Source of the DNA: a virus
Lineage: Duplodnaviria; Caudoviricetes
Reading direction: 5' to 3' (one strand)
Virus record (IMG/VR): IMGVR_UViG_2600255140_000004
Coordinates: 1 to 64,000 of that record
DNA: 64,000 nt
Shown here piece after piece: positions 1 through 64,000 of this stretch. Both the position numbers and the translations under genes were made by a program. The first letter of the stretch is position 1. The number at the start of each line of letters is the position of its first letter. The notes below the pieces were generated by a model. It was not told the origin of the DNA and ran no database searches. It was given only the letters and a program-made list of their open reading frames with translations.

Positions 1-3000
1 AGGTACAGGAACCTGTATGTGGGGATGTGCTGCCATGTAGGCGATGACCTCGTGGAAGGCGAGAAGAAGAACCAGGTGTCCGTCCTTGAGAAAGGCGACG
101 GGTATGTGGTGCTTGGCTTGGCGCAGACAGCGGCAGGAACGGGCTTGGATGACCAGGCGGGCGCGACCATCATCAAGGTCATGACCAGCGGGAAAGCCAT
201 GCTGAAGAAGGTCTCTTCCGCTCCGGCAGTCACGGACGGAAATAAATGCTATTCTTTGGAGGGCGCGCAGTATGGCGTGTATTCTGACGCGGCTTGTACA
301 AAACAGGTGGCAACATTTACAACGAACGCAAAAGGCGAGTCTGGCGAGGCTGAACTTCCGGCTGGCGAGTACTATGTAAAAGAAATCAAAGCGTCTCCGG
401 GATACAAGCTTGATCCAGAACCGCATCCGATTACAGTAAAAAGCGGCGAAACTACCACCATTACCGTGCAGGAAGAGCCGGGGGACGACCCAATCAATAT
501 CATATTGAACAAGCTGGATAGCGTTACCGGAGCATTTACCCAAGGTGGAGCGGAGCTTGCGGGGGCAGAGTTCACCATTAAATATTACGATGGTTACTAC
601 AATAAGGGAAATCTCCCGGGAACAGCAAAGAAAACGTGGATTATCAAGACAGTAAAGCAGGAAGACGGAACTTATGTGGCAGACATGCACAATCCCGAAT
701 GTAGAGCTGGCGGAGATGATTACTATACGGATGACAGCGGAATTGTTATTCTTCCTCTCGGCACAGTCACCATCCAGGAGACAAAAGCACCTGCCGGCTA
801 TCTTTTAGAGGGCTCAATGCTGAAGAATGTAACAACAGGGGAGACCATCAATGACGGCGGCATATACTTAAGCCAGGTCGTGCAGGAGGCGAACGGCGGG
901 GAAGCACGTTTAGTCGGCGGCGGTGACCTTGTAGGCGGCAACCGGGCTGACAGAGTGGAGTTCCAGATCAACGAGGTCGTAAAGCGCGGGGACATCATGA
1001 TGCGGAAGCTGGATGCCGAGACGCAGAAGAAGATGGCAGGAGTGGAGTTCCGGCTGACCAACACGAAAACGGGCGAGTCGCATACGTTCGTGACGGACGA
1101 GAATGGCGAGTACAGCACGGAAAGCGCGTTCGCGAAACACTCCCATAACACGAACAAAGGCGGCGACGGAGACGGCATCTGGTTCAGCCAGACAGAAGGC
1201 GGCGGGGAGGCGCCGGTTGACGACAGCCTTGGCGCGCTCCAGTACGGGGAGTACAGGATTGAGGAGATCCCGGGCGAGAACAACGCCGGAAAGGTGATGT
1301 TCGAGGACACGTTCAAGCTGAGCCGCGACGGGTATACCATCAACTTAAACAGCGTGGAGAACCATGACGGCATCGCGATCATGACAGTCGCGAGGGACAA
1401 AGCGACCGGGACGCATTACGCACATGCGGGCGAGGGAACGGCGCTCATTGACACGGTGCAGATGGAGAACCTGAAGAAGGGCACGGCGTATAAGCTCGTC
1501 GCAAAGCTCGTGGATGCGGCAACCGGCGAAGAGATCCTGAAGGCGGACGGTACCCCGGTGACAGGGGAGGCGGAGTTCAAGGCCCTGACCACATCCCGGA
1601 CCGTGGAAGTGAAGCTTGATGAATTTGACTCGGCAGCCCTTGAAGGGAAGACAGCCGTCATTTATGAATACCTCTACGATACAGCTACCGGCGAAGAGGC
1701 CGCAAGGCATGAAGACCCGGAGGACAAGGACCAGATGGTGCATTTCGCACAGGCGATCAGCACGGACGCACAGGACGTGCAGACGGGTACGCATGTGGGG
1801 AGCAGCACGAAACTCAAGGACATTGTCTCATACAAAGGGCTGGAGCCCGGGGAGAAGTACACGCTGAAGGCAAGCCTTGTCAATAAGGAGACCGGGGAGG
1901 CCGAGGCGGAAGGCAGCAGCGAGTTCACCGCTGAAATGGAGGACGGGAAAGCGGAAGTCCTGCTTGATGCGCCTGCGGAGTACAAAGGGAAGACCTATGT
2001 GTTTTATGAAGAGCTGTATTACGGGGACGCGCTCCTTGCAGATCATAAGGACTTAAGCGACGAAGGCCAGTCCATCCACTACCCGGAGATCGGCACAAAA
2101 GCGGCTGACGGGCTCACAAAGACCCAGATCGGCGCAGGGGCATCCGGGAAGACCACCATCATTGACACGGTGGAATATAAGAACCTGATACCGGGCCAGG
2201 AATACACCATCACAGGGGTATTGATGGACAAGGAGACAGGCGGGGAGTTTGCCCAGAAGGTGGAAGAGAAGAGCGTCTTTGACAAAGCCGTGGATTTCTT
2301 CACTGGCGGGGACAAAGCGGTCGGCAAAGTGGTCGATAAAGTCGTGGACTTCTTCACTGGCGGGGATAAAGCAGAAGACAAGCAGGAAGATAAGACGGAA
2401 GACAAAGCGGAAGACAAAGCGGAAGATAAATCAGAAGATAAGTCGGAAGACAAGTCGGAAGATGAGACGGAAGACAAGACGGAAGATAAAGCGGAAGACA
2501 AGACGGAAGATAAAGCGGAAGACGAGACGGAAGGCAAAGACCAGAAAAAGGAACTGACATCATCCGTGACATTCACGCCGGAGAAGGCGGACGGCACGGT
2601 GGAGCTGGCCTATGAGGTTGGCACGGAGGACATCCAGGGCAGGACGCTTGTCGTGTTCGAGGACCTGATCGTGAAAGGCGTCGTGGTCACTTCACATGCG
2701 GACATCGAGGATGAAGGGCAGTCTGTATACTACCCGGGCGTGAAGACGACGGCGGTAGACACAAAGACGCAGGAGCATGTCAGCGAGCATTCAAAGACAG
2801 CGACCATCACGGACAGGGTAGAGTATACGAACCTGCTTGCAGGGCATGAGTATACCGTGACCGGGAAACTGATGGACCAGTCCACTGGGGAGCCGTTGCT
2901 TGACAAGGACGGGAAGGAGCATACCGCATCCGTGACGTTCAAGGCGGGCAGCACATCCGGCTATGAGACCCTCAAGGCACAGGATGGCTCGGAATACTTC

Positions 3001-3768
3001 CATGTATTTGACGGCGTGGACGGCAGCTTTTACTTCAAGGCGGTGGACGGCAAGTACCTAAGCTGCGACCAGTACGGCGCAGATGTGGAAAACCCCGTGG
3101 CCGTGGAGGAGGCCCAGGTGAAGGCAGAGAAAGCGGCGGAAGAAAAGACGGTCTCCGGCAGCGTAGACCTGGTCTATACCGTGGATGCCACACTGCTCAC
3201 CGGAAAGACGGTAGTCGTATTTGAGGACCTTTATTATGAGGACGTGAAGATCGCCACGCACAGCGACATCAAGGATGAGGCGCAGTCCGTGCATACGCCT
3301 GAGATCAGGACGAACGCGACCGTGGATGGGAAACATGCCGCGAAAGCGTCAGGGAAGACGAAGATCGTGGACAAGGTGACATACGAGAACCTTGTGCCGG
3401 GGCTTGAGTACACGGTGACAGGCACGCTGATGGACAAGAAGACCGGGGAGGCTGTGGACGCAGAGACAAAGCCGGTGACATTCACGCCAGAGGCGGCATC
3501 CGGCAGCGTGGACATTGAGTTCGTTGCCGATACCAGGGGCAGCTCGGCGCTCGTGGCGTTTGAAGAGCTTACATGCAAGGGAACGCTCGTGGCGCAGCAC
3601 AAGGACCTCAAGGATAAGGACCAGACGGTGACTTTCAAGAAAGGCACGAAGGGCACGAAAGGCGCGGAGTCCGTACAGACGGGCGACTATATCATGGGCA
3701 TCGTACTCCTGCTCATTGCGGGGGCTGCAGCCGGATTGATCGGCATTAGGCTGAGAAAGAAGAAATAA
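1..3768 (+). CDS. Large sortase-anchored surface protein (SpaA/Cna-B isopeptide domains + VaFE/TQ-type repeats), 5'-truncated by window
   Basis: Frame open from base 1. LEGAQYGVY..TTN..G..GEYYVKEIKASPGY Cna-B motifs; repeated 'DTVxYxNL..G..Y...VVFExL...HxDxxDExQ' units; C-terminal VQTGD + TM helix + RKKK. Confidence 0.85.
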   Translation, partial: RYRNLYVGMCCHVGDDLVEGEKKNQVSVLEKGDGYVVLGLAQTAAGTGLDDQAGATIIKVMTSGKAMLKKVSSAPAVTDGNKCYSLEGAQYGVYSDAACTKQVATFTTNAKGESGEAELPAGEYYVKEIKASPGYKLDPEPHPITVKSGETTTITVQEEPGDDPINIILNKLDSVTGAFTQGGAELAGAEFTIKYYDGYYNKGNLPGTAKKTWIIKTVKQEDGTYVADMHNPECRAGGDDYYTDDSGIVILPLGTVTIQETKAPAGYLLEGSMLKNVTTGETINDGGIYLSQVVQEANGGEARLVGGGDLVGGNRADRVEFQINEVVKRGDIMMRKLDAETQKKMAGVEFRLTNTKTGESHTFVTDENGEYSTESAFAKHSHNTNKGGDGDGIWFSQTEGGGEAPVDDSLGALQYGEYRIEEIPGENNAGKVMFEDTFKLSRDGYTINLNSVENHDGIAIMTVARDKATGTHYAHAGEGTALIDTVQMENLKKGTAYKLVAKLVDAATGEEILKADGTPVTGEAEFKALTTSRTVEVKLDEFDSAALEGKTAVIYEYLYDTATGEEAARHEDPEDKDQMVHFAQAISTDAQDVQTGTHVGSSTKLKDIVSYKGLEPGEKYTLKASLVNKETGEAEAEGSSEFTAEMEDGKAEVLLDAPAEYKGKTYVFYEELYYGDALLADHKDLSDEGQSIHYPEIGTKAADGLTKTQIGAGASGKTTIIDTVEYKNLIPGQEYTITGVLMDKETGGEFAQKVEEKSVFDKAVDFFTGGDKAVGKVVDKVVDFFTGGDKAEDKQEDKTEDKAEDKAEDKSEDKSEDKSEDETEDKTEDKAEDKTEDKAEDETEGKDQKKELTSSVTFTPEKADGTVELAYEVGTEDIQGRTLVVFEDLIVKGVVVTSHADIEDEGQSVYYPGVKTTAVDTKTQEHVSEHSKTATITDRVEYTNLLAGHEYTVTGKLMDQSTGEPLLDKDGKEHTASVTFKAGSTSGYETLKAQDGSEYFHVFDGVDGSFYFKAVDGKYLSCDQYGADVENPVAVEEAQVKAEKAAEEKTVSGSVDLVYTVDATLLTGKTVVVFEDLYYEDVKIATHSDIKDEAQSVHTPEIRTNATVDGKHAAKASGKTKIVDKVTYENLVPGLEYTVTGTLMDKKTGEAVDAETKPVTFTPEAASGSVDIEFVADTRGSSALVAFEELTCKGTLVAQHKDLKDKDQTVTFKKGTKGTKGAESVQTGDYIMGIVLLLIAGAAAGLIGIRLRKKK
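2365..2540 (+). repeat. 12-bp tandem repeat encoding (EDKx)n linker
   Basis: GAAGAYAARRCG-like units inside the CDS. Confidence 0.9.
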
Positions 3769-3777
3769 GAAATAAGA

Positions 3778-3806
3778 AAGGGCGGCGCGTAATGCGCCGT
3801 CTTTTT
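3778..3806 (+). terminator. Rho-independent terminator
   Basis: GGCGGCGC-GTAAT-GCGCCGTC + T-tract after the stop codon. Confidence 0.8.
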
Positions 3807-3902
3807 GATAAGGTATCAGAAATTAGATAGGATGGGGGAACCAGGTTCCGGGCGTGCAGTGGCTTGCCCAAGCGGTTTCGCCCAAAGAAGGAGAAAACCG
3901 TC

Positions 3903-4232
3903 ATGTTACGAAATATTATTCCTACTTTATGCACATAGCCTACATGGCTGAAATGCATCATAATCATCATCTGCATCTGTATTATGCTTGTTATCACTTT
4001 CTATAACGTACAAAAGTGGAAACGCATTTATAAAGTCATTGGCTGTATCCTTGCATTTCCCATTATATATATCTGCTTTACCATATCTTTTCATACAACC
4101 ATCAGTATCTTTTGTAATACAGATGCCGTCTTAAATCTTTATAATGATATCACATCATTCTGGGTATATCTGTATGACATGGCAAAAAACAGCCTGCATC
4201 AGATGAAGACTATATGGAACAGCGCCGGATAA
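3903..4232 (+). pseudogene. Small membrane protein with in-frame TAG at codon 12 (or short CDS 3984-4232)
   Basis: AAGGAG RBS + ATG 3903; TAG 3936-38; same frame continues as the hydrophobic ORF 3984-4232. Confidence 0.45.
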
Positions 4233-4399
4233 CTTGACATTTTGTCAGAATGGATGTGGTTGAAATTCCTGTTGGATTATGTTACTATCTGTTTGGGACT
4301 ACCAGGATGGTAGGCGGTTAGCCCTCTCCGGAGGGACTGTGACCCTCCGTTTACATAATCCGTCTCTGAGCGGAAATACTGAAAGGGAGGGCGACGCTT

Positions 4400-4504
4400 A
4401 TGTTGACGTTGGAAGGACTTATTGCAGTAATCAGCCTTTGTGTTGGTTGCTTTAGCCTTGGATACGCCATGGGGCGTAACGATAATCACAAGACACAAAA
4501 ATAG
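4400..4504 (+). CDS. Type I toxin-like hydrophobic peptide (34 aa)
   Basis: MLTLEGLIAVISLCVGCFSLGYAMGRNDNHKTQK; GGGAGG RBS; promoter TTGAAA-17-TACTAT at 4260-4288; 5'UTR complementary to 3'UTR. Confidence 0.75.
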   Translation: MLTLEGLIAVISLCVGCFSLGYAMGRNDNHKTQK

Positions 4505-4610
4505 CCGCCCCGGTCTGACAAACTGAGCAGCTATTTTGTTGATCATATGTTGGGCTAACCGTCTATCGGTAGTCCATGTGGGGCGTCTGTTGGTGCAGAC
4601 GTCCTTCTTT
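4500..4610 (-). ncRNA. Putative antisense antitoxin RNA
   Basis: Convergent promoter TTGAAC-17-TATCCT (extended TG) at ~4645-4617; overlaps toxin 3'UTR; ends approximate. Confidence 0.55.
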
Positions 4611-4769
4611 ATCTAAAGGATAGCATAATCTGTGGGAAAGTTCAAGGATTTTCTTGCGTTGCCGGCGGCGTAGCTTGTGGGCTATGCCGTTTCTTTGTTT
4701 TGCAGGCTATTCAGTAAAAAATTTTACAAAAATTCAGTGGGACAGATATCTGCCCCACTGAGTAGGTAT

Positions 4770-5162
4770 TCACGCTTCAGCGGCAACTGGTACATATCGG
4801 AAAGACTGTGGAGCGCATGACACTCCGATATCCGCCAGAGTTTTTGGTTTGTCGTAAACAATTAGATTCTTGAGGTGATAAGCTACTGCTTTCTCCTTTC
4901 CTCTGTAATATTCCTGGAAAAACTGATAAGTTATCCCGGAATGGTCCTTGGTCATATCCCATACGGTCAGAGGGTCATCCTCCAAAATTTCTTCGATTTC
5001 GGCCTCGCCTACCACCTGTTTCTGGGGTGCGGTAGCATAAATTATGATTTTATCAACATCACTGCGGCAACGGGATTTCCGGTATTCATACAGCTTGGAA
5101 CCTTTGATAATGCTCGCGACATACTGCGGATTAATTGATAATAACATTTGACACATTGACAT
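4770..5162 (-). CDS. ASCH/PUA-like domain protein
   Basis: LLSINPQY...GSKLYEYRK...IYATAP...VGE...APQSFRY. Confidence 0.85.
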   Translation of the reverse strand: MSMCQMLLSINPQYVASIIKGSKLYEYRKSRCRSDVDKIIIYATAPQKQVVGEAEIEEILEDDPLTVWDMTKDHSGITYQFFQEYYRGKEKAVAYHLKNLIVYDKPKTLADIGVSCAPQSFRYVPVAAEA

Positions 5163-6234
5163 TTCCCTCCATTAGAATATTTGAAAACTGGCGTTCGGTC
5201 AGCTGGACAGCAGTAGGATATTGCCCATGAGCAGCCCAGTATCCGTGGTTGTCTAACCAATCCATATTTACATTGTTTCTAGCACCAAAATAGCCACAGT
5301 ACAGAAGTTCCATCACGGTCATATTCTTAAAACTTATATATTGCCGATACAATTCACTTTCATCGAAAACGGATTTGTTGCCGATGCGTTTTTTTAGTTC
5401 ATTGAAAGACATAAGGTAGCTGTTGTTTCGTTTCGCCTGAAAAGCCTTTGTGACAACACAATAGGAAGTGATGCATGAACGGAAACGTTTGCCGTTTCCT
5501 TTTGTGTATTTGCGGTAAATGAGAACCGGCTCACCGACTATGTAATGTAAGACGGGAGCCTGCCCGACATATATCTTGCTAAGTCCATTGCTTACGCTAC
5601 TGCCCACTTTATTCTGTAGGGCTATACTGTTATTTGCGAGTTCAGAGTAGGCAAACATAGTATCGTGATAATCATCGTCAATAATGACGTACCCAGCATG
5701 GTCAAAGCCTCCTTTAATAAAAGGAAATGCTTTGTAGGAATCGGAAAAATCAATGTGGCTCCGGCTTTTAACCATGACATTCTCGCCGTCTTTATTAAGC
5801 CCGTATTTCTCAAAACCGAATTTTTCGAACTGTGAGATTAAAGTTGCGTGCTTATCAAATACGGTGACATAAATTTCAGAAACGTCTGACTTTTGCCATT
5901 TCCACAAGAGAAGACCGATAGCACCTTCACCAATGCGCTGGCGGCGATACCGCTCTGCGATACGCATGGTGCTGATTTTGATGCGTTTCTTTGCAGGGAG
6001 AGAGAAATCCTGCAAATCAATAGGTTCTTCTTCCTGTTTCAGTACAATAAAAGCACCAACTCCGACCTCGTCTTCGAAAACAAGAGCTGTAGCTCCTGTA
6101 GCCGATTTTTTCTTGAACCAATCCACAAATCCGGTACTGTTCGCAGTTCCTGGATAGTCCAATTTGAGAGTATCGAAAAAAACATCTTCAAGGTCGATAT
6201 CTGTAAATTTCTTTAATGAGAATCGTCCTGCCAT
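5131..6234 (-). CDS. GNAT acetyltransferase fused to C-terminal PUA/EVE-like domain
   Basis: KISTMRI...RRQRIGE acetyl-CoA motif; IYVTVF..FEKFGF; C-terminal half with GxxxxIYR. Confidence 0.75.
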   Translation of the reverse strand: MAGRFSLKKFTDIDLEDVFFDTLKLDYPGTANSTGFVDWFKKKSATGATALVFEDEVGVGAFIVLKQEEEPIDLQDFSLPAKKRIKISTMRIAERYRRQRIGEGAIGLLLWKWQKSDVSEIYVTVFDKHATLISQFEKFGFEKYGLNKDGENVMVKSRSHIDFSDSYKAFPFIKGGFDHAGYVIIDDDYHDTMFAYSELANNSIALQNKVGSSVSNGLSKIYVGQAPVLHYIVGEPVLIYRKYTKGNGKRFRSCITSYCVVTKAFQAKRNNSYLMSFNELKKRIGNKSVFDESELYRQYISFKNMTVMELLYCGYFGARNNVNMDWLDNHGYWAAHGQYPTAVQLTERQFSNILMEGNVNVSNVIIN

Positions 6235-6235
6235 A

Positions 6236-6757
6236 TTATTTTCCTCCTGTTCTGATTAGTTCCATTATGCGCTTTAAATCTGCGGCACCTTCTGATACAA
6301 TCAGTGGAATATGGAGTAGGGAAGAGATTTCGTGGGCATATTGGCGTTCGGCATTCTGGAATGCGGAGATTTCGCCGATATTTTGCTGAATGCCATCCCG
6401 CTGGAACCGGCGATTCGCGATGATTTCTGGTTTTTCCGTCAGCAGGACTATCATATCAGGATTTAGTGACGTATAAGTATCCTGGGGAATGCGGGTAATC
6501 TTGCCAACTTCATTTAAAAGGCAGAAATGACCGTCCAGGATGAATTCGTTGCTTTCCTGACGAAGAGTATGTATGGCTCCAATAAGCAAGGGCTGGTTGT
6601 CATCAATGTCTGGAACAAATTTATCAGAGGAGAATCCCTTTTTCCGTTGTTCCGTAATCAGCTTGCTAGCTGAATAGCTTTTGATCCCAAGCTGCTGTAA
6701 TGCCATACTACAGAAGTAGGACTTCCCTACACCATGTATGCCGCTTAAAAAAATCAT
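6236..6757 (-). CDS. P-loop NMP-kinase-like ATPase (AAA_17/adenylate-kinase-like)
   Basis: IFLSGIHGVGKS Walker A; ILDGHF; RRFQRD lid. Confidence 0.8.
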   Translation of the reverse strand: MIFLSGIHGVGKSYFCSMALQQLGIKSYSASKLITEQRKKGFSSDKFVPDIDDNQPLLIGAIHTLRQESNEFILDGHFCLLNEVGKITRIPQDTYTSLNPDMIVLLTEKPEIIANRRFQRDGIQQNIGEISAFQNAERQYAHEISSLLHIPLIVSEGAADLKRIMELIRTGGK

Positions 6758-7269
6758 AGTATCCCTCTTTTCCAGAAATTCTTTTCTACATTGTATCACA
6801 ACGTAGCTGGTTTGTGAACTATTCATTGTCTAAAGCCAATGGGTCAATGGGTGGTTTATTTATGAAATAAAAGTTATTCGATGGAGTGAGCGAAACAAGG
6901 AAGATAATATCGTTTTACTTTCAGCGTGATAATTAAAATCCTTTTGGATGCCACGGGCGGAATCCCGCTGTCGGCGGCGCGTAATGCGCCGTCTTTCGCG
7001 CTTGGAGGACGTTGCCTGTATTCTCTGCAATACGGGAGAACCGGGTTCCGAACCCATATTCCCGCGCCAATAAAACACAAATTTATTCTCTTTGTGGATT
7101 TTTATTCTTGATAACGGTATAGCTAGAAAAGGAAAGGCAGATGCTATTCCTATGTCTGAATAAACTTGTGGAACAAGAAAATGGAGTTAAACAGATTGAC
7201 GGATTAAAAAAAAAATCATATACTTATTATAATGGAAGGATACAATTTATAAGGAAGGGGGAAAAGCCC

Positions 7270-7764
7270 ATGATGAAAGGGATTGACGTTGCTCGGTATT
7301 TTCTTAGTCTTGATAAGAATGGCGAAATTTTCAACAAGATTCTTCGCACACAAAACGGAAGAACGTTTTATGAGGGAAATGCAAGGCTGAACAAGTATAT
7401 GCATTTGGCTCAGAATATTTATATTGCAAAATATGGCGCTCTGTTAATGGACTCGGTTTTCTACGCATATGACAATGGGGCAGTTGACCCTGTAGTACAG
7501 GAAAGCTATTCTGTACTTTTGGAGCGCCGGGATCAGGCGGTTTCCCTACAGGAAAGAGAACAACGATTTTTAGACAGTATATTCAAGGCTTTCTATAATG
7601 CGACGTTAGACGAACTGATTGAGTTATCCCATGAGGATTCAGAGTGGGTGGATAAACATGGGTATTACCGTAAGGAGGATCAGAAAATGGACTCCATGGC
7701 ACGGAAGGCAGAATATGAAAGACAGTATGCGGATATGATAAAAATTCTTGAGAGGATGGGTTGA
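7270..7764 (+). CDS. Panacea/SocA (DUF4065) antitoxin
   Basis: IDVARYF...RLNKYMHLAQ...FYAYDNGAV...ELSHEDSEW. Confidence 0.75.
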   Translation: MMKGIDVARYFLSLDKNGEIFNKILRTQNGRTFYEGNARLNKYMHLAQNIYIAKYGALLMDSVFYAYDNGAVDPVVQESYSVLLERRDQAVSLQEREQRFLDSIFKAFYNATLDELIELSHEDSEWVDKHGYYRKEDQKMDSMARKAEYERQYADMIKILERMG

Positions 7765-7767
7765 TGA

Positions 7768-8199
7768 ATGGATTTAGAAATCGGTCAAGTGATCTCTGCA
7801 AGGATACGATTTAATAATTTTGGTTTGAAATCTTCTTCAAAGCACCCATATCTAATAGTAGGGATAGATGAAGAGCTTAGGACGGTTGAGATTGCACAGC
7901 TTGATTCCCTGCAAGGGAAGGAATACAAAGCTGCTATGCGTTGCAATAAGGTCATATTTTGCGATGAACCTATAGAGACTGTTATTGACAGGGACAGCTA
8001 TGTGCAATTAGACAATACGTTTCGCGTGGAACTATATGATGGATTGACGAGGTATAGAAGACAGACAGATAAATTGAGTGAAGAAAAGTTGAAGGATGTT
8101 TTGAAAAGTTATCGGTCTTACCATGAAGTTCACCATATTGATGAAAATAAACAGGTCTATATGGATAGGGGAGAGTTCGAAAATTTACAGAATACATAA
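7768..8199 (+). CDS. PemK/MazF-like toxin
   Basis: IGQVISARIRF...KHPYLIV...SYVQLDN; 3 nt downstream of Panacea gene. Confidence 0.6.
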   Translation: MDLEIGQVISARIRFNNFGLKSSSKHPYLIVGIDEELRTVEIAQLDSLQGKEYKAAMRCNKVIFCDEPIETVIDRDSYVQLDNTFRVELYDGLTRYRRQTDKLSEEKLKDVLKSYRSYHEVHHIDENKQVYMDRGEFENLQNT

Positions 8200-8385
8200 C
8201 AATGCCCAGGATATCATTTTTGACGATGTATTTGAGCTTGGACGCGCCGCAGATGGCATCCTGCCAGAGGAAATTGCCATCTGTAAAGCTGGAATGAAGT
8301 TGACGGAATGCTCACTTCTTTTAAAGGGGGTATCAGAAGGGTGCGGAGCGTAAAGATTGTTCTTGCTGATACCGGAAAAGGACTT

Positions 8386-8536
8386 CGATTTCCTTTAGTT
8401 CATCAAGTGATAATAACGGAACACACTCTGCAATTTCTTCAAGTGTCATTTTCCCCTTTTTTATTAATCTTTCTGCGGTTTCCCTCGCGTTGTTCAGTGC
8501 CGCTTCGTTCCTCATATCTTCCATAATTTTACACAT
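8386..8536 (-). pseudogene. C-terminal fragment of Rpn/PD-(D/E)XK family protein
   Basis: MCKIMEDMRNEA...AERLIKKGKMTLEEIAEC...LSLDELKEI; no nuclease domain and no SD. Confidence 0.55.
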
Positions 8537-8848
8537 GGTATATTGTTGCCAAATCAATCCCGTCACTTACTCGTGAGTTTATAGTGGAGTTAAGTAAAAA
8601 AATATTGCAGCCAAGCAATATTTAGTGGTTTCGGCAGCCAAAACTATCTGTAGGATTAAACTGTCTAATAAGCCGTGCTGGGTCTCGTCCTGCGCGGCTT
8701 ATGGAGGTATGGAGCGTAAAGCTTGTTCCTGCTGATTCCGGAAAAGGACTCCTTGGATGGGTTCTTTTTTTAGTTGCCGTTTTCAATCTTATTTTCACAA
8801 ATGACCAAATTATCCTTGAAAAGAAAATCATTAAAGGAGGATTTTGTC

Positions 8849-9541
8849 ATGAATGGAAAAAAGAAATTTGACAGAAACAAGGTACAGGGATTGATTGACA
8901 TGAAAGACTGGAAAGGACTGCGGGAATATGATTTCCGTGGTGTGGATCTGAGCAGTATGTACTTTTGGCAGGCGGAGCTTGACGGCATGGATTTTAGCGG
9001 GGCTGACCTTTATTGTGTGACCTTTAGCGGCACAACCCTGAAAAACGCGAATTTCAGGAACGCTTCCTTACGATGCGTGGATTTATGCAGTTCAATTATT
9101 GGTGGCGCAGATTTCCGTGGTGCGGATATTGCTAGGGTGGAATTCCCCGACATGTATATGGACGGGGTCATCATGGATGAGACGACATCCCACTTCCATA
9201 CGCATTGCCCGGAAGAGGGCGGGTTTACCGGCTATAAAAAGGCGTGTACCCTCACGGAACATCCGTATATTGTCGAGCTGAAGATCCCGGCACATGCCTT
9301 ACGTTCCAGTGCAACAACAAATAAATGCCGCTGTTCGGAAGCGGAAGTGATGTCCGTTACCCGCCTGGATGGCACAGACGATGGCACAGATATTGTGAGG
9401 AGCTGGTGGAACCCATATTTTCTGTATAAAGCCGGGGAAACAGTCAAAGCAGATGGTTTTGATGAAAACCGCTGGAACGAATGTGCTCCTGGTATCCACT
9501 TCTTCATGACGAGGGAAGAGGCTGTAGATTATGTTTTCTGA
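8849..9541 (+). CDS. Pentapeptide-repeat + DUF5758-like protein, copy 1
   Basis: A(D/N)(L/F)xx repeats; CPEEG.F.GYK...KCRCS...ECAPGIHFF.TREEA. Confidence 0.85.
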   Translation: MNGKKKFDRNKVQGLIDMKDWKGLREYDFRGVDLSSMYFWQAELDGMDFSGADLYCVTFSGTTLKNANFRNASLRCVDLCSSIIGGADFRGADIARVEFPDMYMDGVIMDETTSHFHTHCPEEGGFTGYKKACTLTEHPYIVELKIPAHALRSSATTNKCRCSEAEVMSVTRLDGTDDGTDIVRSWWNPYFLYKAGETVKADGFDENRWNECAPGIHFFMTREEAVDYVF

Positions 9542-9676
9542 ACATGTAAAAGAAGCCGAGAGGCTTCTTTTTTGCGCTTTTTTACAGATTACATACGATA
9601 ACAACTTATAACAGGAGGCATACAGGCAGACTTCATTTTTTGTATGCCTCTTTCATTTCATGAAGGAGGAAGAAAC

Positions 9677-10951
9677 ATGAGATTATGGGAAGGGAAAGAA
9701 CCGCAGGAGTTATTAAAAAGGCTACATGAGCTGGATGAACTCACGGGGATCGATTCGGTCATCCAGCCGGGCCAGAAGGTCACGGTCACTGCTACTGCGT
9801 ATGGGAGCGGGCTGTCACGCTGGACGGTGGATGCGGATGATGCGGCTTACCGCGCGCCAAAGATTGCGTCAGGAAGTAAGTTCGATCAGTTCTGCGCTGC
9901 TTTTGAAGGCATGACAGAAGAACTGGAGGCGGATATCTATTCCGTCCGTGTGCTGGCGTATGCGGATACCCAGCCGTACAGGACCTATGACGGGAAATTC
10001 ACTACGCGCTGGTTCAGCATCGATCCGCTTGACCCGTATAACGTGGATAAAAAGACCGGGCAGCCGGTGTTTAAGTTCGAGGAGCTTGTCATCACGCAGG
10101 AAGAGTACAGGATGATGATGGGAACAAAGCTTGCGATCAGGGCAGGAGATGCCGTTTACGCACTGCTGCGGGATGCGCTGATGTCTACAGGGCGCCTGCT
10201 CCTGGATTCCAGCTCTGTATTCAAACGTTCAGACGAGAACGCCCTTGGCTGCGGGATGATGCTTGCGGAGGCGCTTGCAGACCGGGATTCCCTCAAGGCA
10301 CTGACGAGGGGCTCTGGCAGCGGGGTGCGCCCTCTGCTGGCAGTCATGGGCAGCCGTTACAGGTACATCCCGCAGAGCGAGTTTTTTAAGGAAGTGTTCA
10401 AAAATATCGCGGGCTTTGGCATCTACCTGATCGAGAAGTGGTCCATTACGGACGAGCTTACAACTGTGCAGGCCGTGTTGCAGGGAGATCCGGAATACCA
10501 GAAGGGATTCCTTATAACTGCGAGCGATTTTAATGGTACCCCGATGAAGGTATCGGCATTTGGGCGGTTCCCTAACGGTGCAATGGTCGTGCTGAAACAG
10601 AGCAGCATGCTCCATAACAAGGCATCTGTGGACCGCGGCGTAAAATGCCTGTTTGACGGCATGGAAGAAGCGTTTGGGGAATTCGACCAGTTTATTGAAG
10701 ACATGGATGTTGATGCAGTGTTTGACGCAAAGGCCCACAAGAAATGGCTGAGGAATGTCCAGGACCTTATCGGGATGCGGCGTTGCCGCGTGCCTGAAAC
10801 TTTGGAGTGCAACGGGCTTGCGCTGGCAATGACGCTGGCAAAAGATTTAGACGCGGATATCCGCGACAGGAACGGACTCCTGTACAGCATATGGAACCTC
10901 TTGCTGGACATCCGTGGAGGATGTACAGGGAAACGTAAAGCAGCAGTCTAA
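9677..10951 (+). CDS. Hypothetical protein
   Basis: Long ORF with GGAGGA RBS. Confidence 0.7.
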   Translation: MRLWEGKEPQELLKRLHELDELTGIDSVIQPGQKVTVTATAYGSGLSRWTVDADDAAYRAPKIASGSKFDQFCAAFEGMTEELEADIYSVRVLAYADTQPYRTYDGKFTTRWFSIDPLDPYNVDKKTGQPVFKFEELVITQEEYRMMMGTKLAIRAGDAVYALLRDALMSTGRLLLDSSSVFKRSDENALGCGMMLAEALADRDSLKALTRGSGSGVRPLLAVMGSRYRYIPQSEFFKEVFKNIAGFGIYLIEKWSITDELTTVQAVLQGDPEYQKGFLITASDFNGTPMKVSAFGRFPNGAMVVLKQSSMLHNKASVDRGVKCLFDGMEEAFGEFDQFIEDMDVDAVFDAKAHKKWLRNVQDLIGMRRCRVPETLECNGLALAMTLAKDLDADIRDRNGLLYSIWNLLLDIRGGCTGKRKAAV

Positions 10952-10997
10952 GCAACGGGCCAGGGAATACCCGGCCTTCCCATGAAAGGAGAGCATT

Positions 10998-11909
10998 ATG
11001 AAGAATGAATGGAGAAACCAGAAAGAAAACGCACGGAAGATCCTTCCGCTTATCCACAAATACAGGGAAGTGCTCCTTTTTGACACGGAGACGACAGGCC
11101 TCGGGAAGACAGCCAAGATCATCCAGTTCTCAGCCGTGCATTATGCCGTGAAAGAAGGGTATGTTTTGGAGGAGGTCCGGAAACTGGATCTTTACATCAA
11201 TCCCCGTGAGCCTTTGGCGGAGAAGATCACAGAGATCACGGGCATTACGGATGCAATGCTGAAAGACGCGGTTCCGGAAGAGGAGGCTGCGCCGGTTATT
11301 TTTGGGCTCCTCGGATCCTGCGGGATATGGGCGGCATATAACAGCCCGTTTGACCTGCGTATGCTGGCACAGATGTCAGCGCGTACCGGGCAGCCATTTA
11401 AACAGCATCCCTGCGTGGATGTCCTTGAAATGGCAAGGGATTTTGTCAGCAAGGCGGATGCGGGTTCCCACAAATTGGGGGATGTCCTCGCAACCCTTTT
11501 CCCAGGCGAGGATTTCCAGTTCCACAGCGCCATTGAGGATGTGCGCGCGACCGCCAGGCTGCTCCCCGTATTCCTCACAGAGTACCGCAAGGTGTATTCC
11601 GCACCGGCAGAGCAGAAACGGCAGCTCAGGCTTGAATGGGCAAAGCCGTGGCAGAACCCCAAGATGCCGTCACAGCAGCGTATACGCCTGATGCTCAATG
11701 AAGGGCAGTACGGTGACATCTACTGGGATATCGTAGGGCACTGCTGGGGCTGCAAGGCGACAAAGAGTGCAAAGGCATTGTTCGGGAGCATAGACCTGGC
11801 GAACATCGAAACCCAGGTCCTTAACCGTTACGGATGGAAGTTCGACGCGAAGGATATGTCGGCATTGTCAAAAAACTGGCTGGCTGAACTCCGTAAAAAA
11901 TCTGCATGA
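10998..11909 (+). CDS. DEDDh 3'-5' exonuclease (DnaQ/PolC-like)
   Basis: FDTETTG, AYNSPFD, HSAIEDV motifs. Confidence 0.9.
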   Translation: MKNEWRNQKENARKILPLIHKYREVLLFDTETTGLGKTAKIIQFSAVHYAVKEGYVLEEVRKLDLYINPREPLAEKITEITGITDAMLKDAVPEEEAAPVIFGLLGSCGIWAAYNSPFDLRMLAQMSARTGQPFKQHPCVDVLEMARDFVSKADAGSHKLGDVLATLFPGEDFQFHSAIEDVRATARLLPVFLTEYRKVYSAPAEQKRQLRLEWAKPWQNPKMPSQQRIRLMLNEGQYGDIYWDIVGHCWGCKATKSAKALFGSIDLANIETQVLNRYGWKFDAKDMSALSKNWLAELRKKSA

Positions 11910-11980
11910 AAAGAAGCCGGAAGGCTTCTTTTTGTGTTCGGCCAAATTGTGTAAAACAGTCAGTAAAGGAGGCTCTTATT

Positions 11981-12145
11981 ATGTCTGTGAAACAAGTATG
12001 CGGCACTGCGTTCGCCGCCCTTGCGTTTGTATTCTTCCTTGGGGCATTAGGAGGATATGAGGCAGGCAATTACGGATTTTTGTCCTTGGCCAGGCTGCTG
12101 GCCGTGCCGGGCATGTTTGCGTTCCTGGCTTTTTTGTGCAAATGA
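11981..12145 (+). CDS. Small membrane protein
   Basis: AAGGAGG RBS; two hydrophobic segments. Confidence 0.6.
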   Translation: MSVKQVCGTAFAALAFVFFLGALGGYEAGNYGFLSLARLLAVPGMFAFLAFLCK

Positions 12146-12231
12146 CTTTCAGTGTCTGGATTTTTCCTGACACTGATTTTTTTTCGCCCAGATTGTAACT
12201 GTGCCTGCGGGCAGGGAAGGAGGGATGGAAA

Positions 12232-12454
12232 ATGGCGTGGACGGTTTATAACAAATACCATGCGCGGAAGGAATCGTTGGACGGGCATACGTTTGATTCC
12301 GCCAAGGGAGCGCGCCTATTTCGCGGATTTCGTATACCGGGACAAGGCTGGGAACTGCGTGGCAGAGGATGCCAAAGGGGTACGCACGAAGGAGTATGTC
12401 ATCAAGAGGAAACTCATGCTGCATGTCTACGGGATCCGGATCACGGAGATCTGA
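12232..12454 (+). pseudogene. DUF1064-like phage endonuclease, internally deleted and frameshifted
   Basis: NKYHARK..DGHTFDS in one frame; YFADFVY...EDAKG.RT..Y..KRKL in another. Confidence 0.7.
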
Positions 12455-12546
12455 CATCCCAAAAGAAATGGGGCATGGACGTTTCCGGTACAATGCAGGA
12501 AACATTTAGGAAAGGAGACGGCGCGGGTGGATGCGCCGGTTGGATC

Positions 12547-13797
12547 ATGGATTACAGGAATGAAGAATATGCCTGCGCCCTGTGCGGCAGCAAGAAGAAA
12601 GTGTTCAGATACAGATATCACAGCACAGGATTTGCATTGTGCGCGCCATGTGCTGCGCTGCTGTACAACCAGACCCTGCAAAGGCTCCTGAAACAGGGGG
12701 AAGTGCCGGATGACGAGATGTTTCGCCAGAATGCGGCAGCAATCGCCGCCCGGAGCGGGGAATTGTTTGGGGTAATGGGAAAGCATACGGAGACTGCATG
12801 CCCGAAGGATATCCTGCAGCAGCTTGATGAATATGTGGTGGGGCAGACGAAAGCAAAGAAATCCCTTGCAATCGCGCTTTATAACCATATGAAACGGATT
12901 CGTTCCGCCGCTCCGGAAACGTTCACTAAGAGCAATATTCTGCTGCTGGGGCCGACAGGGAGCGGGAAAACGCTGCTTGCAAAAACGCTGGCACGGATTG
13001 CAGACGTGCCGTTCGTGTCTGCTGATGCCACGTCGCTGACACAGGCGGGGTATGTGGGCAATGACGTGGAAGACATCCTCGCACGCCTCTGGCAGAGTGC
13101 AAACAAGAATGTACAGGCGGCAGAACACGGCATTGTATATATCGACGAGATTGACAAGCTGCGGAAAACGGATCACAGGAGCCGTGACGGGGTCAGCAAT
13201 GAGGGCGTACAGCAGGCTCTCCTGAAGATTGTTGAAGGTTCGGAGGTGGATGTGCCGGTTGCGGGGAACCGTAAGATCACTATGCATACGGATAACATCC
13301 TCTTTATCTGCGGCGGGGCTTTCGTCGGCGCGGGAGAGCCAGACGTGCCGGAAGTGGGATTTACTGGCAGGGGAAAGGCGGCAAGCCAGCATCCGGAAAG
13401 TTTTTTGCTGGATTTTGGGATGATCCCCGAATTCCTCGGCAGGTTCCCGGTCGTGGAGTCTCTTGACGCGTTAGGCGAGGAAGATTTCATGCGCGTGCTG
13501 ACAGCGCCAAAGAATGCCATCCTGCGCCAGTACCAGCGACTGTTCTTACAGGATGGCATCCGCCTTGAGGTTCCCGAACCGGTGCTGCGGGAAATTGCCC
13601 ATATGGCCATGGCGAAGGGTACGGGGGCAAGGGGGCTTAAGGCAGTCATGGAATCTGTTTTAAAGGAGGCGATGTTCGGGCTCCCTTATGACGACACCGT
13701 GAATACATGTGAAGTAACCCCTGATACCCTGCGGACGGGAGCCGTAGATGTGTACTGGTCTGACAGATCTTGCACGAAACAGCGCGCATACAGGTAA
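12547..13797 (+). CDS. clpX: ClpX-like AAA+ unfoldase
   Basis: CxxC..CxxC Zn domain; YVVGQ; GPTGSGKT; AGYVG.DVE; IDEIDK; VQQALLK; GARGL. Start codon uncertain. Confidence 0.88.
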
Positions 13798-13874
13798 ATA
13801 TTCCGGAAACCAACAGGCTGTGGCTGGGCCGCAGCTTGTTTTGCTCATATTGGCACCAGGAAAGGAAAAGTATT

Positions 13875-15914
13875 ATGAGTGAATGGTTTTGGGCAAAGAA
13901 AGAAAATTTAAGTAAGGTTTGGGGGATTCATTTCCGGAGGGCATCGGGGTATTCTTTTGTACAGTTTTATGCAAAACAGAATGGGTATACGGTTGTCACA
14001 TATGACAATCCAAAACTGCAGAAGGACCGCGAAGAGTTTTTAAAAGAAACTGGAATAGCGCAGGAAGCACAGAAAAATACAGAAGGGGAGCCCCAAGAGG
14101 AGTCCAAGCCGCTTACTTACTGGAACAGGCCGCAGTACAGCAAGCGGGCGGCACTGCCGCTGCGTCACCTGGGCTACATGCGGACGGACGGGGAGTGCGT
14201 CTTCGATTTCACGCAAAAGAAGGATTATTATATGACAGCCAACGGGTTCTGTGACAGCAGGAACCGTAACAGCGGGAAAGTGTCCACGCTGCACAATCTT
14301 GTGATTGATATTGACTGCCATAGCGGGGAGCGTTTTTCAAGGCAGGACATGCAGTTCATTGGAGACTGGCTCTTCCATTTCCTGGAAAAGGAATCAGAAG
14401 GAAACCCGTCTTTCCGTGTTCCGAACACCATCGTAAACACAGGCAGGGGTTTCCAGCTATGGTGGGCGCTGGAAGCATGCAGCGGGAAGAAACTCACATA
14501 TATGTGGAAAGCTGTAACCGGTCATTACATCAGCGTTTTGCAGGGAATGTTCGGGCGTATGGAGGAACTCACAAAAAAAGTTTACGATGATTTCTGCGGG
14601 ATCATGGAATTCAATAAATATGATGCATTCTCAGGGTTTTTGCAGAAGAAACTGGAGCATGTGAAATGGCTGTGCCATTTCAGTGTTGATGCCGCATCCT
14701 CTAAAAAGAAGAGCGGCTTGTTCCGTGTGCCCGGAACCTTTAATTCCCGGGCAGGGGATTTTGGCTCTTTCCGTATCTGCCATGACAGCCCCCTGGATCT
14801 TGTCGGGCTGTTTTTCGATTTCCACCCTGTGACCGGAGGCAGGTACACGCCATTCAAGCCGAGAAAGAAAGGTTCGTGTTGGGATGGGTTCGCGGATAAG
14901 CGCGAAAAAGACCTGACAAAACTTATCACCTACCGGCAGTCAAGAGGGCTTACCTCATGCGGATACCGTGACATCGTCTGCCTCCTGCTCTGCGGGGCAT
15001 ACTGTTCTTCCGGTGAGAGCGTGGATGCGGCGATTGGGGCGGTCAAGCGCATAAACCGTGTTTTTGATGTTCCTATGACGGAAAAAGAACTGCTCGCTTA
15101 TATGGGTGCCTGCCTGCACAAGAAATACAAGTTTGGGAATGACTATATGATCTCTGTGTTGGGAATTACGGAGGAAGAGCAGGGTTTGCTTGGCATCAGG
15201 GGAACAAAAAAAGCAGCAAGGCAGGCGGCACGGGATAAGAAGAAACAGAAGAAGGAAGAGCGCGATGCGCTGATCCTTGAGCTACATAAAGAGGGAATGA
15301 CACAGATGGAGATTGCCTCCCGCACGGGGGCATCCCAGCCTACAGTAAGCCGGATCATCAGATGCGCCGGCTCTGCTTGTGATGGGGATGAGACCTTGGA
15401 ATCCCCGGCTATATCTGTGACACCGGATGCTGTGCCTGATGACAGCGACAGCAAGGAAACTGCCCCCTGCTGCACGGAACTGGCGGTTTCTGGTCCGCCT
15501 ATGGATGGGCTTGCCCCGCGCCGGGGCGTTTATTCAAACCTGCCTTATATAATTTATTCTTATAGCATTGTTCAGCGGGCGCCTCTGGCGGCATCTTTGG
15601 GGCAGGCAGGGCTGGTGAGCGTCATGGAGCATTCCCTTTCCCCGAACGTTCCCTCTGCCAGTGCGCCTTTGCCCGAAGATGCAGGTTTCACGCTTTGCTG
15701 CTTGCCTGCCCCTGACGCTTTGGCTCACGGGCTGCGCCCATCCCCTTGCCCTGGCATTTATCCTGTGTCTTTGCATGTGCATTGTCCTGAAACAGGCGGC
15801 AAGGGCATACAGGCTGTATTTCAAGACATTCTGAACCCGGTTCCGCTGTATGGGGATGCAGGGCGCATCGTGGTGGGCCTTCGTTCCACGTCCTCATTGC
15901 TGCTGTTTCCGTAG
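13875..15914 (+). CDS. Replication initiator (AEP primase-polymerase-like Rep) with C-terminal HTH
   Basis: LVIDIDCH, PNTIVNTGRGFQLWW, FRVPGTFN; HTH MTQMEIASRTGASQPTVSR. Confidence 0.7.
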   Translation: MSEWFWAKKENLSKVWGIHFRRASGYSFVQFYAKQNGYTVVTYDNPKLQKDREEFLKETGIAQEAQKNTEGEPQEESKPLTYWNRPQYSKRAALPLRHLGYMRTDGECVFDFTQKKDYYMTANGFCDSRNRNSGKVSTLHNLVIDIDCHSGERFSRQDMQFIGDWLFHFLEKESEGNPSFRVPNTIVNTGRGFQLWWALEACSGKKLTYMWKAVTGHYISVLQGMFGRMEELTKKVYDDFCGIMEFNKYDAFSGFLQKKLEHVKWLCHFSVDAASSKKKSGLFRVPGTFNSRAGDFGSFRICHDSPLDLVGLFFDFHPVTGGRYTPFKPRKKGSCWDGFADKREKDLTKLITYRQSRGLTSCGYRDIVCLLLCGAYCSSGESVDAAIGAVKRINRVFDVPMTEKELLAYMGACLHKKYKFGNDYMISVLGITEEEQGLLGIRGTKKAARQAARDKKKQKKEERDALILELHKEGMTQMEIASRTGASQPTVSRIIRCAGSACDGDETLESPAISVTPDAVPDDSDSKETAPCCTELAVSGPPMDGLAPRRGVYSNLPYIIYSYSIVQRAPLAASLGQAGLVSVMEHSLSPNVPSASAPLPEDAGFTLCCLPAPDALAHGLRPSPCPGIYPVSLHVHCPETGGKGIQAVFQDILNPVPLYGDAGRIVVGLRSTSSLLLFP

Positions 15915-15944
15915 TAGACTGGCTGTGTAAAAGGAGAAAAAAGC

Positions 15945-18071
15945 ATGGAAAGCATTAAGTGTGTAATAAAGCGAATACGGCATCACAACCATGAAACAGG
16001 ATTCACCGTCGCCGTAGTCCAGCATGGGGAGGGCCGGCATACGGCAGTTGGCCTGTTTTCCGATATCCGGGAAGGCATGACTTTCCAAATGTCGGGTGAG
16101 TGGGCGGAGCATCCTGCTTATGGATGCCAGTTCAAATGCAGCTCTGCCATGGAAATCCGCCCGGAAACAAAGAAAGGGATGGAAACGTATTTAGGCAGCG
16201 GGCTGATCAAAGGCATCGGCCCCAGGTATGCCGGCGCGATTGTTGAAATGTTCGGCACGGATACCTTCGACGTGATCGACAATCATCCGGAAAAGCTGCT
16301 CAGTGTCCGGGGCATCGGAACAGGAAGGGTTAACCGTATCATCGAAAGCTGGAACGAGCAGAAGGAAGTCCGCAATATTATGATGTACCTGCAGTCGGTC
16401 GGGGTAAGTGCCGCATATGCTGTGAAAATATATAAAAAGTTTGGGAAATGGTCCATAGAACGTGTGAAAGAGAATCCCTACTGCCTTACGCAGATCTGGG
16501 GGATCGGTTTCAAGATTGCGGATGGCATTGCCCTTAACATGGGTTTCGCCCCAGACAGCGCAGAACGCTGTAAGAGCGGGATTTTATATGTAATGGATAC
16601 GTTTATGCAGCAGGGGCATGTGTACGCCGATAAGGGCGCCCTGGAGCGTCAGGCGCAGGCTGTCCTCGGTCTGCCTGATGCCGGGCCTGTGGCGGCTGCG
16701 CTGGAGATGCTGCTGGAGTCGGATGCGCTGGTTCGGGAAAGCATTAACCCGGATGCGGTATACCAGCCAAAGTTTCTCCGGGCGGAATCATATGTAGCGC
16801 GGAAACTGCGTGAGCTTGCAAAGCCCACCCGCATCTGCCCGCCGTCTGCACAGGCCATTGGGGCGATTGAGCGGAAACTGGGAGTTGTGTATGACGAGTG
16901 CCAGAGGGAGGCTATCCGGCAGGCGGCTGTTTCACGGCTCATGATACTGACAGGAGGGCCGGGAACCGGGAAGACAACGACGGTTAATGGAATCCTGGCA
17001 TATTACCAAGGGCGGCGGATCCTGCTTGCCGCACCGACGGGGCGCGCCGCAAAACGGATGTCTGAAGTTACGGGTGCGCCAGCACAGACCATACACCGCT
17101 TGCTGGAGTATGGCCCGGGTGGGATGTTCTCGCGGAATGAGGAGAATCCCCTTGAGGGGGATGTGCTGATCGTGGACGAGTCCTCCATGCTTGACATTCT
17201 GCTCATGGAAAGCCTGCTGCGTGCGGTGCCAAATAAAATGACAGTCGTTTTTGCAGGGGATGTGGATCAATTGCCGTCCGTAGGGCCTGGCGCTGTATTG
17301 AAGGATATGATCGACTCCCATGTGCTCCCGGTAGTACGACTGACGAAGATCTTCCGCCAGGCGCAGACAAGTGATATCGTCATGAACGCACACCGGATCA
17401 ACAGGGGGGAGCCACTTGTGATAACAAACAGAGCCGACAGTGATTTTTTCTGGTGCGTGAAGGATGACCCGCAGTCCGTGCAGGACGAAATCATCAGGTT
17501 CGTGTCAGTGAACCTTCCCCGGTATTACCATGTGAAACCCACGGATATCCAGGTGCTGTCGCCCATGCGGAAGGGCATGGAGGGAACAGACGCGCTGAAC
17601 CGGAGGCTGCAGGAGGCTGTAAATCCAGATGCAGAAGGTATCCCGTTTGGACAGGGCGTGCTCCGGGTAAATGACAAGGTGATGCAGCTTAAGAACAATT
17701 ATGAAAAAAATGTGTTTAACGGTGATGTAGGCTTTGTGTCAGGTTTTGACCATGAAGAGAACACGGTTTCAGTGAATTATGACGGGCATCTGGTGGAATA
17801 CGAACGCAGCAATCTTAATGAACTCACGCTTGCTTATGCCTGTACGGTACATAAGAGCCAGGGCAGTGAGTATCCCATTGTGGTCATGCCAGTTACAACT
17901 TCGCATACAGTCATGTTGGAAAGAAACCTCCTGTACACAGCGGTTACAAGGGCAAAGAAAGTGTTTGTTGCAGTTGGCAGCCAGATAGCTATGAATATGG
18001 CAATCAGCAGGATGCGGGCATCCAAAAGGAATACGCTGCTGACGGACAGGCTCAAATGGCAGCCGCAGTAA
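15945..18071 (+). CDS. recD2: RecD2-like SF1B helicase
   Basis: HhH IKGIGP; GGPGTGKT; APTGRAA; VDESSM; GDVDQLP; HKSQGSE. Confidence 0.93.
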   Translation: MESIKCVIKRIRHHNHETGFTVAVVQHGEGRHTAVGLFSDIREGMTFQMSGEWAEHPAYGCQFKCSSAMEIRPETKKGMETYLGSGLIKGIGPRYAGAIVEMFGTDTFDVIDNHPEKLLSVRGIGTGRVNRIIESWNEQKEVRNIMMYLQSVGVSAAYAVKIYKKFGKWSIERVKENPYCLTQIWGIGFKIADGIALNMGFAPDSAERCKSGILYVMDTFMQQGHVYADKGALERQAQAVLGLPDAGPVAAALEMLLESDALVRESINPDAVYQPKFLRAESYVARKLRELAKPTRICPPSAQAIGAIERKLGVVYDECQREAIRQAAVSRLMILTGGPGTGKTTTVNGILAYYQGRRILLAAPTGRAAKRMSEVTGAPAQTIHRLLEYGPGGMFSRNEENPLEGDVLIVDESSMLDILLMESLLRAVPNKMTVVFAGDVDQLPSVGPGAVLKDMIDSHVLPVVRLTKIFRQAQTSDIVMNAHRINRGEPLVITNRADSDFFWCVKDDPQSVQDEIIRFVSVNLPRYYHVKPTDIQVLSPMRKGMEGTDALNRRLQEAVNPDAEGIPFGQGVLRVNDKVMQLKNNYEKNVFNGDVGFVSGFDHEENTVSVNYDGHLVEYERSNLNELTLAYACTVHKSQGSEYPIVVMPVTTSHTVMLERNLLYTAVTRAKKVFVAVGSQIAMNMAISRMRASKRNTLLTDRLKWQPQ

Positions 18072-18185
18072 AGGCAATGGGGACTTTTGCTGTTTTCTCC
18101 ATCATTGCAGTGATGGGGAGTGGTACAGCTTTTCGCTTACATATCCAAATTATCATTGAAAAACAATCATTAAAGGAGGATTATC

Positions 18186-18854
18186 ATGGATGAAAAAATG
18201 ACATTTGACAGGAACGAGGTAGAAAAACTGGTTGCGGCAAAAGACTGGAAAGGTCTGCTGGAATATGATTTCAGGGGTGCGGATCTAAGCGGAATGTGCT
18301 TTGGGGGTGCGGATCTTGCCGGTATAGATTTTAGCGGTGCCGATTTTAGTAATACGGATTTTCAGTGGGCATCTTTACGAAATGTAAATTTTTCGTCTTC
18401 ATTCCTTGAGGGTGCGGATTTCCGGGGCGCGGATATTACAGGCACATATTTCGCCGACGCATGCATGGACGGCATCATCATGGATGAAACGACATCTCAT
18501 TATCACACGCGTTGCCCGGAAGAGGGAGAATTTATTGGCTATAAACAAGTGCGTGACAATAAATACGGGCCATACATTGCTGAGCTGAAAATCCCAGCAC
18601 ATGCCTTGCGCTCCAGCGCAACCTCAAATAAATGCCGATGCTCGGAAGCAGAAGTGATGTCCATTACCCGTCTGGACGGTACAGACAATGGCATAGATAT
18701 TGTGAGGAGCTGGAGGAATCCAGATATTCTGTATAAAGTCGGGGAAATGGTCAAGGCAGACGGCTTTGATAGGAACCGCTGGCATGAATGCGCTCCTGGT
18801 ATCCATTTCTTCATGACCAGGGAAGAGGCTGTAGACTATATACTCTGGACATAA
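18186..18854 (+). CDS. Pentapeptide-repeat + DUF5758-like protein, copy 2
   Basis: Clear paralog of 8849-9541. Confidence 0.85.
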   Translation: MDEKMTFDRNEVEKLVAAKDWKGLLEYDFRGADLSGMCFGGADLAGIDFSGADFSNTDFQWASLRNVNFSSSFLEGADFRGADITGTYFADACMDGIIMDETTSHYHTRCPEEGEFIGYKQVRDNKYGPYIAELKIPAHALRSSATSNKCRCSEAEVMSITRLDGTDNGIDIVRSWRNPDILYKVGEMVKADGFDRNRWHECAPGIHFFMTREEAVDYILWT

Positions 18855-18935
18855 AAAAGAGAAGCCGAGAGGCTTCTTTTTTGCGGAAATAACCAAATTA
18901 TCCCTGAAAAAACAATCATTAAAGGAGGATTTGAT

Positions 18936-20540
18936 ATGAATTACAAACAGAGAAATGCAGCAGTGACGACAGTAGAAGAATGTGTGCTTATGCGCGCGGG
19001 CCTTGGCAGGCAAGATTTTTTTTGCCCGGAAGAAGAGCCGGAAATCCCGAATTTGAAGGAGGCAGTTGCTTTTTTTAGGGCAAATATGCAGCTTCCGGTT
19101 ACAGTAATCGGTGACTATGATGCAGACGGGATCTGCGGTACGGCAATCCTGTACCACGGGCTCAAACGGATGCAGAAAGAAGCGCGGCTCCGGATTCCGA
19201 AACGTTTCTCAGAAGGCTACGGTCTGTCGGAGAAGATCATAGACGAGATTGAGGCCCCTGGGCTTGTGATCACGGTAGATAACGGGATTGCCGCTTTGGA
19301 TGCGATAAAGAAAGCAAAAGAAAAAGGGCTTTCCGTTATCGTGATCGACCATCATGAGCCGGTCTGCAGGGATAACAAAGTAGTGCTGCCGTGCGCGGAT
19401 GTGGTTGTTGACCCAAAGACGGGCAATTCGTACAGGGATTACTGTGGAGCCGGGCTGGCATACCGGTTCGTGAAAGAACTCGTCGGCGGGGATATGAACA
19501 ACCTGCTTGTCCTTGCGGCAGTTGCAACGGTTGCGGATGTGATGCCCCTGACAGGCGCCAACCGTATCCTTGTGCGCCGCGGCATTGAGGCGCTTAACAA
19601 AGGCTATGGCGTTCCGGGGCTGAAAGCTCTGGCAGGAAACAACAAGAAAGAAGGGCATTTTGATGAGGGTGATTTCGGATTCTGGTTCGGTCCGATCTTT
19701 AACGCATACGGGCGATTGGAAGACGGTGGCGCGGCCAAGGTGCTGCGGTTGCTGACGATGGGGTACAATGACCCGAAAATGCCTGGCTGCGTCAGGATGC
19801 TGATGGAGATGAATGAACGCAGGAAAACACTTGCAAAAGAGCAGGCGGAGCTTGCCGAGGCGCTGATACAGGACATGGATGGAAACGCAGAACGCCCGAT
19901 CGTGGTTGGGGATTCCTTGTTCGATCCGGGAATTGTGGGTATCATTGCCGGGAAACTGGCAGAGAAATACTATTCCCCTGCAATCGTGTTCAGTGAAAAG
20001 GATGGGATGCTGAAAGGCTCCGGGCGCTCCATCCCAGGGGTGAGCCTTAAGGAAACGCTGGACCGGATCAGCGGCTTGATGCTCAGTTACGGCGGGCATA
20101 GTGGCGCTGCCGGACTTACAATACATGCTGAAGATTTTTTAAAGTTCAAAAGCGCGTTTGCAAAGAGCATTGGCAGGCTCCCAGATGTGCCGGATGTCAT
20201 GTATTATGACCTGGACCTTAAAAGGCATGAAATCCCTTATGTCATGGAACAGCAGAGGTCGCTCGCACCGTTTGGAGAGGGCAATCCGAAACCGGTGTTC
20301 CGCATAGTGTTCAATACAGCAGACTTCATTTATGCACGGATGGGCGATGGAACACACTTCTCACTGACGGAACGCAGCCAGGACGGTGCCCCGGCATTTT
20401 CTGTAGTCGGTTTTGGCATGGCAGGGATGTATGAAAAAATGAATCCCGAAAGGATTGAGTGCCTGGGATGCCTTAACGAAAACTGGTATAATGACAGGCT
20501 GTCCTATCAGTTTGAACTTGCGGCGTTTACTGGATTGTAA
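18936..20540 (+). CDS. recJ: RecJ ssDNA exonuclease
   Basis: GDYDADG, TVDNG, DHH, GGHSGAAG, PFGEGN. Confidence 0.92.
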   Translation: MNYKQRNAAVTTVEECVLMRAGLGRQDFFCPEEEPEIPNLKEAVAFFRANMQLPVTVIGDYDADGICGTAILYHGLKRMQKEARLRIPKRFSEGYGLSEKIIDEIEAPGLVITVDNGIAALDAIKKAKEKGLSVIVIDHHEPVCRDNKVVLPCADVVVDPKTGNSYRDYCGAGLAYRFVKELVGGDMNNLLVLAAVATVADVMPLTGANRILVRRGIEALNKGYGVPGLKALAGNNKKEGHFDEGDFGFWFGPIFNAYGRLEDGGAAKVLRLLTMGYNDPKMPGCVRMLMEMNERRKTLAKEQAELAEALIQDMDGNAERPIVVGDSLFDPGIVGIIAGKLAEKYYSPAIVFSEKDGMLKGSGRSIPGVSLKETLDRISGLMLSYGGHSGAAGLTIHAEDFLKFKSAFAKSIGRLPDVPDVMYYDLDLKRHEIPYVMEQQRSLAPFGEGNPKPVFRIVFNTADFIYARMGDGTHFSLTERSQDGAPAFSVVGFGMAGMYEKMNPERIECLGCLNENWYNDRLSYQFELAAFTGL

Positions 20541-20665
20541 AAAAGGTGCGGATGTTAAAGGACATCCGCCTTTTTTTAGCCAAATTATATTATGGCATGA
20601 AACATGCCTGAAAGTTCGGACGGCAGGTTGCAGGTCTGCTGCAGCTTGTAAGAGGGGGTGGGGAT

Positions 20666-20998
20666 ATGCTCATGCTATACCTCTGTGCAGAGGATGGGAA
20701 ACGGATGCGCCTGGTCCAGGGAAAGTTTGGATTGTTCTATCGATGCCCGGGCTACTTTGGCAAGCCTCCTTGTTACGGGAGGCTCGCACTTGGGGCGGCG
20801 GAACTGATCGCGCAGATGGCGGACCGGCTGCAGGAGCAGGGGGAACTTGACGGGGCGGTTTTGCATCTGCAGAAATGCGATGTGCGGTTAAGGAAACGCT
20901 CCGATACATTATGTGAGGCGGTTATCCGCAGGAAGGGGGCAGGCATCCGCAAGGTGCCGCAGGTTTATGGGAAACAAGATTGTGACAATGACGTTTGA
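20666..20998 (+). CDS. Topoisomerase-type zinc-ribbon protein
   Basis: C..DGKRMRLVQGKFGLFYRC..Y....C. Confidence 0.55.
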   Translation: MLMLYLCAEDGKRMRLVQGKFGLFYRCPGYFGKPPCYGRLALGAAELIAQMADRLQEQGELDGAVLHLQKCDVRLRKRSDTLCEAVIRRKGAGIRKVPQVYGKQDCDNDV

Positions 20999-21218
20999 TG
21001 AATATGACAGGATGATGGAAGAATTCCAAAAACTGCATCTTAAGACACGCTGGCCGGCGCTTGATGATATGGAGATCTTAGAGTCGGATATCCAGAGGTT
21101 CCTGCCTTATGCGTGTTATCTGGATGGATACGGGGAAACACCACGGAACAAGGATGAAGAATACAGGAAAAGGACGCTGCGCTTGTTCATACAGGAACAT
21201 TTGGAGCTTGTGGATTAA
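20967..21218 (+). CDS. Hypothetical protein
   Basis: ORF in co-directional cluster. Confidence 0.55.
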   Translation: MGNKIVTMTFDEYDRMMEEFQKLHLKTRWPALDDMEILESDIQRFLPYACYLDGYGETPRNKDEEYRKRTLRLFIQEHLELVD

Positions 21219-21225
21219 GAGGTTT

Positions 21226-21489
21226 ATGGGAGGAAAGAGATATTTAGCGGTCGCGGAGAAACCGTCTTTGTGCAAGGCAGCTAACGACTGCTGCCGGAAT
21301 CATCGGGCAGAGGTCGAGGCGGCAGTGGGGAGCATTGATTTTATCGCTTTGGCCGGGCATGTCTGCACATGGATGGAGCCGAACGACTATAAAGGCTGGG
21401 ATGGGAAATGTTTGTTTAGTCTTGTTCCACAGGCTCCTTGCAGCCGGCATCCAGCTAATATAAGCATTGGAGGTGTATGGAATGGATAA
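21226..21489 (+). pseudogene. N-terminal Toprim fragment of type IA topoisomerase
   Basis: LAVAEKPS...LAGHV...EPNDY..W, then similarity is lost and the frame stops. Confidence 0.7.
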
Positions 21490-21862
21490 CCTGACCAGGC
21501 TTGACAACCTGCTTGACATGGATCCGCTGCTATTGATGGAGCATCTGCGTAAAGAAGTGGATCTGCGGTTCCCTGACGGTATAGATACGGAAACAGGGAA
21601 AATGGAGGCGGTGCAGATGCTCAACAAAGCCGCCGCTTATGTATGTTACTTTAAGGAAATGGAAACATTGGCGCGGATTACGAAACGCGACAGGAAACGC
21701 CAAGGCTGCGGCAAGGAAGAGTTTGACCGGATACTGGGTGTTGAGGAGGTGATGGAAGCGTACAAGCGGATTGCGGAAATGCATTATGATGCAATTACAC
21801 GCATGCTGTATACGAAGAAACTGATGCTTGAGGAAACCCGGATGCTCGGGAAAACAGTATAG
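21482..21862 (+). CDS. Hypothetical helical protein
   Basis: GGAGGT RBS. Confidence 0.65.
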   Translation: MDNLTRLDNLLDMDPLLLMEHLRKEVDLRFPDGIDTETGKMEAVQMLNKAAAYVCYFKEMETLARITKRDRKRQGCGKEEFDRILGVEEVMEAYKRIAEMHYDAITRMLYTKKLMLEETRMLGKTV

Positions 21863-21891
21863 GAACTAGAGAAACGACAGGAGGGATTTCC

Positions 21892-22092
21892 ATGACGAAT
21901 CTGGAATGGATCAGGAGCCTTGAGGCTCCGGAGCTTGCAAAGCATGTTATCAATCCATGCGATAATTTTTCCTGCCCGGGCTGCCCGTTGCGGGATAGGA
22001 AGAGAGACCGGTGCATATTAAATTCCGGTTTTGGGCAGGGTGACGGCTCGGCGATTGCATGGCTTGAAAGTGAACATACCTGGATAGAATAA
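21892..22092 (+). CDS. Small Cys-rich phage-like protein
   Basis: MTNLEWIRSL...C..C..C...WLESE; GGAGGG RBS. Confidence 0.65.
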   Translation: MTNLEWIRSLEAPELAKHVINPCDNFSCPGCPLRDRKRDRCILNSGFGQGDGSAIAWLESEHTWIE

Positions 22093-22116
22093 GGCTGCCC
22101 AAAGGCAGCCTTATTT

Positions 22117-23529
22117 TTAGCGGAACTCAACGATGTAATTCAGGACAGTTGCTGATTCGTCGTAAAAGACAATCTCGTCATTGCGTAGCGCATTTCCAGC
22201 ATGTGCATGGAGGCAGTCCGCGCCTTTGCCGAGAGTTTCCGTGCGGTAGTTTATGCTGCCGCTCCATGTATGCACATCCCACGGCGTGCCGTAAGCAGTT
22301 GCATACAGGCCCATAAACGCGCAGTCATCATGCCCGTTTGCCCATGACGTGCCATGATAGCTCGTATAGTTCCATGATTTCATGGATGAGGGGGCAAAAT
22401 AAATGCCGTCGGAGAACATCTTGCCGGTAATGATAGCGTCTGGTTTCAGGAGAAGGCCATTCCGGATAATGGATATCCAGTTCTGGTTCCTTGACCCGTG
22501 CCAGAGCTGTTTCACTGTCTTGATGCCGTGCTTTTTCAGATATTGGTCGAAACGTGCCTGCTGTGCCTTCGGAATCACACGGTAAATGTTCTTCACTTTT
22601 GGACGAAGGGAGTCGGAAAGCTTTGAAAGCACCTGTTTTTTCTGTTTTTCCGTTGCCTCGTATACTTCAATGCCTGATGATTCGAAATCGTTTGGCATTG
22701 AGCCTTGATGCGTGGTCATGCCGTCCATGGCCATCAATAAGTCGCTTTCCCTCTGTAGGATTCGAGGGAAGTCGTTTGTGCTTTTTGCCATCAGGTCTCG
22801 GACTCCTGAACCGTCGCCTGTGCGTACAGGACGCTGCAGGATTGCGATCAGCTGCAGCAGTGAATCATTGAATTCTTCCGTGGTCTTCGCCGTCCGCATT
22901 TTCCCGATCAGTGATTCTGATTTTTTGAGGATTGCATGGGTGATCGGCACGCTGACACGCGCTTCCCTGACTGCTGTTTTGGAAAAACGCTGCAGGATTG
23001 CAAACAGTCTGGCAGATGCGCTTTCTGCCTGTTTCTCACATGTTTCTTCCGGCTTTTCAGGCTTGCGTGTCGTTGCATCAGGGGTAAGGTAGACATCTGA
23101 GTTGTCTATATACCCTTTGGAAAGTTTCTCATAATACTTGACCCAGAACATACTGAGAGGGTACATATAAGAGCGCTCTCCGAATAACGCACCTTTCGCT
23201 ACTCCCATGCGCCCGTATGATGCCTTGACTTCGTTGCCGCATGGCTCAAGCTTGTAGAACTTGTATGCATTCCGCCCTTCATCCACACAGGTCAGGTACC
23301 GGCTTGGGTATGAATCGTCAAGGATGCTGTCAGGGAGCGTGTTGCAGTTTTCGGTAATGAAACGTGTCCCGCTCCGTTCCCTGATTGAGTAATTGACTTC
23401 GCCTGCTGTGCCGCAGATTACCTTTACTGTTCCTGATGGCTCTTTGCTGAGCATGGCAGCAACATCTTTGTAAAAGTCCGTTACGTCCACTGTTTTCTGA
23501 GTTCCTTGTGTCTGGTAATAGATTTCCAT
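22117..23529 (-). CDS. WGR-domain PARP-family ADP-ribosyltransferase
   Basis: KFYKL...YGRMG (WGR-like); LWHGS; GKMFSDGIYFA; KSWNY; NDEIVFY; AAGGAGG RBS before ATG 23529. Confidence 0.85.
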   Translation of the reverse strand: MEIYYQTQGTQKTVDVTDFYKDVAAMLSKEPSGTVKVICGTAGEVNYSIRERSGTRFITENCNTLPDSILDDSYPSRYLTCVDEGRNAYKFYKLEPCGNEVKASYGRMGVAKGALFGERSYMYPLSMFWVKYYEKLSKGYIDNSDVYLTPDATTRKPEKPEETCEKQAESASARLFAILQRFSKTAVREARVSVPITHAILKKSESLIGKMRTAKTTEEFNDSLLQLIAILQRPVRTGDGSGVRDLMAKSTNDFPRILQRESDLLMAMDGMTTHQGSMPNDFESSGIEVYEATEKQKKQVLSKLSDSLRPKVKNIYRVIPKAQQARFDQYLKKHGIKTVKQLWHGSRNQNWISIIRNGLLLKPDAIITGKMFSDGIYFAPSSMKSWNYTSYHGTSWANGHDDCAFMGLYATAYGTPWDVHTWSGSINYRTETLGKGADCLHAHAGNALRNDEIVFYDESATVLNYIVEFR

Positions 23530-23574
23530 TTTCTTTTCCTCCTTTAATGATGTTTTTCTCTTCGAATCTGAGTA

Positions 23575-23800
23575 CAGGCAGACATTAAGATTCCCAAAAA
23601 AGAGCTGATCCAGGAATATGAAAACCGGGGAACGACGGACAGGATACGCAGCCTGCTCTATGCAGCAAAGGCATATTGGGATGAGCAGGGCATAGAACCG
23701 GGGAACACGGAGGATGTGATCCATGAAATCAACCGTCTGCATCCGGACTGGAAACTACATAAGGAAACGGAATGCAAGGTGTTCCCTGTGTGGATGTAGC
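23575..23800 (+). pseudogene. 5'-truncated gene remnant
   Basis: Open frame DIKIPKKELIQEYE...VFPVWM* with no start; abuts the PARP leader. Confidence 0.4.
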
Positions 23801-23942
23801 GTCATTGGGGATGATTCGGCGCAGAAAGCGCGCCCTTTATATATCTGTGATATCCTCTGAACAAAGGGAGTTTATATGGACGGGGAAATAACATCCGCCA
23901 TAGACGTACAGGGGTCCGTGAACCGGACGGAAAGGAGAACAA

Positions 23943-24125
23943 ATGGAGATTGTCCTTGATGAAATTATGGATGCATATGGACGCGCTGATGGGCGTGCTG
24001 ACAGCCCGGATGATGGAAATGAATGGATTGGCCTGGAGAACGGCAGGCTTGTGAAATACCGCTATGCAGATGGGAAATACCACAAAACAGGGTATCTGCT
24101 TGACGAGGGGGAACATAAGGAGTGA
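23943..24125 (+). CDS. Small hypothetical protein
   Basis: AAGGAG RBS. Confidence 0.55.
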   Translation: MEIVLDEIMDAYGRADGRADSPDDGNEWIGLENGRLVKYRYADGKYHKTGYLLDEGEHKE

Positions 24126-24179
24126 ATTTTCCCGCAAAAAAGAAGAGGCGTTATGCCCCTTCTTTTTGTTCGCCAAAAT

Positions 24180-24815
24180 TCAGTCTTCCGTGCCATCCCA
24201 GGTTTCATCCAGGAGGCAGCCTCCTTGAGCAGTGAGATGGCATCGGCCTTCCCCGCCTTCATAATCAGACTCCATGAAAAATGTGGTATCTGGAAATTTT
24301 TTCGATAATGCCAGAAATACAGGTATTGGCGCGCTCCATGCTGTTAAAAAGCTCAGTGTGGAACCATCGACATAAGTTTCGCAGGCGTTCCATTTCGTGC
24401 CCCACTTATCACAGCACCAGTCATACCATGTTGAATATCCATAATCTTCCATGTTTTTAACATATTGCTGTCCGTCCTTGTATAGCTTGTCAGATTTCAC
24501 ATAATCACATGCTCCATTGGTCAGTTGAACAAAAACGGTTTCCGGATCCCATATGCCCATTCGCCCTATCATGGCTTTTGCGTCGGATGATAAGTTGCGG
24601 ATGGACGTTTTGCATTTCCCTGTCAGGTAATAAATAACAGCGTATCTTTTTTGTGAGCCTTCCGTGATGCTGAGACTTTTGGGCATCGGAATCAGCTTAT
24701 TGAAATCGAACTGTAAGCCCTTCTCCCCAGCCTTAAATAAATCATGGTCGAGGAAAACGAAGTTCCCTCTCTTTTTGCCCTCCACTGCTATTGTGTTGAT
24801 TGTCCAGTTTGGCAT
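24180..24815 (-). CDS. YubB/DUF1281 ferredoxin-like plasmid protein
   Basis: MPNW..N...FDFNKLIPMP...WYDW...WGTKW...F.TAWS.P. Confidence 0.75.
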   Translation of the reverse strand: MPNWTINTIAVEGKKRGNFVFLDHDLFKAGEKGLQFDFNKLIPMPKSLSITEGSQKRYAVIYYLTGKCKTSIRNLSSDAKAMIGRMGIWDPETVFVQLTNGACDYVKSDKLYKDGQQYVKNMEDYGYSTWYDWCCDKWGTKWNACETYVDGSTLSFLTAWSAPIPVFLALSKKFPDTTFFMESDYEGGEGRCHLTAQGGCLLDETWDGTED

Positions 24816-24902
24816 AGTCTTGTCCTCCTATTTTTCTTATTTCCGCTCATAATATGGAGGGTGCCGGGAATTTTCTTTTTTCCTGTAAAAAGCAGAGAGA
24901 AA

Positions 24903-26045
24903 TTAACGGGCCGGCTCTTCTGAAATCTCTTCTTCCGGCTGCTCTTCGGTAACTTCAATCTCTATTTCCGGCATCAGGAGTTCCTCAACCCGTTCGGCAA
25001 GTTCGGGGGATTCCCCGCGCAGCAGCTCAAGGTTCTCCTGGATGCGGTCATATTCCTGGGATTTCCATGAAGAATCCTTTAATACCTGTAAGTCAAACTC
25101 GGCATCATGGATATCCCCGCGCAGGCTGTTCCGCTTTTTTTGAAGGAGTTCAATCTCGTATTCAATGTCAGCTCGTTTCTGTTTTAGTTTTGTGGAAGAA
25201 TCATGCAGTTCGCGCATGGTTTCATAAGCAAGCCGCTGTGTCGCATCCAGCTCCTTTTTAATCGCCTCCTGCTCCATGTTCCGCTGCCGTGCAAGCGTCT
25301 CCTGACCTTTCCTGCGCTCATCCAGTTCTTTTTTATAGGCTGCTGCCATCTGCGTTTTAAAATAATCTTTGGTGCGCTCAATATAATCCCCAAATCGTTC
25401 CCCTTGTTTTATGGCGGGTGCCTCAATGTTTTTATTGAGTGCGGCATAAAAACGCTTGATGTCCGTATGTTTGGCCCGGCTGTTCTGGATTCCGCGCTCA
25501 AGCCCGAACCTTTCCATATCCCTTGCGTAGGAACTCTGCATTTCAGTCAACTGGCTCGGCTTGCCCGTGAACCGCCTCGCGTTTAGTTTTCCCTGCTCGT
25601 CGATTGGCATGACCAGTGCATGGCAGTGGACATTTCCAGCCTCATCCCCGTGGTATACCATGCTCAGTACATTGCTCTTGCCGTCCGGGGCTACATCAAA
25701 AGTTTTTTTCAGCCATTCCGCATTCTGCTTTTTCCAATCTTCTACGTTTACTTCATTGATCCTCCCGCGGGAGAATGTTGTGACAATTTCGTAGGCGAGG
25801 ACAGCATTCTTGCGTACACTGTGTGTTTTGTAATAGTCCAGTTCCTTTATGCGCTGCTCCCATGCCTGTTTATAGCTCATCTGTTCTCCGTTCTCATTGG
25901 ATGGGAGGGGAATCACTTCGTGGTTCTGGTCCATCAGGCTTTTGTCTGCGTTTTTTACTTCTACTGTCCGATAGTTGTGCCGGTATCTGGCGCCCATATT
26001 TGAGAATGATTTTATCTTTTCGGTATGCATGAAACAATATGCCAT
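24903..26045 (-). CDS. mobV: MobV/Pre relaxase
   Basis: HNYR; RKNAVLAYE; HGDEAGNVHCH; GLERG...HTDIKRFY; coiled-coil C-terminus. Confidence 0.88.
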   Translation of the reverse strand: MAYCFMHTEKIKSFSNMGARYRHNYRTVEVKNADKSLMDQNHEVIPLPSNENGEQMSYKQAWEQRIKELDYYKTHSVRKNAVLAYEIVTTFSRGRINEVNVEDWKKQNAEWLKKTFDVAPDGKSNVLSMVYHGDEAGNVHCHALVMPIDEQGKLNARRFTGKPSQLTEMQSSYARDMERFGLERGIQNSRAKHTDIKRFYAALNKNIEAPAIKQGERFGDYIERTKDYFKTQMAAAYKKELDERRKGQETLARQRNMEQEAIKKELDATQRLAYETMRELHDSSTKLKQKRADIEYEIELLQKKRNSLRGDIHDAEFDLQVLKDSSWKSQEYDRIQENLELLRGESPELAERVEELLMPEIEIEVTEEQPEEEISEEPAR

Positions 26046-26100
26046 TGATGCCGCCTCCTTTCCTCTGCGTTTAAAATATGGTGATTCCCAAAAACTAAAA

Positions 26101-26123
26101 TGTGTAGTAAGTAACAATACACA
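26101..26123. other. Candidate MOBV oriT inverted repeat
   Basis: TGTGTA-N11-TACACA just upstream of the relaxase. Confidence 0.35.
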
Positions 26124-26356
26124 ATTTATTCCTTTTGTTGTATTCTCTGCAACGCCCGGCTCATAACCTGTAACTTTGCCCTGCGTCTGTATTTTTACAT
26201 ATCCCGTATTTGCTGTCGCTTTTTGAATGCCCGATTCCTGTCCGTGTTTTGTTTCTAATATCATCCATCCTTATTCGCGCCCGGCATCTGCTCCGTGCCC
26301 GGTTTCCAAAAGTGATGACTTTTGGCAGAAGTGCCCGTCGTTTGCGGTATCATAGT

Positions 26357-26866
26357 ACCCATTAAGGTGTCACGTCGATTTTCTTCTTGTGTGGAACGAG
26401 TGTACTTGCATTGTAAAGTGACCCAGCAAGGCGTCATTGTGTCTGTACGCATGTAGATTTTTCGCTGACAACAACGACACTGTAAGATGGCATCGCAACC
26501 ATAAACCAGTGACCCAATAAGGCGGGTTAACAGAATTGCAAAATAAGGATATCAGTCAGTCGAACGCACCCGGTAATGCGGGATAGCGAAAGCTATGAAT
26601 CCGGGCGTTGGGGTGAGAAAACTGACCCGGCAAGCTGGGGCAGGAACACAAGAATGGAACTGTTTTGCAACCCAACAAGACGGGATATGATTTTTGTCAA
26701 GCACATTCAAAAAGGTGGGGATTTGCCGGGAAACCCGGTACTTGCTGCCGAATTCGAGCCTCGGTTTGTAATGGCTGGTACGGTGATGTGGCAGACAGCT
26801 AACGGCTCCGTTCCCTGCTGATGAATATGCGCCTTAGTTTCCAACGGCGGCTCTGGTAATGTGGCA
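26357..26866 (+). repeat. Degenerate 16-bp direct repeats (ACCCRRYAAKRYGKSA-like), iteron-like
   Basis: Copies at 26357, 26421, 26477, 26512, 26568, 26625, 26670; weaker at 26705, 26778, 26851. Confidence 0.6.
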
Positions 26867-27163
26867 GTCTGTTGGCGAACCCGTGTCATGCTGTCGAATC
26901 TAGTTTTTGACATTCGGCATCGGAGCGCATGGAGTTTCACTGACTGGGGGATAACGGGATTCGCCGTAAGGCGCAGATGCCAGTGCCGGCTAGGACTGAT
27001 GATTGGGTCTCTGGAGATATCTGCCGGGCTGACAAGAGAGGCTGCATTTGGGCGAGAGGAAGAATCGGAACCAGGTTCCGGCAGAGGGCTGCTGGGCAGG
27101 GAACGAAAGAAAAAAGAAATCCGCATATTTGGAGAGGAAGAATATATAAGAGGAGGTTTTATC

Positions 27164-27430
27164 ATGAAGTATCTTATGATCATCACAGCGGAAGACGAGC
27201 GCTATATGCGGGGCGAGGTACAACTGGATTTTTTCAGCAGCCATCCGTGGGAGGGGCTGTTCGTGGATGTCGTAAAAGGGAACACGTTCGAAGAGCTTTA
27301 CGGAGATGGCAATTATGAGGGGCTGTTCTACCAGCTTTATGAGACAGATACTGGGCACCGGATAGGATGTGGGATTTTTGATCCAGACGCACCAAAGGAA
27401 GAGATCCGCGAGTGGGAAACAAAAGTTTAA
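27164..27430 (+). CDS. Hypothetical protein
   Basis: GAGGAGG RBS; terminator 27431-27454. Confidence 0.7.
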   Translation: MKYLMIITAEDERYMRGEVQLDFFSSHPWEGLFVDVVKGNTFEELYGDGNYEGLFYQLYETDTGHRIGCGIFDPDAPKEEIREWETKV

Positions 27431-27468
27431 AGAGGGGCAAAAGCCCCTCTTTTTGCTTAAAGGCAATA

Positions 27469-28023
27469 TTATTCTAATCCTTTAAATATCTCACCCAATG
27501 TCATTTTTATATGTGGAAATGTCTTTAAAGCAACTGCCTGTTCCACATTATAATCTTCGTCTTCTTTATCAGCCTGCAACATGTAACTATGTTCCAAGAC
27601 ATACCGCTTGTTTTCCAAATAATAAATTTCGACAGACCCCTGGGGTGAAACAATCCAATATTCCTCCACGCCCGATTGCTCATAAATGTCTTTTTTTATG
27701 GTCTTGTCGCGTTTTGCGGTAGAAGGGCTCAATGTCTCGGCAATAAATTTAGGGATTCCGCTATAAAAGCTGCCCTTCAGATGTTTCCTGTCACAAACGA
27801 CCATGATGTCTGGGCACAGATAGTCGTCGCTGATGCTTGGGTTATATTTAAAATCCAAATTCTCCATAAATACCAGGCAGAGACTATCTTTTAAGCCATT
27901 TCCGATAATTCTATGAAGATTACTGTTGATGATCCCATGCTTAAACCCTGGTGTTGGCGACATGTCATAAACCACACCATTAATTTTTTCATCTTTCTTC
28001 CGCTCGAATTCAGCTAATCCCAT
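27469..28023 (-). CDS. Uma2-family PD-(D/E)XK endonuclease
   Basis: PDIMVVCD...ETLSPST...D...K..IY...GVEEYWIVSP. Confidence 0.9.
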   Translation of the reverse strand: MGLAEFERKKDEKINGVVYDMSPTPGFKHGIINSNLHRIIGNGLKDSLCLVFMENLDFKYNPSISDDYLCPDIMVVCDRKHLKGSFYSGIPKFIAETLSPSTAKRDKTIKKDIYEQSGVEEYWIVSPQGSVEIYYLENKRYVLEHSYMLQADKEDEDYNVEQAVALKTFPHIKMTLGEIFKGLE

Positions 28024-28255
28024 GTGTTCACATCCTTTCTGGCTAAATTATACCATATCGGCATCTGTATTGAAAGATTTATCTAATGGATTGTCGGGAT
28101 GCGCGGTGAGGCTCTTAGCTTGCGAAACCAAACTTCGTTTCAGGACTGCACATAAATGTCTGCCGTGCCATGAATTGAAGAATTGTATATATTCGGCAAA
28201 TATGCTATTATGTCAGTAACCTTATTGTGCCTATTAAAACAAAGATGGTGATGAT

Positions 28256-28936
28256 GTGAAACAAAATAATATGACGATTGGTAAAGTTTCCGCTATAATA
28301 GCATTAATTTCAGCAATAATTGGCATATTAGCGAATTTAGCAGGAATAACAGAGTTTGTGTTAAAAATGAGGGATAGATATGGGCCAGGCTCAGCGCAGA
28401 CATCGGAAATATCAGAAGAAGAGCCGGGAAAAAAGCAAACAGATGATATTAAAAGGAATGTATACAGTATTGACGAGAATGGGAAAATAACGTTTGTTCA
28501 AGGAACAGAGATTGTTTTAAGAGTGAAGAATAATGAGGGACTTGTAACGACAGATAGTAGAGGTTATCTACAAGGGAAAGGCTCTGAAATAAATTCTGAC
28601 AGTATTTATCAAATACACAATACGCCAGATGATTATAGCGGGTTACAAGGTGTATATGGATTTGTCAGGGTGGCGGCAGATGAAGATAATGCGCCTGTTT
28701 ATGAAAATGCTGATGAAATCCAGTCATGGGAATGCTTTGAATTTTTCAAACATAATGAATATGTTTATATTAAGAGCCAGGCGAATGATAAATACATAAC
28801 ATGCGTTCTGGATGAAGAGGGAGACAGGCTTTGTGCGAGGGGGGAAGAGGTACAGGAGTGGGAATTGTTTTCTGTGTACATACGGGATAAAAAGAAATGG
28901 AAGAATATTTTTACTGATGAAAAAATGGAGTTTTAG
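28256..28936 (+). CDS. Membrane-anchored protein with fascin-like beta-trefoil
   Basis: N-terminal TM; repeats IQSWECFEF / VQEWELFSV; IKSQANDKYI. Confidence 0.6.
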   Translation: MKQNNMTIGKVSAIIALISAIIGILANLAGITEFVLKMRDRYGPGSAQTSEISEEEPGKKQTDDIKRNVYSIDENGKITFVQGTEIVLRVKNNEGLVTTDSRGYLQGKGSEINSDSIYQIHNTPDDYSGLQGVYGFVRVAADEDNAPVYENADEIQSWECFEFFKHNEYVYIKSQANDKYITCVLDEEGDRLCARGEEVQEWELFSVYIRDKKKWKNIFTDEKMEF

Positions 28937-29992
28937 GACATTTTTGCCAACCGTCAATATCTGATGGTTGTTTTTTTGTCCGAATTTGTAATTCATGCTG
29001 TACCATTGTCCGGATTTGTTTCTCAATTAAATATGTTTTAATTCCACATCTTTAAAAGTAGGATGTTTCGCCCACGGAATAGCACCAAAAGCTACCGTAG
29101 CATCTGGTAAAAGTAGCTATCCTCTCTCGTTGAATTTTTTAAACAGATTTTTATAATCCATTCTCAGCACATCCTTTCAAATTTTATTGACAGTGTTCCT
29201 GCCTACTAATATCACAATAATAAGCACAAAATTTGAATTATAAAAAATCGCTGAATAAATAACAGAGCCAGTAAGCAGTGAGGGATTCTCACTTGCTACT
29301 GGCTCTGCGTTCTTTTAATGGGGTATTAGGGGCAAAAGTCCCTAACAAGCGAATTTGGATAACCAAATTCAGTGTTTGGTAAGACAAAACTTATTCAACT
29401 ATTGTTAGCTATTTTTTCAGAAATATCATGTGCGATTACATTATAAACCCACCTTTTACCTTTGTTTCTCGTCGCAATATTTGATATTATAATCATAATA
29501 ATTAAAAATCCAATATAATATATGTTGAATAAAACTATTTCAGAAATAATACACAATGTAATGTAAATTAAATTTTATATCTATTTTTAGATTATCCACA
29601 TAAATACTATGTTTTCAAGTATTTTGAAGTATAGAAAATCATTCATTTTACCACGAATTTACCACGATTGATTGAGCCTTGATATGACAATAAAATAGCG
29701 CTAAAAAGACACCCTTAACTTAAGCGGTGTCTTTTTATGTACGGATATGAAATTGTCAAACTGAGATTTGTACTTCTGAACAGCTTGGATTTATCTATTT
29801 CACGATAAATCTATAAATTGCATAGGCAACCCATATAATCCAAGAAAAAAACCACAAATCAAAGAGAATACTTATTGTTAAATAAACGATAGCAACAGCG
29901 ATTGCTATTATCCAATTTTTCTTTTTAGTATATTCCATAATCAACCACCTCCACAACTGCAAATCTATCCCAGTTATATAAACTGGGATTTG

Positions 29993-30673
29993 TCAATGAA
30001 TCACCTCATAGCGTAATCTAAGATACGAGTTCTCCAAAACTACACATTCTTGCAACTTCACAACACCCAATTTTGATAATTCGCATTCTTCTGTCAAAGA
30101 CTTTCCATCAATTAGAGTAGAAGTATCCTTGCCGCCAATCAAAACAGGTGCAATAATAATATCTACATAATCAAACAGCTTTTCACGAAGAAATAAGTTA
30201 TTCAATGTTCCTCCAGTCTGGATTGTTATTCTCTCACAACCATATTCCGATTTAAGTTTTATAAGTGCATCTTTTAAGGATAATTCATTTTGGTATATGA
30301 TATGAAGATTTTCATCCTCTACGTTAAAGGCAGGATGTCTTGTATTCGTCGTAATCAGCACAAACTCTTTTGATAAAGCACAAAAATAGCGAATACCATT
30401 TTCATTCAAATGTTTATTATCAATTACAACAAAGGAAACCGGTGTTTTCCTTGGTATTTTCTTTTTATTTACTCCCATTTTTTCTTGCACTCTACCCGAG
30501 TTGAAAGACCACAAATCTGTTGTCTGCTCTATTTCGTAATATTGGTGTAATCCCTCATTAACGCCTTTAATTTTAGGAAAATCCTTATCTACATCCAAAT
30601 CATCTGTTGCACCAGTACTTATTTTCCCATCAACAGACATTAGCATAAACAATGTTGTAATAGGTCTATCCAT
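29993..30673 (-). CDS. RibD C-terminal/DHFR-family reductase (IME cargo)
   Basis: MSVDGKIS...TGGTLN...IAPVLIGG. Confidence 0.85.
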   Translation of the reverse strand: MDRPITTLFMLMSVDGKISTGATDDLDVDKDFPKIKGVNEGLHQYYEIEQTTDLWSFNSGRVQEKMGVNKKKIPRKTPVSFVVIDNKHLNENGIRYFCALSKEFVLITTNTRHPAFNVEDENLHIIYQNELSLKDALIKLKSEYGCERITIQTGGTLNNLFLREKLFDYVDIIIAPVLIGGKDTSTLIDGKSLTEECELSKLGVVKLQECVVLENSYLRLRYEVIH

Positions 30674-30838
30674 TTTATCTTTCCTCCACAAATTCCAATT
30701 CGCTTTCTTCATATCCATATTATAACAGTTCCATATATCCGCCACAACAAAAATCAGCATACCCTTTGATATTTTTCTGCCTTGAAAATGCACACTTCTT
30801 TCTTCCTCTTGATTACCCAACACAGAAAAGAAAAAAGG

Positions 30839-31474
30839 CTACTCGTCCTCATTATCAAAATGATTATTCCTTAATACTTCCCGTAACAGTTCCATATCTT
30901 CTTTTGAATTGGGGTTTATCATTTTTACAACCTGATAAGGCGTACCGTACTTGTGTCCGTCTGTGCTTTCCCCAAACATATCCATGCTGTATAAATCATC
31001 ATAGCGGTTTAATATTTTCTGAAATTTCAAGTGCTGGATAAATTCCTTGATAGGGTAAAGGTCGGACGCTTGTATCTCCGTTCCGTTGATATAGTCTGTG
31101 ATGTATTTCCGCAACTGTTCCAGCTCATACTCCAGCCATTCTTCTTCGCTGTCAAAGAAGTTATCATAGTGTCCATGTTTCAACTCTGCATTTAGGCGTT
31201 CTTCCGTCCTTAAAAACTGGCAGACTTCCTTTTCGGCTTGATTAACATACTTCCATTTTCCCGACAATAATTCATTGGGCGTTACTCCCAGCACGTCCAT
31301 TATCTTTTCCAGCGTATCAAAGGTAGGATAGTTTACCCCTCTTTCAATCTTGGAAAGGCTCTGCATATTGATACCGATTTTGTCCGCAAGCTCCTGCTGT
31401 TTCATTTTCCTGTGTTTTCTTATGGTCTGTATGTTCTCTCCTAAGAAAATCATTTTCTTTATATAACCCTCCAT
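30839..31474 (-). CDS. XRE-family HTH regulator
   Basis: IRKHRKMKQQELADKIGI...SKIERG. Confidence 0.9.
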   Translation of the reverse strand: MEGYIKKMIFLGENIQTIRKHRKMKQQELADKIGINMQSLSKIERGVNYPTFDTLEKIMDVLGVTPNELLSGKWKYVNQAEKEVCQFLRTEERLNAELKHGHYDNFFDSEEEWLEYELEQLRKYITDYINGTEIQASDLYPIKEFIQHLKFQKILNRYDDLYSMDMFGESTDGHKYGTPYQVVKMINPNSKEDMELLREVLRNNHFDNEDE

Positions 31475-31802
31475 AACTTAGTATAACCGCTCCTTTCGTT
31501 GCTTTTCTTTCTGTTTATAAGCCTATCATACTTATTTTATTTTGAAAAGTCAATAAAAACTTCTTGACAAGTAATCCTGCTGGCGTTATTATCGTATCAG
31601 ATGAAGTGATTAAGCACGCTAGGGTCAATCACACACTTGAGTAAGCATATAGATGAGTTGTTTTCGCTTTGACAGCATGAACAGGCATGGACTATCAGAC
31701 CGAAAATCATGGTTTCCAAAAGGGGCTGGCTGGACGGGACACGTCCCCCAGACGTGTTTCGGACAGACAGTTCCTTTTGGAAAGGGAACGCCTTTAGGCG
31801 TT

Positions 31803-31834
31803 CGCAGAGGGCGTATATGTAACACCGCCCTGCG
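31803..31834 (+). other. Candidate MOBT oriT/nic hairpin
   Basis: CGCAG(A)GGGCG-TATATGTAACAC-CGCCCTGCG upstream of the relaxase; TAAC in loop as in Tn916-type nic sites. Confidence 0.5.
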
Positions 31835-31839
31835 TATAC

Positions 31840-33024
31840 ATGTCATGGTACCTAGAAACTGTGATAAATAAAGGAAAAAATGCAATTTATACCCCGCAAA
31901 AAAATCGGGAAGTACGAAAGGAGAAATGCACTATAACTACACACGAAAATTTATCCGTTAAGATTGATTACATCAGCATTGTATTTGAAACTACAACAGC
32001 AGAAGATGTTATCATGCACATTTTAGGTTTACCGACTGATATTTTCAATGTCTATCCAGCAACCGTAAAATTCAAGACCTATCAGACACGCTGGGAGATT
32101 GGGGATATTTATGTATCGGGGGACGCAAAAAAGACAGAGGACAACCCACAGGGACTTGGCTGTTATCTCGTCATGACAGGAAAAGGCTGTGATGATATTT
32201 TCCGTATCCTTGAAGATAAGGGCTTGACCTTTGGAGATATGTTCGGACGCTGTGAGCGAAGATATGGACTGGATAACTTCCATTTCACAAGACTTGATAT
32301 TGCCATTGACGATAAGAACGAAAATCCATTCTTTACCATTGAGCAGATAAAGAAGAAATGCGAAAAAGAGGAATTTATCTCAAACAGTGAGGGCTATAAG
32401 TTTGACGAAAGCAAGTTTGATGATTTCGACACCGCAAAGACTGTCTATATCGGAGCTGGAAAATCGGGATTGTCCTACCGCTTTTATGACAAGGATAAGG
32501 AAGTCTGTTCCAAGTATAATAAGTCGCTTGATGAAGTGGGGAGCTGGAAACGGACAGAAATGCAACTGCGTGACGAAAAGGCTCATGCCTTTGCCATGAC
32601 ATTCAAGGACAGACCGCTGGAACTTGGGGAACTGGCTTTCGGACTGCTGGCAAACAACCTGCGCTTTGTCGTGCCAAACAGAAATGAAAGCAATAAGAGC
32701 AGATGGAAAACGTGTCGGTTTTGGGAACGCTTTTTAGGGGCTGTGGAAGTCTTGAAACTGCAAGTACCAAAACAGCATAATTCCCTTGAAGAAACACAGC
32801 AATGGCTCACAGAGGGTGGCGTGATTTCAGCGGTCAAAAGTTTTTACTTCTTGGAAGAACATGACGCATTAGGTGGACTGGAAAAAGTGGGAACTATGCT
32901 GGATAAGGCAAGATACAGCAACTCCCTTTCCAGTAAACTAACTGCTCATTTACAGAGGATTGACCGCACCGACCTTATCCCCTATATCCAGTATGACACG
33001 AAACATGGGAAAGGGGGTATCTGA
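31840..33024 (+). CDS. Rep_trans/MOBT relaxase
   Basis: [30 protein letters not shown]. Confidence 0.9.
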
Positions 33025-33227
33025 TGAACAGCAACGATATTCCTGTATGGGAAAAATACACCCTTACCATTGAAGAAGCGTCAAAGTATTTCCGTATCGG
33101 AGAAAACAAGTTAAGACGCTTGGCAGAGGAAAACAAGGACGCTGGCTGGCTCATTATGAACGGCAACCGCATACAGATTAAACGCCGACAGTTTGAACAA
33201 GTTATTGACAAACTGGAGGCAATCTAA
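33024..33227 (+). CDS. xis: Tn916-like excisionase
   Basis: [26 protein letters not shown]. Confidence 0.93.
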
Positions 33228-33305
33228 TGCAAATGAGCCTTGTATGTGTTATGATGAGCACAAGTCATATCAAGGCTCTTTCCAACAGGGAAAGGAGCAG
33301 ACACC

Positions 33306-34499
33306 ATGAAAGAAAAAAGACGGGATAGCAAAGGACGTATCCTGCATACTGGAGAGAGCCAACGAACAGACGGGAAATACTTATATAAATATGTGGACGC
33401 ATTTGGAAACACAAAATATGTGTATGCCTGGAGATTGACACCCACAGACCCGACACCAAAGGGAAAACGGGAAAAACCCTCGCTCCGAGAACTGGAACAG
33501 CAGATAAGACGGGATATGGAGGACGGTATCGACAGCACAGGCAAGAAAATGACGCTTTGCCAGCTCTACGCCAAACAGAACGCACAGAGGGCAAACGTGA
33601 AGAAAAGCACACAGAAACAACGGGAACAGCTCATGCGGTTATTGAAAGAGGACAAGCTGGGTGCTAGGAGCATTGATACGATAAAACCCTCTGACGCTAA
33701 GGAATGGGCGTTACGCATGAAAGAAAAGGGCTTTTCCTACAATACCATTAACAACCATAAACGCTCGTTAAAAGCGTCATTCTATATCGCCATACAGGAC
33801 GATTGTGTGAGGAAGAACCCTTTTGATTTCAAGCTGAGTGAAGTCCTAGAAAATGATACGAAAGAGAAAGTCGCATTGACAGAGGAACAGGAACAAGCCT
33901 TACTGTCATTCATCAAAACGGACAACGTGTATCACAAGTATTATGATGATGTGCTGATACTGTTAAAGACTGGACTTCGTATCTCGGAATTGTGCGGACT
34001 GACAGTAGCCGATATTGATTTCAAGAATGAGGTTGTGGTTATCGACCACCAGTTATTAAAAAGCAAGGAACAGGGCTATTATATTGAAACGCCTAAGACA
34101 AAGAACGGAATAAGGCAAGTTCCATTAAGCAGAGAAACGATACAGGCATTTCAACGGGTCATAAGGAAACGCACAAAAGGGAAACTGATAGAGATAGACG
34201 GATACAAAGATTTTCTGTTCATCAATCCGAAAGGCAATCCCAAAGTGGCGATTGATTACAACGCCTTATTTGTCCGTATGGTAAAGAAATACAACAAACA
34301 CCACGAGGACAATCCCCTGCCACATATCACACCGCATACGCTACGCCATACGTTCTGCACGAGATTGGCAGGCAGGAACATGAACCCGAAAGATTTACAG
34401 TATATCATGGGGCATTCAAACATCAGTATCACAATGAACTGGTACGCTCATGCGTCCATAGATACCGCAAAATCAGAGGTTCAGCGTCTAATCGCATAG
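33306..34499 (+). CDS. int: Tn916-like tyrosine integrase
   Basis: KRRDSKGRIL.TGESQR.DG; TGLRISE; HTLRHT; MGH..I..T..WY. Confidence 0.95.
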   Translation: MKEKRRDSKGRILHTGESQRTDGKYLYKYVDAFGNTKYVYAWRLTPTDPTPKGKREKPSLRELEQQIRRDMEDGIDSTGKKMTLCQLYAKQNAQRANVKKSTQKQREQLMRLLKEDKLGARSIDTIKPSDAKEWALRMKEKGFSYNTINNHKRSLKASFYIAIQDDCVRKNPFDFKLSEVLENDTKEKVALTEEQEQALLSFIKTDNVYHKYYDDVLILLKTGLRISELCGLTVADIDFKNEVVVIDHQLLKSKEQGYYIETPKTKNGIRQVPLSRETIQAFQRVIRKRTKGKLIEIDGYKDFLFINPKGNPKVAIDYNALFVRMVKKYNKHHEDNPLPHITPHTLRHTFCTRLAGRNMNPKDLQYIMGHSNISITMNWYAHASIDTAKSEVQRLIA

Positions 34500-35433
34500 A
34501 AGTATTTACCACGATTTTAACCACGTTTGATAGAGAAAATATAAGAAGATAGACCTAGATATATGAGGTTTACCGCAAATGCAAAATGCCCGTAGAGCCC
34601 ATAAAATAAGGCTTTGCGGACATTTGAGAAGATATAAAAAGATAGTCAAAAAGACATATATAATTTGTAATTGAAAAATATATTAATAGTTGATATAAAA
34701 ATATCTCTACATAATCTAAAATCCTTGGCAGAAGTTGTGACCATTTCTATATCTCTGTACTGGTGATATATATGATACCATTGCTGATTTTGGTATATCT
34801 TTCTCCCCTTTTTATCTTCGGGCATCTGTGCAAAAACATCTTTATAATATTTTTCTACATCAGTATTGGAAAATCTTATATCACTTTTTTTCTTTTTAAT
34901 AGAATCAAAAATGGTTTGCCCTGGTTCATCGGTAAATAGAAATACAAGAGTTCTTTTTAAATCACTTCCGTAAACTGAATCAAGGACAAATACAAAGGCA
35001 TAAATTGATGAAGAAATAATGGCAACATTCAATAAATCTATAACAAATTGTAAGATGCTAATATCATCTTTGTTAAGAATACCGCTAATTCCATTAGTTG
35101 TAATAAAATACATTAAAATGGCGGCAATAACATAACTTTTTAATTCGTTATCTCTATAATTTTTCATAATATATAGCAACCTCCATCACTATTTTTAACA
35201 TAAGTATATTATATTTTTTCTACAAATTCTATACGTTATAAAAAAATTTTAAAATTCATTTTCTACAAAAAATCATATCCAACCATCTTCACAAATCTTC
35301 TAAAACGTCACAAGGAACACTTCCTTATGTGAAGCGTCTCTTCGGGCGTCTCTTTTTTTTGCAGAAAAAATCTTGTTTCAGAGCTGTATGTAAATGTCTG
35401 CCGTGCCATGATAAGGAAAAAGGAGGCAGGCAA

Positions 35434-35649
35434 ATGAAAGAATATAAACTGACAAGCAAACATGCGGATGTATCGGTCCGTGTGTCAGATGTGATGGAAC
35501 AGGATATGAAAGCGTGCTGGAAAGAAGCGCTGGGTGCTGGGAAGGAGTGCGGGAAGTGCAGCTGGAGGGATGCGGAAGTGTTTGGCGTGCGCCTGTGCGA
35601 AGTTCCTGAAATAGTTGGTTTTGTAATGCCTAAAGACATCCAAAGTTAA
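35434..35649 (+). CDS. Small Cys-containing hypothetical protein
   Basis: AGGAGG RBS. Confidence 0.6.
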   Translation: MKEYKLTSKHADVSVRVSDVMEQDMKACWKEALGAGKECGKCSWRDAEVFGVRLCEVPEIVGFVMPKDIQS

Positions 35650-35695
35650 AGGTGGGTCGGTGCGTGTGGCAGAAGAATGGAGGTAAGGTGAGAAA

Positions 35696-37105
35696 ATGTA
35701 CGGAAATATAGGCGGGGTAGCGGACGGAACAAATTTCTGCCCATATTGTGGTGTGGGAGGGCAATTGAATTTATTTGAACCGGAGTTTATTAAAGACAGG
35801 GATTGCACGAAGGATACCCCGGTGATTTACGGGGTGCCGGACAGCCCTGTATATGGAACCGGGGAAAGGATCCTGCCGAGGATTCCCGGCAGGGAAGATT
35901 CAGAGCACATGAAGGGCATTTTCCTCCCAAAGCTCCTGCCGCTTGAGGAATACGACCTGTTCGCCATCCTGCTGTCAGGCGGCAAAGACAGCATCGCATG
36001 TTATTATAAGCTGCTGGAGCTGGGAGTGCCGAAAGAGAAGATGGAGTTCTGGCACCATGATATAGACGGAGGGCATCCGCTGCGTAGGATGGACTGGAAA
36101 TGCACGCAGAATTACGTCAGGGCTTTTTCGGAAGCGGAGGGAGTTCCTCTCAGGCTGTCATGGCGCGTGAATGGATTTTTTGGCGAACTGTACCGGGTAG
36201 GTGCCAGTGAGCCGGTTGAGTGGATGGAGCCTGGCACGGGGGAGATTAAGCGGTGCCGGCTGTTCCGGAACTATATCCAGTGCCAGAAACTGAAAGAACA
36301 GGCGACGGGGCAGATGGAAGAGGAATTAAAAAAGTACGGGTACCGGATGAAGTTCCCCGCAAAGTCCGGTGACCTGAGCCGCCGATGGTGTTCAGCATAT
36401 TTAAAGATAGCAGTGGCAGATTCCGTGATCAGCAACCTTGACCGGCTGGAAGAATTGGAGAAACTGGGAGGGAAACGCCACAAATTCCCGGCCAAGGGCA
36501 GTACGCACCAAGGGAGATGGTGCAGCGGCAGCTTGAAAGCGGCAGTCCAGGACAGCGTAACTTCAAACCTGGATAGCACAAAGAGAGATGTAAAAGTCTT
36601 GGTCGTTTCCGGAGAACGCCGCGGGGAGTCCGCAGGGCGGGCGAGGTATAATGAGATGGAGCTCCATCGGACAAATGCGGAGAAGAAAGCGCACCGGACC
36701 GTACACCAATGGCGGCCAGTGATTGATTATTCAGAAAGGGATGTATGGGAAGTCCTGAAAAGGCATAAGGTCAATCCCCATCCCTGTTACCGGGCAGGGT
36801 GGAACCGCTGCTCATGCGCGGCATGCATTTTTTCCACGCCGAAGTTGTTTGCCGGGTTCAAAGAACTGTACCCGGAAGAGTTTGAGCTGCTAAAGCAGGA
36901 TGAAAAAATCCTTGGGTTTACGCTGGACAATAAATGCGACTTGGAAACTTTTATAGATGGAGCGGAGTCCTGCGTATACCGGGGCGATAAGTCGGCGATA
37001 CACAGCCTTGTCTCCGGCGAGTTTACGGTGGGCGATGTGTATGTGAAAGGCGACTGGAGGTATCCAGCAGGGGCATTCCATGGGGCGGAAGGAGGGCCAT
37101 GTTAA
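35696..37105 (+). CDS. PAPS-reductase-family (PP-loop) protein, phage type
   Basis: SGGKDS; RWC...LK; GERRGES..R; HPCY..G..RCSC..C. Confidence 0.85.
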   Translation: MYGNIGGVADGTNFCPYCGVGGQLNLFEPEFIKDRDCTKDTPVIYGVPDSPVYGTGERILPRIPGREDSEHMKGIFLPKLLPLEEYDLFAILLSGGKDSIACYYKLLELGVPKEKMEFWHHDIDGGHPLRRMDWKCTQNYVRAFSEAEGVPLRLSWRVNGFFGELYRVGASEPVEWMEPGTGEIKRCRLFRNYIQCQKLKEQATGQMEEELKKYGYRMKFPAKSGDLSRRWCSAYLKIAVADSVISNLDRLEELEKLGGKRHKFPAKGSTHQGRWCSGSLKAAVQDSVTSNLDSTKRDVKVLVVSGERRGESAGRARYNEMELHRTNAEKKAHRTVHQWRPVIDYSERDVWEVLKRHKVNPHPCYRAGWNRCSCAACIFSTPKLFAGFKELYPEEFELLKQDEKILGFTLDNKCDLETFIDGAESCVYRGDKSAIHSLVSGEFTVGDVYVKGDWRYPAGAFHGAEGGPC

Positions 37106-37806
37106 GTATGAACGGTGCAGAGGATATGAAAAGATTTAAGGCAAAACAACTGCGGTATAAAAAGCCGATAGTTAAAGACCTGAATTTGGAGGCCATCCAA
37201 CAGCAATTGTGGGATATCCAGGAAGAATGCGAGAATGTCCGTTACTATTTTGACGCAGATGATGAAACCTTGCTCAATGCGCTGGATGGGGATGAAGACG
37301 AAACATATGAATTTAAAATGATGTTCGCCGATCTGTGTGCGGAATGCGAGAGGATGCAAGCGGATTTAAGAGAGGAGTGGGTTCCGGAGTGTTTTGACAG
37401 GTTCTTTGTGGCTGCCGGAGCTGGTGAAGATTTTGGAGGGCTCTTTGGATATGATGCATATGAGCAGGATTATTTTGGGCTGTCATGTGAAGGGGCATGG
37501 GCCGAAGATGAAAGCAAGAAAGTGCTGAAACGGATGACAAAGGATGAACTGATAGCGGCATCCAGGCAATGTTTCCGTGTATACCAGTCATTTGTAGCAT
37601 TAAGCTATCGGTATGGCTGCCTGAAGGCGGGCATGGACATCCTGCGCGATCAGAATTCCGGGTACCTGCAGATGGTAAAGCGGATAGAAGACGTGTATGA
37701 AAAAGCAGAGAAAGAATCATTAGGGTTTAAGTATCTGTGGGGGAAGGGGGTAAATGAGCTGGACAGGATCCTGGAAAATCTGCCACAGGAGGCTTGGGTT
37801 CAATGA
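37099..37806 (+). CDS. Hypothetical protein
   Basis: Overlaps the stop of the upstream gene. Confidence 0.7.
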   Translation: MLSMNGAEDMKRFKAKQLRYKKPIVKDLNLEAIQQQLWDIQEECENVRYYFDADDETLLNALDGDEDETYEFKMMFADLCAECERMQADLREEWVPECFDRFFVAAGAGEDFGGLFGYDAYEQDYFGLSCEGAWAEDESKKVLKRMTKDELIAASRQCFRVYQSFVALSYRYGCLKAGMDILRDQNSGYLQMVKRIEDVYEKAEKESLGFKYLWGKGVNELDRILENLPQEAWVQ

Positions 37807-38405
37807 AAGCAATTAGAAAGATGACGGAAAATTGGATACTTATAAAAGTAAGTTTATTTGGAAAACAAGAGAAAATTATTTACAAAAAGAAAGGAGGCAG
37901 CGGTTTTCCCCCGGCTTGTAGAAAGGGAGGAATCGCTGGAACAGGGATGAAAAGAGATAAAACAGATTCTGATATAGATGATGGAACCTTGCACGATGCA
38001 CCGAGATGGTATGAAGACGAGACAGGGGCATTGTTCTGTCAGAACGACCTTCCTATGCAGGCATTGCATAACGCTGTACATTCCAAGCCTCTTAAGACAG
38101 TACGCATCCCGTACCTCGTTCCTTCGGAAAAATGACATGCCTCTTCCCGTATCTATGGGTGAAAGGGATAAATGAGCTGGACAGGAGAGGTTCGGGAAAG
38201 CAGAATAGAGGGCCTTAAGCCCCCTATTCCCTGCCAGGATTATCCTGCTCCCTGTGCCTTACAGGCGGGAACGACGTGTCGTCTTGATAGCTCGCGGTCT
38301 CACGGTTGCCATCGTAAGCGTCCTTGGATGCAGTATAATCAATCGGTTTTTCGGTTGTAAATGAAGACTTTTCTTTCATGTGCATGCACTCCTTTCAGAT
38401 GCCCT

Positions 38406-38595
38406 CTAAGAGAGCTTTTGCTGGAACATATTTTCCACATACTCACGCATCTCGTTATGGGATCTGACGTTTCTTGCGCCGTCTACGATGGGCTTTTGCT
38501 CGGATTCAGGCAGCTGCGCGAAACGGCTCAGTATATCTGAGTGCTGCGCGAGTTCCATCGTGAAACCGATGGGAAGTTTTTTATTATCTATCACA
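38406..38595 (-). CDS. Small conserved-type protein (LPIGFTMELAQH...EMREYV)
   Basis: Recognisable Clostridia small-protein pattern; start approximate. Confidence 0.5.
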
Positions 38596-38671
38596 CTATC
38601 ACCCCGGATGTAGGATGTGCAGAAGTGGCAGGGAATATACAAAAAATAAGCAGGAACAGGAGGATTTGAGG

Positions 38672-38824
38672 ATGTATGGATATATCGCGGGAGTGACCGA
38701 TGCGGGGGAAATAAATTATTGCCCGTATTGCGGCGAGGAAATAATAATGATGCACGCGGGCGGAACTGTGACGTGTAGTTCATGTAAAAGAAGATTTGGT
38801 GTCGTAGAGATAGATGAAGAATAA
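38672..38824 (+). CDS. Zn-ribbon small protein
   Basis: CPYC..CSSC; AGGAGG RBS. Confidence 0.65.
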   Translation: MYGYIAGVTDAGEINYCPYCGEEIIMMHAGGTVTCSSCKRRFGVVEIDEE

Positions 38825-38833
38825 CAGGAAGAG

Positions 38834-39658
38834 GTGGTTGATGTGAGAGCGATATTCAAATACCCAGGCAGCAAGTGGGGCATAGCCAGATGGATTATAA
38901 GCTTTTTCCCAGAGCACCACAGCTACCTTGAGCCTTTCGCAGGGAGCCTGGCGGTGCTGATGAACAAGGAGAGGAGCAACATAGAGACGGTCAATGACCT
39001 TGACGGGAACGTTGTCAACCTGTTTGAATGGATCCGCAGAGACCCGGAACGGCTGGCGCGGGAGATTTATTATACACCGTATGCCAGGCAAGTTTATGAG
39101 GATGCATTTTCAGCAGAGCCAGAAGACGGGTTCCGGAGGGCGGTAGATTTCTCCATCTGCCTGAACATGGGGCATGGATTCCGGACGAATGGGGAGAAGG
39201 TAGGATGGAAGAATGACGTGCGGGGGCGGGAGCGCGCCTATGCGGCGCAGGACTGGCGCAGCCTTCCGGAAAGGATCATGGAGGCCGCCGAACGGCTCCG
39301 GGGAGTGCAGATTGAGAACAGGCCGGCGGCAGAGCTTATAAAGCGGTTCAACTATGAGAATGTCCTGGTATACTGCGACCCTCCGTACATGCTGGAGACC
39401 CGGCACGGGAAGCAGTACCGGCATGAGATGGACGACAGAGACCACGAAGAGCTGCTGGAGGCAGTGCTGGGGCATAAGGGGAAGGTCATATTGAGCGGGT
39501 ATGACACAGCGCTGTACAACAGCCGGCTAAAAGGCTGGCACAGGGAAGAGACGGACTGCCGCTCACAGGTCGGCAGCAGGAAGAGGGAAGTGCTGTGGAT
39601 GAACTTCGAGCCAGCGCAGCAGATGACCTTACAGGACTATGGGGAGAAATTGGAATGA
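38834..39658 (+). CDS. DNA adenine methyltransferase (Dam/D12 class)
   Basis: KYPGSK, EPFAGS, NDLD, DPPY. Confidence 0.92.
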   Translation: MVDVRAIFKYPGSKWGIARWIISFFPEHHSYLEPFAGSLAVLMNKERSNIETVNDLDGNVVNLFEWIRRDPERLAREIYYTPYARQVYEDAFSAEPEDGFRRAVDFSICLNMGHGFRTNGEKVGWKNDVRGRERAYAAQDWRSLPERIMEAAERLRGVQIENRPAAELIKRFNYENVLVYCDPPYMLETRHGKQYRHEMDDRDHEELLEAVLGHKGKVILSGYDTALYNSRLKGWHREETDCRSQVGSRKREVLWMNFEPAQQMTLQDYGEKLE

Positions 39659-39740
39659 AAAGGTTTTATTTTGAGGAAATGGAAGAAAGCGGGAATGCAG
39701 AAGGGCAAATGGGTTTTGAGGATTTCCCGGAGGTGATGCC

Positions 39741-41255
39741 ATGAAAGACGGACTGATCATAGACTGTTTCGCCGGGGGCGGCGGGGCGAGCGTAGGCATA
39801 GAGATGGCATTAGGGAGGCAGGTGGACATAGCAGTCAACCATGACCCGGACGCCATCCGGATGCACAAAACGAACCACCCGGACACCCTGCACCTGACGG
39901 AAGACATCTTCAAGGTGGATTTGCAGAAATATGTAAAAGGCAGGCATGTGGCATTGATGTGGGCGAGCCCGGACTGCACCAGCCACAGCAAGGCAAAGGG
40001 CGGGCAGCCCAGAAAGCGGGGGTTACGTATACTCCCATGGGCGGTATATAAGCATGCGAAAACGCTCCTCCCGGATGTGGTCATCATGGAGAATGTGGAG
40101 GAGATACAGCAGTGGGGCCCGCTTGACAGGGAGGGGCATCCCGTGCCGGAGCGGAAAGGGGAAGACTATAAGAAGTTCATTGCGGCGATGAAGTCGCTGG
40201 GATACGCATTTGACAGCCGGGAGCTTATAGCGGCGGACTATGGTGCGCCTACGACACGCAAACGCTGGTATGCCGTCTTCCGCAGGGATGGCCAGGAAAT
40301 TGCCTGGCCGGAGCCAACCCACAGCAAAGGCGGCATGGGCGGGCTGGAACCCTGGGAGCCAATCTGCAGCTATCTGGACTTGCAGGACTTGGGGAAGTCC
40401 ATCTTTGGGCGCAAGAGACCGCTGGTGGAGAATACCATGCGGCGGATTGCTCGGGGGCTGGAAAAGTTCGTGTTCAACTGCCCAGAGCCGTTCATCATCA
40501 AAGTGACGCACGGTCATGACCAGTTCCGGGGGCATTCCATACATGACCCATTGCAGACCATAACATCAAAGAATGATGTCGCGCTGGTGACTCCGTTGTT
40601 AATCCAGTACCACTCCGAGACCACGAAAAATGGTGTCAGGGGGCAGCAGGCCACAGAGCCGCTGCAGACGATCGATACGAGCAACCGCTATGGGCTTGTA
40701 ACATCATATGTGACAAAGTTCTATAAAAGCGGAACGGGGCAGAGCCTTAAGGAGCCGATACATACCATCACCACTTCGCCGGGGCATTTCGGAACAGTGT
40801 CCGTCTTGGCGGTTGGATGCGAGGAGCTGAAAGAATCCGGGATTGATGCGGACATGGCGCAGAGATGCATCTGGGTAAGCCAGTTTATCATGGAGTATTA
40901 TGGATGCGGAACGGGGCAGAGCCTTAAGGAACCCCTGCATACAGTAGTGACGAAGGATAGGTTCGCGCTCATTACGGTTCTGGGGAATGAATATGTAATA
41001 CTGGACATCTTCCTGCGGATGCTGACCCCAGAGGAGCTGAAACTGGGGCAGGGATTCCCAAGGGATTATATCATTGACCGGGATTACAAGGGTAACAAGT
41101 ACCCGGTCAGCAAGCAGGTGGCGCGGATCGGGAACAGTGTGGTGCCGGTCATGGCGCAAAAGTTGGTGGAGTGTAACTGCGGATACTTGAAAGCCGGGGA
41201 GCGGATGCCGAACATGAGGATAGATTACAGCGGAGGGCAGTTGAGGTTTGCATGA
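39741..41255 (+). CDS. C5 cytosine DNA methyltransferase, phage type
   Basis: FAGGGG, SPDC, ENV, R.R, QGFP, IGNSV; repeated EPxxT units. Confidence 0.92.
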   Translation: MKDGLIIDCFAGGGGASVGIEMALGRQVDIAVNHDPDAIRMHKTNHPDTLHLTEDIFKVDLQKYVKGRHVALMWASPDCTSHSKAKGGQPRKRGLRILPWAVYKHAKTLLPDVVIMENVEEIQQWGPLDREGHPVPERKGEDYKKFIAAMKSLGYAFDSRELIAADYGAPTTRKRWYAVFRRDGQEIAWPEPTHSKGGMGGLEPWEPICSYLDLQDLGKSIFGRKRPLVENTMRRIARGLEKFVFNCPEPFIIKVTHGHDQFRGHSIHDPLQTITSKNDVALVTPLLIQYHSETTKNGVRGQQATEPLQTIDTSNRYGLVTSYVTKFYKSGTGQSLKEPIHTITTSPGHFGTVSVLAVGCEELKESGIDADMAQRCIWVSQFIMEYYGCGTGQSLKEPLHTVVTKDRFALITVLGNEYVILDIFLRMLTPEELKLGQGFPRDYIIDRDYKGNKYPVSKQVARIGNSVVPVMAQKLVECNCGYLKAGERMPNMRIDYSGGQLRFA

Positions 41256-41306
41256 TGGAGCAGATGAATATTCAGATATGTGTTTTAGCTTGAAAAAAAC
41301 AAAAAA

Positions 41307-41380
41307 TGGAAGCAATGGGGCTCGAACCCATGACCTCTCGCGTGTGAGGCGAACGCTCATCCCGGCTGAGCTATGCTTCC
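41307..41380 (-). tRNA. tRNA-Val(CAC)
   Basis: GGAAGCA/TGCTTCC acceptor; GCTC/GAGC D-stem; TTCGC-CTCACAC-GCGAG anticodon arm; ATGGG-TTCGAGC-CCCAT T-arm; no encoded CCA. Confidence 0.93.
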
Positions 41381-41389
41381 ATACCTGTA

Positions 41390-41417
41390 ATTATAGCACT
41401 ATGCGCCGGGATTGCAA
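41390..41417 (-). promoter_or_regulatory. SigA promoter of the tRNA
   Basis: TTGCAA-16-TATAAT with extended TG. Confidence 0.7.
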
Positions 41418-41445
41418 GAGGTTTGGAAAATTAGTGGAGGGAAAT

Positions 41446-41833
41446 ATGGAAAGAGAAATAGAGAAAGATTTAATACAGATTGAAAGCGCTATAAAGAGCC
41501 AGACAGAAAAAGATAATATGTTTACGGTGGCGGTCTTGCAGAGATGCTACAGGCTGGTATCAGAATTGAAGGAATACAAGGGCTTAGAAGAACAAGGGAA
41601 ACTGCTGAAACTGCCCTGTGCGGTGGGGGGATGCAGCATACCGGGTAAATATAGCAATGAGGGTACAGGATATCAAGGTGTTTGAAACAGGAGGGACCTT
41701 GTCGATGAAGATAGGATGCGTTGAAGACATCTATGGCGGGGAATGCATCTACCTGGCTGGCGAGATTGGGGGAATGGTTTTCCTCACTCGTGAAGATGCA
41801 GAAACCGCATTGAAAGGAGAGGATGAAGAATGA
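41446..41833 (+). pseudogene. Phage-type protein frameshifted at G6 run (41625-30)
   Basis: EQGKLLKLPCAVG | DAAY...VFLTREDAETAL halves are in different frames. Confidence 0.6.
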
Positions 41834-42210
41834 GGGAAATATTGTTCAGGGCAAAGAGGAGCGATAACGGAGAATGGGTGGAAGGACTCTTGATACGTTG
41901 CGTTGTCGGGGAAATCCATATACAGAGGGTTGAGGACAACCTTTCCACAACCACGCATAAGGTAAACCCTGAGACGGTCTGCCAGTATACAGGATTGACT
42001 GACAAGGAGGGGAGGAAGATTTTTGAGGGGGATATCCTGAAACTGGAAGACTACCACGGGCAAAGGATGGTCCGTGTGTTTTACGGGGATTGCGGTTCCT
42101 GGTGTTACGGCGGTGACGGATTCTCTGATGAATACATATGGAATGGCAGCGGGAAGGAGGCTATCGGAAATATCTTTGATGAAATTTTCCCGATAACTGG
42201 TAAGAGCTAG
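41830..42210 (+). CDS. YopX-family protein
   Basis: MREILFRAKR..WVEG...CQYTGLTD..G.KIFEGDI...IGNIFD. Confidence 0.88.
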   Translation: MREILFRAKRSDNGEWVEGLLIRCVVGEIHIQRVEDNLSTTTHKVNPETVCQYTGLTDKEGRKIFEGDILKLEDYHGQRMVRVFYGDCGSWCYGGDGFSDEYIWNGSGKEAIGNIFDEIFPITGKS

Positions 42211-42522
42211 CATGACTTTTCAAGGCCTTCCCGTTTTTGGAACCGGGTTCCGGTTTGTAACAAGCATAGGAACACATAAATTGGGATTCTGGCATATAAC
42301 TGCAAAACGTGCCACATGTCCTTTAAAAGGCCGTGATGTTTGCAATGCATTATGGCGCAATCATGAGGGCATAGTTTTGCTCCACAAAACAGGCATCATA
42401 TCGTTTTTGGCTATACTATTGGAGGATTTAGGAATAAAGACCATATTCATAAATGATAGGAACATTAAGAAGTATCCCTTGTGGGGAACGGACAATGTCT
42501 AACATGCATAGGAGGTAGGAAG

Positions 42523-42768
42523 ATGGGCACAAAGACAACTTTAAATGATCTGAATGAATATCTGTTCCAGGAGATGGACCGGCTCACGAATGAGGACTTA
42601 TCCGCGGAGGAGCTGGATAAGGAGATCAAACGCAGTGATGCCTTGCAGAAGGTAGCCAAAACGATAATTGACAATGGAACCCTTGCATTGCAGGCAAAGA
42701 AACATTTGGATGAATACGGGCAGGGAGACAGGGTGGAGATTCCCCTGCTTGGAGTTACGGATAAATGA
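42523..42768 (+). CDS. Phage hypothetical protein
   Basis: TLNDLNEYLFQEMDRL..EDL...EIKRS. Confidence 0.7.
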   Translation: MGTKTTLNDLNEYLFQEMDRLTNEDLSAEELDKEIKRSDALQKVAKTIIDNGTLALQAKKHLDEYGQGDRVEIPLLGVTDK

Positions 42769-42848
42769 CTGGCTGAGGAGAATAAGGCACTTCGGGAAAC
42801 GGTACGGAATTTGCATAAAAGGGTCAAAAAACTGGAGGATTGGGATTG

Positions 42849-43463
42849 ATGTCTGGACACCGCTATACAGCAGAAGAACAAAAGTTTATGGAAGAATATG
42901 TTCCAGGGCACAGCTATAAAGAAATCCAAAAAGCGTTCACGGAGAAATTCGGGTGGGGGATTTCCCTTGGACAGGTCAATGCCTATATAGGGAACCATCA
43001 TCTGAATACAGGGCGGACGGGGCGGTTCCCCAAAGGGCATGAGCCTGTGAATAAAGGGAAGAAAGGAACTTGTGCTGCAGGATGCGAAAGGACCTGGTTC
43101 AAAAAAGGGCATGTGCCGGCAGGGCACAGGCCGGTAGGCAGTGAACGGGTAAACGTGGACGGGTACATTGAAATCAAAGTGGCAGAACCCAACATATGGA
43201 AACTAAAGCATAGGGTCGTGTGGGAATCGGCAAACGGCAGGATACCAAAGGGCTGCATTATCCTATTCCGTGATAATGATAAGACAAATACGGAAATAGA
43301 CAACCTGTTGCTTGTCAGGCGTAGCACACACGCGGTATTGAACCATACCGGCCTTAGCGGGTACAGCGGGGAACTTAAAAACACGGCCATTCGCCTTGCG
43401 GAACTGAAAGAGGCCACTTCCAAGGCAAGGAAACGGAATGGAGGGGGAGGGCATGACAGTTAA
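42849..43463 (+). CDS. HNH endonuclease-like phage protein
   Basis: FKKGH.P..RPVGSER..DGY...KHRVVWE...N..IDNL. Confidence 0.8.
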   Translation: MSGHRYTAEEQKFMEEYVPGHSYKEIQKAFTEKFGWGISLGQVNAYIGNHHLNTGRTGRFPKGHEPVNKGKKGTCAAGCERTWFKKGHVPAGHRPVGSERVNVDGYIEIKVAEPNIWKLKHRVVWESANGRIPKGCIILFRDNDKTNTEIDNLLLVRRSTHAVLNHTGLSGYSGELKNTAIRLAELKEATSKARKRNGGGGHDS

Positions 43464-43662
43464 TGTCGTTGTAATAACAGAACAAAGCTATACGGTCGAG
43501 ATTGACGAGCCGGAAGGCATGGAAGATGAAATATTCCAGGAATTGTCCTGCGAGCCATGCATGGATGACATTATGGATGTGGAATCATTCCTTGACGATA
43601 AAGGACTGGATTACAGTATGGCAGCAGGGGAAAGCGATTCAAGAATAGAAATATGGAGATGA
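43453..43662 (+). CDS. Small acidic protein
   Basis: GGAGG RBS; strongly acidic. Confidence 0.6.
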   Translation: MTVNVVVITEQSYTVEIDEPEGMEDEIFQELSCEPCMDDIMDVESFLDDKGLDYSMAAGESDSRIEIWR

Positions 43663-43767
43663 AGATAAGAATGCGGCTGATTGATGCAGACAGGATTAAA
43701 CAAAGTGTAACAAATCCTTTGGATTGGGCAGGTATTGGGCGAAGAAGAAAATAAAGGAGATGGGAGA

Positions 43768-43971
43768 ATGAACAATAATATAAGCTGGCTTACAACAGTT
43801 CCTGCAACGGATATAAATTTTAAGAGTCACTTGCAGCATGCGACGGTTGAGGAGATTAAAGAGGCACTCTTTGTTTTGGCTGAGAAAGAAGAAAAGGGAA
43901 ACAAATCACGGGTTACGGCTTTATCAAGGGAACTGCGGAAAAGGGAGAGAGCCGAAAGCAAGGAAAAATAA
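43768..43971 (+). CDS. Hypothetical protein
   Basis: RBS present; lies in operon. Confidence 0.6.
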   Translation: MNNNISWLTTVPATDINFKSHLQHATVEEIKEALFVLAEKEEKGNKSRVTALSRELRKRERAESKEK

Positions 43972-43990
43972 AATGGAAAGGTAGGAGAAT

Positions 43991-44269
43991 ATGAAAGTAA
44001 ATGGAATTATTCGTAGAGTTGATGATTTGGGAAGAGTCACAATTCCAAAAGAGGTAAGAAGAAAATTCAGTATTACAGATGGTACTCCGATGGAGATATT
44101 TACTAATTCTGACGGAATAATTTTAAGGAAATACAGCGCAGGGGAAGAATTGCTGAATATGGTTTCTGTTTTGGCAGAGGCTGTTGATGATTCTGTTGAT
44201 GATTTAGAAAGAGAAAAGGTATCTGCAATTCGTGAACATATCAAAGAGATAAGAAATGTCTTGAAATAG
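43991..44269 (+). CDS. AbrB/SpoVT-family DNA-binding protein
   Basis: GIIRRVDDLGRVTIPKEVRR. Confidence 0.9.
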   Translation: MKVNGIIRRVDDLGRVTIPKEVRRKFSITDGTPMEIFTNSDGIILRKYSAGEELLNMVSVLAEAVDDSVDDLEREKVSAIREHIKEIRNVLK

Positions 44270-44275
44270 GGGATT

Positions 44276-45019
44276 GTGGAGGGAAATATGAAGAACATAA
44301 ATCTTTATCAGGAAATGAACGATAAAATCGCAGATTTGCTTTTAGGTTGTGAGGATAATGGAATGTGCCTTTATGCCGGAGCATACATAAAGAGCCTTGA
44401 AGAACAGATTGAAAAATATAAAGACTTAGAGGAAAAGGGAAAGCTGCTGGAATTGGACAGTCATGAGGACAAAGGAAAAACAACATTAATTGATAAAGAG
44501 CTGGTAAAGGCATTAAGATGCTTGTCCAGTCAGGATGGAAACGGAGATTGCCATATAGAGCATCACAATGTCATGCATATGAATGGCGGTACTCCTGAGA
44601 TATATTGCGGAAACGAGCCGCATGATGGAAGAATCCAATGCCCATATTACCAAAACAAATATGATGTATGCTTTGAGGATGGAGAGTGCTGTGAATGGCT
44701 TAGGGCGGCCGCGGATAAATTAGAGAAAATGTCCGGGCGGTTAGACGAACTGGAGGGGCGTAAAGAAGATATTAAATGGCTGGAATGGGAAAACGGAAAG
44801 GAATGGGGAGAGATAGAGTGCCCTATGTTAGGCGGCAAAAGCGTCATGACGTACTATCCGGAAGGAGCTCCATGCTATTACTCCTATACGGCGCCCTTCG
44901 TAAGCGACGGGGATACCTGCTATTACAGATATGACCATGACGAGGGCTGCTGGGATGGGGATACATTATTCTGCATGGGTGAATATAAGGAGGGCGCAGT
45001 AATTAAATTCAGTGAATGA
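44276..45019 (+). CDS. Hypothetical mosaic phage protein
   Basis: Long ORF in operon. Confidence 0.65.
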   Translation: MEGNMKNINLYQEMNDKIADLLLGCEDNGMCLYAGAYIKSLEEQIEKYKDLEEKGKLLELDSHEDKGKTTLIDKELVKALRCLSSQDGNGDCHIEHHNVMHMNGGTPEIYCGNEPHDGRIQCPYYQNKYDVCFEDGECCEWLRAAADKLEKMSGRLDELEGRKEDIKWLEWENGKEWGEIECPMLGGKSVMTYYPEGAPCYYSYTAPFVSDGDTCYYRYDHDEGCWDGDTLFCMGEYKEGAVIKFSE

Positions 45020-45079
45020 GAGGAGAAGCGGAAGCCGCATTGGAGAGGCAGCAGGAAACAGAATGGGAGAAAGCAAAAA

Positions 45080-45472
45080 GTGAGAAGAAAACTAACCAAG
45101 ACAGAAAGAAAGATTGTATACGATAAATGCAGCGGACATTGTGCGTACTGCGGATGTGAGATTCCTTTTAAAGGCTTTCATGTAGATCATGTGCGCTGCA
45201 TGAGAAACTTTGAGTATATGGACGAAAGCATTGATACAGTTGAAAATATGCTCCCATCCTGCGGTAGCTGTAACCGGTATAAATCAACCTATGACTTGGA
45301 AACCTTCCGTAAAATGCTCTCTGGCATACCTCAGAGGCTTGCGAGGGATGTCAGCACATATAATATTGCGATAAGGTATGGAATGGTGGAAGAACACCAC
45401 GAGCCGATACGGTTTTACTTTGAAAAGATACAAGCGATGGCCAGAGAAGTGGAAAGGAGTAAGGGAAAATGA
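45080..45472 (+). CDS. HNH endonuclease
   Basis: CAYCG...VDH...N..PSC.SCN..K. Confidence 0.88.
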   Translation: MRRKLTKTERKIVYDKCSGHCAYCGCEIPFKGFHVDHVRCMRNFEYMDESIDTVENMLPSCGSCNRYKSTYDLETFRKMLSGIPQRLARDVSTYNIAIRYGMVEEHHEPIRFYFEKIQAMAREVERSKGK

Positions 45473-46017
45473 GAGAAATATTTGACAATCCCGACCTAAT
45501 ATGGAGAACAGCCATGACACAATACCAATGGTTACTCTGCCCATCCGCGGAGGAAAACCCGAACAAAAATCAGATCAGACATGGAGGCGAAAACCTGCCG
45601 ATTTTGTGTCGTTTGTACAAGAATGAGGCTGTGGTGGATATTAAGAATATGGAAGTTAAAAAGCAGAGGTATAGTATGGGTTGGAATGCTGGATATACAA
45701 TTATGGAAAATACGGTTGTCACTTTGTATGACAGTGGAATGCTTACAAGTGACCTTTTGAATGAAATCATGGAGCCGTACAAGGGGACTGACTGTGATTC
45801 TGGTGGTTCACATGATTTGAAAGCGAAGGATGGTTTAGGTGTCGAAGAAATTATCTGCAAGACCATGAAACCGGAAGAATACAAAGAAACGGTTGAAAAT
45901 CCCAAGTGGTATGAGGGAGAAGAACCAGAAACGGAATACCATGATAAATGGCGTTCTAATGAAAAGGCTTATAATTTATTTTCTTCCATATGGCGTGATA
46001 TATGGGGGATATGGTAA
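45469..46017 (+). CDS. Hypothetical protein (alternative start 45676)
   Basis: ORF in operon. Confidence 0.55.
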   Translation: MREIFDNPDLIWRTAMTQYQWLLCPSAEENPNKNQIRHGGENLPILCRLYKNEAVVDIKNMEVKKQRYSMGWNAGYTIMENTVVTLYDSGMLTSDLLNEIMEPYKGTDCDSGGSHDLKAKDGLGVEEIICKTMKPEEYKETVENPKWYEGEEPETEYHDKWRSNEKAYNLFSSIWRDIWGIW

Positions 46018-46403
46018 GTAAGACGGTGGTCGAATGTTGATATGGGGGAATGTTCAAAGTTGAATTTTCCAAAGGAGGAAAAGCAGTCATTAAATGTTGC
46101 GGAAAAATTTTTGACAAAAGGGAACCAGATGCTGTTATAGCTATTCAAAGAAATGCTGTAGTGGAATGGCGGCAATAGAATTTATGGAAAGCCTTGCAGA
46201 TGTGATTGACGAAGAGGTAAGGATGCCGGAGTTTTGTGAGGAATATTACTGTCCGAACTGTGGAACACGGTATTTGTAGGGGAGATGCGCCAGCAGGGAT
46301 AAAGCAGTAGCTAAAAAATATCATGTTGAGAATGTAGCGGAAACATACCCGTGCCTCCTAATTAAGGAAATGGGTAAGAAACTTGACAAAGAAAGGAGTT
46401 TTT

Positions 46404-47453
46404 ATGGACAAGAAAGAAATAAGTGAAATTAAGAAACAGTTTAAATTGGAAAACAATAGCGTGATACGGATCGCGTCGTGCCATGTGTCACAGGATGGAT
46501 GCAGCATCCAGCCGCCGACAGAATTTTTGAGGTTAACGGAAGACAGCGAGTCCAGATATCTTGCTCTTTTCTGCAAAGCTCTTTCCGGGAAAATTGGGAA
46601 TACGTTATTTAATATGGAATTCCCTCCCAAGGACGGGGCGGAGGATGCTTTATACAGGCTGCGTGATGGGCACCTGAAAGAGCAGGCATACGTGGAAGAG
46701 TTTTTTGGTATGGTGGCAAACAGCTATCAATGCGACGAAGATTATACGGTTATCCTTGCATATGGTTGCTATGATGCCCCGTCTGCCGACCCGTTTGAGT
46801 ACATCCTTTGCTGCATGTGTCCTGTTCGCCCGTCTAAGCCAGGGCTGTCTTATGATTCACAGAATGCCTCCCTCAAGATCCGGGATAAGGAACTGTGGGT
46901 AAGCCCGCCGGCGGATGCATTCCTGTACCCGGCGTTCAATGACCGGAAAGAAGATCTGCATGGACTTCTCTATTTTTCTAAAAAGGGCGCGCAGGAAGAA
47001 TTCCTGCGGCGGCTTGTAGGCAAGAACCGTCCGTTGTCGGAGAAAGAAGAGCGGGAGTGGATTTCAGGCACACTGGCAGATATCACTGATGGAGCCTGTA
47101 CCTTTACACAGGTCCGTGCTGTCCAGGAGTTGGCAGAAGAATGGATGGGCGAGGATGGAGCGCGGCAGGTTGGAAAAAAGGAGCTGGAATATATGCTTGA
47201 GGAGGCGGGATTCAGTGAAGAACAGGTGGATGCGTTTGACCAGGAATATGACAGGAAGTGTGCTGGAACGTCCCTGTCGCTGTCAAGCCTGGCTGATGAA
47301 AATGCGGTTGTCGTGAAAACAGGCGGCCTGCATATAAAGGCAGAAAACGGTACGGATATCCAAACAAAGACCGTAGACGGCAGGCTGTGTATCGTTATCC
47401 CCGTGGGCACGGGCATTGCAGAGGTCAATGGTATGGCATGTAAGCTCGGTTAA
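46404..47453 (+). CDS. DUF4317-family protein
   Basis: MDKKEISEIKKQF...YILCC.CPV..SKPGL.Y...FLYPAFNDR..D. Confidence 0.8.
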   Translation: MDKKEISEIKKQFKLENNSVIRIASCHVSQDGCSIQPPTEFLRLTEDSESRYLALFCKALSGKIGNTLFNMEFPPKDGAEDALYRLRDGHLKEQAYVEEFFGMVANSYQCDEDYTVILAYGCYDAPSADPFEYILCCMCPVRPSKPGLSYDSQNASLKIRDKELWVSPPADAFLYPAFNDRKEDLHGLLYFSKKGAQEEFLRRLVGKNRPLSEKEEREWISGTLADITDGACTFTQVRAVQELAEEWMGEDGARQVGKKELEYMLEEAGFSEEQVDAFDQEYDRKCAGTSLSLSSLADENAVVVKTGGLHIKAENGTDIQTKTVDGRLCIVIPVGTGIAEVNGMACKLG

Positions 47454-47545
47454 TGCCCTTTTGAGCATCTAAAAGAGGACGCATTATAGAAATAGTGAGG
47501 GAGTCCATAGGCAGAGGCGTGGACTCCTGTAAAATGATAGGGATC

Positions 47546-47944
47546 CTAACTGGATTGCCCAGTGGCTAGGTCAAAATATTTCCAAATGCATTTTGCATCG
47601 TCTTCCGATTTTGAAAACAGGTAGGGTTCCCGTTTGTCGTTGAATACTAAAAGGGTGTCGTCAAATTGATACATATGATACCGGTTCCCCCTTCGGAAAA
47701 TATATTTTTGGCCAGTATCAAATATGTTGTGGATGCATTTGATATCCATATGTTCCAGGATTGGGCTCCCCTTCCGTATTTGCCGTTCTAAAACGCACAT
47801 CCAATACGTGCAGCTGGCGCGGTATGGATTGCTGTGTGCAGCGCCGGATTGCCGCTCCTGATCCATGTAAGCAAGCAGCTGCCTTAACTCTTCATCAGTA
47901 TATTCCCGTAGTTCTGTCAAAGTCATATTATATATAGGATTCAT
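47546..47944 (-). CDS. Hypothetical protein
   Basis: GAGGGG RBS. Confidence 0.6.
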   Translation of the reverse strand: MNPIYNMTLTELREYTDEELRQLLAYMDQERQSGAAHSNPYRASCTYWMCVLERQIRKGSPILEHMDIKCIHNIFDTGQKYIFRRGNRYHMYQFDDTLLVFNDKREPYLFSKSEDDAKCIWKYFDLATGQSS

Positions 47945-48225
47945 AGTTTCCCCTCTGGTATTAATAAGTAGGATATATTTTAGCACAACCGTAACGCCCC
48001 ATCAACAGATTGTTGGCGACCGTAGGTGACTTCAGGGGGATTGTGCTGGAAGAAAGCAAAAAGAGCGGCGCTGATGCCGCTTTTTTGCATGGAACCGCTG
48101 GAATATGAGGCGCTTTCCAAATGTTCCTGTTCTATTGTAGCAGGAAGAGCTTTGGCACACAAGGAGGTATTTCTGTTTTCCAAAAACCCATATTAAGGAT
48201 GATTCCAATGGAGGGGGAAGGGGAA

Positions 48226-48918
48226 GTGAAAAAAATTTTGCCTATCATATTGCTGGTCATAACTACAATCACTACTACTGGGAACAAGGCAGATAGCAGA
48301 GCGCCTGATCCACCCGGAGAAAAAGTGCTGTATGGGCGGGTGTATGAACGTGTAGGCGAGACGGTTTCTGGAGCGGGCATCTATTCCAATCCTGAGAATA
48401 ACCGGGCAAAGCACTATGTCCTTGCAGCTATCGAAGATGCGGGGCTCCACGATGGGATGAGTGACTTTGAAAAAGCATGCGCGGTCAATGCGTATCTGGT
48501 GGACGAGCTTTCTTATGCGGATTATGCGACAGTGGAGGGGTATCCATATAAAGAAGACTATGTGCCGTTCACGGACTACTGCTTGCTTTCGGACCATGCG
48601 GTATGTGCCGGGTATGCGGAAGCGTTCCAGTCCATGTGCTGTGCGCTGGGGATTGAATGCTGGTATGTGACCGGATATGTCAGCAAAAGAGGGGAAATCT
48701 GTTATCACGCATGGAACTGCGTTGTGATCGGAGGCATGAGATATTATATGGATCCGTGCCTCAATGACGGATCAGATAATGCTTTCTGCATGTCCGAAAC
48801 ACTGTGGGCGACCCATGCAGTAGAGAAGGAGCACGAGATTTTCCGGATCAGCGGGCAGCGGCTGCCGTTCCCGGATTTGGTTCAGGAAAGACACCTGTCC
48901 GGGTGTGTGGTATACTGA
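48226..48918 (+). CDS. Secreted transglutaminase-like protein
   Basis: Signal peptide; VCAGYA, HAWN, YMD triad. Confidence 0.85.
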   Translation: MKKILPIILLVITTITTTGNKADSRAPDPPGEKVLYGRVYERVGETVSGAGIYSNPENNRAKHYVLAAIEDAGLHDGMSDFEKACAVNAYLVDELSYADYATVEGYPYKEDYVPFTDYCLLSDHAVCAGYAEAFQSMCCALGIECWYVTGYVSKRGEICYHAWNCVVIGGMRYYMDPCLNDGSDNAFCMSETLWATHAVEKEHEIFRISGQRLPFPDLVQERHLSGCVVY

Positions 48919-48931
48919 CGCCAGAGTTAAG

Positions 48932-49104
48932 GACGGACGGGCGGTAAGCCCTTTACGATAGATTTTTCCTCCTATCAGGAGCCGTAGGAAAGCCTGCGGC
49001 TCTGGATATTGACGAGACGGGGCCTTTGCCCCTATACATAAATTGACTACTCCTATTAATGATCGGAAAGGCGGGGCTTGGCAGATGGCTGGTCCCGTTT
49101 TTCC
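48932..49104 (+). ncRNA. Two tandem copies of a putative sRNA motif
   Basis: GACG(A)GA-hairpin-TAC..ATT..CTCCTAT-hairpin; TGgTATACT promoter at 48908. Confidence 0.6.
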
Positions 49105-49171
49105 GTGAATGGGATTTCACGAATTCCTCAAATTAACTATGGAAAATATTCATTATAAGGAGGAAAGGAAT

Positions 49172-49864
49172 ATGAACAGATACTATTACACTTATGGGAA
49201 CGGGAACGGGAGCGATGGCGGGGGATGGACTGAGGTTGTCGCACAGGACATGCGGGAGGCTCATGAAGTTTTCAAAAAACACCATCCGTGCCTTTCCCAC
49301 GGAGTCCTCAATTGTGCGGATTATTATACGGAGGCGACATTTAGGGGAACCGGAATGCGGGAAGGGAATTTCGGCAGGAAATGCAGGGAAGTCCTTTTTT
49401 CAGAAACAGCGCAGAAAGAAGGTGCGCTTATCCGTTATCGGTTTTTGACAAAAGCAGAGGACTATCGCCCGTTAAAGGATATGGAAAAAATCCGGATGCC
49501 GTGGTGGTGCACTGCGGAAGGAACCGGGGTTTCCATTATCGTCTGCTATCTGCCCCTGATGTTGGCACTCCACGATTTCTGGCCGGATGCTTTTGACATT
49601 GAATGGGAAGATAAAACGGAGATTGAGTACACAGACCGGTTTGTAAAGCCGGACTGGATGCCGGAGCCGACAGAAAAGGAAACGCTATGGGCGTATGAAA
49701 TCCTTGATCTTGCAAAAGGCATCGTGTGGGCTCCGGACAGGGAGGCGGCAGAGGTAAGGGTACGCAGACACTATGAAAATTACCCGTCTTATAGCCGGCA
49801 TACCCAAGTCCGTATCAACGTTCCTGCTTGCGACTATGAGAATGGCGTATATGAGTGGAGGTGA
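49172..49864 (+). CDS. Hypothetical protein
   Basis: Strong RBS. Confidence 0.7.
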   Translation: MNRYYYTYGNGNGSDGGGWTEVVAQDMREAHEVFKKHHPCLSHGVLNCADYYTEATFRGTGMREGNFGRKCREVLFSETAQKEGALIRYRFLTKAEDYRPLKDMEKIRMPWWCTAEGTGVSIIVCYLPLMLALHDFWPDAFDIEWEDKTEIEYTDRFVKPDWMPEPTEKETLWAYEILDLAKGIVWAPDREAAEVRVRRHYENYPSYSRHTQVRINVPACDYENGVYEWR

Positions 49865-49868
49865 CCGT

Positions 49869-50216
49869 ATGAGAGATTCAAGGTTTTTAGAGGACATTGA
49901 AGACGCTGCCCTTTTGATGCAATACTTATATGAAGGGAATACGGTTACGGTAAAGAATGCCATCGGAGTGCCATTGGAGATAACCATGGATGAAGAAGGG
50001 TACATTTTCCAAAAGAACTTGAATTTCCCAGAGTCTCCCAGGCATTTGAAAGCCTACCAGCTTCCGGAATGGCTGGGGATCATTGACCAGTTGAAAGGAC
50101 AGCCAGAGGAAAATCTGGCGGATGCGAACACCGGAAATGGGTTCCAAAATCAATGGGATGAAATACGTTTCATTACCCTTGCAAACCGTTCCCTACGCAA
50201 AGTGAAAAATCGCTGA
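49869..50216 (+). CDS. Hypothetical protein
   Basis: GGAGGT RBS; terminator follows. Confidence 0.65.
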   Translation: MRDSRFLEDIEDAALLMQYLYEGNTVTVKNAIGVPLEITMDEEGYIFQKNLNFPESPRHLKAYQLPEWLGIIDQLKGQPEENLADANTGNGFQNQWDEIRFITLANRSLRKVKNR

Positions 50217-50368
50217 CTGGCGATAGGTAAAAGAAGCCATCCTTGGCTTCTTTTTTTAAGCAGTGGCCCAATGCTCCGGGATGAAAACCATATTATTGAT
50301 AACACTTCGTGCCACATGAAGGCGGATATGCCTGGGTTTGTATAATTAAGGAAAAAGGAGGATTTTTT

Positions 50369-51256
50369 ATGCTCATTATTATTGACGGGAGTTCTATGCT
50401 GTCATCGGCATATTATGCCACGCTGCCTAAAGGCGGCGCAGGCGAGATCATGCACACAAGGGATGGGGTATATACGAACGGTGTCCTTGGCATGTTACGT
50501 TCCATATTTAAGATCATCAGGGAGCAGAAACCGGAGTACCTCGCATTCGCATTTGACCAGACTCGGAATACGTTCCGGCGTGAGATATACCCTGCCTATA
50601 AGGCGACCCGGAAGGAAACCCCGGAACCGTTAAAGCAGCAGTTTGCCACTATGCAGCATATCTTGGAAATCTTCGGTTTCCGTATTTTCTGTTCCGGGTG
50701 TTATGAGGCGGACGATTACGCGGCAAGCCTTGCAGAGCGTTTCTGCAGGAAGGTGCCGGAAACATTGCTGGTCACACGGGATATGGACTATCTGCAGCTT
50801 GTGGACGACGCAAGACGGATACGGGTACAGTTAAAGAAAGTGTACACGGAGAAGGAACTGAAGGAGGATTACGGCCTGTCTGAAGGAAGGCAAGTCGTGG
50901 AGTATAAGGCGCTGGTAGGGGACAAGTCAGATAACATTCCCGGCGTGAAAGGGATAGGGCCAAAAGCGGCTGTGCCGCTGTTACAGAAATACGGGTCAGT
51001 CACTGCGCTTTATCAGGCAGTGGATGCGGGTACGCTTAACTGCAGAACCCTTGGCATTCGGAAGGACGTTTTCCGCTGCCTGGAAAAGGGGCGGGAATCC
51101 GCATTCCTATCCCTGCGCCTGGCGGAAACAAAGCGGGATATCGACCTTGGCGTATCACTTTCCGACCTCCGATACTGCATCAGCCAGGACACCGTGCGCG
51201 AGGTCATACGCAGCTATGAGCTGGATTCACTAAAAAATGTTATGGGAGGGAAATAA
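50369..51256 (+). CDS. 5'-3' exonuclease/flap endonuclease (PolI N-terminal-like)
   Basis: IDGSS, FRREIYPAYKATR, EADD, GDKSDNIPGVKGIGPK. Confidence 0.92.
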   Translation: MLIIIDGSSMLSSAYYATLPKGGAGEIMHTRDGVYTNGVLGMLRSIFKIIREQKPEYLAFAFDQTRNTFRREIYPAYKATRKETPEPLKQQFATMQHILEIFGFRIFCSGCYEADDYAASLAERFCRKVPETLLVTRDMDYLQLVDDARRIRVQLKKVYTEKELKEDYGLSEGRQVVEYKALVGDKSDNIPGVKGIGPKAAVPLLQKYGSVTALYQAVDAGTLNCRTLGIRKDVFRCLEKGRESAFLSLRLAETKRDIDLGVSLSDLRYCISQDTVREVIRSYELDSLKNVMGGK

Positions 51257-52201
51257 ATGCGGGAAATAATAGTTGCCCTGTTGGTGGGGCTTGCCCTGTG
51301 CGGGTGTTCCAGGGCGGAGTATGAAGACGAAAATATCCGGATCACACAGTATACAGGAGTAGAATCAGGAGCGCTATCGCCTACGGCGATCACAGATGCG
51401 GATGTAGATGCAGAAATTGGTGAAATCCTGGATGCGAACGCAGAAAAGGCCGAGACATCACGGGCGGCCGGGAAAGGGGATATTGTTGTAATCGACTACA
51501 CGTCGGAAACGGACAGCAGTCTGGATCTTGAGCTGCCAGTCACCGCGGACGGAGGGCTCCAGGAAAGCCTTGCCGGGCATAAGAAAGGGGAGCGCTATGA
51601 ATGGGTGGATCCGGTTGGCAATATATATACGGTTACCGTAAAAATGGTCATGGAAAAACATGTGCCGGAGCTTACGGATGCATTTGTGAAAACAGTGTCC
51701 CGAACAACAGGAACGGTAAAAGAATTCCGGGGGGAAGTCAAAAAGCAGCTTGAGGATAGGGCGGAAAGGGAGTATCGGGCGCAGCTGGCGGACGGGGCTT
51801 TTGATGCGGTCCTCGCGAATACCGAGGTCCTGCAGTATCCGGATTTGACGGACATAGAGAATGAAATAAAGAGTCAGTACCAGGAGGCTGCAAACGATAG
51901 CGGCGTGGATTATGAGACATATATCCGGGATTATATCGGACAGAGCTTGGATAAATTCGATGAAGGGATTCAGGAGGCGTCAAAGGCGCAGGCGAAAGAA
52001 ACCATGGCTGTGCGCGCAATCGCGGACCAGGAAAAACTGATTCAGACGGAAAAGGAGCAGGCAACAGCATTGGAGGCGCTTGCCAAGGAATACGGGTATG
52101 AAGATGCCGCTGCGATGGAGAAAGATATCGGCAGGGACCGGGCGCTGAGCTATGCCATGGCATACGCTGTCAGGGAATGGCTCGCAGACCATGCAAAATA
52201 G
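51257..52201 (+). CDS. Trigger-factor-like lipoprotein
   Basis: Lipobox LCGC; GDIVVIDY; PELTDAFV; TF C-terminal domain. Confidence 0.75.
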   Translation: MREIIVALLVGLALCGCSRAEYEDENIRITQYTGVESGALSPTAITDADVDAEIGEILDANAEKAETSRAAGKGDIVVIDYTSETDSSLDLELPVTADGGLQESLAGHKKGERYEWVDPVGNIYTVTVKMVMEKHVPELTDAFVKTVSRTTGTVKEFRGEVKKQLEDRAEREYRAQLADGAFDAVLANTEVLQYPDLTDIENEIKSQYQEAANDSGVDYETYIRDYIGQSLDKFDEGIQEASKAQAKETMAVRAIADQEKLIQTEKEQATALEALAKEYGYEDAAAMEKDIGRDRALSYAMAYAVREWLADHAK

Positions 52202-52253
52202 AATTCGGCTCAGGAAAATGACGCATGCGGGAATATGATAAACTAAAGACATA

Positions 52254-52340
52254 GACGAGATTGGCGTAAGCCGTATACGAATAGATTGTCCTCTTTTAAT
52301 GAAATGGGAAACGGCGGGGCCTTGCGGCTCCGCTTTTTCC
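52254..52340 (+). ncRNA. Third copy of the putative sRNA motif
   Basis: GACGAGA-GGCGTAAGCC-TATACGAATAGATT-TCCTC-terminator. Confidence 0.6.
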
Positions 52341-52393
52341 TGCCAAATTTTTGGGTTGCTGACAGCACCGTGCCGGAGGCTGTTGTAGACCGC

Positions 52394-52990
52394 ATGCGTA
52401 TGGAATCACACCTGACCGTCCGCAAGACGTGTGACAAAGCGGTACGTCTGATGTACTGCGAGCTTTTGGCGGCGGAGCATGGCGTTGACAGGGAGTTCGT
52501 GAAACGTGCGATGGACGTGTTCGGGTGTTCTGACCGCTACTGCCGCCAGTTCCGTGATGTCATAGTGAACGGAACGCCGTATCTGAAACAATGCCTGTAT
52601 ATGGGCGAGAAGATTCGGGTCGGTGAGGCTGCACATATCGCGAATACCGCTCCGGGGGACGAGGCCATGCAGAAAGTTCTTCTGAAAGAACATCTGGAAA
52701 AGCGTGAGATGAAACGCAAGCTTTCGGCAAGGAGCGTGACGTTCCCATCCATGGGAGCCAATACAATGCCGTGCAAGCCACCGGCATCTATTACGGCGGC
52801 GTCTGATTCAGAGATGCCCTGTAAGCCAGCAATTCCTGAAATGCCGTGCGAGGAATCCCCGGCTGTCGGGATGCTGCTCCAGAGTATGCGGCAGTTCTGC
52901 GCGAACGGCAAGTTAAACCTGCCGGATGTTTCCAAACAGGAACTTTTGTCACTATGCCACAAGCTGATGTCCATGTATGGGGAGGTGTAG
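52394..52990 (+). CDS. Hypothetical protein, possible ParB/KorB-like HTH
   Basis: A..FGCSDRY...G...L...G.....A..IA pattern; start uncertain. Confidence 0.5.
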   Translation: MRMESHLTVRKTCDKAVRLMYCELLAAEHGVDREFVKRAMDVFGCSDRYCRQFRDVIVNGTPYLKQCLYMGEKIRVGEAAHIANTAPGDEAMQKVLLKEHLEKREMKRKLSARSVTFPSMGANTMPCKPPASITAASDSEMPCKPAIPEMPCEESPAVGMLLQSMRQFCANGKLNLPDVSKQELLSLCHKLMSMYGEV

Positions 52991-52992
52991 GA

Positions 52993-53373
52993 ATGAAAGC
53001 AGGATGTTATCTGATCTTCGTCCGCAACGAAGCCACGGGCTGTCTCCGGCTTGCTGCGACAGGGAATCCCCAGGCATGTGTGGAGAAAATGGAAAACATG
53101 TCGGGATGCGATATGAGCATCGTGTTCCAGATTGGCTATCCCAGCGTGGAGGAAGCGACGGAACGCAAGGATGTGATGAAAGTAGCGCTTGCGCCATACA
53201 AAATAAAGGCGGCAGTGAACGGGAAGAAACGTTCGCGGTTTGGAAGCTGGTTCCTCCCCGAGGCATGGGGGCATCTGGCCGTTGCGCCTGAAGTGCTGGA
53301 AGAGGCAGTTGAAGAACTGTATAATTTTTACGATGGCGAGTTATGGATGCTGCAGGATTCCCTCCCTGTCTGA
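52993..53373 (+). CDS. Degenerate GIY-YIG/T5orf172-like protein
   Basis: T.NP...GSWF pattern; GGAGGT RBS. Confidence 0.5.
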   Translation: MKAGCYLIFVRNEATGCLRLAATGNPQACVEKMENMSGCDMSIVFQIGYPSVEEATERKDVMKVALAPYKIKAAVNGKKRSRFGSWFLPEAWGHLAVAPEVLEEAVEELYNFYDGELWMLQDSLPV

Positions 53374-53437
53374 TGGGTTAAAAAAGAGACGCTTTGGCGT
53401 CTCTTTTTTAGACGGCAATACAGGAAACACGTCCTGT

Positions 53438-54319
53438 TTACTCATTCTGGGCTTTTAATAATGTATTATCGGAATCCTTAAAAAGGGCGGCCAGCATTTC
53501 CGGCATATAGTAGCGCCCTTCCAGGATTTGTGTGTATTCGCCTGCCTTGCTGACCAGTTCAGGGGAAATGTTGTTTAGGAAAGCATGGGTGACGACAAGC
53601 TCGTCCTTACATTTGCGCCTGCGCCGTCTGAGACATCGGATCATCTGTATCAGCTTATGTTCCGTTGTGTCATCATATTCATTGAATTCGATTGCATGTT
53701 CGATGATCGTGATTAGTTTCTCCGTTTTCCTGCACTCTTCATTCAGCGCCTTTTCGCGTTGGCCAATCCCGTCATAAAAGAGAACGAGGGCATGTATCAG
53801 ACCCAGGGAGCTGTTTATAGCTGACGGCTGCGCGAAAGGGATGAGAGCCAGCATGTCCGGCGCGTTTTCTGAATATATGGCGGGATCGATATCCGTGTAT
53901 GATATTTCTTCCGGCAGGGGGTCAGGAATGTCATCCTCTTCAATGGGCACAGTCATCCATGTGTATTTCCGGAGCAGCGGATGGGTGGAACATTGGTTGT
54001 TAAGGACATTTTTTGCTTTTTCCTCTTCCCACTTCCCGGCATGTGCGGGGTTTGATGTCAATGACAGGTCATTTGCCAGGTATCCGCGTTCGCACTTGAT
54101 TTGCAGCATTATGGGTTCCGTGTACTCTTCGTCCCGTGCCTCAATCCGCCATTTCATCTGTGCTTTTTGGGGAAACTTCGAACGGAACGCCAGCAGGACA
54201 GGGAATGCACGGGTTTCTGATGCGAATTTCAGGGCGCACCCGCTGTCTTTCGTCATTTTTGTGCTGTCAGGGTCTTCGCTTGACAGATAATTGATGCCAT
54301 CTGTAATGTAATAAACCAT
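53438..54319 (-). CDS. Hypothetical protein
   Basis: AAGGAG RBS; C-terminal H.IEF...RR..KDE. Confidence 0.7.
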   Translation of the reverse strand: MVYYITDGINYLSSEDPDSTKMTKDSGCALKFASETRAFPVLLAFRSKFPQKAQMKWRIEARDEEYTEPIMLQIKCERGYLANDLSLTSNPAHAGKWEEEKAKNVLNNQCSTHPLLRKYTWMTVPIEEDDIPDPLPEEISYTDIDPAIYSENAPDMLALIPFAQPSAINSSLGLIHALVLFYDGIGQREKALNEECRKTEKLITIIEHAIEFNEYDDTTEHKLIQMIRCLRRRRRKCKDELVVTHAFLNNISPELVSKAGEYTQILEGRYYMPEMLAALFKDSDNTLLKAQNE

Positions 54320-54425
54320 AAAAATCTCCTTTCTGTGTTTTTCAGGCATAATATGGGGGATTTGTTCCATAAAGCGGCTTTTTTTCGCCAAACTGTATAA
54401 TGTAGCCATAGGAGGAGAAAAGCAT

Positions 54426-54617
54426 ATGAGAGATCTTTCAGAGATGCTGCAGGAGTTTGACGGCATCTGCCGGAGGTATCCAAAGCAGCATGTGGTCACG
54501 CTGTGTAACCGTTATTTGGGGTTGCTGAATGAAGAGGAGTTTCAGGTGGCAGACAAATATTATTACTGGTTCGTAATGGTTGGTGATGCCTCCCGGAGCA
54601 AAGATTTGATTTATTAG
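54426..54617 (+). CDS. Small hypothetical protein
   Basis: AGGAGG RBS. Confidence 0.6.
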   Translation: MRDLSEMLQEFDGICRRYPKQHVVTLCNRYLGLLNEEEFQVADKYYYWFVMVGDASRSKDLIY

Positions 54618-54626
54618 GAGGTTTTT

Positions 54627-56510
54627 ATGAACGAGGCACAATTGGAATGCGTACATACGATAAATGGACAGGTAATCGTAATTGCCTGTCCAGGAGCAGG
54701 CAAGACGACGACACTGCTTGCGAGGATAAATCACATGGTGAAAGAGGCAGGGATAGATCCGGAACATATTTTGATGATGACATTTACACGTTCGGCAGCA
54801 GCAGAAATGCGTAAACGTTACGAATCGGAACCGGGTTCCAAAAAGGGCGTGACATTTTCCACGATCCATGCGCTTTGCCTGGCAATCCTGATCCGCTACA
54901 GAGGAAGGCCGGAGATTATGAGTGATGATGAAGAACGTGATTTCTTTTTCTCCATGCTCCGGGACAGTGCGGCAAAGTACCCGTCAATGGACATCCCCAA
55001 GGGATACCGGACGATGCTCGCGGCGGTTAGTGACCGTGACCAGTTTATCAATGACCTTGTTCTTGATATCGGGATGCACAAAAACAATCCAGGCAAAAAG
55101 TTCAAACTGAACAGCACTCCCGACAAGGCGCTGTTCCAGTTCCTGTGGGACCGCTACGAGACCCTGAAAAAGCAGCAAGGGAAGATTGACTTTGATGATA
55201 TGCTGACACAGGCATATGAAGTCCTTCTTAATGACAAGCGGGCTCTTGCCGAGCTTAGGGATAAATACCGGTATATCCAGGTGGACGAGTACCAGGATAC
55301 CAATTATGTGCAGCGCGACATTGTTTACCTGCTTGCCGGCGAGAATGGGAATCTTGCTGTTGTGGGCGATGATGACCAGTCTATTTATGGGTTCAGGGGT
55401 GCGTGCCCGGAAGTGATGCTGGGTTTCCCCGACGATTATCCGAGGGCGAAGGTCATCCGCATGGGTACGAATTACCGATCCGCAAGGAACATCATCGCGT
55501 GTGCAGGGCAGATGATCGCAAAAAATCGCAACCGGTATGCGAAAGATTTCATTGCGGCCAGGCCGGAGGCGGGCGAGATTGAACTTACCCTTGGCGAGAC
55601 AAAAGCAGAAACGCACAGGATCATTGCAGGCCGCGTGGAAAGCCTGTTAAAGTCAGGGATGCAGGATAGGGATATTGCGGTTTTATACCGCACGAACAAG
55701 GAAACGGAAGGGATTGCGGGCGCGCTGATCCGGCGCGGGATTGAAGTACAGGTTGCGGACGGGGTTACGAACAGGTATGAACATTGGATCTACCGTGATA
55801 TCTGTTCCTATTACCGGCTGGCAAATGAAATCGGCGGGGAGGGTGATCTGGCGAGGATCCTTAACCATCCCCAGCGGTACCTGCAGTCGGACAGGTATGT
55901 ATGGATGCAGACGCTGGCGGAGACAGAACAGCAGATGTGCCAGGCAGCGTATGAAATGAACGGTGAATTTTGGAAGGTGAAGGGTGCAGTCAAAGAGATT
56001 GAAGACTTGTTCCGGCTCCTGCGGAGCCTGAAAGGCAAACCGCCCAGGACATACATGAGCACGCTGTATGTGGCTTACCGCAGATATCTGAAGGATTATG
56101 CGAATTTCAGGGGCATGGACATGGAAGAGCTGACATCTGTATGGGAATCATATCTGTCTGATGTGAAAAGCCTGCCGTCAGGCGCGGAGCCGTGGCGGGA
56201 GTGGGAGGCATATGTAAAGAGGTATGAGCATGCAATCCGCCAGGCCCGGAAGTCCCAGGCGGGAGTGCTGCTGTCCAGCATGCATAAAGCGAAGGGACTT
56301 GAATGGGAACATGTGATCGTGGCAAACTGCGTTGAGGGGAATATCCCGTACCAGAACGAGAAACGCCCCTGTGACATAGAAGAGGAGCGCCGTTTGTTCT
56401 ATGTGGCATGTACGCGGGCAAAGAAACATCTTGAGCTGGTCGGGTATAAGAGCAGGAGCGGGAAACATGTGAATATCAGCCCGTTCATCCGGGAACTGAC
56501 AAAGGCGTAA
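54627..56510 (+). CDS. UvrD/PcrA-like SF1A helicase
   Basis: ACPGAGKT, VDEYQD, GDDDQSIYGFRG, NYRS, HKAKGLE, EEERRLFYVACTRA. Confidence 0.93.
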   Translation: MNEAQLECVHTINGQVIVIACPGAGKTTTLLARINHMVKEAGIDPEHILMMTFTRSAAAEMRKRYESEPGSKKGVTFSTIHALCLAILIRYRGRPEIMSDDEERDFFFSMLRDSAAKYPSMDIPKGYRTMLAAVSDRDQFINDLVLDIGMHKNNPGKKFKLNSTPDKALFQFLWDRYETLKKQQGKIDFDDMLTQAYEVLLNDKRALAELRDKYRYIQVDEYQDTNYVQRDIVYLLAGENGNLAVVGDDDQSIYGFRGACPEVMLGFPDDYPRAKVIRMGTNYRSARNIIACAGQMIAKNRNRYAKDFIAARPEAGEIELTLGETKAETHRIIAGRVESLLKSGMQDRDIAVLYRTNKETEGIAGALIRRGIEVQVADGVTNRYEHWIYRDICSYYRLANEIGGEGDLARILNHPQRYLQSDRYVWMQTLAETEQQMCQAAYEMNGEFWKVKGAVKEIEDLFRLLRSLKGKPPRTYMSTLYVAYRRYLKDYANFRGMDMEELTSVWESYLSDVKSLPSGAEPWREWEAYVKRYEHAIRQARKSQAGVLLSSMHKAKGLEWEHVIVANCVEGNIPYQNEKRPCDIEEERRLFYVACTRAKKHLELVGYKSRSGKHVNISPFIRELTKA

Positions 56511-56513
56511 TTG

Positions 56514-56544
56514 AAACACCCAGGAGGAATCCTCCTGGGTGTTT
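56514..56544. terminator. Bidirectional terminator hairpin
   Basis: AAACACCCAGGAGG-AAT-CCTCCTGGGTGTTT between convergent genes. Confidence 0.8.
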
Positions 56545-56546
56545 GG

Positions 56547-57488
56547 TTAATCCTGTGCAAAAATCTGGCTGTGCAGGATACGGGAAGTATCTTCCTGAAA
56601 TACGACATTTCCGGCCTTTTGGCGTTTTGTGTGGGTTTTATTGAAGAGACGTTGTATATCTTTGCTGCTGCCCAGTTTTACAATTGCACGGTTATAGATG
56701 GATTTGACTTCCTTTAAGGGAATCCCGGTTTCCAAATGGATGTTTTCAAAAGATTTTTCCTTATGCCCGTCCAGATTGATGCGCCTTTTGAGAATATCCC
56801 ATTCCTCTGGCTCCAAAACCTCAATTACAGCTCTGCTTATTACTTCCTCCCGCTCCTGTGCAAGCATCATATCTTCCGGATTCGGTATTTTGGATACGAT
56901 TTGCGTACAGCTCTCATCGTCATCTACCGCGACATAATTTGTGTTATACCGGTATTGGAGCGTTGACCGTACTACTTTTGGGGAAAGCCCCGTGCGCGTT
57001 GCGACCATGTCGTCCGTCCATTGGATTCCCTTCGATTCGTAATGCTGGATTGCAGCTATGACCTTCCGCGAATTCTTGATGTCGTATGGGGAGAGGTGCA
57101 GGGTGTTCTTGGAAAGATATGTAGATATCACCTCCCTGAAATGCCGGACATAGAAGGTGGTAGGCGTGGAGCGCAGCGGATCATAAGAATCCAATTTTTC
57201 GTAGAATTTCTCCGCAAGCCCCTGCTGGATATCCTTCCATGCGTCTGAATCTACGCGGTAGCGGACGAGGATCTGTTTCGCCTCCTTCATGCCGAATTTG
57301 AGGACAGATGCAAATAAGTCGGCTTTGATCTTGTCCTCGTACTGTTCCTCTTCATAAGTGAGTGCCTGTCCGGAAGCACGTTTTTCCTTAAATGTTTCCA
57401 GTTTCTTTTTGCGTAGGTAGAACACAACCTGTTCCTTCGTCAGTGTGAGCTGTCCATAGTCGCCAATTTTTGCTGTTTCGTTTGCCAT
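56547..57488 (-). CDS. Divergent sigma-70-family RNA polymerase sigma factor
   Basis: Region 2-like D..Q......YDP..STPTTF; region 3 HTH; region 4 L...E..IL..R..L...SF..I...GI....V. Confidence 0.7.
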   Translation of the reverse strand: MANETAKIGDYGQLTLTKEQVVFYLRKKKLETFKEKRASGQALTYEEEQYEDKIKADLFASVLKFGMKEAKQILVRYRVDSDAWKDIQQGLAEKFYEKLDSYDPLRSTPTTFYVRHFREVISTYLSKNTLHLSPYDIKNSRKVIAAIQHYESKGIQWTDDMVATRTGLSPKVVRSTLQYRYNTNYVAVDDDESCTQIVSKIPNPEDMMLAQEREEVISRAVIEVLEPEEWDILKRRINLDGHKEKSFENIHLETGIPLKEVKSIYNRAIVKLGSSKDIQRLFNKTHTKRQKAGNVVFQEDTSRILHSQIFAQD

Positions 57489-57671
57489 AAAACATGTCTC
57501 CTTTCGATTTTTTGCCGCAACATATCCATAGCGTGTTGTGAAGAGGCCCGATAAACATGGAATGAAACTCGCCCTCTCTGTTTAATCTGAGTGAACTTTG
57601 TCTTTTTGGTGCGGATTCTCCGGTTTTCTGTAAGAGAATCCCATATTGTGGATATTGAAAGGAGGGATTGC

Positions 57672-58829
57672 ATGAAACGATGGAAAAGGATGCTTGCCGC
57701 ATTGTCTGCATGCGTAATGCTGGCAGGAGGGGCTGTGCAGGCATCGGGGGATATGGACCAGGATGTATTTGACGGATGGAATGAAGACAACAGGGAGGCA
57801 GCGCTTGCATCTTTTGAGGCAACGGACTGGGAGGCGCTTGCCGACCAGCTCATCCTTGACGGGAAGATTTCCAAAGGGATACAGACGCGTGATATTTCCC
57901 AAAACGTGGAGGCGCTCAGGCCGCTGGTGAAGGAAACACTGAAAGGCTGCAGCAGCAGGACGAAAGCACCGTCCAGCCAATATGCGCCCCTGATCCTCGC
58001 TATGATAGAAGTCCTCTCGGACGGGAACCCATCAGCGACGGATCCATGCGGTGTGACACAATATTTCTTGACATCCGCGTCTATCAGCAGCCCGGCCTCG
58101 TCTGTCAGGTTCCTGTTCAACCGTCTGCAGGTGATGGAAATAGCATATAACGGGGCACATCAGACGCCTGTGAGCCTCAAAAAGAAAAATGACGGGCTGG
58201 ACGTGGCAGTTGAGGCGGTCATGCTCAGGTCGGATTATGCAAAATCAACAGAGAAGTATTCGAAAAAGGATGCACAGAAGTATTACGAAACGAATAAAGA
58301 GGCTGTTTTTGACCCCATCGGCATTGTGCCGATGACAGATTTTGCTGAACAGGTCGGAAAGCATATTACGGCCGTGGAGACCACTACATCTGCCTCGGTC
58401 ACGTGGAACGGGAAAATGACATCGGCAATGCAGAAAGTCTGTGATGCGGCAAGAAACGGGAAATCCACACGCTCCGCAAAGGCGGGGTACTGTGCCGCGT
58501 GGGTGTCGGGCGTGTATCAGTATGCGCTTGGGTATTACCCGGGGCATAATGCGATTGACTATTGGAAACTGTGGAGTTCCAGCGGCTCAAGGGATTCAAA
58601 GAATATCCCGCCCGGAGCGGCGGTCGTAGGCACGGGATCCGGGACGCAGTGGGGGCATGTAGGGATCTATGTCGGGAATGGACAGGTCGCAGAGAATATT
58701 GGAGGATACCGGGTGATCAGCCTGGAACGCTGGATATCATGGCAGAATAGCAAGCCGTCAAGGATTGCCGGCGAGAAAGGGTGGATTGGCTGGGTATGGC
58801 CTTGTAAAAAAGACTTGAGCAGATCGTAG
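57672..58829 (+). CDS. Secreted peptidoglycan hydrolase (C-terminal CHAP/NlpC)
   Basis: Signal peptide; YCAAWV; GHVGIYVGNG. Confidence 0.8.
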   Translation: MKRWKRMLAALSACVMLAGGAVQASGDMDQDVFDGWNEDNREAALASFEATDWEALADQLILDGKISKGIQTRDISQNVEALRPLVKETLKGCSSRTKAPSSQYAPLILAMIEVLSDGNPSATDPCGVTQYFLTSASISSPASSVRFLFNRLQVMEIAYNGAHQTPVSLKKKNDGLDVAVEAVMLRSDYAKSTEKYSKKDAQKYYETNKEAVFDPIGIVPMTDFAEQVGKHITAVETTTSASVTWNGKMTSAMQKVCDAARNGKSTRSAKAGYCAAWVSGVYQYALGYYPGHNAIDYWKLWSSSGSRDSKNIPPGAAVVGTGSGTQWGHVGIYVGNGQVAENIGGYRVISLERWISWQNSKPSRIAGEKGWIGWVWPCKKDLSRS

Positions 58830-58915
58830 GCACATGCCGGGCTTTGCCTCAAAAAAACAAGGAGCCTCCAGGGCGTGGTATACTGAACCCATCATAAAAG
58901 AGGAGGAACCACAAA

Positions 58916-59815
58916 ATGAGGAATAGTATTATGGAACTGGCGGCTGAGACCCAGCAGGAAATAGAAATCATGGTGAAGGACGTGAAGGGGAGCATGACAT
59001 CCAACGGGGCGCCGTACCAGCGGCTTTCCGTGCAGGACAAGGAGGGGAATATGGCTACATTTCTGCGTTTTGATGAGCCGGTCGATGTGAACGGCCCGGC
59101 AGTGTGCCGGATGCTCGTAGAGGCATCCACATATAACAATAAGCCGTCCTACAAGATCCTGCGTTCAGAAATCCTTCCAGACGCGGATCTTACATGCTTT
59201 TATCCGAAAGCGGAGATTGATGAAAGGTCAGGTTTTGCGGAAATCAACGCCTATTACAAGCGGATCAGGCACCCTGGCTACCGTAAGCTGGTGGGGAACG
59301 TGCTGACGAAAGATGCAGTGAAGTTCCGGACGAAACCTCTGACGGCAGCAGGGGCATTTTCAAGGCAATGCGGGATTATGGAAGCAACCTTGGCACTCTT
59401 ACGCATGGCAGATCATGCAGTTGCAATATTCGGGCTGAATGCGGACCTGATGTATGCGGCAGGACTTTTGTATTATGTGGGCAACATTGATCTTGTGTCT
59501 GATGGATATGCTCCTACAGAAGACGATCTGCTTGCGGGTGAGGGCAATGCGGCTGTGAGGCGGCTTTTAGAGGTGGAAATGGCACTCCGTGCGGACGGGA
59601 TGACAGAGGAAATGCTCCCGAAACGCGATGTGAATGTCCTGCTGCATATGCTGACTTCCCGTTATGGAGGGGTCAAGAGCGCAGTTCCGGAATCAGTGGC
59701 CCTGCGGGATCTCGGGCACATGCTCAAACGCACAGAGGAGGCGAAACAGTTAGTGAAAGGAGCTGTGCCGGGAACGGTTGTGTGCAGCCAAGGCTCGCAA
59801 TTCTTAAGATTATAA
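58916..59815 (+). CDS. YhaM/Cbf1-like OB-HD protein with degenerate HD motif
   Basis: TSNGAPYQRLSVQDKEG OB fold; LLYYVG in place of LLHDIG. Confidence 0.65.
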   Translation: MRNSIMELAAETQQEIEIMVKDVKGSMTSNGAPYQRLSVQDKEGNMATFLRFDEPVDVNGPAVCRMLVEASTYNNKPSYKILRSEILPDADLTCFYPKAEIDERSGFAEINAYYKRIRHPGYRKLVGNVLTKDAVKFRTKPLTAAGAFSRQCGIMEATLALLRMADHAVAIFGLNADLMYAAGLLYYVGNIDLVSDGYAPTEDDLLAGEGNAAVRRLLEVEMALRADGMTEEMLPKRDVNVLLHMLTSRYGGVKSAVPESVALRDLGHMLKRTEEAKQLVKGAVPGTVVCSQGSQFLRL

Positions 59816-59857
59816 GGGAAGGAGGCGCAGGGGCAGGATGCCCCTGCATAAGTACAG

Positions 59858-60373
59858 ATGCTTGTGTTGAAGGAAAACCGGATCAGCTTTATCCAGGCTG
59901 CCATCGTACTTGTGATCATTCTCGCGGAAATCTTTCTCTTCCGTAAAGTGCTGATGAATGCATATATCCCGAGCGAGTCGATGGAACCGACGTTCACGGA
60001 AGGGATGCGGCTGATTGCGACGAGGGAGGATAAAGTGGGGCGAGGGGATGTTATCATCTTCCGGTTTCCGGGAGACCCGTCCGTGCATTACATCAAACGC
60101 GTGATCGGGCTGCCGGGAGACACGGTGGAGATTAAGGAGGACGGGGTATATGTCAATGGGGAAACGCTTGAGGAACCGTATCTCAAGGAACGGATGAAAG
60201 TGCAGGATGAACAGATCTTCGTCGTGCCGGAAGATTCCTATTTCCTCATGGGTGATAACCGGAACAACTCTTACGACAGCCGGGCATGGAAGGAGCCGTA
60301 TGTGGACAAGAAATATGTCGAGGGGCATCCGAGGCTGGTTTACTGGCCGTTAAGCAAGGCGGGCGCAATCTAG
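59858..60373 (+). CDS. lepB: Signal peptidase I
   Basis: SESMEPT, IKRVIG, GDNRNNSYDSR. Confidence 0.93.
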   Translation: MLVLKENRISFIQAAIVLVIILAEIFLFRKVLMNAYIPSESMEPTFTEGMRLIATREDKVGRGDVIIFRFPGDPSVHYIKRVIGLPGDTVEIKEDGVYVNGETLEEPYLKERMKVQDEQIFVVPEDSYFLMGDNRNNSYDSRAWKEPYVDKKYVEGHPRLVYWPLSKAGAI

Positions 60374-60481
60374 CACGGAAGACAGGCGGAAACGCCTGTT
60401 TTTTGTTCCCCCATATTAAATACAGCGGCAGAGGCCGCGCAGGAAGGAGGAGGCGGGGATGGCATCCCTGCGAAAACAGCT

Positions 60482-62242
60482 ATGGTTAAAAAGAAACAGA
60501 AGTTCCGGTACATGATACCGGCAGTCCTGCTCGCTTGTTCATCACCTGTCATGGGGGCGGTGCTATGTCCGGCAGCGGAAGTGCTGGCAGCGGCGGAGAC
60601 AGGGCAAATCTTTGAGCTGGTTGACGGCATTGATTTTTCAAAGCCCTTGGATGGGCAGGGATTTAACCGGATCATGACAAGCAGTTCCTCCGCTTTGCTG
60701 GAAGGCGATATCATTGTCGCCGGGGCGCGTCATTATGGATGGATCGGTGACGGCCGGGTTGTTGACCTTGATACAAAAGCAGAGGGTGTTTACGGTTTCA
60801 ACCAGGAGGATGCTTTTTACAGGTTCAAGAAACTGGATCCTGTTTATGAGGTGCCTGTAAACTTGACGGCAGTTTATCATGATGAACTCCAGAGTGTGAT
60901 CCTGCCGGACGGTTTCTCATGGACAGACACCGGGAAGATTGAACAGGTGGGAGAGGCAGTCTATAAAGCAATGTATACGCCGACGAACACGCTGAAGTAC
61001 CATACTGTGGAGGATATCCCTGTCATGGTCATGGTAGGCAAAAAAACAGTTTCCCCATCAATGCCGGATAATGCCTATACCGTGCAGTATAAAGCCGGAC
61101 TGAAACTGGGGGATGTAAAATTGCCGGATGGGTGGTCATTTGCGGAACCGGGTTCCGGATTAAGTGTCGGCGAGGGCATGTATCAGGCAGTCTTTCGGGG
61201 TGATACGGAACATTATGAGTATGATGTCACGCAGAAAGATGTGACAGTGCGTGTAGAAAAGGGGTTCTTGCCCCATCCGTCCCTGACGTACATCCGTGTT
61301 CCGGCTGGCACATATCTCAGCGATGACCTCCTGCCCAATACGGCAGATGGTTCCTATTCATGGGATTCGTCTGTAATAGTCAATAAATCCGGGAGCTATG
61401 GCGTGACTTTCCATCCCAGTGACAAGGTGTCCTATAATGACGAGCCCGGACTGAAGATTTATGTTTATGTCAGTTCGGCACTCAAGGTGCAGAAACCGTC
61501 AGGCAGCAATGGGAACAAGGGAAATACAAGCCATACAGGAAGTACAGGAAATGCGGGCGGTGTAAAAACCCCGGTACAGACGGCGCCCCGTGCGCCCAGC
61601 ACATCTGGCACATTGAAGTCTGAGCCTGTCCAGACAGAAAAAGGCTCTACCCGGATCAGGAAGAATACCAGCGGCTCATATTTGACGGCAAAGACGCTTG
61701 CTGCGACAAATAAAAGCAGCTCGGACATGGTCGTAAAGAAGGATGATGCTGTTAAGGTTACAAGGAAAACGCGGCCAAATGCGTCATCAGCATCCAGAGG
61801 CGGCGCGAATTATGAAAAATTGGAAGACGAGGATGGCAAAGAGTATTATCACTTGTTTGATCCGGCGCTTGGCGCGTTTTATTTCCGCTATGATGACGCT
61901 TTAGGGAAATACCTGAGCTGCAACGCGGACGGAACAGAAATCACAGAAAACCGGGTGGAAATCGAAAGGGCAGAATTTGAGTCATTCCTTAAGGATGCAT
62001 CCCAAACGGCAGCTAGGGCGGGAAGTGATAAGGAGGATACGGACGAAACGGATGAGGCATCAGGGAAAGAAACGGCAGGGCAGGAAGATAGGGAAACAGA
62101 GGCTGAAACTGAGAAAACAGGAATCCCGCTGATTATAAAAATGCTTGCGGTGGTTGCCGCCGCTGCGGTGGCGATATTTGTGGGAAAGAAAAGATCCCAG
62201 ACGGCAGAAGAGCCAGAGACAGGGGAAAACGATCCGCTATAG
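60482..62242 (+). CDS. Surface protein with Ig-like repeats and C-terminal membrane anchor
   Basis: Signal peptide; three LPxG.(F/W)SW repeats; TM + KKR. Confidence 0.75.
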   Translation: MVKKKQKFRYMIPAVLLACSSPVMGAVLCPAAEVLAAAETGQIFELVDGIDFSKPLDGQGFNRIMTSSSSALLEGDIIVAGARHYGWIGDGRVVDLDTKAEGVYGFNQEDAFYRFKKLDPVYEVPVNLTAVYHDELQSVILPDGFSWTDTGKIEQVGEAVYKAMYTPTNTLKYHTVEDIPVMVMVGKKTVSPSMPDNAYTVQYKAGLKLGDVKLPDGWSFAEPGSGLSVGEGMYQAVFRGDTEHYEYDVTQKDVTVRVEKGFLPHPSLTYIRVPAGTYLSDDLLPNTADGSYSWDSSVIVNKSGSYGVTFHPSDKVSYNDEPGLKIYVYVSSALKVQKPSGSNGNKGNTSHTGSTGNAGGVKTPVQTAPRAPSTSGTLKSEPVQTEKGSTRIRKNTSGSYLTAKTLAATNKSSSDMVVKKDDAVKVTRKTRPNASSASRGGANYEKLEDEDGKEYYHLFDPALGAFYFRYDDALGKYLSCNADGTEITENRVEIERAEFESFLKDASQTAARAGSDKEDTDETDEASGKETAGQEDRETEAETEKTGIPLIIKMLAVVAAAAVAIFVGKKRSQTAEEPETGENDPL

Positions 62243-62424
62243 GAAGAAACGTCCTTTTTGCTTAAAGAAGGACGTTTCTTTGCCTGTACAGCCAGGAGAG
62301 ATAAGGCTGTGCAATCCCACTGGCTGTGAATGCCTGGAAAGGTGGTCGGGCCTGTAAATTTTGTTTTTCAGGTTCTTCATATTAAGTTCGTAAAAAACAT
62401 TTCAATATAAGGAGGAAGAATTTT

Positions 62425-63339
62425 ATGTTTACAGCAATCAAGGGAAACAACGGAAGAACTATTTATGTGGGGATGGTTGGGGAAAAAGATGACACATCAC
62501 TGCGCCTTGAAGGAACAGAATGGGATGCGAACATCCAGATGCAGGTGCCGAGGATGATTGAGTGCACGCTCACGGCAGAAACGGCAGAAAAGACAAAAAA
62601 TGTCCGCGTGGGCCATTATCTGATGGTAATGCTGATGCCGTCCAAGGATAATCCGGATGTCGGGATTGCAGAAGAAGTTGGGGCGATCGGCGATATCCTG
62701 TCGATTACAAACATCAAAAATAATCCTAAAAAAATCGTACTGGGTGTTATCCGGTCTGCAAAGCGTTCCGAATCGGGTTCATCTATGATCATCGGCATGA
62801 CAGGGCTCAAGGAATATGGCAAAGAGATTGGACATGCGTCATCCTATATCGGGAGTGACGGCGAGACGCGAGAGTCATACTGGACGAGTTTCGTTGGCTG
62901 TAATTCCACGAAATATCAGAATATGGTGGCGGACAGATTGGAGCGCTCGCTGAAAAAAATGGATCTGGTTACAATGATTTTCCATGAAACAGAGGGTGAA
63001 TACAATGGGCAGCCGGATACAACGAGGTTCATTGACAGATTCGCAGTTGTTTACAGGAACCGCGCGGCAAGTGAGGCAACTGCTCCGGCAACCGCACAGC
63101 AGCCGCAACCACAACAGCCGCAGTGCCAGCAGCCGCAACAACCACGACAGTCGGCAGCACCACAACAGCCGCAACAGCCGCAGTATCAGTCAGCGCAGCA
63201 GCCGCAACAGCCGGCAGTAGTCCAGCAACCGCAATACCAGCAACCACAACAGCCGCAGTACCAGCAGCAGAGTGGGGTAGACAATGGCGGGTATTATGAG
63301 CTGCCGGATGATATGCTTGACGACCTCCCGTTTGCGTAA
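62425..63339 (+). CDS. SSB-like protein with P/Q-rich linker and acidic tail
   Basis: Ends DDMLDDLPFA; Q/P linker; beta-rich N-terminus. Confidence 0.6.
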   Translation: MFTAIKGNNGRTIYVGMVGEKDDTSLRLEGTEWDANIQMQVPRMIECTLTAETAEKTKNVRVGHYLMVMLMPSKDNPDVGIAEEVGAIGDILSITNIKNNPKKIVLGVIRSAKRSESGSSMIIGMTGLKEYGKEIGHASSYIGSDGETRESYWTSFVGCNSTKYQNMVADRLERSLKKMDLVTMIFHETEGEYNGQPDTTRFIDRFAVVYRNRAASEATAPATAQQPQPQQPQCQQPQQPRQSAAPQQPQQPQYQSAQQPQQPAVVQQPQYQQPQQPQYQQQSGVDNGGYYELPDDMLDDLPFA

Positions 63340-63448
63340 AGTCCTAATAAGCAGTTGGAAACCCAGCTGCTTATTTTTTGGGAAACTTTTGCGTGCATTT
63401 TACAGATATTGGGGATGAAAAGATTTTCATTATAAGGAGGAAAAGAAC

Positions 63449-64000
63449 ATGAAAGCAGTAGTTGACAGAAACGAATTCGCGGAGGCGTTAAGGAAAGCAG
63501 GCAGAGCATTGAGCATGAAAACGGTGGGTACGCTGAATGGATACCGCATTTCATTCCGGAGCGACGGGAAAAGCTATATCACGGGTACATCCGGCATATG
63601 CAGGGTGCGTGCCTTGTTTGAGGCAGACGTGGAAACAGAATTTGAGATTGTGGTAGCCCAGGAAGTATGCGAAATCGCAAGCCGGCTGGCAGGTGCTGAC
63701 ATTGCCATTGAGGAATCGGGGGATGAGCTGAATATACGGAGCGGGAAGACCCGCGTGAAAATTCCGGTTTTAGAAATGGAACCCCCGGATTACCGTACAG
63801 CTTATGGCGAAGGCGGGTTTGAGGCTGAGGCTTTGGCTGCGGCAGTGCACGGAGTTGAACACGCGCTTGCGCCGGAAGCAGCCCAGAATGTCATGCTGAC
63901 AAGCATAAAGCTGAATATCAGTAATGATGGGCTTCGCATGGAGGCTCTCGATGGAATCCGTATCGCTGTGCGCGGCGAGGCAGAGGGAAATGAACTCTTG
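63449..64000 (+). CDS. dnaN: DNA polymerase III beta-clamp-like protein, 3'-truncated by window
   Basis: MKAVVDRNEFAEAL...L.I.SG...LRMEALDGIRIA; strong RBS; absent from ORF track because there is no stop in the window. Confidence 0.7.
   Translation, partial: MKAVVDRNEFAEALRKAGRALSMKTVGTLNGYRISFRSDGKSYITGTSGICRVRALFEADVETEFEIVVAQEVCEIASRLAGADIAIEESGDELNIRSGKTRVKIPVLEMEPPDYRTAYGEGGFEAEALAAAVHGVEHALAPEAAQNVMLTSIKLNISNDGLRMEALDGIRIAVRGEAEGNELL

Follow-up and report, generated by a model that had tools for sequence, protein, structure and literature searches.

A probable DNA-break-activated PARP gene carried as cargo on a conjugative element of a mouse-gut Firmicute

A gene that encodes an ADP-ribosyl transferase of the PARP type, probably activated by DNA breaks, is located on the minus strand of the 64,000-nucleotide stretch of DNA analysed here (the window). 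It rides as cargo on a conjugative element that spans at least 165 kb in a mouse-gut Firmicute host, in agreement with the first-pass annotation, which had placed it on a mobile element. We consider it reasonably likely that this PARP1/2/3-like enzyme helps the element to signal or handle strand breaks arising in its own DNA transactions, with macrodomain erasers encoded elsewhere.

The PARP gene (22117–23529, minus strand) comprises 470 codons and a TAA stop codon (22117–22119), and its identification is supported by its open reading frame and translation, a Pfam PARP match, and 659 homologues. The longest ATG-initiated open reading frame at this locus covers 22117–23742 (541 amino acids, minus strand), while the product from the start at 23529 has 470 amino acids. 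The start at 23529, which had been assigned from the beginning, is credible since a Shine-Dalgarno sequence, AAGGAGG (23538–23544, minus strand), is found by inspection and pattern scan 8 nt ahead of the ATG (23527–23529) and every homologue starts there. The arrangement AAGGAGG-N8-ATG occurs at 10 sites in the window compared with 0.18 expected in the pattern scan. On the other hand, the proposed use of a backbone leader had to be abandoned, because only this generic arrangement is shared and the 24-nt leader of the PARP gene itself is unique within the window. Promoter and terminator scans around the PARP gene have given results no better than shuffles. A start-less open frame of 75 codons between the PARP gene and the next gene (23572–23799, plus strand) has no relative in the genome, the related loci, or longer proteins. 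Contigs from RNA libraries of three studies cover the PARP open reading frame. The strand, ends, and level are not readable from these contigs, which document the presence of the open reading frame in RNA libraries and are not proof of transcription. In the RNA runs X16 and X18, the PARP gene is covered and some flanking bins are uncovered; absent cover has not been counted as evidence.

The ART catalytic domain (amino acids 287–470; 22120–22671, minus strand) has been identified by Pfam, phmmer, homologue alignment, and Foldseek. The HMMER comparison with Pfam PF00644 (PARP) that had been suggested as a check gives an E of 4.5e-16 for residues 308–390 only, where the score of 59.4 bits clears the cut-off of 26.7 bits, and a PF00644 match above the curated cut-off is also recovered by a six-frame search of the genome. 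NCBIfam gives no family match for the PARP protein. In a phmmer search of the PDB, PARP2 and PARP1 are found at E about 3e-10. The alignment to PARP2 places LWHGSR opposite LWHGSR and GIYFAPSSMKSWNY opposite GIYFADMSSKSANY, and thereby matches LWHGSR, GIYFA, and KS.NY. The catalytic motifs listed in the first-pass annotation (LWHGS, GIYFA, SMKSWNY, and NDEIVFY) are all present in the sequence and the alignment. They contain H344 in LWHGS (22498–22500), Y377 in GIYFA (22399–22401), K384, with S385 and Y388, in MKSWNY (K384 at 22378–22380), and E452 in NDEIVFY (22174–22176), all on the minus strand. H344, G345, S346, Y377, K384, S385, Y388, and E452 are invariant in 39 of 39 aligned homologues, which share 47–72% identity with the PARP protein.

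The assignment of E452 as the equivalent of the catalytic glutamic acid is indirect, because the Pfam alignment ends at residue 390 and the NDEIVFY stretch is not aligned residue by residue. This putative assignment is based on invariance and on the structure match: in the AlphaFold2 (AF2) model, E452 sits in the last ART strands, which superpose on PARP catalytic chains in Foldseek. A Foldseek search of the PDB returns 379 matches at E ≤ 0.001, and all the matches listed are PARP1–4 chains, with a TM of up to 0.68 on PARP catalytic-domain chains. The ART fold is therefore of the PARP type. The H-Y-E triad is intact, as had been claimed, but the step from the triad to polymer synthesis does not follow, since H-Y-E is not sufficient for it. 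H-Y-E is also found in PARP4, which is deposited as a mono-ADP-ribosyltransferase, and in PARP3, described as a mono-ADP-ribosyltransferase in the available text of a preprint (bioRxiv 10.64898/2026.10.17.759577). The formation of mono-, oligo-, or poly-ADP-ribose is not readable from the sequence.

The AF2 model (mean pLDDT 85, pTM 0.79) shows a beta-rich N-terminal domain (residues 1–63), a WGR-sized domain (77–137), a disordered linker (152–167), five helices (171–271), and the ART (287–470). Its best PDB matches in Foldseek are the WGR-HD-ART chains of PARP1 and PARP2 on DNA breaks (E about 1e-16, probability 1.00). Thus, the alignment, the AF2 model, and Foldseek together support the original description of a WGR-like domain, a helical region, and H-Y-E. 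The WGR domain (amino acids 77–140; 23110–23301, minus strand) has the motif YGR (Y105, G106, and R107 at 23209–23217) and is supported by the homologue alignment, Foldseek, and a sub-cut-off Pfam match. For Pfam PF05406 (WGR), the second family proposed for the HMMER check, the match to residues 77–113 (E 0.012) remains below the cut-off (16.2 against 22 bits), while the WGR signature and the structure match are both present. The same family is carried by 13 among the 120 homologues listed, and reaches 27.6 bits in the related locus L015 (8519–9733). In the alignment of 39 homologues, the WGR patches N87, Y89, K90, Y92, G106, R107, W129, K131, and Y132 are invariant, and so are Y105-G106-R107 and the W129...Y140 stretch. 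Three co-varying WGR stretches, with Y instead of W in most bacterial PARPs, are described in the part of PMC5966428 that is available. The agreement of the invariant patches with this pattern, together with the WGR chains found by Foldseek, identifies the WGR signature in the protein. Moreover, the WGR-sized domain sits directly before the helical domain, and its best Foldseek matches are WGR-CAT chains of PARP1/2 over 468–503 columns.

The helical domain (amino acids 171–271; 22717–23019, minus strand) is seen in AF2 and Foldseek and occupies the place of the PARP regulatory domain (HD). Its five helices are modelled at residues 171–189, 198–212, 217–231, 242–246, and 251–271, and HD+ART chains align with the model over about 350 columns. 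Pfam PF02877 (PARP_reg) has no match at E ≤ 1 in the PARP protein; Clade 1, the Clostridiales/Cytophagales group of bacterial PARPs, as a whole lacks a Pfam PARP_reg match according to the accessible sections of PMC5966428.

The extra N-terminal domain of ~80 amino acids in the first-pass annotation has been confirmed as a beta-rich domain of ~76 amino acids. This “pre-WGR” domain (amino acids 1–76; 23302–23529, minus strand) is defined by AF2 and a profile search, has a beta-beta-alpha-beta-beta-beta order, and is modelled alone with a pLDDT of 90. Foldseek against the PDB gives nothing at E ≤ 0.001, the wide VIA-align search gives a best Z of 5.7, which is within the range that the tool calls common, and the ESM Atlas gives no usable match. 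Based on these results, we describe the domain as having no recognisable fold and do not use the term “new” fold. In the profile search, the 103 matches are N-terminal in all but three long repeat proteins, and the WGR follows directly in 16 of the 28 shorter matches scanned. From these sequence matches, the domain appears to be PARP-specific and placed only ahead of the PARP WGR. Among proteins of 824–2350 amino acids, no fused or longer PARP form has been found at E ≤ 1e-10, which is weak evidence.

The kind of protein is not new. The PARP belongs to the known “Clostridiales WGR-PARP_cat” clade (Garcia-Saura 2018; Perina 2014), and PMC4245714 and PMC5966428 already describe clostridial proteins of the WGR-PARP_cat type, including a helical domain obtained by modelling. 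The view of bacterial PARPs as rare also requires correction, as the family is sizeable (659 homologous clusters at E ≤ 1e-3). The features that are new are the status as conjugative cargo, the PARP-specific pre-WGR domain, the macro-linked sister clade, and the DarG-like macrodomain on the same element. Conjugative carriage, the pre-WGR domain of ~76 amino acids, and the split between a long form and a short form linked to a macro gene are not described in the accessible parts of PMC5966428 and PMC4245714, and those of PMC5966428 do not mention mobile, plasmid, transposon, or prophage carriage. The distribution of the PARP is patchy: it is absent from all 12 genomes examined in its own genus and from 24 other genera of the family, and present in 1 of 24 of the order. 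Relatives are found in 22 megaplasmid records, between 100 kb and 1.2 Mb in size, and in 16 records of phages of 137–595 kb. The sister clade, or short form, has no pre-WGR domain, and in 9 of its 25 loci a small macrodomain gene sits just upstream of the PARP; the one in L023 (9533–9967) is an example. In Oscillospiraceae, this clade is found among housekeeping genes (ATP synthase, riboflavin, and GluRS).

The element encodes a VirD4-type coupling protein, a TQ-ester adhesin, a sortase, and a PcfM-like domain, and it ends in a Tn916-type integrase, beyond which housekeeping genes begin. Its DNA-metabolism set is composed of DnaE, DnaN, LigA (NAD-ligase), RecD2 (two copies), RecJ, UvrD, FEN, and an RNase T-like exonuclease. 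The region also contains orphan Dam and Dcm methylases and five pentapeptide-DUF5758 paralogues (putative anti-restriction). The backbone genes share one orientation, to which the PARP gene runs antisense, and it lies in a variable stretch where an IME has inserted next to it and candidate defence genes are found. No convincing direct repeats flank the PARP; the one good pair (44 nt, 82%) bounds the neighbouring 7.2-kb IME and not the PARP. As first noted, a relaxase gene is close by: a Mob_Pre (MOBV-type) gene (24903–26045, minus strand; Pfam E 3.8e-25, Shine-Dalgarno-supported start 26045) lies 1.4 kb from the PARP gene on the same strand. Mob_Pre is also near the PARP in the two closest genome loci (L005 and L010). 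A Mob_Pre-PARP operon has been rejected because the pair is limited to the window and these two loci and its orientations differ, which indicates a shared element type.

On the other side, 1.6 kb from the PARP, is a RecJ-like exonuclease of the element backbone (18936–20540, plus strand; Pfam DHH/DHHA1/RecJ_OB). RecJ is also near PARP relatives in L006 and L007 (tblastn, 38–41% identity). All-against-all clustering of the open reading frames within 5 kb in 25 loci and the window gives only two families with at least three members, namely the PARPs and the macro genes. A conserved long-form operon has therefore been discarded as an idea, as no neighbour is common across the long-form clade. DNA-metabolism genes are present within 5 kb of the PARP in 10 among the 22 related loci and the window, a descriptive count with no background control. 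These include RecJ (window and L007), UvrD directly flanking or overlapping the PARP (L014 and L016), an NAD- or ATP-dependent ligase directly ahead of the macro-PARP pair (L019 and L020), SbcD (L012), a Y-family polymerase (L010), TopB (L030), and SSB (L018). DnaE has also been named among the neighbours of PARP relatives.

The absence of PARG and macrodomain genes from the window, as first claimed, holds in six-frame HMM searches that covered the entire genome, which is 98.7% complete. The wider search for erasers proposed at the same time finds no PARG or NADAR in the genome, but beyond the window, elsewhere on the element, it does find a macrodomain of the type that is linked to PARPs. For PARG, PF10021 is absent, with a match in the Deinococcus control, and PF05028 is absent as well, a weak negative since this search is silent in all controls. 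PF08719 (NADAR) and PF03747 (ARH) are also absent from the whole genome. All three Macro matches in the genome are outside the window. One is a DarG-like macrodomain fused to a PcfM-like domain (contig C2, 355294–356019), 72 kb from the PARP on the same element; the other two are chromosomal genes. The element macro protein matches the DarG model (E 5.6e-18) and is the only macro protein of its genome that matches the sister-clade macros, with 48% identity to the one in L015. No eraser gene adjoins the PARP here. Among the sister-clade loci, L026 also has ARH and L014 has PARG. The pairing of PARP and PARG that makes a complete bacterial PAR system has thus not been found in this genome.

By homology to PARP1–3 and the Herpetosiphon enzyme, the WGR domain, probably aided by the clade-specific N-terminal domain, would bind a DNA nick or end. 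This binding would loosen the autoinhibitory helical domain, and the H-Y-E site would then consume NAD+ in the ADP-ribosylation of the enzyme itself and of proteins close to it. In the parts of PMC5966428 and PMC8120803 that are available, HaPARP (Herpetosiphon) needs DNA and makes PAR, CdPARP is active, and there is no assay of Clade 1 PARPs. The PARP is an accessory cargo of one gene, and the integrated conjugative element that carries it has its own replication and repair set. For this element, the PARP may act in break signalling or handling during transfer, second-strand synthesis, rolling-circle/theta replication, excision, or integration. Macrodomain proteins would then erase the mark, namely the DarG/TARG1-like one on the same element and the two in the chromosome. 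Ligases, UvrD, and RecJ recur beside relatives, and SbcD and DnaE also occur there. Of the three functions first offered (abortive defence, anti-defence, and transfer-coupled repair), these neighbourhoods lean towards a repair- or replication-coupled role in nick or end signalling over an NAD+-draining defence; large mobile elements are rich in repair genes anyway, and the link to repair neighbours is descriptive. Points against this reading are the sub-cut-off WGR and missing PARP_reg matches, the lack of a neighbour common to the long-form clade, the antisense position in a variable stretch with candidate defence genes, and the absence of an adjacent eraser and of PARG, ARH, and NADAR from the genome.

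Abortive infection defence is a rather unlikely alternative, in which phage DNA ends would trigger a one-gene sensor-effector of the ICE into runaway (auto)ADP-ribosylation and NAD+ drain, so that the infected cell stops. NAD+ depletion is a common logic of abortive infection. The single-gene cargo with no clade-conserved neighbour and no adjacent eraser, the patchy distribution, and the genome without PARG, ARH, or NADAR (weak for PF05028) would fit this explanation. The variable antisense block also contains Uma2, the PADLOC candidate PDC-S03 (E 1.7e-48), and a second candidate, PDC-M11A, is found at 5131–6234 in the same window. However, the PARP protein matches 0 of 5027 PADLOC models (PADLOC-DB 2.0.0, E ≤ 0.001), relatives are encoded by large phages themselves, and the recurring ligase, UvrD, and RecJ neighbours also speak against it. 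The erasers and the housekeeping setting of the sister clade in Oscillospiraceae fit reversible signalling better than suicide.

Still less likely is a function in anti-defence or host takeover, with a product made early in the recipient that would modify nucleases or defence proteins of the host, or DNA ends, by ADP-ribosylation and allow the incoming element DNA to survive. This proposal agrees with the presence of PARPs on three kinds of large invader (the giant ICE, megaplasmids, and jumbo phages), with the orphan methylases, DUF5758 paralogues, and DarG-like macro-PcfM in the element region, with the nearby relaxase gene, and with the suggestion that jumbo-phage PARPs modify host proteins, made in the available text of PMC7824862. 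However, the PARP gene is antisense to the co-oriented backbone, a constitutive effector would not need a break-sensing WGR and an autoinhibitory helical domain, and a family with a purely invasive role would hardly include a sister clade that is chromosomal and embedded among housekeeping genes. Finally, a decayed or merely mono-ADP-ribosylating passenger gene without break sensing would suit the sub-cut-off WGR and missing PARP_reg matches, the insufficiency of H-Y-E for polymer synthesis, and a clade with no assayed enzyme in the accessible text of PMC5966428 and PMC8120803, but it is very improbable given the intact frame and strong Shine-Dalgarno sequence, catalytic and WGR signature residues invariant in 39 sequences down to 47% identity, a confident four-domain AF2 model, and an open reading frame present in RNA-library contigs of three studies.

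Strand-break signalling or handling for the element thus remains our preferred reading, and it can tentatively be extended, with a rather low probability. The element may carry the break-sensing PARP within its own nick and gap repair kit (NAD-ligase, RecJ, UvrD, FEN, and DnaE), as a prokaryotic counterpart of the PARP1-ligase single-strand-break pathway, in which the pre-WGR domain would tune the DNA end that is sensed and the DarG/TARG1-like macrodomain would erase the mark. To our knowledge, none of the bacterial PARPs, which have been known for more than a decade, has an established biological role. This extension, if true, would provide the first physiological role for bacterial PARPs, and would suggest that large mobile replicons, not cells, maintain the prokaryotic WGR-HD-ART module. 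The locus offers a testable setting, with an intact and conserved enzyme gene, a defined conjugative element, a mouse-gut Firmicute of a cultivable type, and a candidate eraser aboard. A natural comparison is also available between the long form (additional N-terminal domain, carriage on mobile elements, and no eraser next to it) and the short form (adjacent macrodomain, often chromosomal). A decision between element repair, defence, and counter-defence would tell what PARP-type break sensing does outside eukaryotes.

Compared with known systems, DarT/DarG also combines an ART acting at DNA with a macrodomain eraser, and the element macro here matches the DarG model. However, DarT is a small ART of another family with no WGR or HD, the PARP and the macro gene are 72 kb apart here, and the DarT models among the PADLOC models match none of the proteins tested. 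The PARPs of large phages (Cellulophaga phi4:1 and phi17:2, Xanthomonas XacN1, and Klebsiella and Stenotrophomonas jumbo phages) share the homologous ART and are likewise cargo of large mobile replicons. The Cellulophaga phage PARPs share about 24% identity with the query across 84% of its length, while most phage matches cover only the ART part (28–40% of the query).

Human PARP1, PARP2, and PARP3 are the best structural matches (E about 1e-16) and have the same domain order, WGR-HD-ART, with an overall identity of 15–19% in Foldseek. The H and Y motifs of human PARP2 are nearly identical to those of the PARP here. In contrast to human PARP1–3, the PARP here has no zinc fingers or BRCT, a different N-terminal domain, YGR in place of WGR, a helical domain too divergent for Pfam PARP_reg, and a prokaryotic mobile-element setting. 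According to the available text of PMC5966428 and PMC8120803, the two bacterial PARPs shown to be active, from Herpetosiphon aurantiacus and Clostridioides difficile CD160, have WGR-helical-ART and H-Y-E as here. They differ as members of Clade 2 with a canonical PARP_reg and a PARG in each genome, where none has been found here. Clade 1, as far as it is described in the accessible parts of PMC5966428 and PMC4245714, resembles the PARP here in its WGR and PARP_cat, its H-Y-E, its modelled helical domain, and its lack of a PARP_reg match, and the YGR motif follows the trend reported for most bacterial PARPs (PMC5966428, available text). The nearest groups are Firmicutes, followed by Cytophagales/Saprospiraceae at 27–30% identity, which fits the pairing of orders in the same available text. 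Butyrivibrio proteoclasticus, listed by Perina in the accessible part of PMC4245714, provides the best plasmid match, at 30.5% identity.

The gene at 22117–23529 (minus strand) encodes a protein of 470 aa that, judged from its sequence and modelled fold, is a PARP, as the first-pass annotation had read it. The Pfam model PF00644 matches residues 308–390 at 59.4 bits against a cut-off of 26.7 (E 4.5e-16). The WGR domain claimed alongside it does not pass the same HMMER check, since the Pfam WGR model reaches 16.2 bits, under its cut-off of 22; the Pfam PARP_reg model matches nothing in the protein. The WGR cut-off is passed by 13 of the 120 relatives among the homologues listed, plus others in related loci. 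In a phmmer search of PDB sequences, the PARP2 and PARP1 catalytic domains have been matched at ~3e-10, with LWHGSR aligned opposite LWHGSR and GIYFAPSSMKSWNY opposite GIYFADMSSKSANY. A profile of 39 homologues improves the PDB match to 7e-17 and makes the stretch before the catalytic part colinear with the PARP2 WGR, this first stretch alone being not significant.

In the 39-sequence alignment (47–72% identity to the query, codon positions of the residues checked), H344, G345, S346, Y377, K384, S385, Y388, and E452 are invariant in the catalytic part, including the H/Y/E motif residues, and N87, Y89, K90, Y92, G106, R107, W129, K131, Y132, and Y140 are invariant in the WGR part. The AlphaFold model built from this alignment is confident (pLDDT 85, pTM 0.79) and consists of four folded parts and one disordered linker. 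Foldseek returns 379 PDB matches at E <= 0.001. The best 10 are DNA-break-bound PARP1 or PARP2 chains comprising the WGR, helical, and catalytic domains (E 1.6e-16 to 4.4e-15, 468–503 aligned columns), followed by PARP1–4 catalytic-domain chains.

The minus-strand frame is open from 23754, and its first ATG would give 22117–23742, of which the annotated gene is the 3′ 1413 nt. The start at 23529 has been borne out as the right one, because AAGGAGG lies 8 nt 5′ of it and the same initial Met is shared by 38 of 38 aligned homologues. The 71 codons upstream of 23529 have no counterpart in any aligned homologue.

Residues 1–76, modelled alone, form a confident (pLDDT 90) beta-beta-alpha-beta-beta-beta domain, for which no convincing structural relative has been found. 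Searched against 1.84 billion representatives, a 12-copy profile of this domain retrieves 103 proteins (E <= 0.001). Three long repeat proteins aside, the match always lies at the protein N-terminus. A length of 431–521 aa is seen for 37 of the 103, and WGR follows directly in 16 of 28 shorter matches scanned. Based on this position and the frequent WGR next to it, residues 1–76 are taken to be a PARP-specific “pre-WGR” module. It occupies the place where PARP1–3 carry their own DNA-binding N-termini.

The PARP gene sits in a minus-strand block (22.1–28.0 kb) with genes for an Api92-like protein, a Mob_Pre relaxase, and Uma2. Directly next to this block, inserted in the large conjugative element described below, is a 7.2-kb integrative mobilizable element of low GC (37.5%) at 28174–35411, or 28130–35411 counting both of the 44-nt direct repeats that bound it (28130–28173 and 35368–35411; 82% identity, a core of 21 nt being identical). 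Encoded on it are RibD_C and HTH-regulator proteins as well as a Rep_trans (MOBT-type) protein and a Tn916-type integrase. The PARP gene lies outside this small element and is not part of it. The Uma2-family nuclease (27469–28023, minus strand) matches the PADLOC candidate PDC-S03 (E 1.7e-48), and a 367-aa protein (5131–6234, minus strand), which adjoins an AAA_17 kinase-like gene, matches PDC-M11A (E 8.4e-64). Both are candidate defence cargo.

The interval separating the PARP start from the Api92-like gene holds a 75-codon plus-strand open frame (23572–23799) that has a protein-like composition but no ATG, GTG, or TTG start, and a homologue search with it is empty. A terminator-like hairpin (23818–23834) lies 3′ of it. 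An insertion may have cut a backbone gene and left this frame as its 3′ remainder. At the other side of the PARP gene, two contigs of one RNA-library run (X17) end their match exactly at 22096/22097, in the gap between a small plus-strand ORF, whose stop is at 22092, and the stop codon of the PARP gene at 22117; beyond this point both run on into unrelated sequence. With one contig per side, this is a weak hint that other strains have the PARP cassette next to different DNA.

The window corresponds to positions 405736–469735 of contig C2 in a 4.46 Mb genome of 98.7% completeness. Pfam scans of the window and ~100 kb around it show a gene content by which the whole is assigned to one very large integrated conjugative element. 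At the upstream end of the examined stretch (C2 330 kb) are genes for a VirD4-type coupling protein and a cell-wall hydrolase, and next come an actin-like segregation protein, toxin-antitoxin pairs, a group II intron, and an SSB-like protein. The window itself encodes a TQ-ester adhesin, an RNase T-like exonuclease, a ClpX-like ATPase, RecD2, RecJ, orphan Dam and Dcm methylases, FEN, UvrD, a signal peptidase, DnaN, and a tRNA-Val (41306–41381). Downstream of it are a sortase, a SecY-like protein, an NAD-dependent ligase, a sigma factor, DnaE, a second RecD-like helicase, and ParB. A Tn916-type integrase (C2 493676–494938) marks the element end, and housekeeping genes (IF3, L20, TrpRS or TyrRS) follow. 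From the coupling protein to this terminal integrase the element thus spans at least 165 kb (C2 about 330000–494938), its left end not being found in the examined stretch, which covers the part between the upstream end and the window with gaps. Nearly all its genes lie on the plus strand.

Plus-strand genes for five paralogues with pentapeptide repeats and a DUF5758 domain are scattered over the element: two in the window (8774–9541 and 18186–18854) and three in element stretches outside it (L087 4568–5497; L088 3698–4426 and 4513–5202). Pentapeptide proteins can mimic DNA, and these five may be anti-restriction or anti-nuclease factors. At 7141–8199 (plus strand), a 207-aa SocA/Panacea-domain protein is directly followed by a 143-aa unannotated ORF, an arrangement as in Panacea antitoxin–toxin pairs.

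A search for the PARP protein in 12 further genomes of the genus and in 24 other genera of the family found none; among 24 genomes taken from the order's other families, one has it. Among plasmids, 22 records hold a relative, each of them 100 kb to 1.2 Mb in size and typed non-mobilizable, and among phages 16 records (137–595 kb) do; WGR-PARP genes are therefore recurrent cargo of large replicons. Sequence words of the ORF are present in mouse-gut metagenomes and metatranscriptomic libraries, and four RNA runs (three studies) yielded contigs covering it at >=95% identity, one example being a 1070-nt contig over 22120–23188. These contigs show presence in RNA libraries, with DNA carry-over possible, and carry neither strand nor ends.

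The first-pass annotation had noted that the window lacks a PARG or macrodomain, and this holds. Extending the search to the genome, no PARG (PF05028, PF10021), NADAR, or ARH is found, and three macrodomain genes are present, all outside the window. ORF clustering across 25 related loci identifies one conserved partner of the PARPs, a macrodomain gene of ~145 aa, in 12 loci (immediately upstream of PARP in nine); the Pfam Macro cut-off is reached by five of six scanned copies. In a maximum-likelihood tree of 32 PARPs, the short form (402–438 aa, no N-terminal domain) makes a clade of 10 rows (SH-aLRT 86), nine with an adjacent macro gene. The long form makes a clade of 12 rows (SH-aLRT 100), with a macro gene within 5 kb in only one member. 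The window PARP groups with L005 and L010 inside the long-form clade (SH-aLRT 100). Tandem PARP paralogues occur in L006 (9073–12041), L007 (7196–11371), and L015 (8519–11290), with short beside long form in the latter two; the L006 tandem consists of an intact copy and, directly before it, a copy broken into two ORFs, one with the WGR and the other with the ART.

Of the genome's three macro genes, one alone matches the PARP-linked ones (C2 355294–356019; L088 5294–6019); it belongs to the element that carries the PARP gene and is 72 kb away from it. It has 48% identity to a copy adjoining the tandem PARPs in a Butyrivibrio MAG (L015) and 26–29% to the adjacent type. Its product combines the macrodomain with a DpnD/PcfM-like domain and is hit by the PADLOC DarG model (E 5.6e-18). 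This fusion protein is a candidate eraser of the PARP mark; it could equally have an anti-DarT function unrelated to PARP.

Strand-break-type genes neighbour the PARP in 10 of 23 neighbourhoods scanned, a count that stands without a background control. RecJ is near the gene in the window, within 5 kb in L007, and at 7 kb in L006. A UvrD-like helicase has its stop overlapping the PARP start in Clostridium porci (L016 6873–11239), and in L014 (5616–11347) UvrD is directly downstream of a long-form PARP that has a microbial PARG 3.5 kb away. The macro-PARP pair is directly preceded by an NAD-dependent ligase in a Treponema-labelled MAG (DnaE-ERCC4-LigA-macro-PARP, L019 3761–11194) and by an ATP-dependent ligase in L020. 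Other neighbours are SbcD (L012), Y-family polymerase (L010), TopB (L030), and SSB (L018). In Oscillospiraceae the macro-PARP pair is set among housekeeping genes, and in Lacrimispora amygdalina it is followed by ARH (L026 9570–12601). These neighbourhoods lean towards DNA strand-break metabolism, and together with the housekeeping setting and the proximity of macro, ARH, or PARG genes they fit reversible signalling.

The first-pass observation is borne out, and its interpretation holds in part: an intact, conserved predicted enzyme on a mobile element stands, and it is present in RNA-library contigs; its functional roles we can only infer. Weighing the neighbourhood, eraser, and defence evidence, we therefore rank break-activated ADP-ribosylation for the element's own DNA transactions first. 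NAD+-drain defence comes second: loss of the neighbouring eraser in the long form and the gene's place in variable cargo adjoining candidate defence genes speak for it, but the protein matches no PADLOC model and its relatives are carried by phages themselves. An anti-defence role is less probable again, and decay of the gene the least.

Perina et al. 2014 (PMC4245714) list 28 bacterial PARPs, mostly WGR plus PARP and with H-Y-E in 27, including those of Clostridium citroniae, Butyrivibrio proteoclasticus, and Eubacterium rectale; that account attributes them to horizontal transfer and gives their function as unknown. Garcia-Saura et al. 2018 (PMC5966428) enlarged the set to 72 sequences, and report that the first residue of the bacterial WGR motif is mostly Tyr. 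Their Clade 1 (Cytophagales and Clostridiales) is described as having “WGR and PARP_cat without a defined PARP_reg” and a modelled helical domain; the window protein likewise has no PARP_reg match. Close relatives in our genome scan are Bacillota and the next group Cytophagales/Saprospiraceae (27–30% identity), which mirrors the Clade 1 structure published there and places the window PARP in an already described kind. In these accounts activity is demonstrated only for the Herpetosiphon and C. difficile CD160 PARPs, both of Clade 2 and each with a genomic PARG (PMC5966428, PMC8120803). A few jumbo phages are described as encoding PARPs (PMC7824862). The words mobile, plasmid, transpos-, and prophage are all absent from the text of PMC5966428, and apart from these jumbo-phage PARPs, our search for literature tying bacterial PARPs to anti-phage, conjugative, or leading-region settings gave no specific result. 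To this picture the present case makes three modest additions: carriage on a giant ICE, an N-terminal domain specific to PARPs, and the contrast of two clades, one macro-linked and the other macro-less.

Follow-up and report, generated by a model that had tools for sequence, protein, structure and literature searches.

Related intergenic RNA-like units of a conjugative-type mobile element and the complementarity of one of them to a repeated leader

Organization of the units

The window analysed here, a stretch of 64,000 nucleotides, belongs to a large mobile element of the conjugative type, from a bacterium of the mouse gut. Within it, three related units, starting at 48932, 49011 and 52254 (units 1, 2 and 3), all lie between genes on the plus strand, which is the coding strand of an array of co-directional genes. 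The full module, represented by units 2 and 3, runs from GACGAGA through a GC hairpin (P1), TATAC and ATA(G/A)ATTG into a CU-rich stretch, predicted to be unpaired, with TTAATGA, and closes with a strong intrinsic terminator. A sequence-only reading of this DNA had located the units, their hairpins and CU-rich stretches, and the series TTAATGA..GGAAA..GGCGGGGC..TTTTTCC common to units 2 and 3; all of these were found where it had placed them.

Two further claims of that reading stood in part. A terminator-like hairpin had been assigned to every unit, and this holds for units 2 and 3; the unit 3 terminator was identified by RNAfold and also by the terminator scan (52313-52334, 9 pairs, 7 of them GC). 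Unit 1, by contrast, is not a terminator-ended unit, because its second hairpin has no U-tract. The stems had also been said to vary while pairing is kept. Stem length and loop do vary, but a GGC/GCC core is common to all three stems, so that the variation within the window is not covariation; a real hairpin-preserving change is seen only against a metagenome relative, L120.

The CU-rich motif is predicted to be accessible, with a probability of being unpaired of 0.66 in unit 3 and 0.82 in unit 2 folded alone. Across the whole seed, the predicted values are 0.66-0.88 for unit 3 and 0.69-0.82 for unit 2 (0.63-0.82 with its relative included, each unit folded alone). In full leaders, the predicted value for the unit 2 motif drops to 0.47-0.53, and the CCUCC of unit 1 is predicted to be mostly paired (0.36).

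A candidate sigma-A promoter precedes units 1 and 2; it overlaps the stop codon of a transglutaminase-like gene and has a predicted start near 48923. Of the two upstream -10 boxes proposed earlier, TGgTATACT (48908-48916) is a good extended -10 accompanied by a -35-like hexamer, whereas TATGAT (52234-52239), upstream of unit 3, lacks an acceptable -35 and is not among the calls of the promoter scan. Neither sequence inspection nor the scan gave unit 3 a convincing promoter of its own; a candidate promoter is present for units 1 and 2 only, and terminators for units 2 and 3.

Table 1. Coordinates of the units, the candidate promoter and M-box leaders in the window
Feature	Position	Strand	Details
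M-box leader, proposed target	8787..8851	+	before pentapeptide/DUF5758 gene (Pfam)
M-box leader	18120..18188	+	before second pentapeptide/DUF5758 gene (Pfam)
M-box leader	18871..18938	+	before RecJ-like gene (Pfam)
Weaker M-box leader	23537..23590	-	E 0.031; before PARP-domain gene (Pfam), start then 23529
Candidate sigma-A promoter	48888..48916	+	AAGACA, 17 nt, TG-n-TATACT; promoter scan 9/12 matches, TG present
Unit 1, 5' half only	48932..48978	+	GACGGAC (GACGGA 48932-48937), hairpin GGGC-GGTAA-GCCC 48940-48952, TTTACG, ATAGATT, TTTTTCCTCCTAT
Unit 1, second hairpin	48974..49007	+	11-bp stem, no U-tract; RNAfold
Unit 2, 5' box and seed	49011..49064	+	GACGAGA 49011-49017, P1 GGGGC-CTTT-GCCCC 49019-49032, TATAC 49033-49037, ATAAATTG 49038-49045, CTCCT 49050-49054, TTAATGA 49056-49062
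Unit 2, intrinsic terminator	49065..49104	+	long bulged stem, then TTTTT and CC; RNAfold
Degenerate M-box leader and ribosome-binding site	49117..49171	+	gene 49172-49864; nhmmer M-box profile E 1.4
Unit 3, 5' box and seed	52254..52305	+	GACGAGA 52254-52260, P1 (T)GGC-GTAA-GCC(G) 52262-52273 (GUAA loop), TATAC 52274-52278, ATAGATTG 52281-52288, seed TCCTCTTTTAATGA 52289-52302
Unit 3, intrinsic terminator	52306..52340	+	GGGAAAC, 9-bp GC stem, TTGC loop, TTTTT and CC

Relatedness and distribution

Local alignment gave scores of 35 for units 2 and 3 and 31 for units 1 and 3, neither of which was reached by any of 5000 shuffles (largest shuffled scores 28 and 25, respectively). The score of 17 between units 1 and 2 was not significant; since 376 of 5000 shuffles reached it, unit 1 belongs to the family via unit 3 and not via unit 2. 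Searched against the 4.46-Mb genome, a four-sequence nhmmer profile matched only units 2 and 3 (E about 1e-24), with unit 1 the best other match at E 1.3. A covariance model, the construction of which had been proposed earlier, returned the same two units and no additional genomic copy; in the window, it scored unit 1 at 15.2 bits (E 0.2). At least two related copies thus reside in one genome, units 2 and 3 in full and unit 1 in part, and the 4.46-Mb sequence holds no further one. Elsewhere, two near-identical metagenome contigs carry units 2 and 3, and none of the units was found in 400 genomes of the family, 400 of the order, IMG/VR, PLSDB or phage collections. Restricted as it is to one element lineage, the family shows no deep covariation.

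The units have no counterpart catalogued in Rfam. At the gathering score, a tRNA at 41307-41380 was the sole match in the window to Rfam 15, and the suggestion that the units correspond to a catalogued motif such as skipping-rope, which we take to be one of the 4227 Rfam families, was not borne out. At E up to 10, six weak matches appeared over 48700-52500, of which only 'drum' overlaps a unit (16.7 bits against a cut-off of 43).

The proteins encoded downstream of unit 2 and unit 3 are unrelated, which argues against a gene-specific cis regulator; they do not form the consistent class that a riboswitch or a protein-dependent terminator/antiterminator leader would be expected to precede. None of five loci with relatives of gene 49172-49864 has the motif upstream. 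Neither Pfam nor PADLOC gave a match for the downstream proteins, and only the first has a PHROG match, to a family of unknown function; the earlier proposal of a protein sponge or antitoxin mimic accordingly found no support. The order of promoter, tandem RNA units, terminator and gene does recall the type III toxin-antitoxin systems ToxIN and CptIN, in which near-identical tandem repeats precede a gene for a ToxN/AbiQ-type endoribonuclease, but this candidate was rejected: units 1 and 2 are not near-identical repeats, as the shuffles show, unit 3 is a single copy, and the downstream proteins match no toxin or defence family in Pfam, PADLOC or PHROG functions.

Complementarity to the M-box leaders and a proposed mechanism

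A repeated leader, here termed the M-box, occurs in 10 strong copies, all within this element, and contains an invariant ribosome-binding region common to at least nine element genes. M-box genes encode DNA-mimic-like pentapeptide, PARP-domain, RecJ-like and primase-like proteins, among others; one further gene with a strong M-box, apparently encoding a macro-like protein, lacks the exact core. What is new is that, judged by sequence, the predicted unpaired stretch of unit 3 is complementary to this invariant region. The match extends over 14 nt with 13 Watson-Crick pairs and one G-U pair, and the unit 3 seed amounts to the antisense of the M-box core with one mismatch, although this complementarity is partly the generic match of Shine-Dalgarno and anti-Shine-Dalgarno sequences. 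In the window, TCATTAAAGGAGGA occurs four times exactly and once in antisense with one mismatch, the latter being unit 3, where chance expects 0.03; this link was noticed after the fact, and all M-box copies are one sequence and are therefore counted as one event.

Pairing energies computed with RNAduplex point in the same direction. Among 4797 candidate start sites bearing a Shine-Dalgarno sequence, nine M-box sites rank 1, 2, 3, 6, 13, 14, 28, 39 and 132 for unit 3, with energies between -23.2 and -17.0 kcal/mol, where the background lies at -10.9 (sd 2.7). Although the element contributes only 154 of the 4797 candidates, 7 of the 20 best sites for unit 3 and 14 of its 50 best belong to it. 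For unit 2, pairing with the M-box leaders is moderate (-14 to -17 kcal/mol, ranks about 70-400), and unit 1 shows no pairing to them. The idea of trans-acting RNAs directed at ribosome-binding sites thus finds in silico support for unit 3, less for unit 2 and none for unit 1, with its mostly paired CCUCC.

The reading that we tentatively prefer is that the units are sibling base-pairing RNAs that cover ribosome-binding sites. They would be RNA modules placed where transcription units of the element end, each full module giving rise to a short RNA that ends at the strong intrinsic terminator. From 5' to 3', such an RNA would comprise a GC hairpin between conserved flanks, about 25-35 unpaired nucleotides that include the CU-rich anti-Shine-Dalgarno motif and UUAAUGA, and the terminator hairpin. 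Units 1 and 2 would be transcribed together from the promoter at 48908, as a single RNA about 180 nt long, whereas unit 3 would more likely supply the 3' end of the transcript from the operon upstream. By covering the invariant site UCAUUAAAGGAGGA of the M-box leaders in trans, unit 3 would reduce the translation of the genes behind them in concert. In this model, the conserved 5' box (GACGAG, hairpin, TATAC, ATAGATTG) would have no role except in stability or processing. A bolder version, which we consider unlikely, casts unit 3 as an element-encoded master translational repressor RNA whose 14-nt seed acts on at least nine leader-bearing genes. The set may then be gated at once, for example silent in the resident host and firing on transfer; in what would be a new regulon architecture, the M-box leader would serve as the corresponding cis element and unit 3 as the RNA counterpart of the RegA repressor of phage T4.

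The small RNAs of the LhrC family in Listeria and RsaE/RoxS are sibling CU-rich RNAs of Firmicutes that occlude Shine-Dalgarno sites. The present units resemble them in having several related copies, two in tandem, a predicted unpaired CU-rich motif, an intrinsic terminator end (from which unit 1 departs, having no U-tract) and proposed pairing with AG-rich ribosome-binding regions. They differ in that no sequence or Rfam relation exists, the units are borne by a mobile element, and the unit 3 seed reaches 8 nt past the Shine-Dalgarno sequence into an element-specific leader. The c4 RNA of phages P1 and P7 and the CI RNA of P4 are processed from their target's own transcript and act on one or two targets. 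Like these, unit 3 would be an element-encoded small RNA, on the same strand as its targets, pairing around the ribosome-binding sites of the element's own genes; unlike them, its candidate target site lies before at least nine genes, up to about 120 kb away, and no Rfam family matches the units at the gathering score.

Alternative readings

It is possible, though on balance somewhat unlikely, that the units act in cis as attenuator or insulator modules, their terminators splitting the gene array and the 5' box serving as a factor-binding site. A protein or an RNA-polymerase-modifying factor on that box would then set termination versus read-through, in the manner of an anti-antiterminator hairpin or a nut-like loading site. 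The full units do combine the conserved box with a strong terminator within about 30 nt and a gene just downstream, and elsewhere in the element terminators sit directly before the M-box leaders of genes, which makes control of termination and read-through plausible. One RNA-library contig (48940-49255) bridges the unit 2 terminator, the metatranscriptome contigs having a depth of 2-8 over the region, which cannot give strand, ends or level. In each of the three units tested, an RNA cut before the terminator 3' arm folds so that P1 and the 5' arm join in a long-range helix, but this complementarity is within composition, as 2000 shuffling trials matched it in 29%, 3.7% and 14% of cases. Moreover, the loops differ (GGUAA, CUUU, GUAA and UUU), unlike loop-specific protein sites, and most of the element's many terminators lack the box, which accompanies just two or three. 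Cis attenuation also leaves the conserved seed block and its M-box match unexplained.

Conjugative elements offer precedents for such control. Internal terminators overcome by antitermination are documented there (PMC11658703, PMC8191782), and the text on Tn916 canT describes long co-directional operons with intrinsic terminators as insulators (PMC11658703). Long co-directional operons interrupted by intrinsic terminators are a feature that the present element shares with those of canT and of pLS20 conAn. However, canT measures about 340-452 nt and acts once per operon (PMC11658703), whereas the units here span about 90 nt and recur, each directly followed by a terminator of its own. A processive antiterminator of the canT kind is a cis-acting RNA of several hundred nucleotides that lies upstream of multiple terminators and renders polymerase resistant to them; the units are a poor fit to it in size.

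The comparison with L120 bears on whether the units are instead ordinary terminators plus functionless duplicated intergenic sequence, left by recombination or gene conversion in a mosaic mobile element, which we judge improbable. Confinement to one lineage, with nothing in the genomes and collections searched above, would suit such remnants, as would the mosaic make-up of the region (99.6% versus 92.6% identity, the latter being that of the flank to L120, plus a 2.65-kb insertion). So would unit 1, which is partial and substituted in L120: its 5' half is replaced there by an unrelated hairpin, with only TCCTATCAG retained, and at the position of its second hairpin a different sequence occurs, which can also form a hairpin according to RNAfold (an 8-pair stem). 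The substitutions in unit 2 are uneven, however, which such remnants would not lead one to expect. Its hairpin differs at at least five positions plus an indel and still folds, its register in L120 being ambiguous, while the 14-nt seed block ACTCCTATTAATGA is the longest block unchanged. The terminator stem is preserved through wobble and compensatory changes, with its U-tract arm identical in both versions of unit 2. The -10 of the candidate promoter is conserved as well. Unit 3 has a single difference, by which the basal U-G pair of P1 becomes C-G, and run X16 shows the same letter. A further point against remnants is the top-ranked match of the unit 3 seed, an invariant site that recurs in this very element.

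Least probable, in our estimate, is a DNA-level promoter or operator for an element-specific factor, with GACG as -35-like and TATAC(A/G) as -10-like elements around a palindromic spacer of 18-20 bp. Its product would be a terminated RNA of about 55 nt beginning at the seed, if there is any notable RNA at all. The spacing of GACG and TAC is near constant (18, 20 and 18 nt in the window, 19 in L120), unit 2 reads TTGACG, 18 nt, TATACA, and a sigma-70 region-4 protein is encoded nearby (56547-57488). Sigma-A promoters combine a TTGACA-like -35 with a TATAAT-like -10, 16-18 bp apart, and need A at position 2 and the final T of the -10 hexamer; the box (GACG, 18-20 nt, TATAC(A/G)) has no T at position 6, was not listed by the promoter scan and was rejected as a sigma-A promoter. 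The TTG of the -35 is not conserved either (TTGACG, TAGACG, AGGACG, CGGACG), the box occurs just two or three times and is absent before the element's other genes, and a spacer that changes in sequence while keeping its ability to form a hairpin is more in keeping with RNA than with a protein operator.

If, in line with the preferred base-pairing reading, unit 3 does pair with the M-box sites, a single mobile element would govern a scattered group of accessory genes, possibly with anti-defence roles, by means of one small RNA and a leader common to them. This would make a regulon that is simple and testable, in a family of gut commensals for which, to our knowledge, almost no small-RNA biology has been described. 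If the units are attenuators instead, they would mark control points of a large conjugative-type element. They are unannotated under either reading, and the M-box is a second unannotated repeat, spread over more genes than the units themselves.

Relatedness and anatomy of the three units

The three related RNA-like modules U1, U2 and U3, which occupy two intergenic gaps in a co-directional plus-strand gene array, had been described in a sequence-only reading as a three-copy small-RNA family; its coordinates and motifs for the three units are correct as written on re-reading the sequence. They are genuine paralogues linked through U3, but U1 and U2 alone do not exceed shuffles. Local alignment scores of 35 for U2-U3 and 31 for U1-U3 are each reached by 0 of 5000 shuffles and top all of ~3000 random window pieces (largest 28); the U1-U2 score of 17 is reached by 376 of 5000. 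Single-sequence nhmmer returns U2 and U3 as reciprocal best non-self matches in the genome, with E values of only 0.9-2.7. Searches of element and host with a covariance model recovered U2 and U3 and gave U1 as a weak match (15.2 bits, E 0.2, in the window; profile E 1.3 genome-wide), but neither this model nor a four-sequence profile found a further copy in the genome. In the MAFFT alignment the arms of the GC hairpin P1 fall in different columns, and RNAalifold and the covariance model therefore model just two P1 pairs. The best non-unit covariance-model match in the window, inside an ORF with a SocA/Panacea domain, is probably spurious.

U2 and U3 are complete modules. From 5' to 3', such a module consists of GACGAG(A/G), a P1 of 3-5 bp with variable loop, TATAC, 0-2 nt and ATA(G/A)ATTG (together the 5' box), followed by a CU-rich motif (CTCCT or CCTCT), TTAATGA, 2-4 nt and a terminator made up of A-tract, GC stem and U-tract. 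U1 shares its 5' half with U3 and has a CU-rich stretch; the terminator-like hairpin proposed for each unit is present in U2 and U3, but the second hairpin of U1 lacks a U-tract. With U2 and U3 folded alone, the partition function predicts the CU-rich motif and UUAAUGA to be largely unpaired (0.63-0.88). The unpaired probability of the CU motif is lower in longer transcripts (0.47-0.59), and CCUCC of U1 is predicted to be mostly paired inside a 182-nt leader (0.36).

Both loci had been credited with upstream -10 boxes; a good extended -10 indeed lies before U1, whereas U3 has no convincing promoter. Because the promoter precedes U1, U1 and U2 would form one RNA of ~180 nt, and U3 may be the 3' end of an upstream operon transcript. 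Four metatranscriptome runs cover the stretch at a depth of ~2-8, as contigs without strand, end or level information; one contig spans 48940-49255, bridging the U2 terminator, and others cross U3, with DNA carry-over possible. These contigs are evidence neither for nor against expression of the units.

Coordinates of the units, the M-box leader repeats and neighbouring features (window positions unless marked C2, the contig holding the window, or L120, a metagenome contig)
Feature	Position	Strand	Remark
Covariance-model match	7211-7276	-	17 bits, E 0.085, GC 0.30
M-box	8787-8851
Pentapeptide/DUF5758 gene	8849-9541		behind M-box
M-box	18120-18188
Pentapeptide/DUF5758 gene	18186-18854		behind M-box
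M-box	18871-18938
PARP-domain ORF	22117-23742	-	listed from ATG at 23742 (541 aa); M-box ribosome-binding site points to start at 23529 (470 aa)
M-box	23537-23590	-
tRNA gene	41307-41380	-	62 bits, only Rfam match in the window; between methylase genes and HNH-rich segment
Transglutaminase-like gene	48121-48918	+	upstream of U1
Candidate extended -10 promoter	48908-48916		TG-n-TATACT, 5' of U1
U1	48932	+
U2	49011	+
Degenerate M-box	49117-49171		between U2 terminator and next gene
Gene (unknown)	49172-49864	+	downstream of U1 and U2
Trigger-factor-C-like lipoprotein gene	51257-52201	+	upstream of U3
U3	52254	+
U3 seed	52289-52302		antisense copy of M-box 14-mer
ORF (unknown)	52394-52990	+	downstream of U3; start at 52394 or 52400
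T4SS coupling-protein gene	C2:329586-330797
Pentapeptide/DUF5758 genes	C2:334568, 353731, 354513		each behind M-box
Insertion in relative	L120 6749-9397		matches window junction 49125/49129

A repeated leader and its complementarity to U3

A search for complements of the seed, the CU-rich stretch proposed to pair with ribosome-binding sites, showed that TCATTAAAGGAGGA recurs 5' of start codons in the window's part of contig C2. It forms the 3' end of a ~65-nt module, named M-box, that runs from a terminator hairpin through GGAAATATCCAAATTATCCCTGAAAAG, ~4 nt, the invariant ATCATTAAAGGAGGATT and 2-7 nt to ATG. Ten copies are strong (E below 1e-9) and some five are weaker, and all lie at C2:334-481 kb, within one ~150-kb stretch; copies beyond the window are at C2:334501-480394. 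The M-box has no match in Rfam, matches 0 stretches in IMG/VR and, among 400 family genomes, matched one by way of a generic 23-nt ribosome-binding-site match. One possible role is that of a promoter joined to a common leader, serving a factor specific to the element.

Five M-box genes are pentapeptide/DUF5758 paralogues, assigned by Pfam for the two in the window and judged by N-termini for the other three; our guess is that their products may be DNA mimics of the anti-restriction type. The set also includes genes for a RecJ-like protein, a PARP-domain protein and, judged from its N-terminus, an apparently macro-like protein. By their N-terminal sequence, others look Gp157-like, ligase-like, nucleotidase-like and primase-like.

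The M-box 14-mer is found in the window in four exact copies and one antisense copy with one mismatch (0.03 expected by chance), and this antisense copy is the U3 seed. The RNA duplex of UCCUCUUUUAAUGA with UCAUUAAAGGAGGA contains 13 Watson-Crick pairs and one G-U pair, half of it being a generic SD/anti-SD match. The link was noticed after the fact, and since the M-box copies are one sequence, the U3 match counts as one event. Among 4797 candidate start sites, defined by a regular expression (GGAG(G), 4-10 nt, start codon, at least 80 codons) and scored by RNAduplex, the U3 seed places nine M-box sites at ranks 1, 2, 3, 6, 13, 14, 28, 39 and 132. In-element sites, 154 of the 4797, make up 7 of its top 20 and 14 of its top 50, and with a longer U3 seed M-box sites hold ranks 2, 4, 11 and 12. 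The proposed anti-ribosome-binding-site pairing gains support from predicted duplexes of U3 with M-box sites, less for U2 and none for U1: the seeds of U2 and of its metagenome relative place these sites at ranks ~70-400, and U1 does not prefer them. Pairing in cis with the next gene is not special, given duplex ranks of 700 and 793 of 4797 for U1 and U2 and 4092 of 4797 for U3.

Tentatively, we read the units as sibling base-pairing RNAs. Short plus-strand RNAs would end at the U2 and U3 terminators, and their unpaired CU-rich-UUAAUGA stretch would cover ribosome-binding regions. Acting in trans, U3 would target the shared M-box site and might thereby lower translation of the M-box gene set jointly. 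In working principle, the closest kinds are the CU-rich sibling sRNAs known from Firmicutes, together with the immunity RNAs that phages P1 and P4 encode.

A rather unlikely alternative is that the units work in cis as attenuators or insulators, with a factor binding to their 5' box. An alternative helix does exist in the units, but antiterminator complementarity does not go beyond shuffles. The setting of the units is consistent with terminators and antitermination as described for conjugative elements (PMC11658703).

Conservation and distribution

Two metagenome contigs, L120 and L124, carry U2 and U3 and match the window at 99.6% identity over 49129-55882 and 92.6% over 47545-49125. In L120 the -10 promoter upstream of U1 is conserved, but the U1 5' box is swapped for an unrelated hairpin, only TCCTATCAG and a second hairpin being kept. 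P1 of U2 shows at least five differing positions and an indel with folding preserved; specific compensatory pairs were left uncounted, as two registers are possible. The U2 terminator stem is preserved through wobble and compensatory changes, and two blocks stand out as the longest left untouched, the 14-nt seed ACTCCTATTAATGA and the 3' arm plus U-tract. U3 differs by a single base change, which turns U-G at the P1 base into C-G; the same letter is seen in run X16. From this pattern of kept and changed parts, selection seems to act on hairpin potential, seed and terminator, which is more in keeping with an RNA than with a DNA site. Set beside this pattern, duplicated sequence without function next to ordinary terminators is an unlikely account of the units. 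A DNA-level promoter or operator of the form GACG-N18-20-TATAC is quite improbable: its hexamers do not suit sigma-A and the box is absent before other genes.

A minus-strand small ORF in U2 (28 codons, RBS-like site) was rejected, the relative reading ATT GTA TAA there, as was a plus-strand leader peptide from the ATG of TTAATGA, which has no SD and whose peptides differ and frame shifts between copies. Readings as type III toxin-antitoxin, riboswitch or sigma-A promoter each fail on a defining feature, and at ~90 nt the units would be small for a canT-like element (340-452 nt).

The identity step from 92.6% to 99.6% falls sharply at the U2 terminator, suggesting a recombination breakpoint. 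Immediately 3' of this terminator, L120 and L124 carry a 2.65-kb AT-rich insertion, a site that may be a cargo hotspot; in L120 it encodes ORFs of 624 and 105 aa on the opposite strand, neither with a Pfam or PADLOC match.

The suggested identity with a catalogued motif such as skipping-rope was not upheld: tested for membership in a catalogued RNA family, the units had no Rfam 15 match at gathering score and only noise at E up to 10. Pattern scans of IMG/VR for the 5' box gave 52 stretches when at least 1 nt was demanded between TATAC and ATARATT, which would miss U2-type spacing, and 6 when 0-3 nt were permitted; all are ascribed to chance because none has a GC hairpin or terminator. Among 37 stretches returned by a metagenome scan, L120 and L124 are true and 35 are chance. 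In 400 family genomes the pattern matched in five, against ~9 for a reversed control, none with the hairpin. Only short chance matches came from BLAST of U1-U2 against 300 family genomes and of U3 against 400 order genomes, and nothing from U1-U2 in PLSDB in distant mode or from 42000-64000 against a phage collection and PLSDB in near mode. The motif is upstream in 0 of 5 genome-contig loci with relatives of the gene following U2, and across the rest of the genome the complement of the 5' box is matched at chance level only. By these searches the units appear confined to one element lineage.

Genetic setting

The window corresponds to C2:405736-469735 within a four-contig, 4.46-Mb genome, and mouse-gut metagenome runs contain DNA near-identical to the region. 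It looks like mobile-element DNA from its gene content, which includes a Tn916-type integrase, Rep_trans and Mob_Pre, orphan Dam- and Dcm-type methylases, HNH nucleases, a 5'-3' exonuclease, RecD2-, RecJ- and UvrD-type proteins, a T-Q-ester adhesin, DUF4317 and an NlpC/P60-CHAP protein. On C2 the sole structural phage marker searched, the HK97-type capsid family PF05065, has no match, and the same contig encodes a T4SS coupling protein; we therefore infer a large conjugative-type element. As protein queries, the ORF downstream of U3 and the trigger-factor-like gene found nothing in IMG/VR, and the latter found paralogues only (29-37% identity) in the genus. The tRNA gene could be an integration site.
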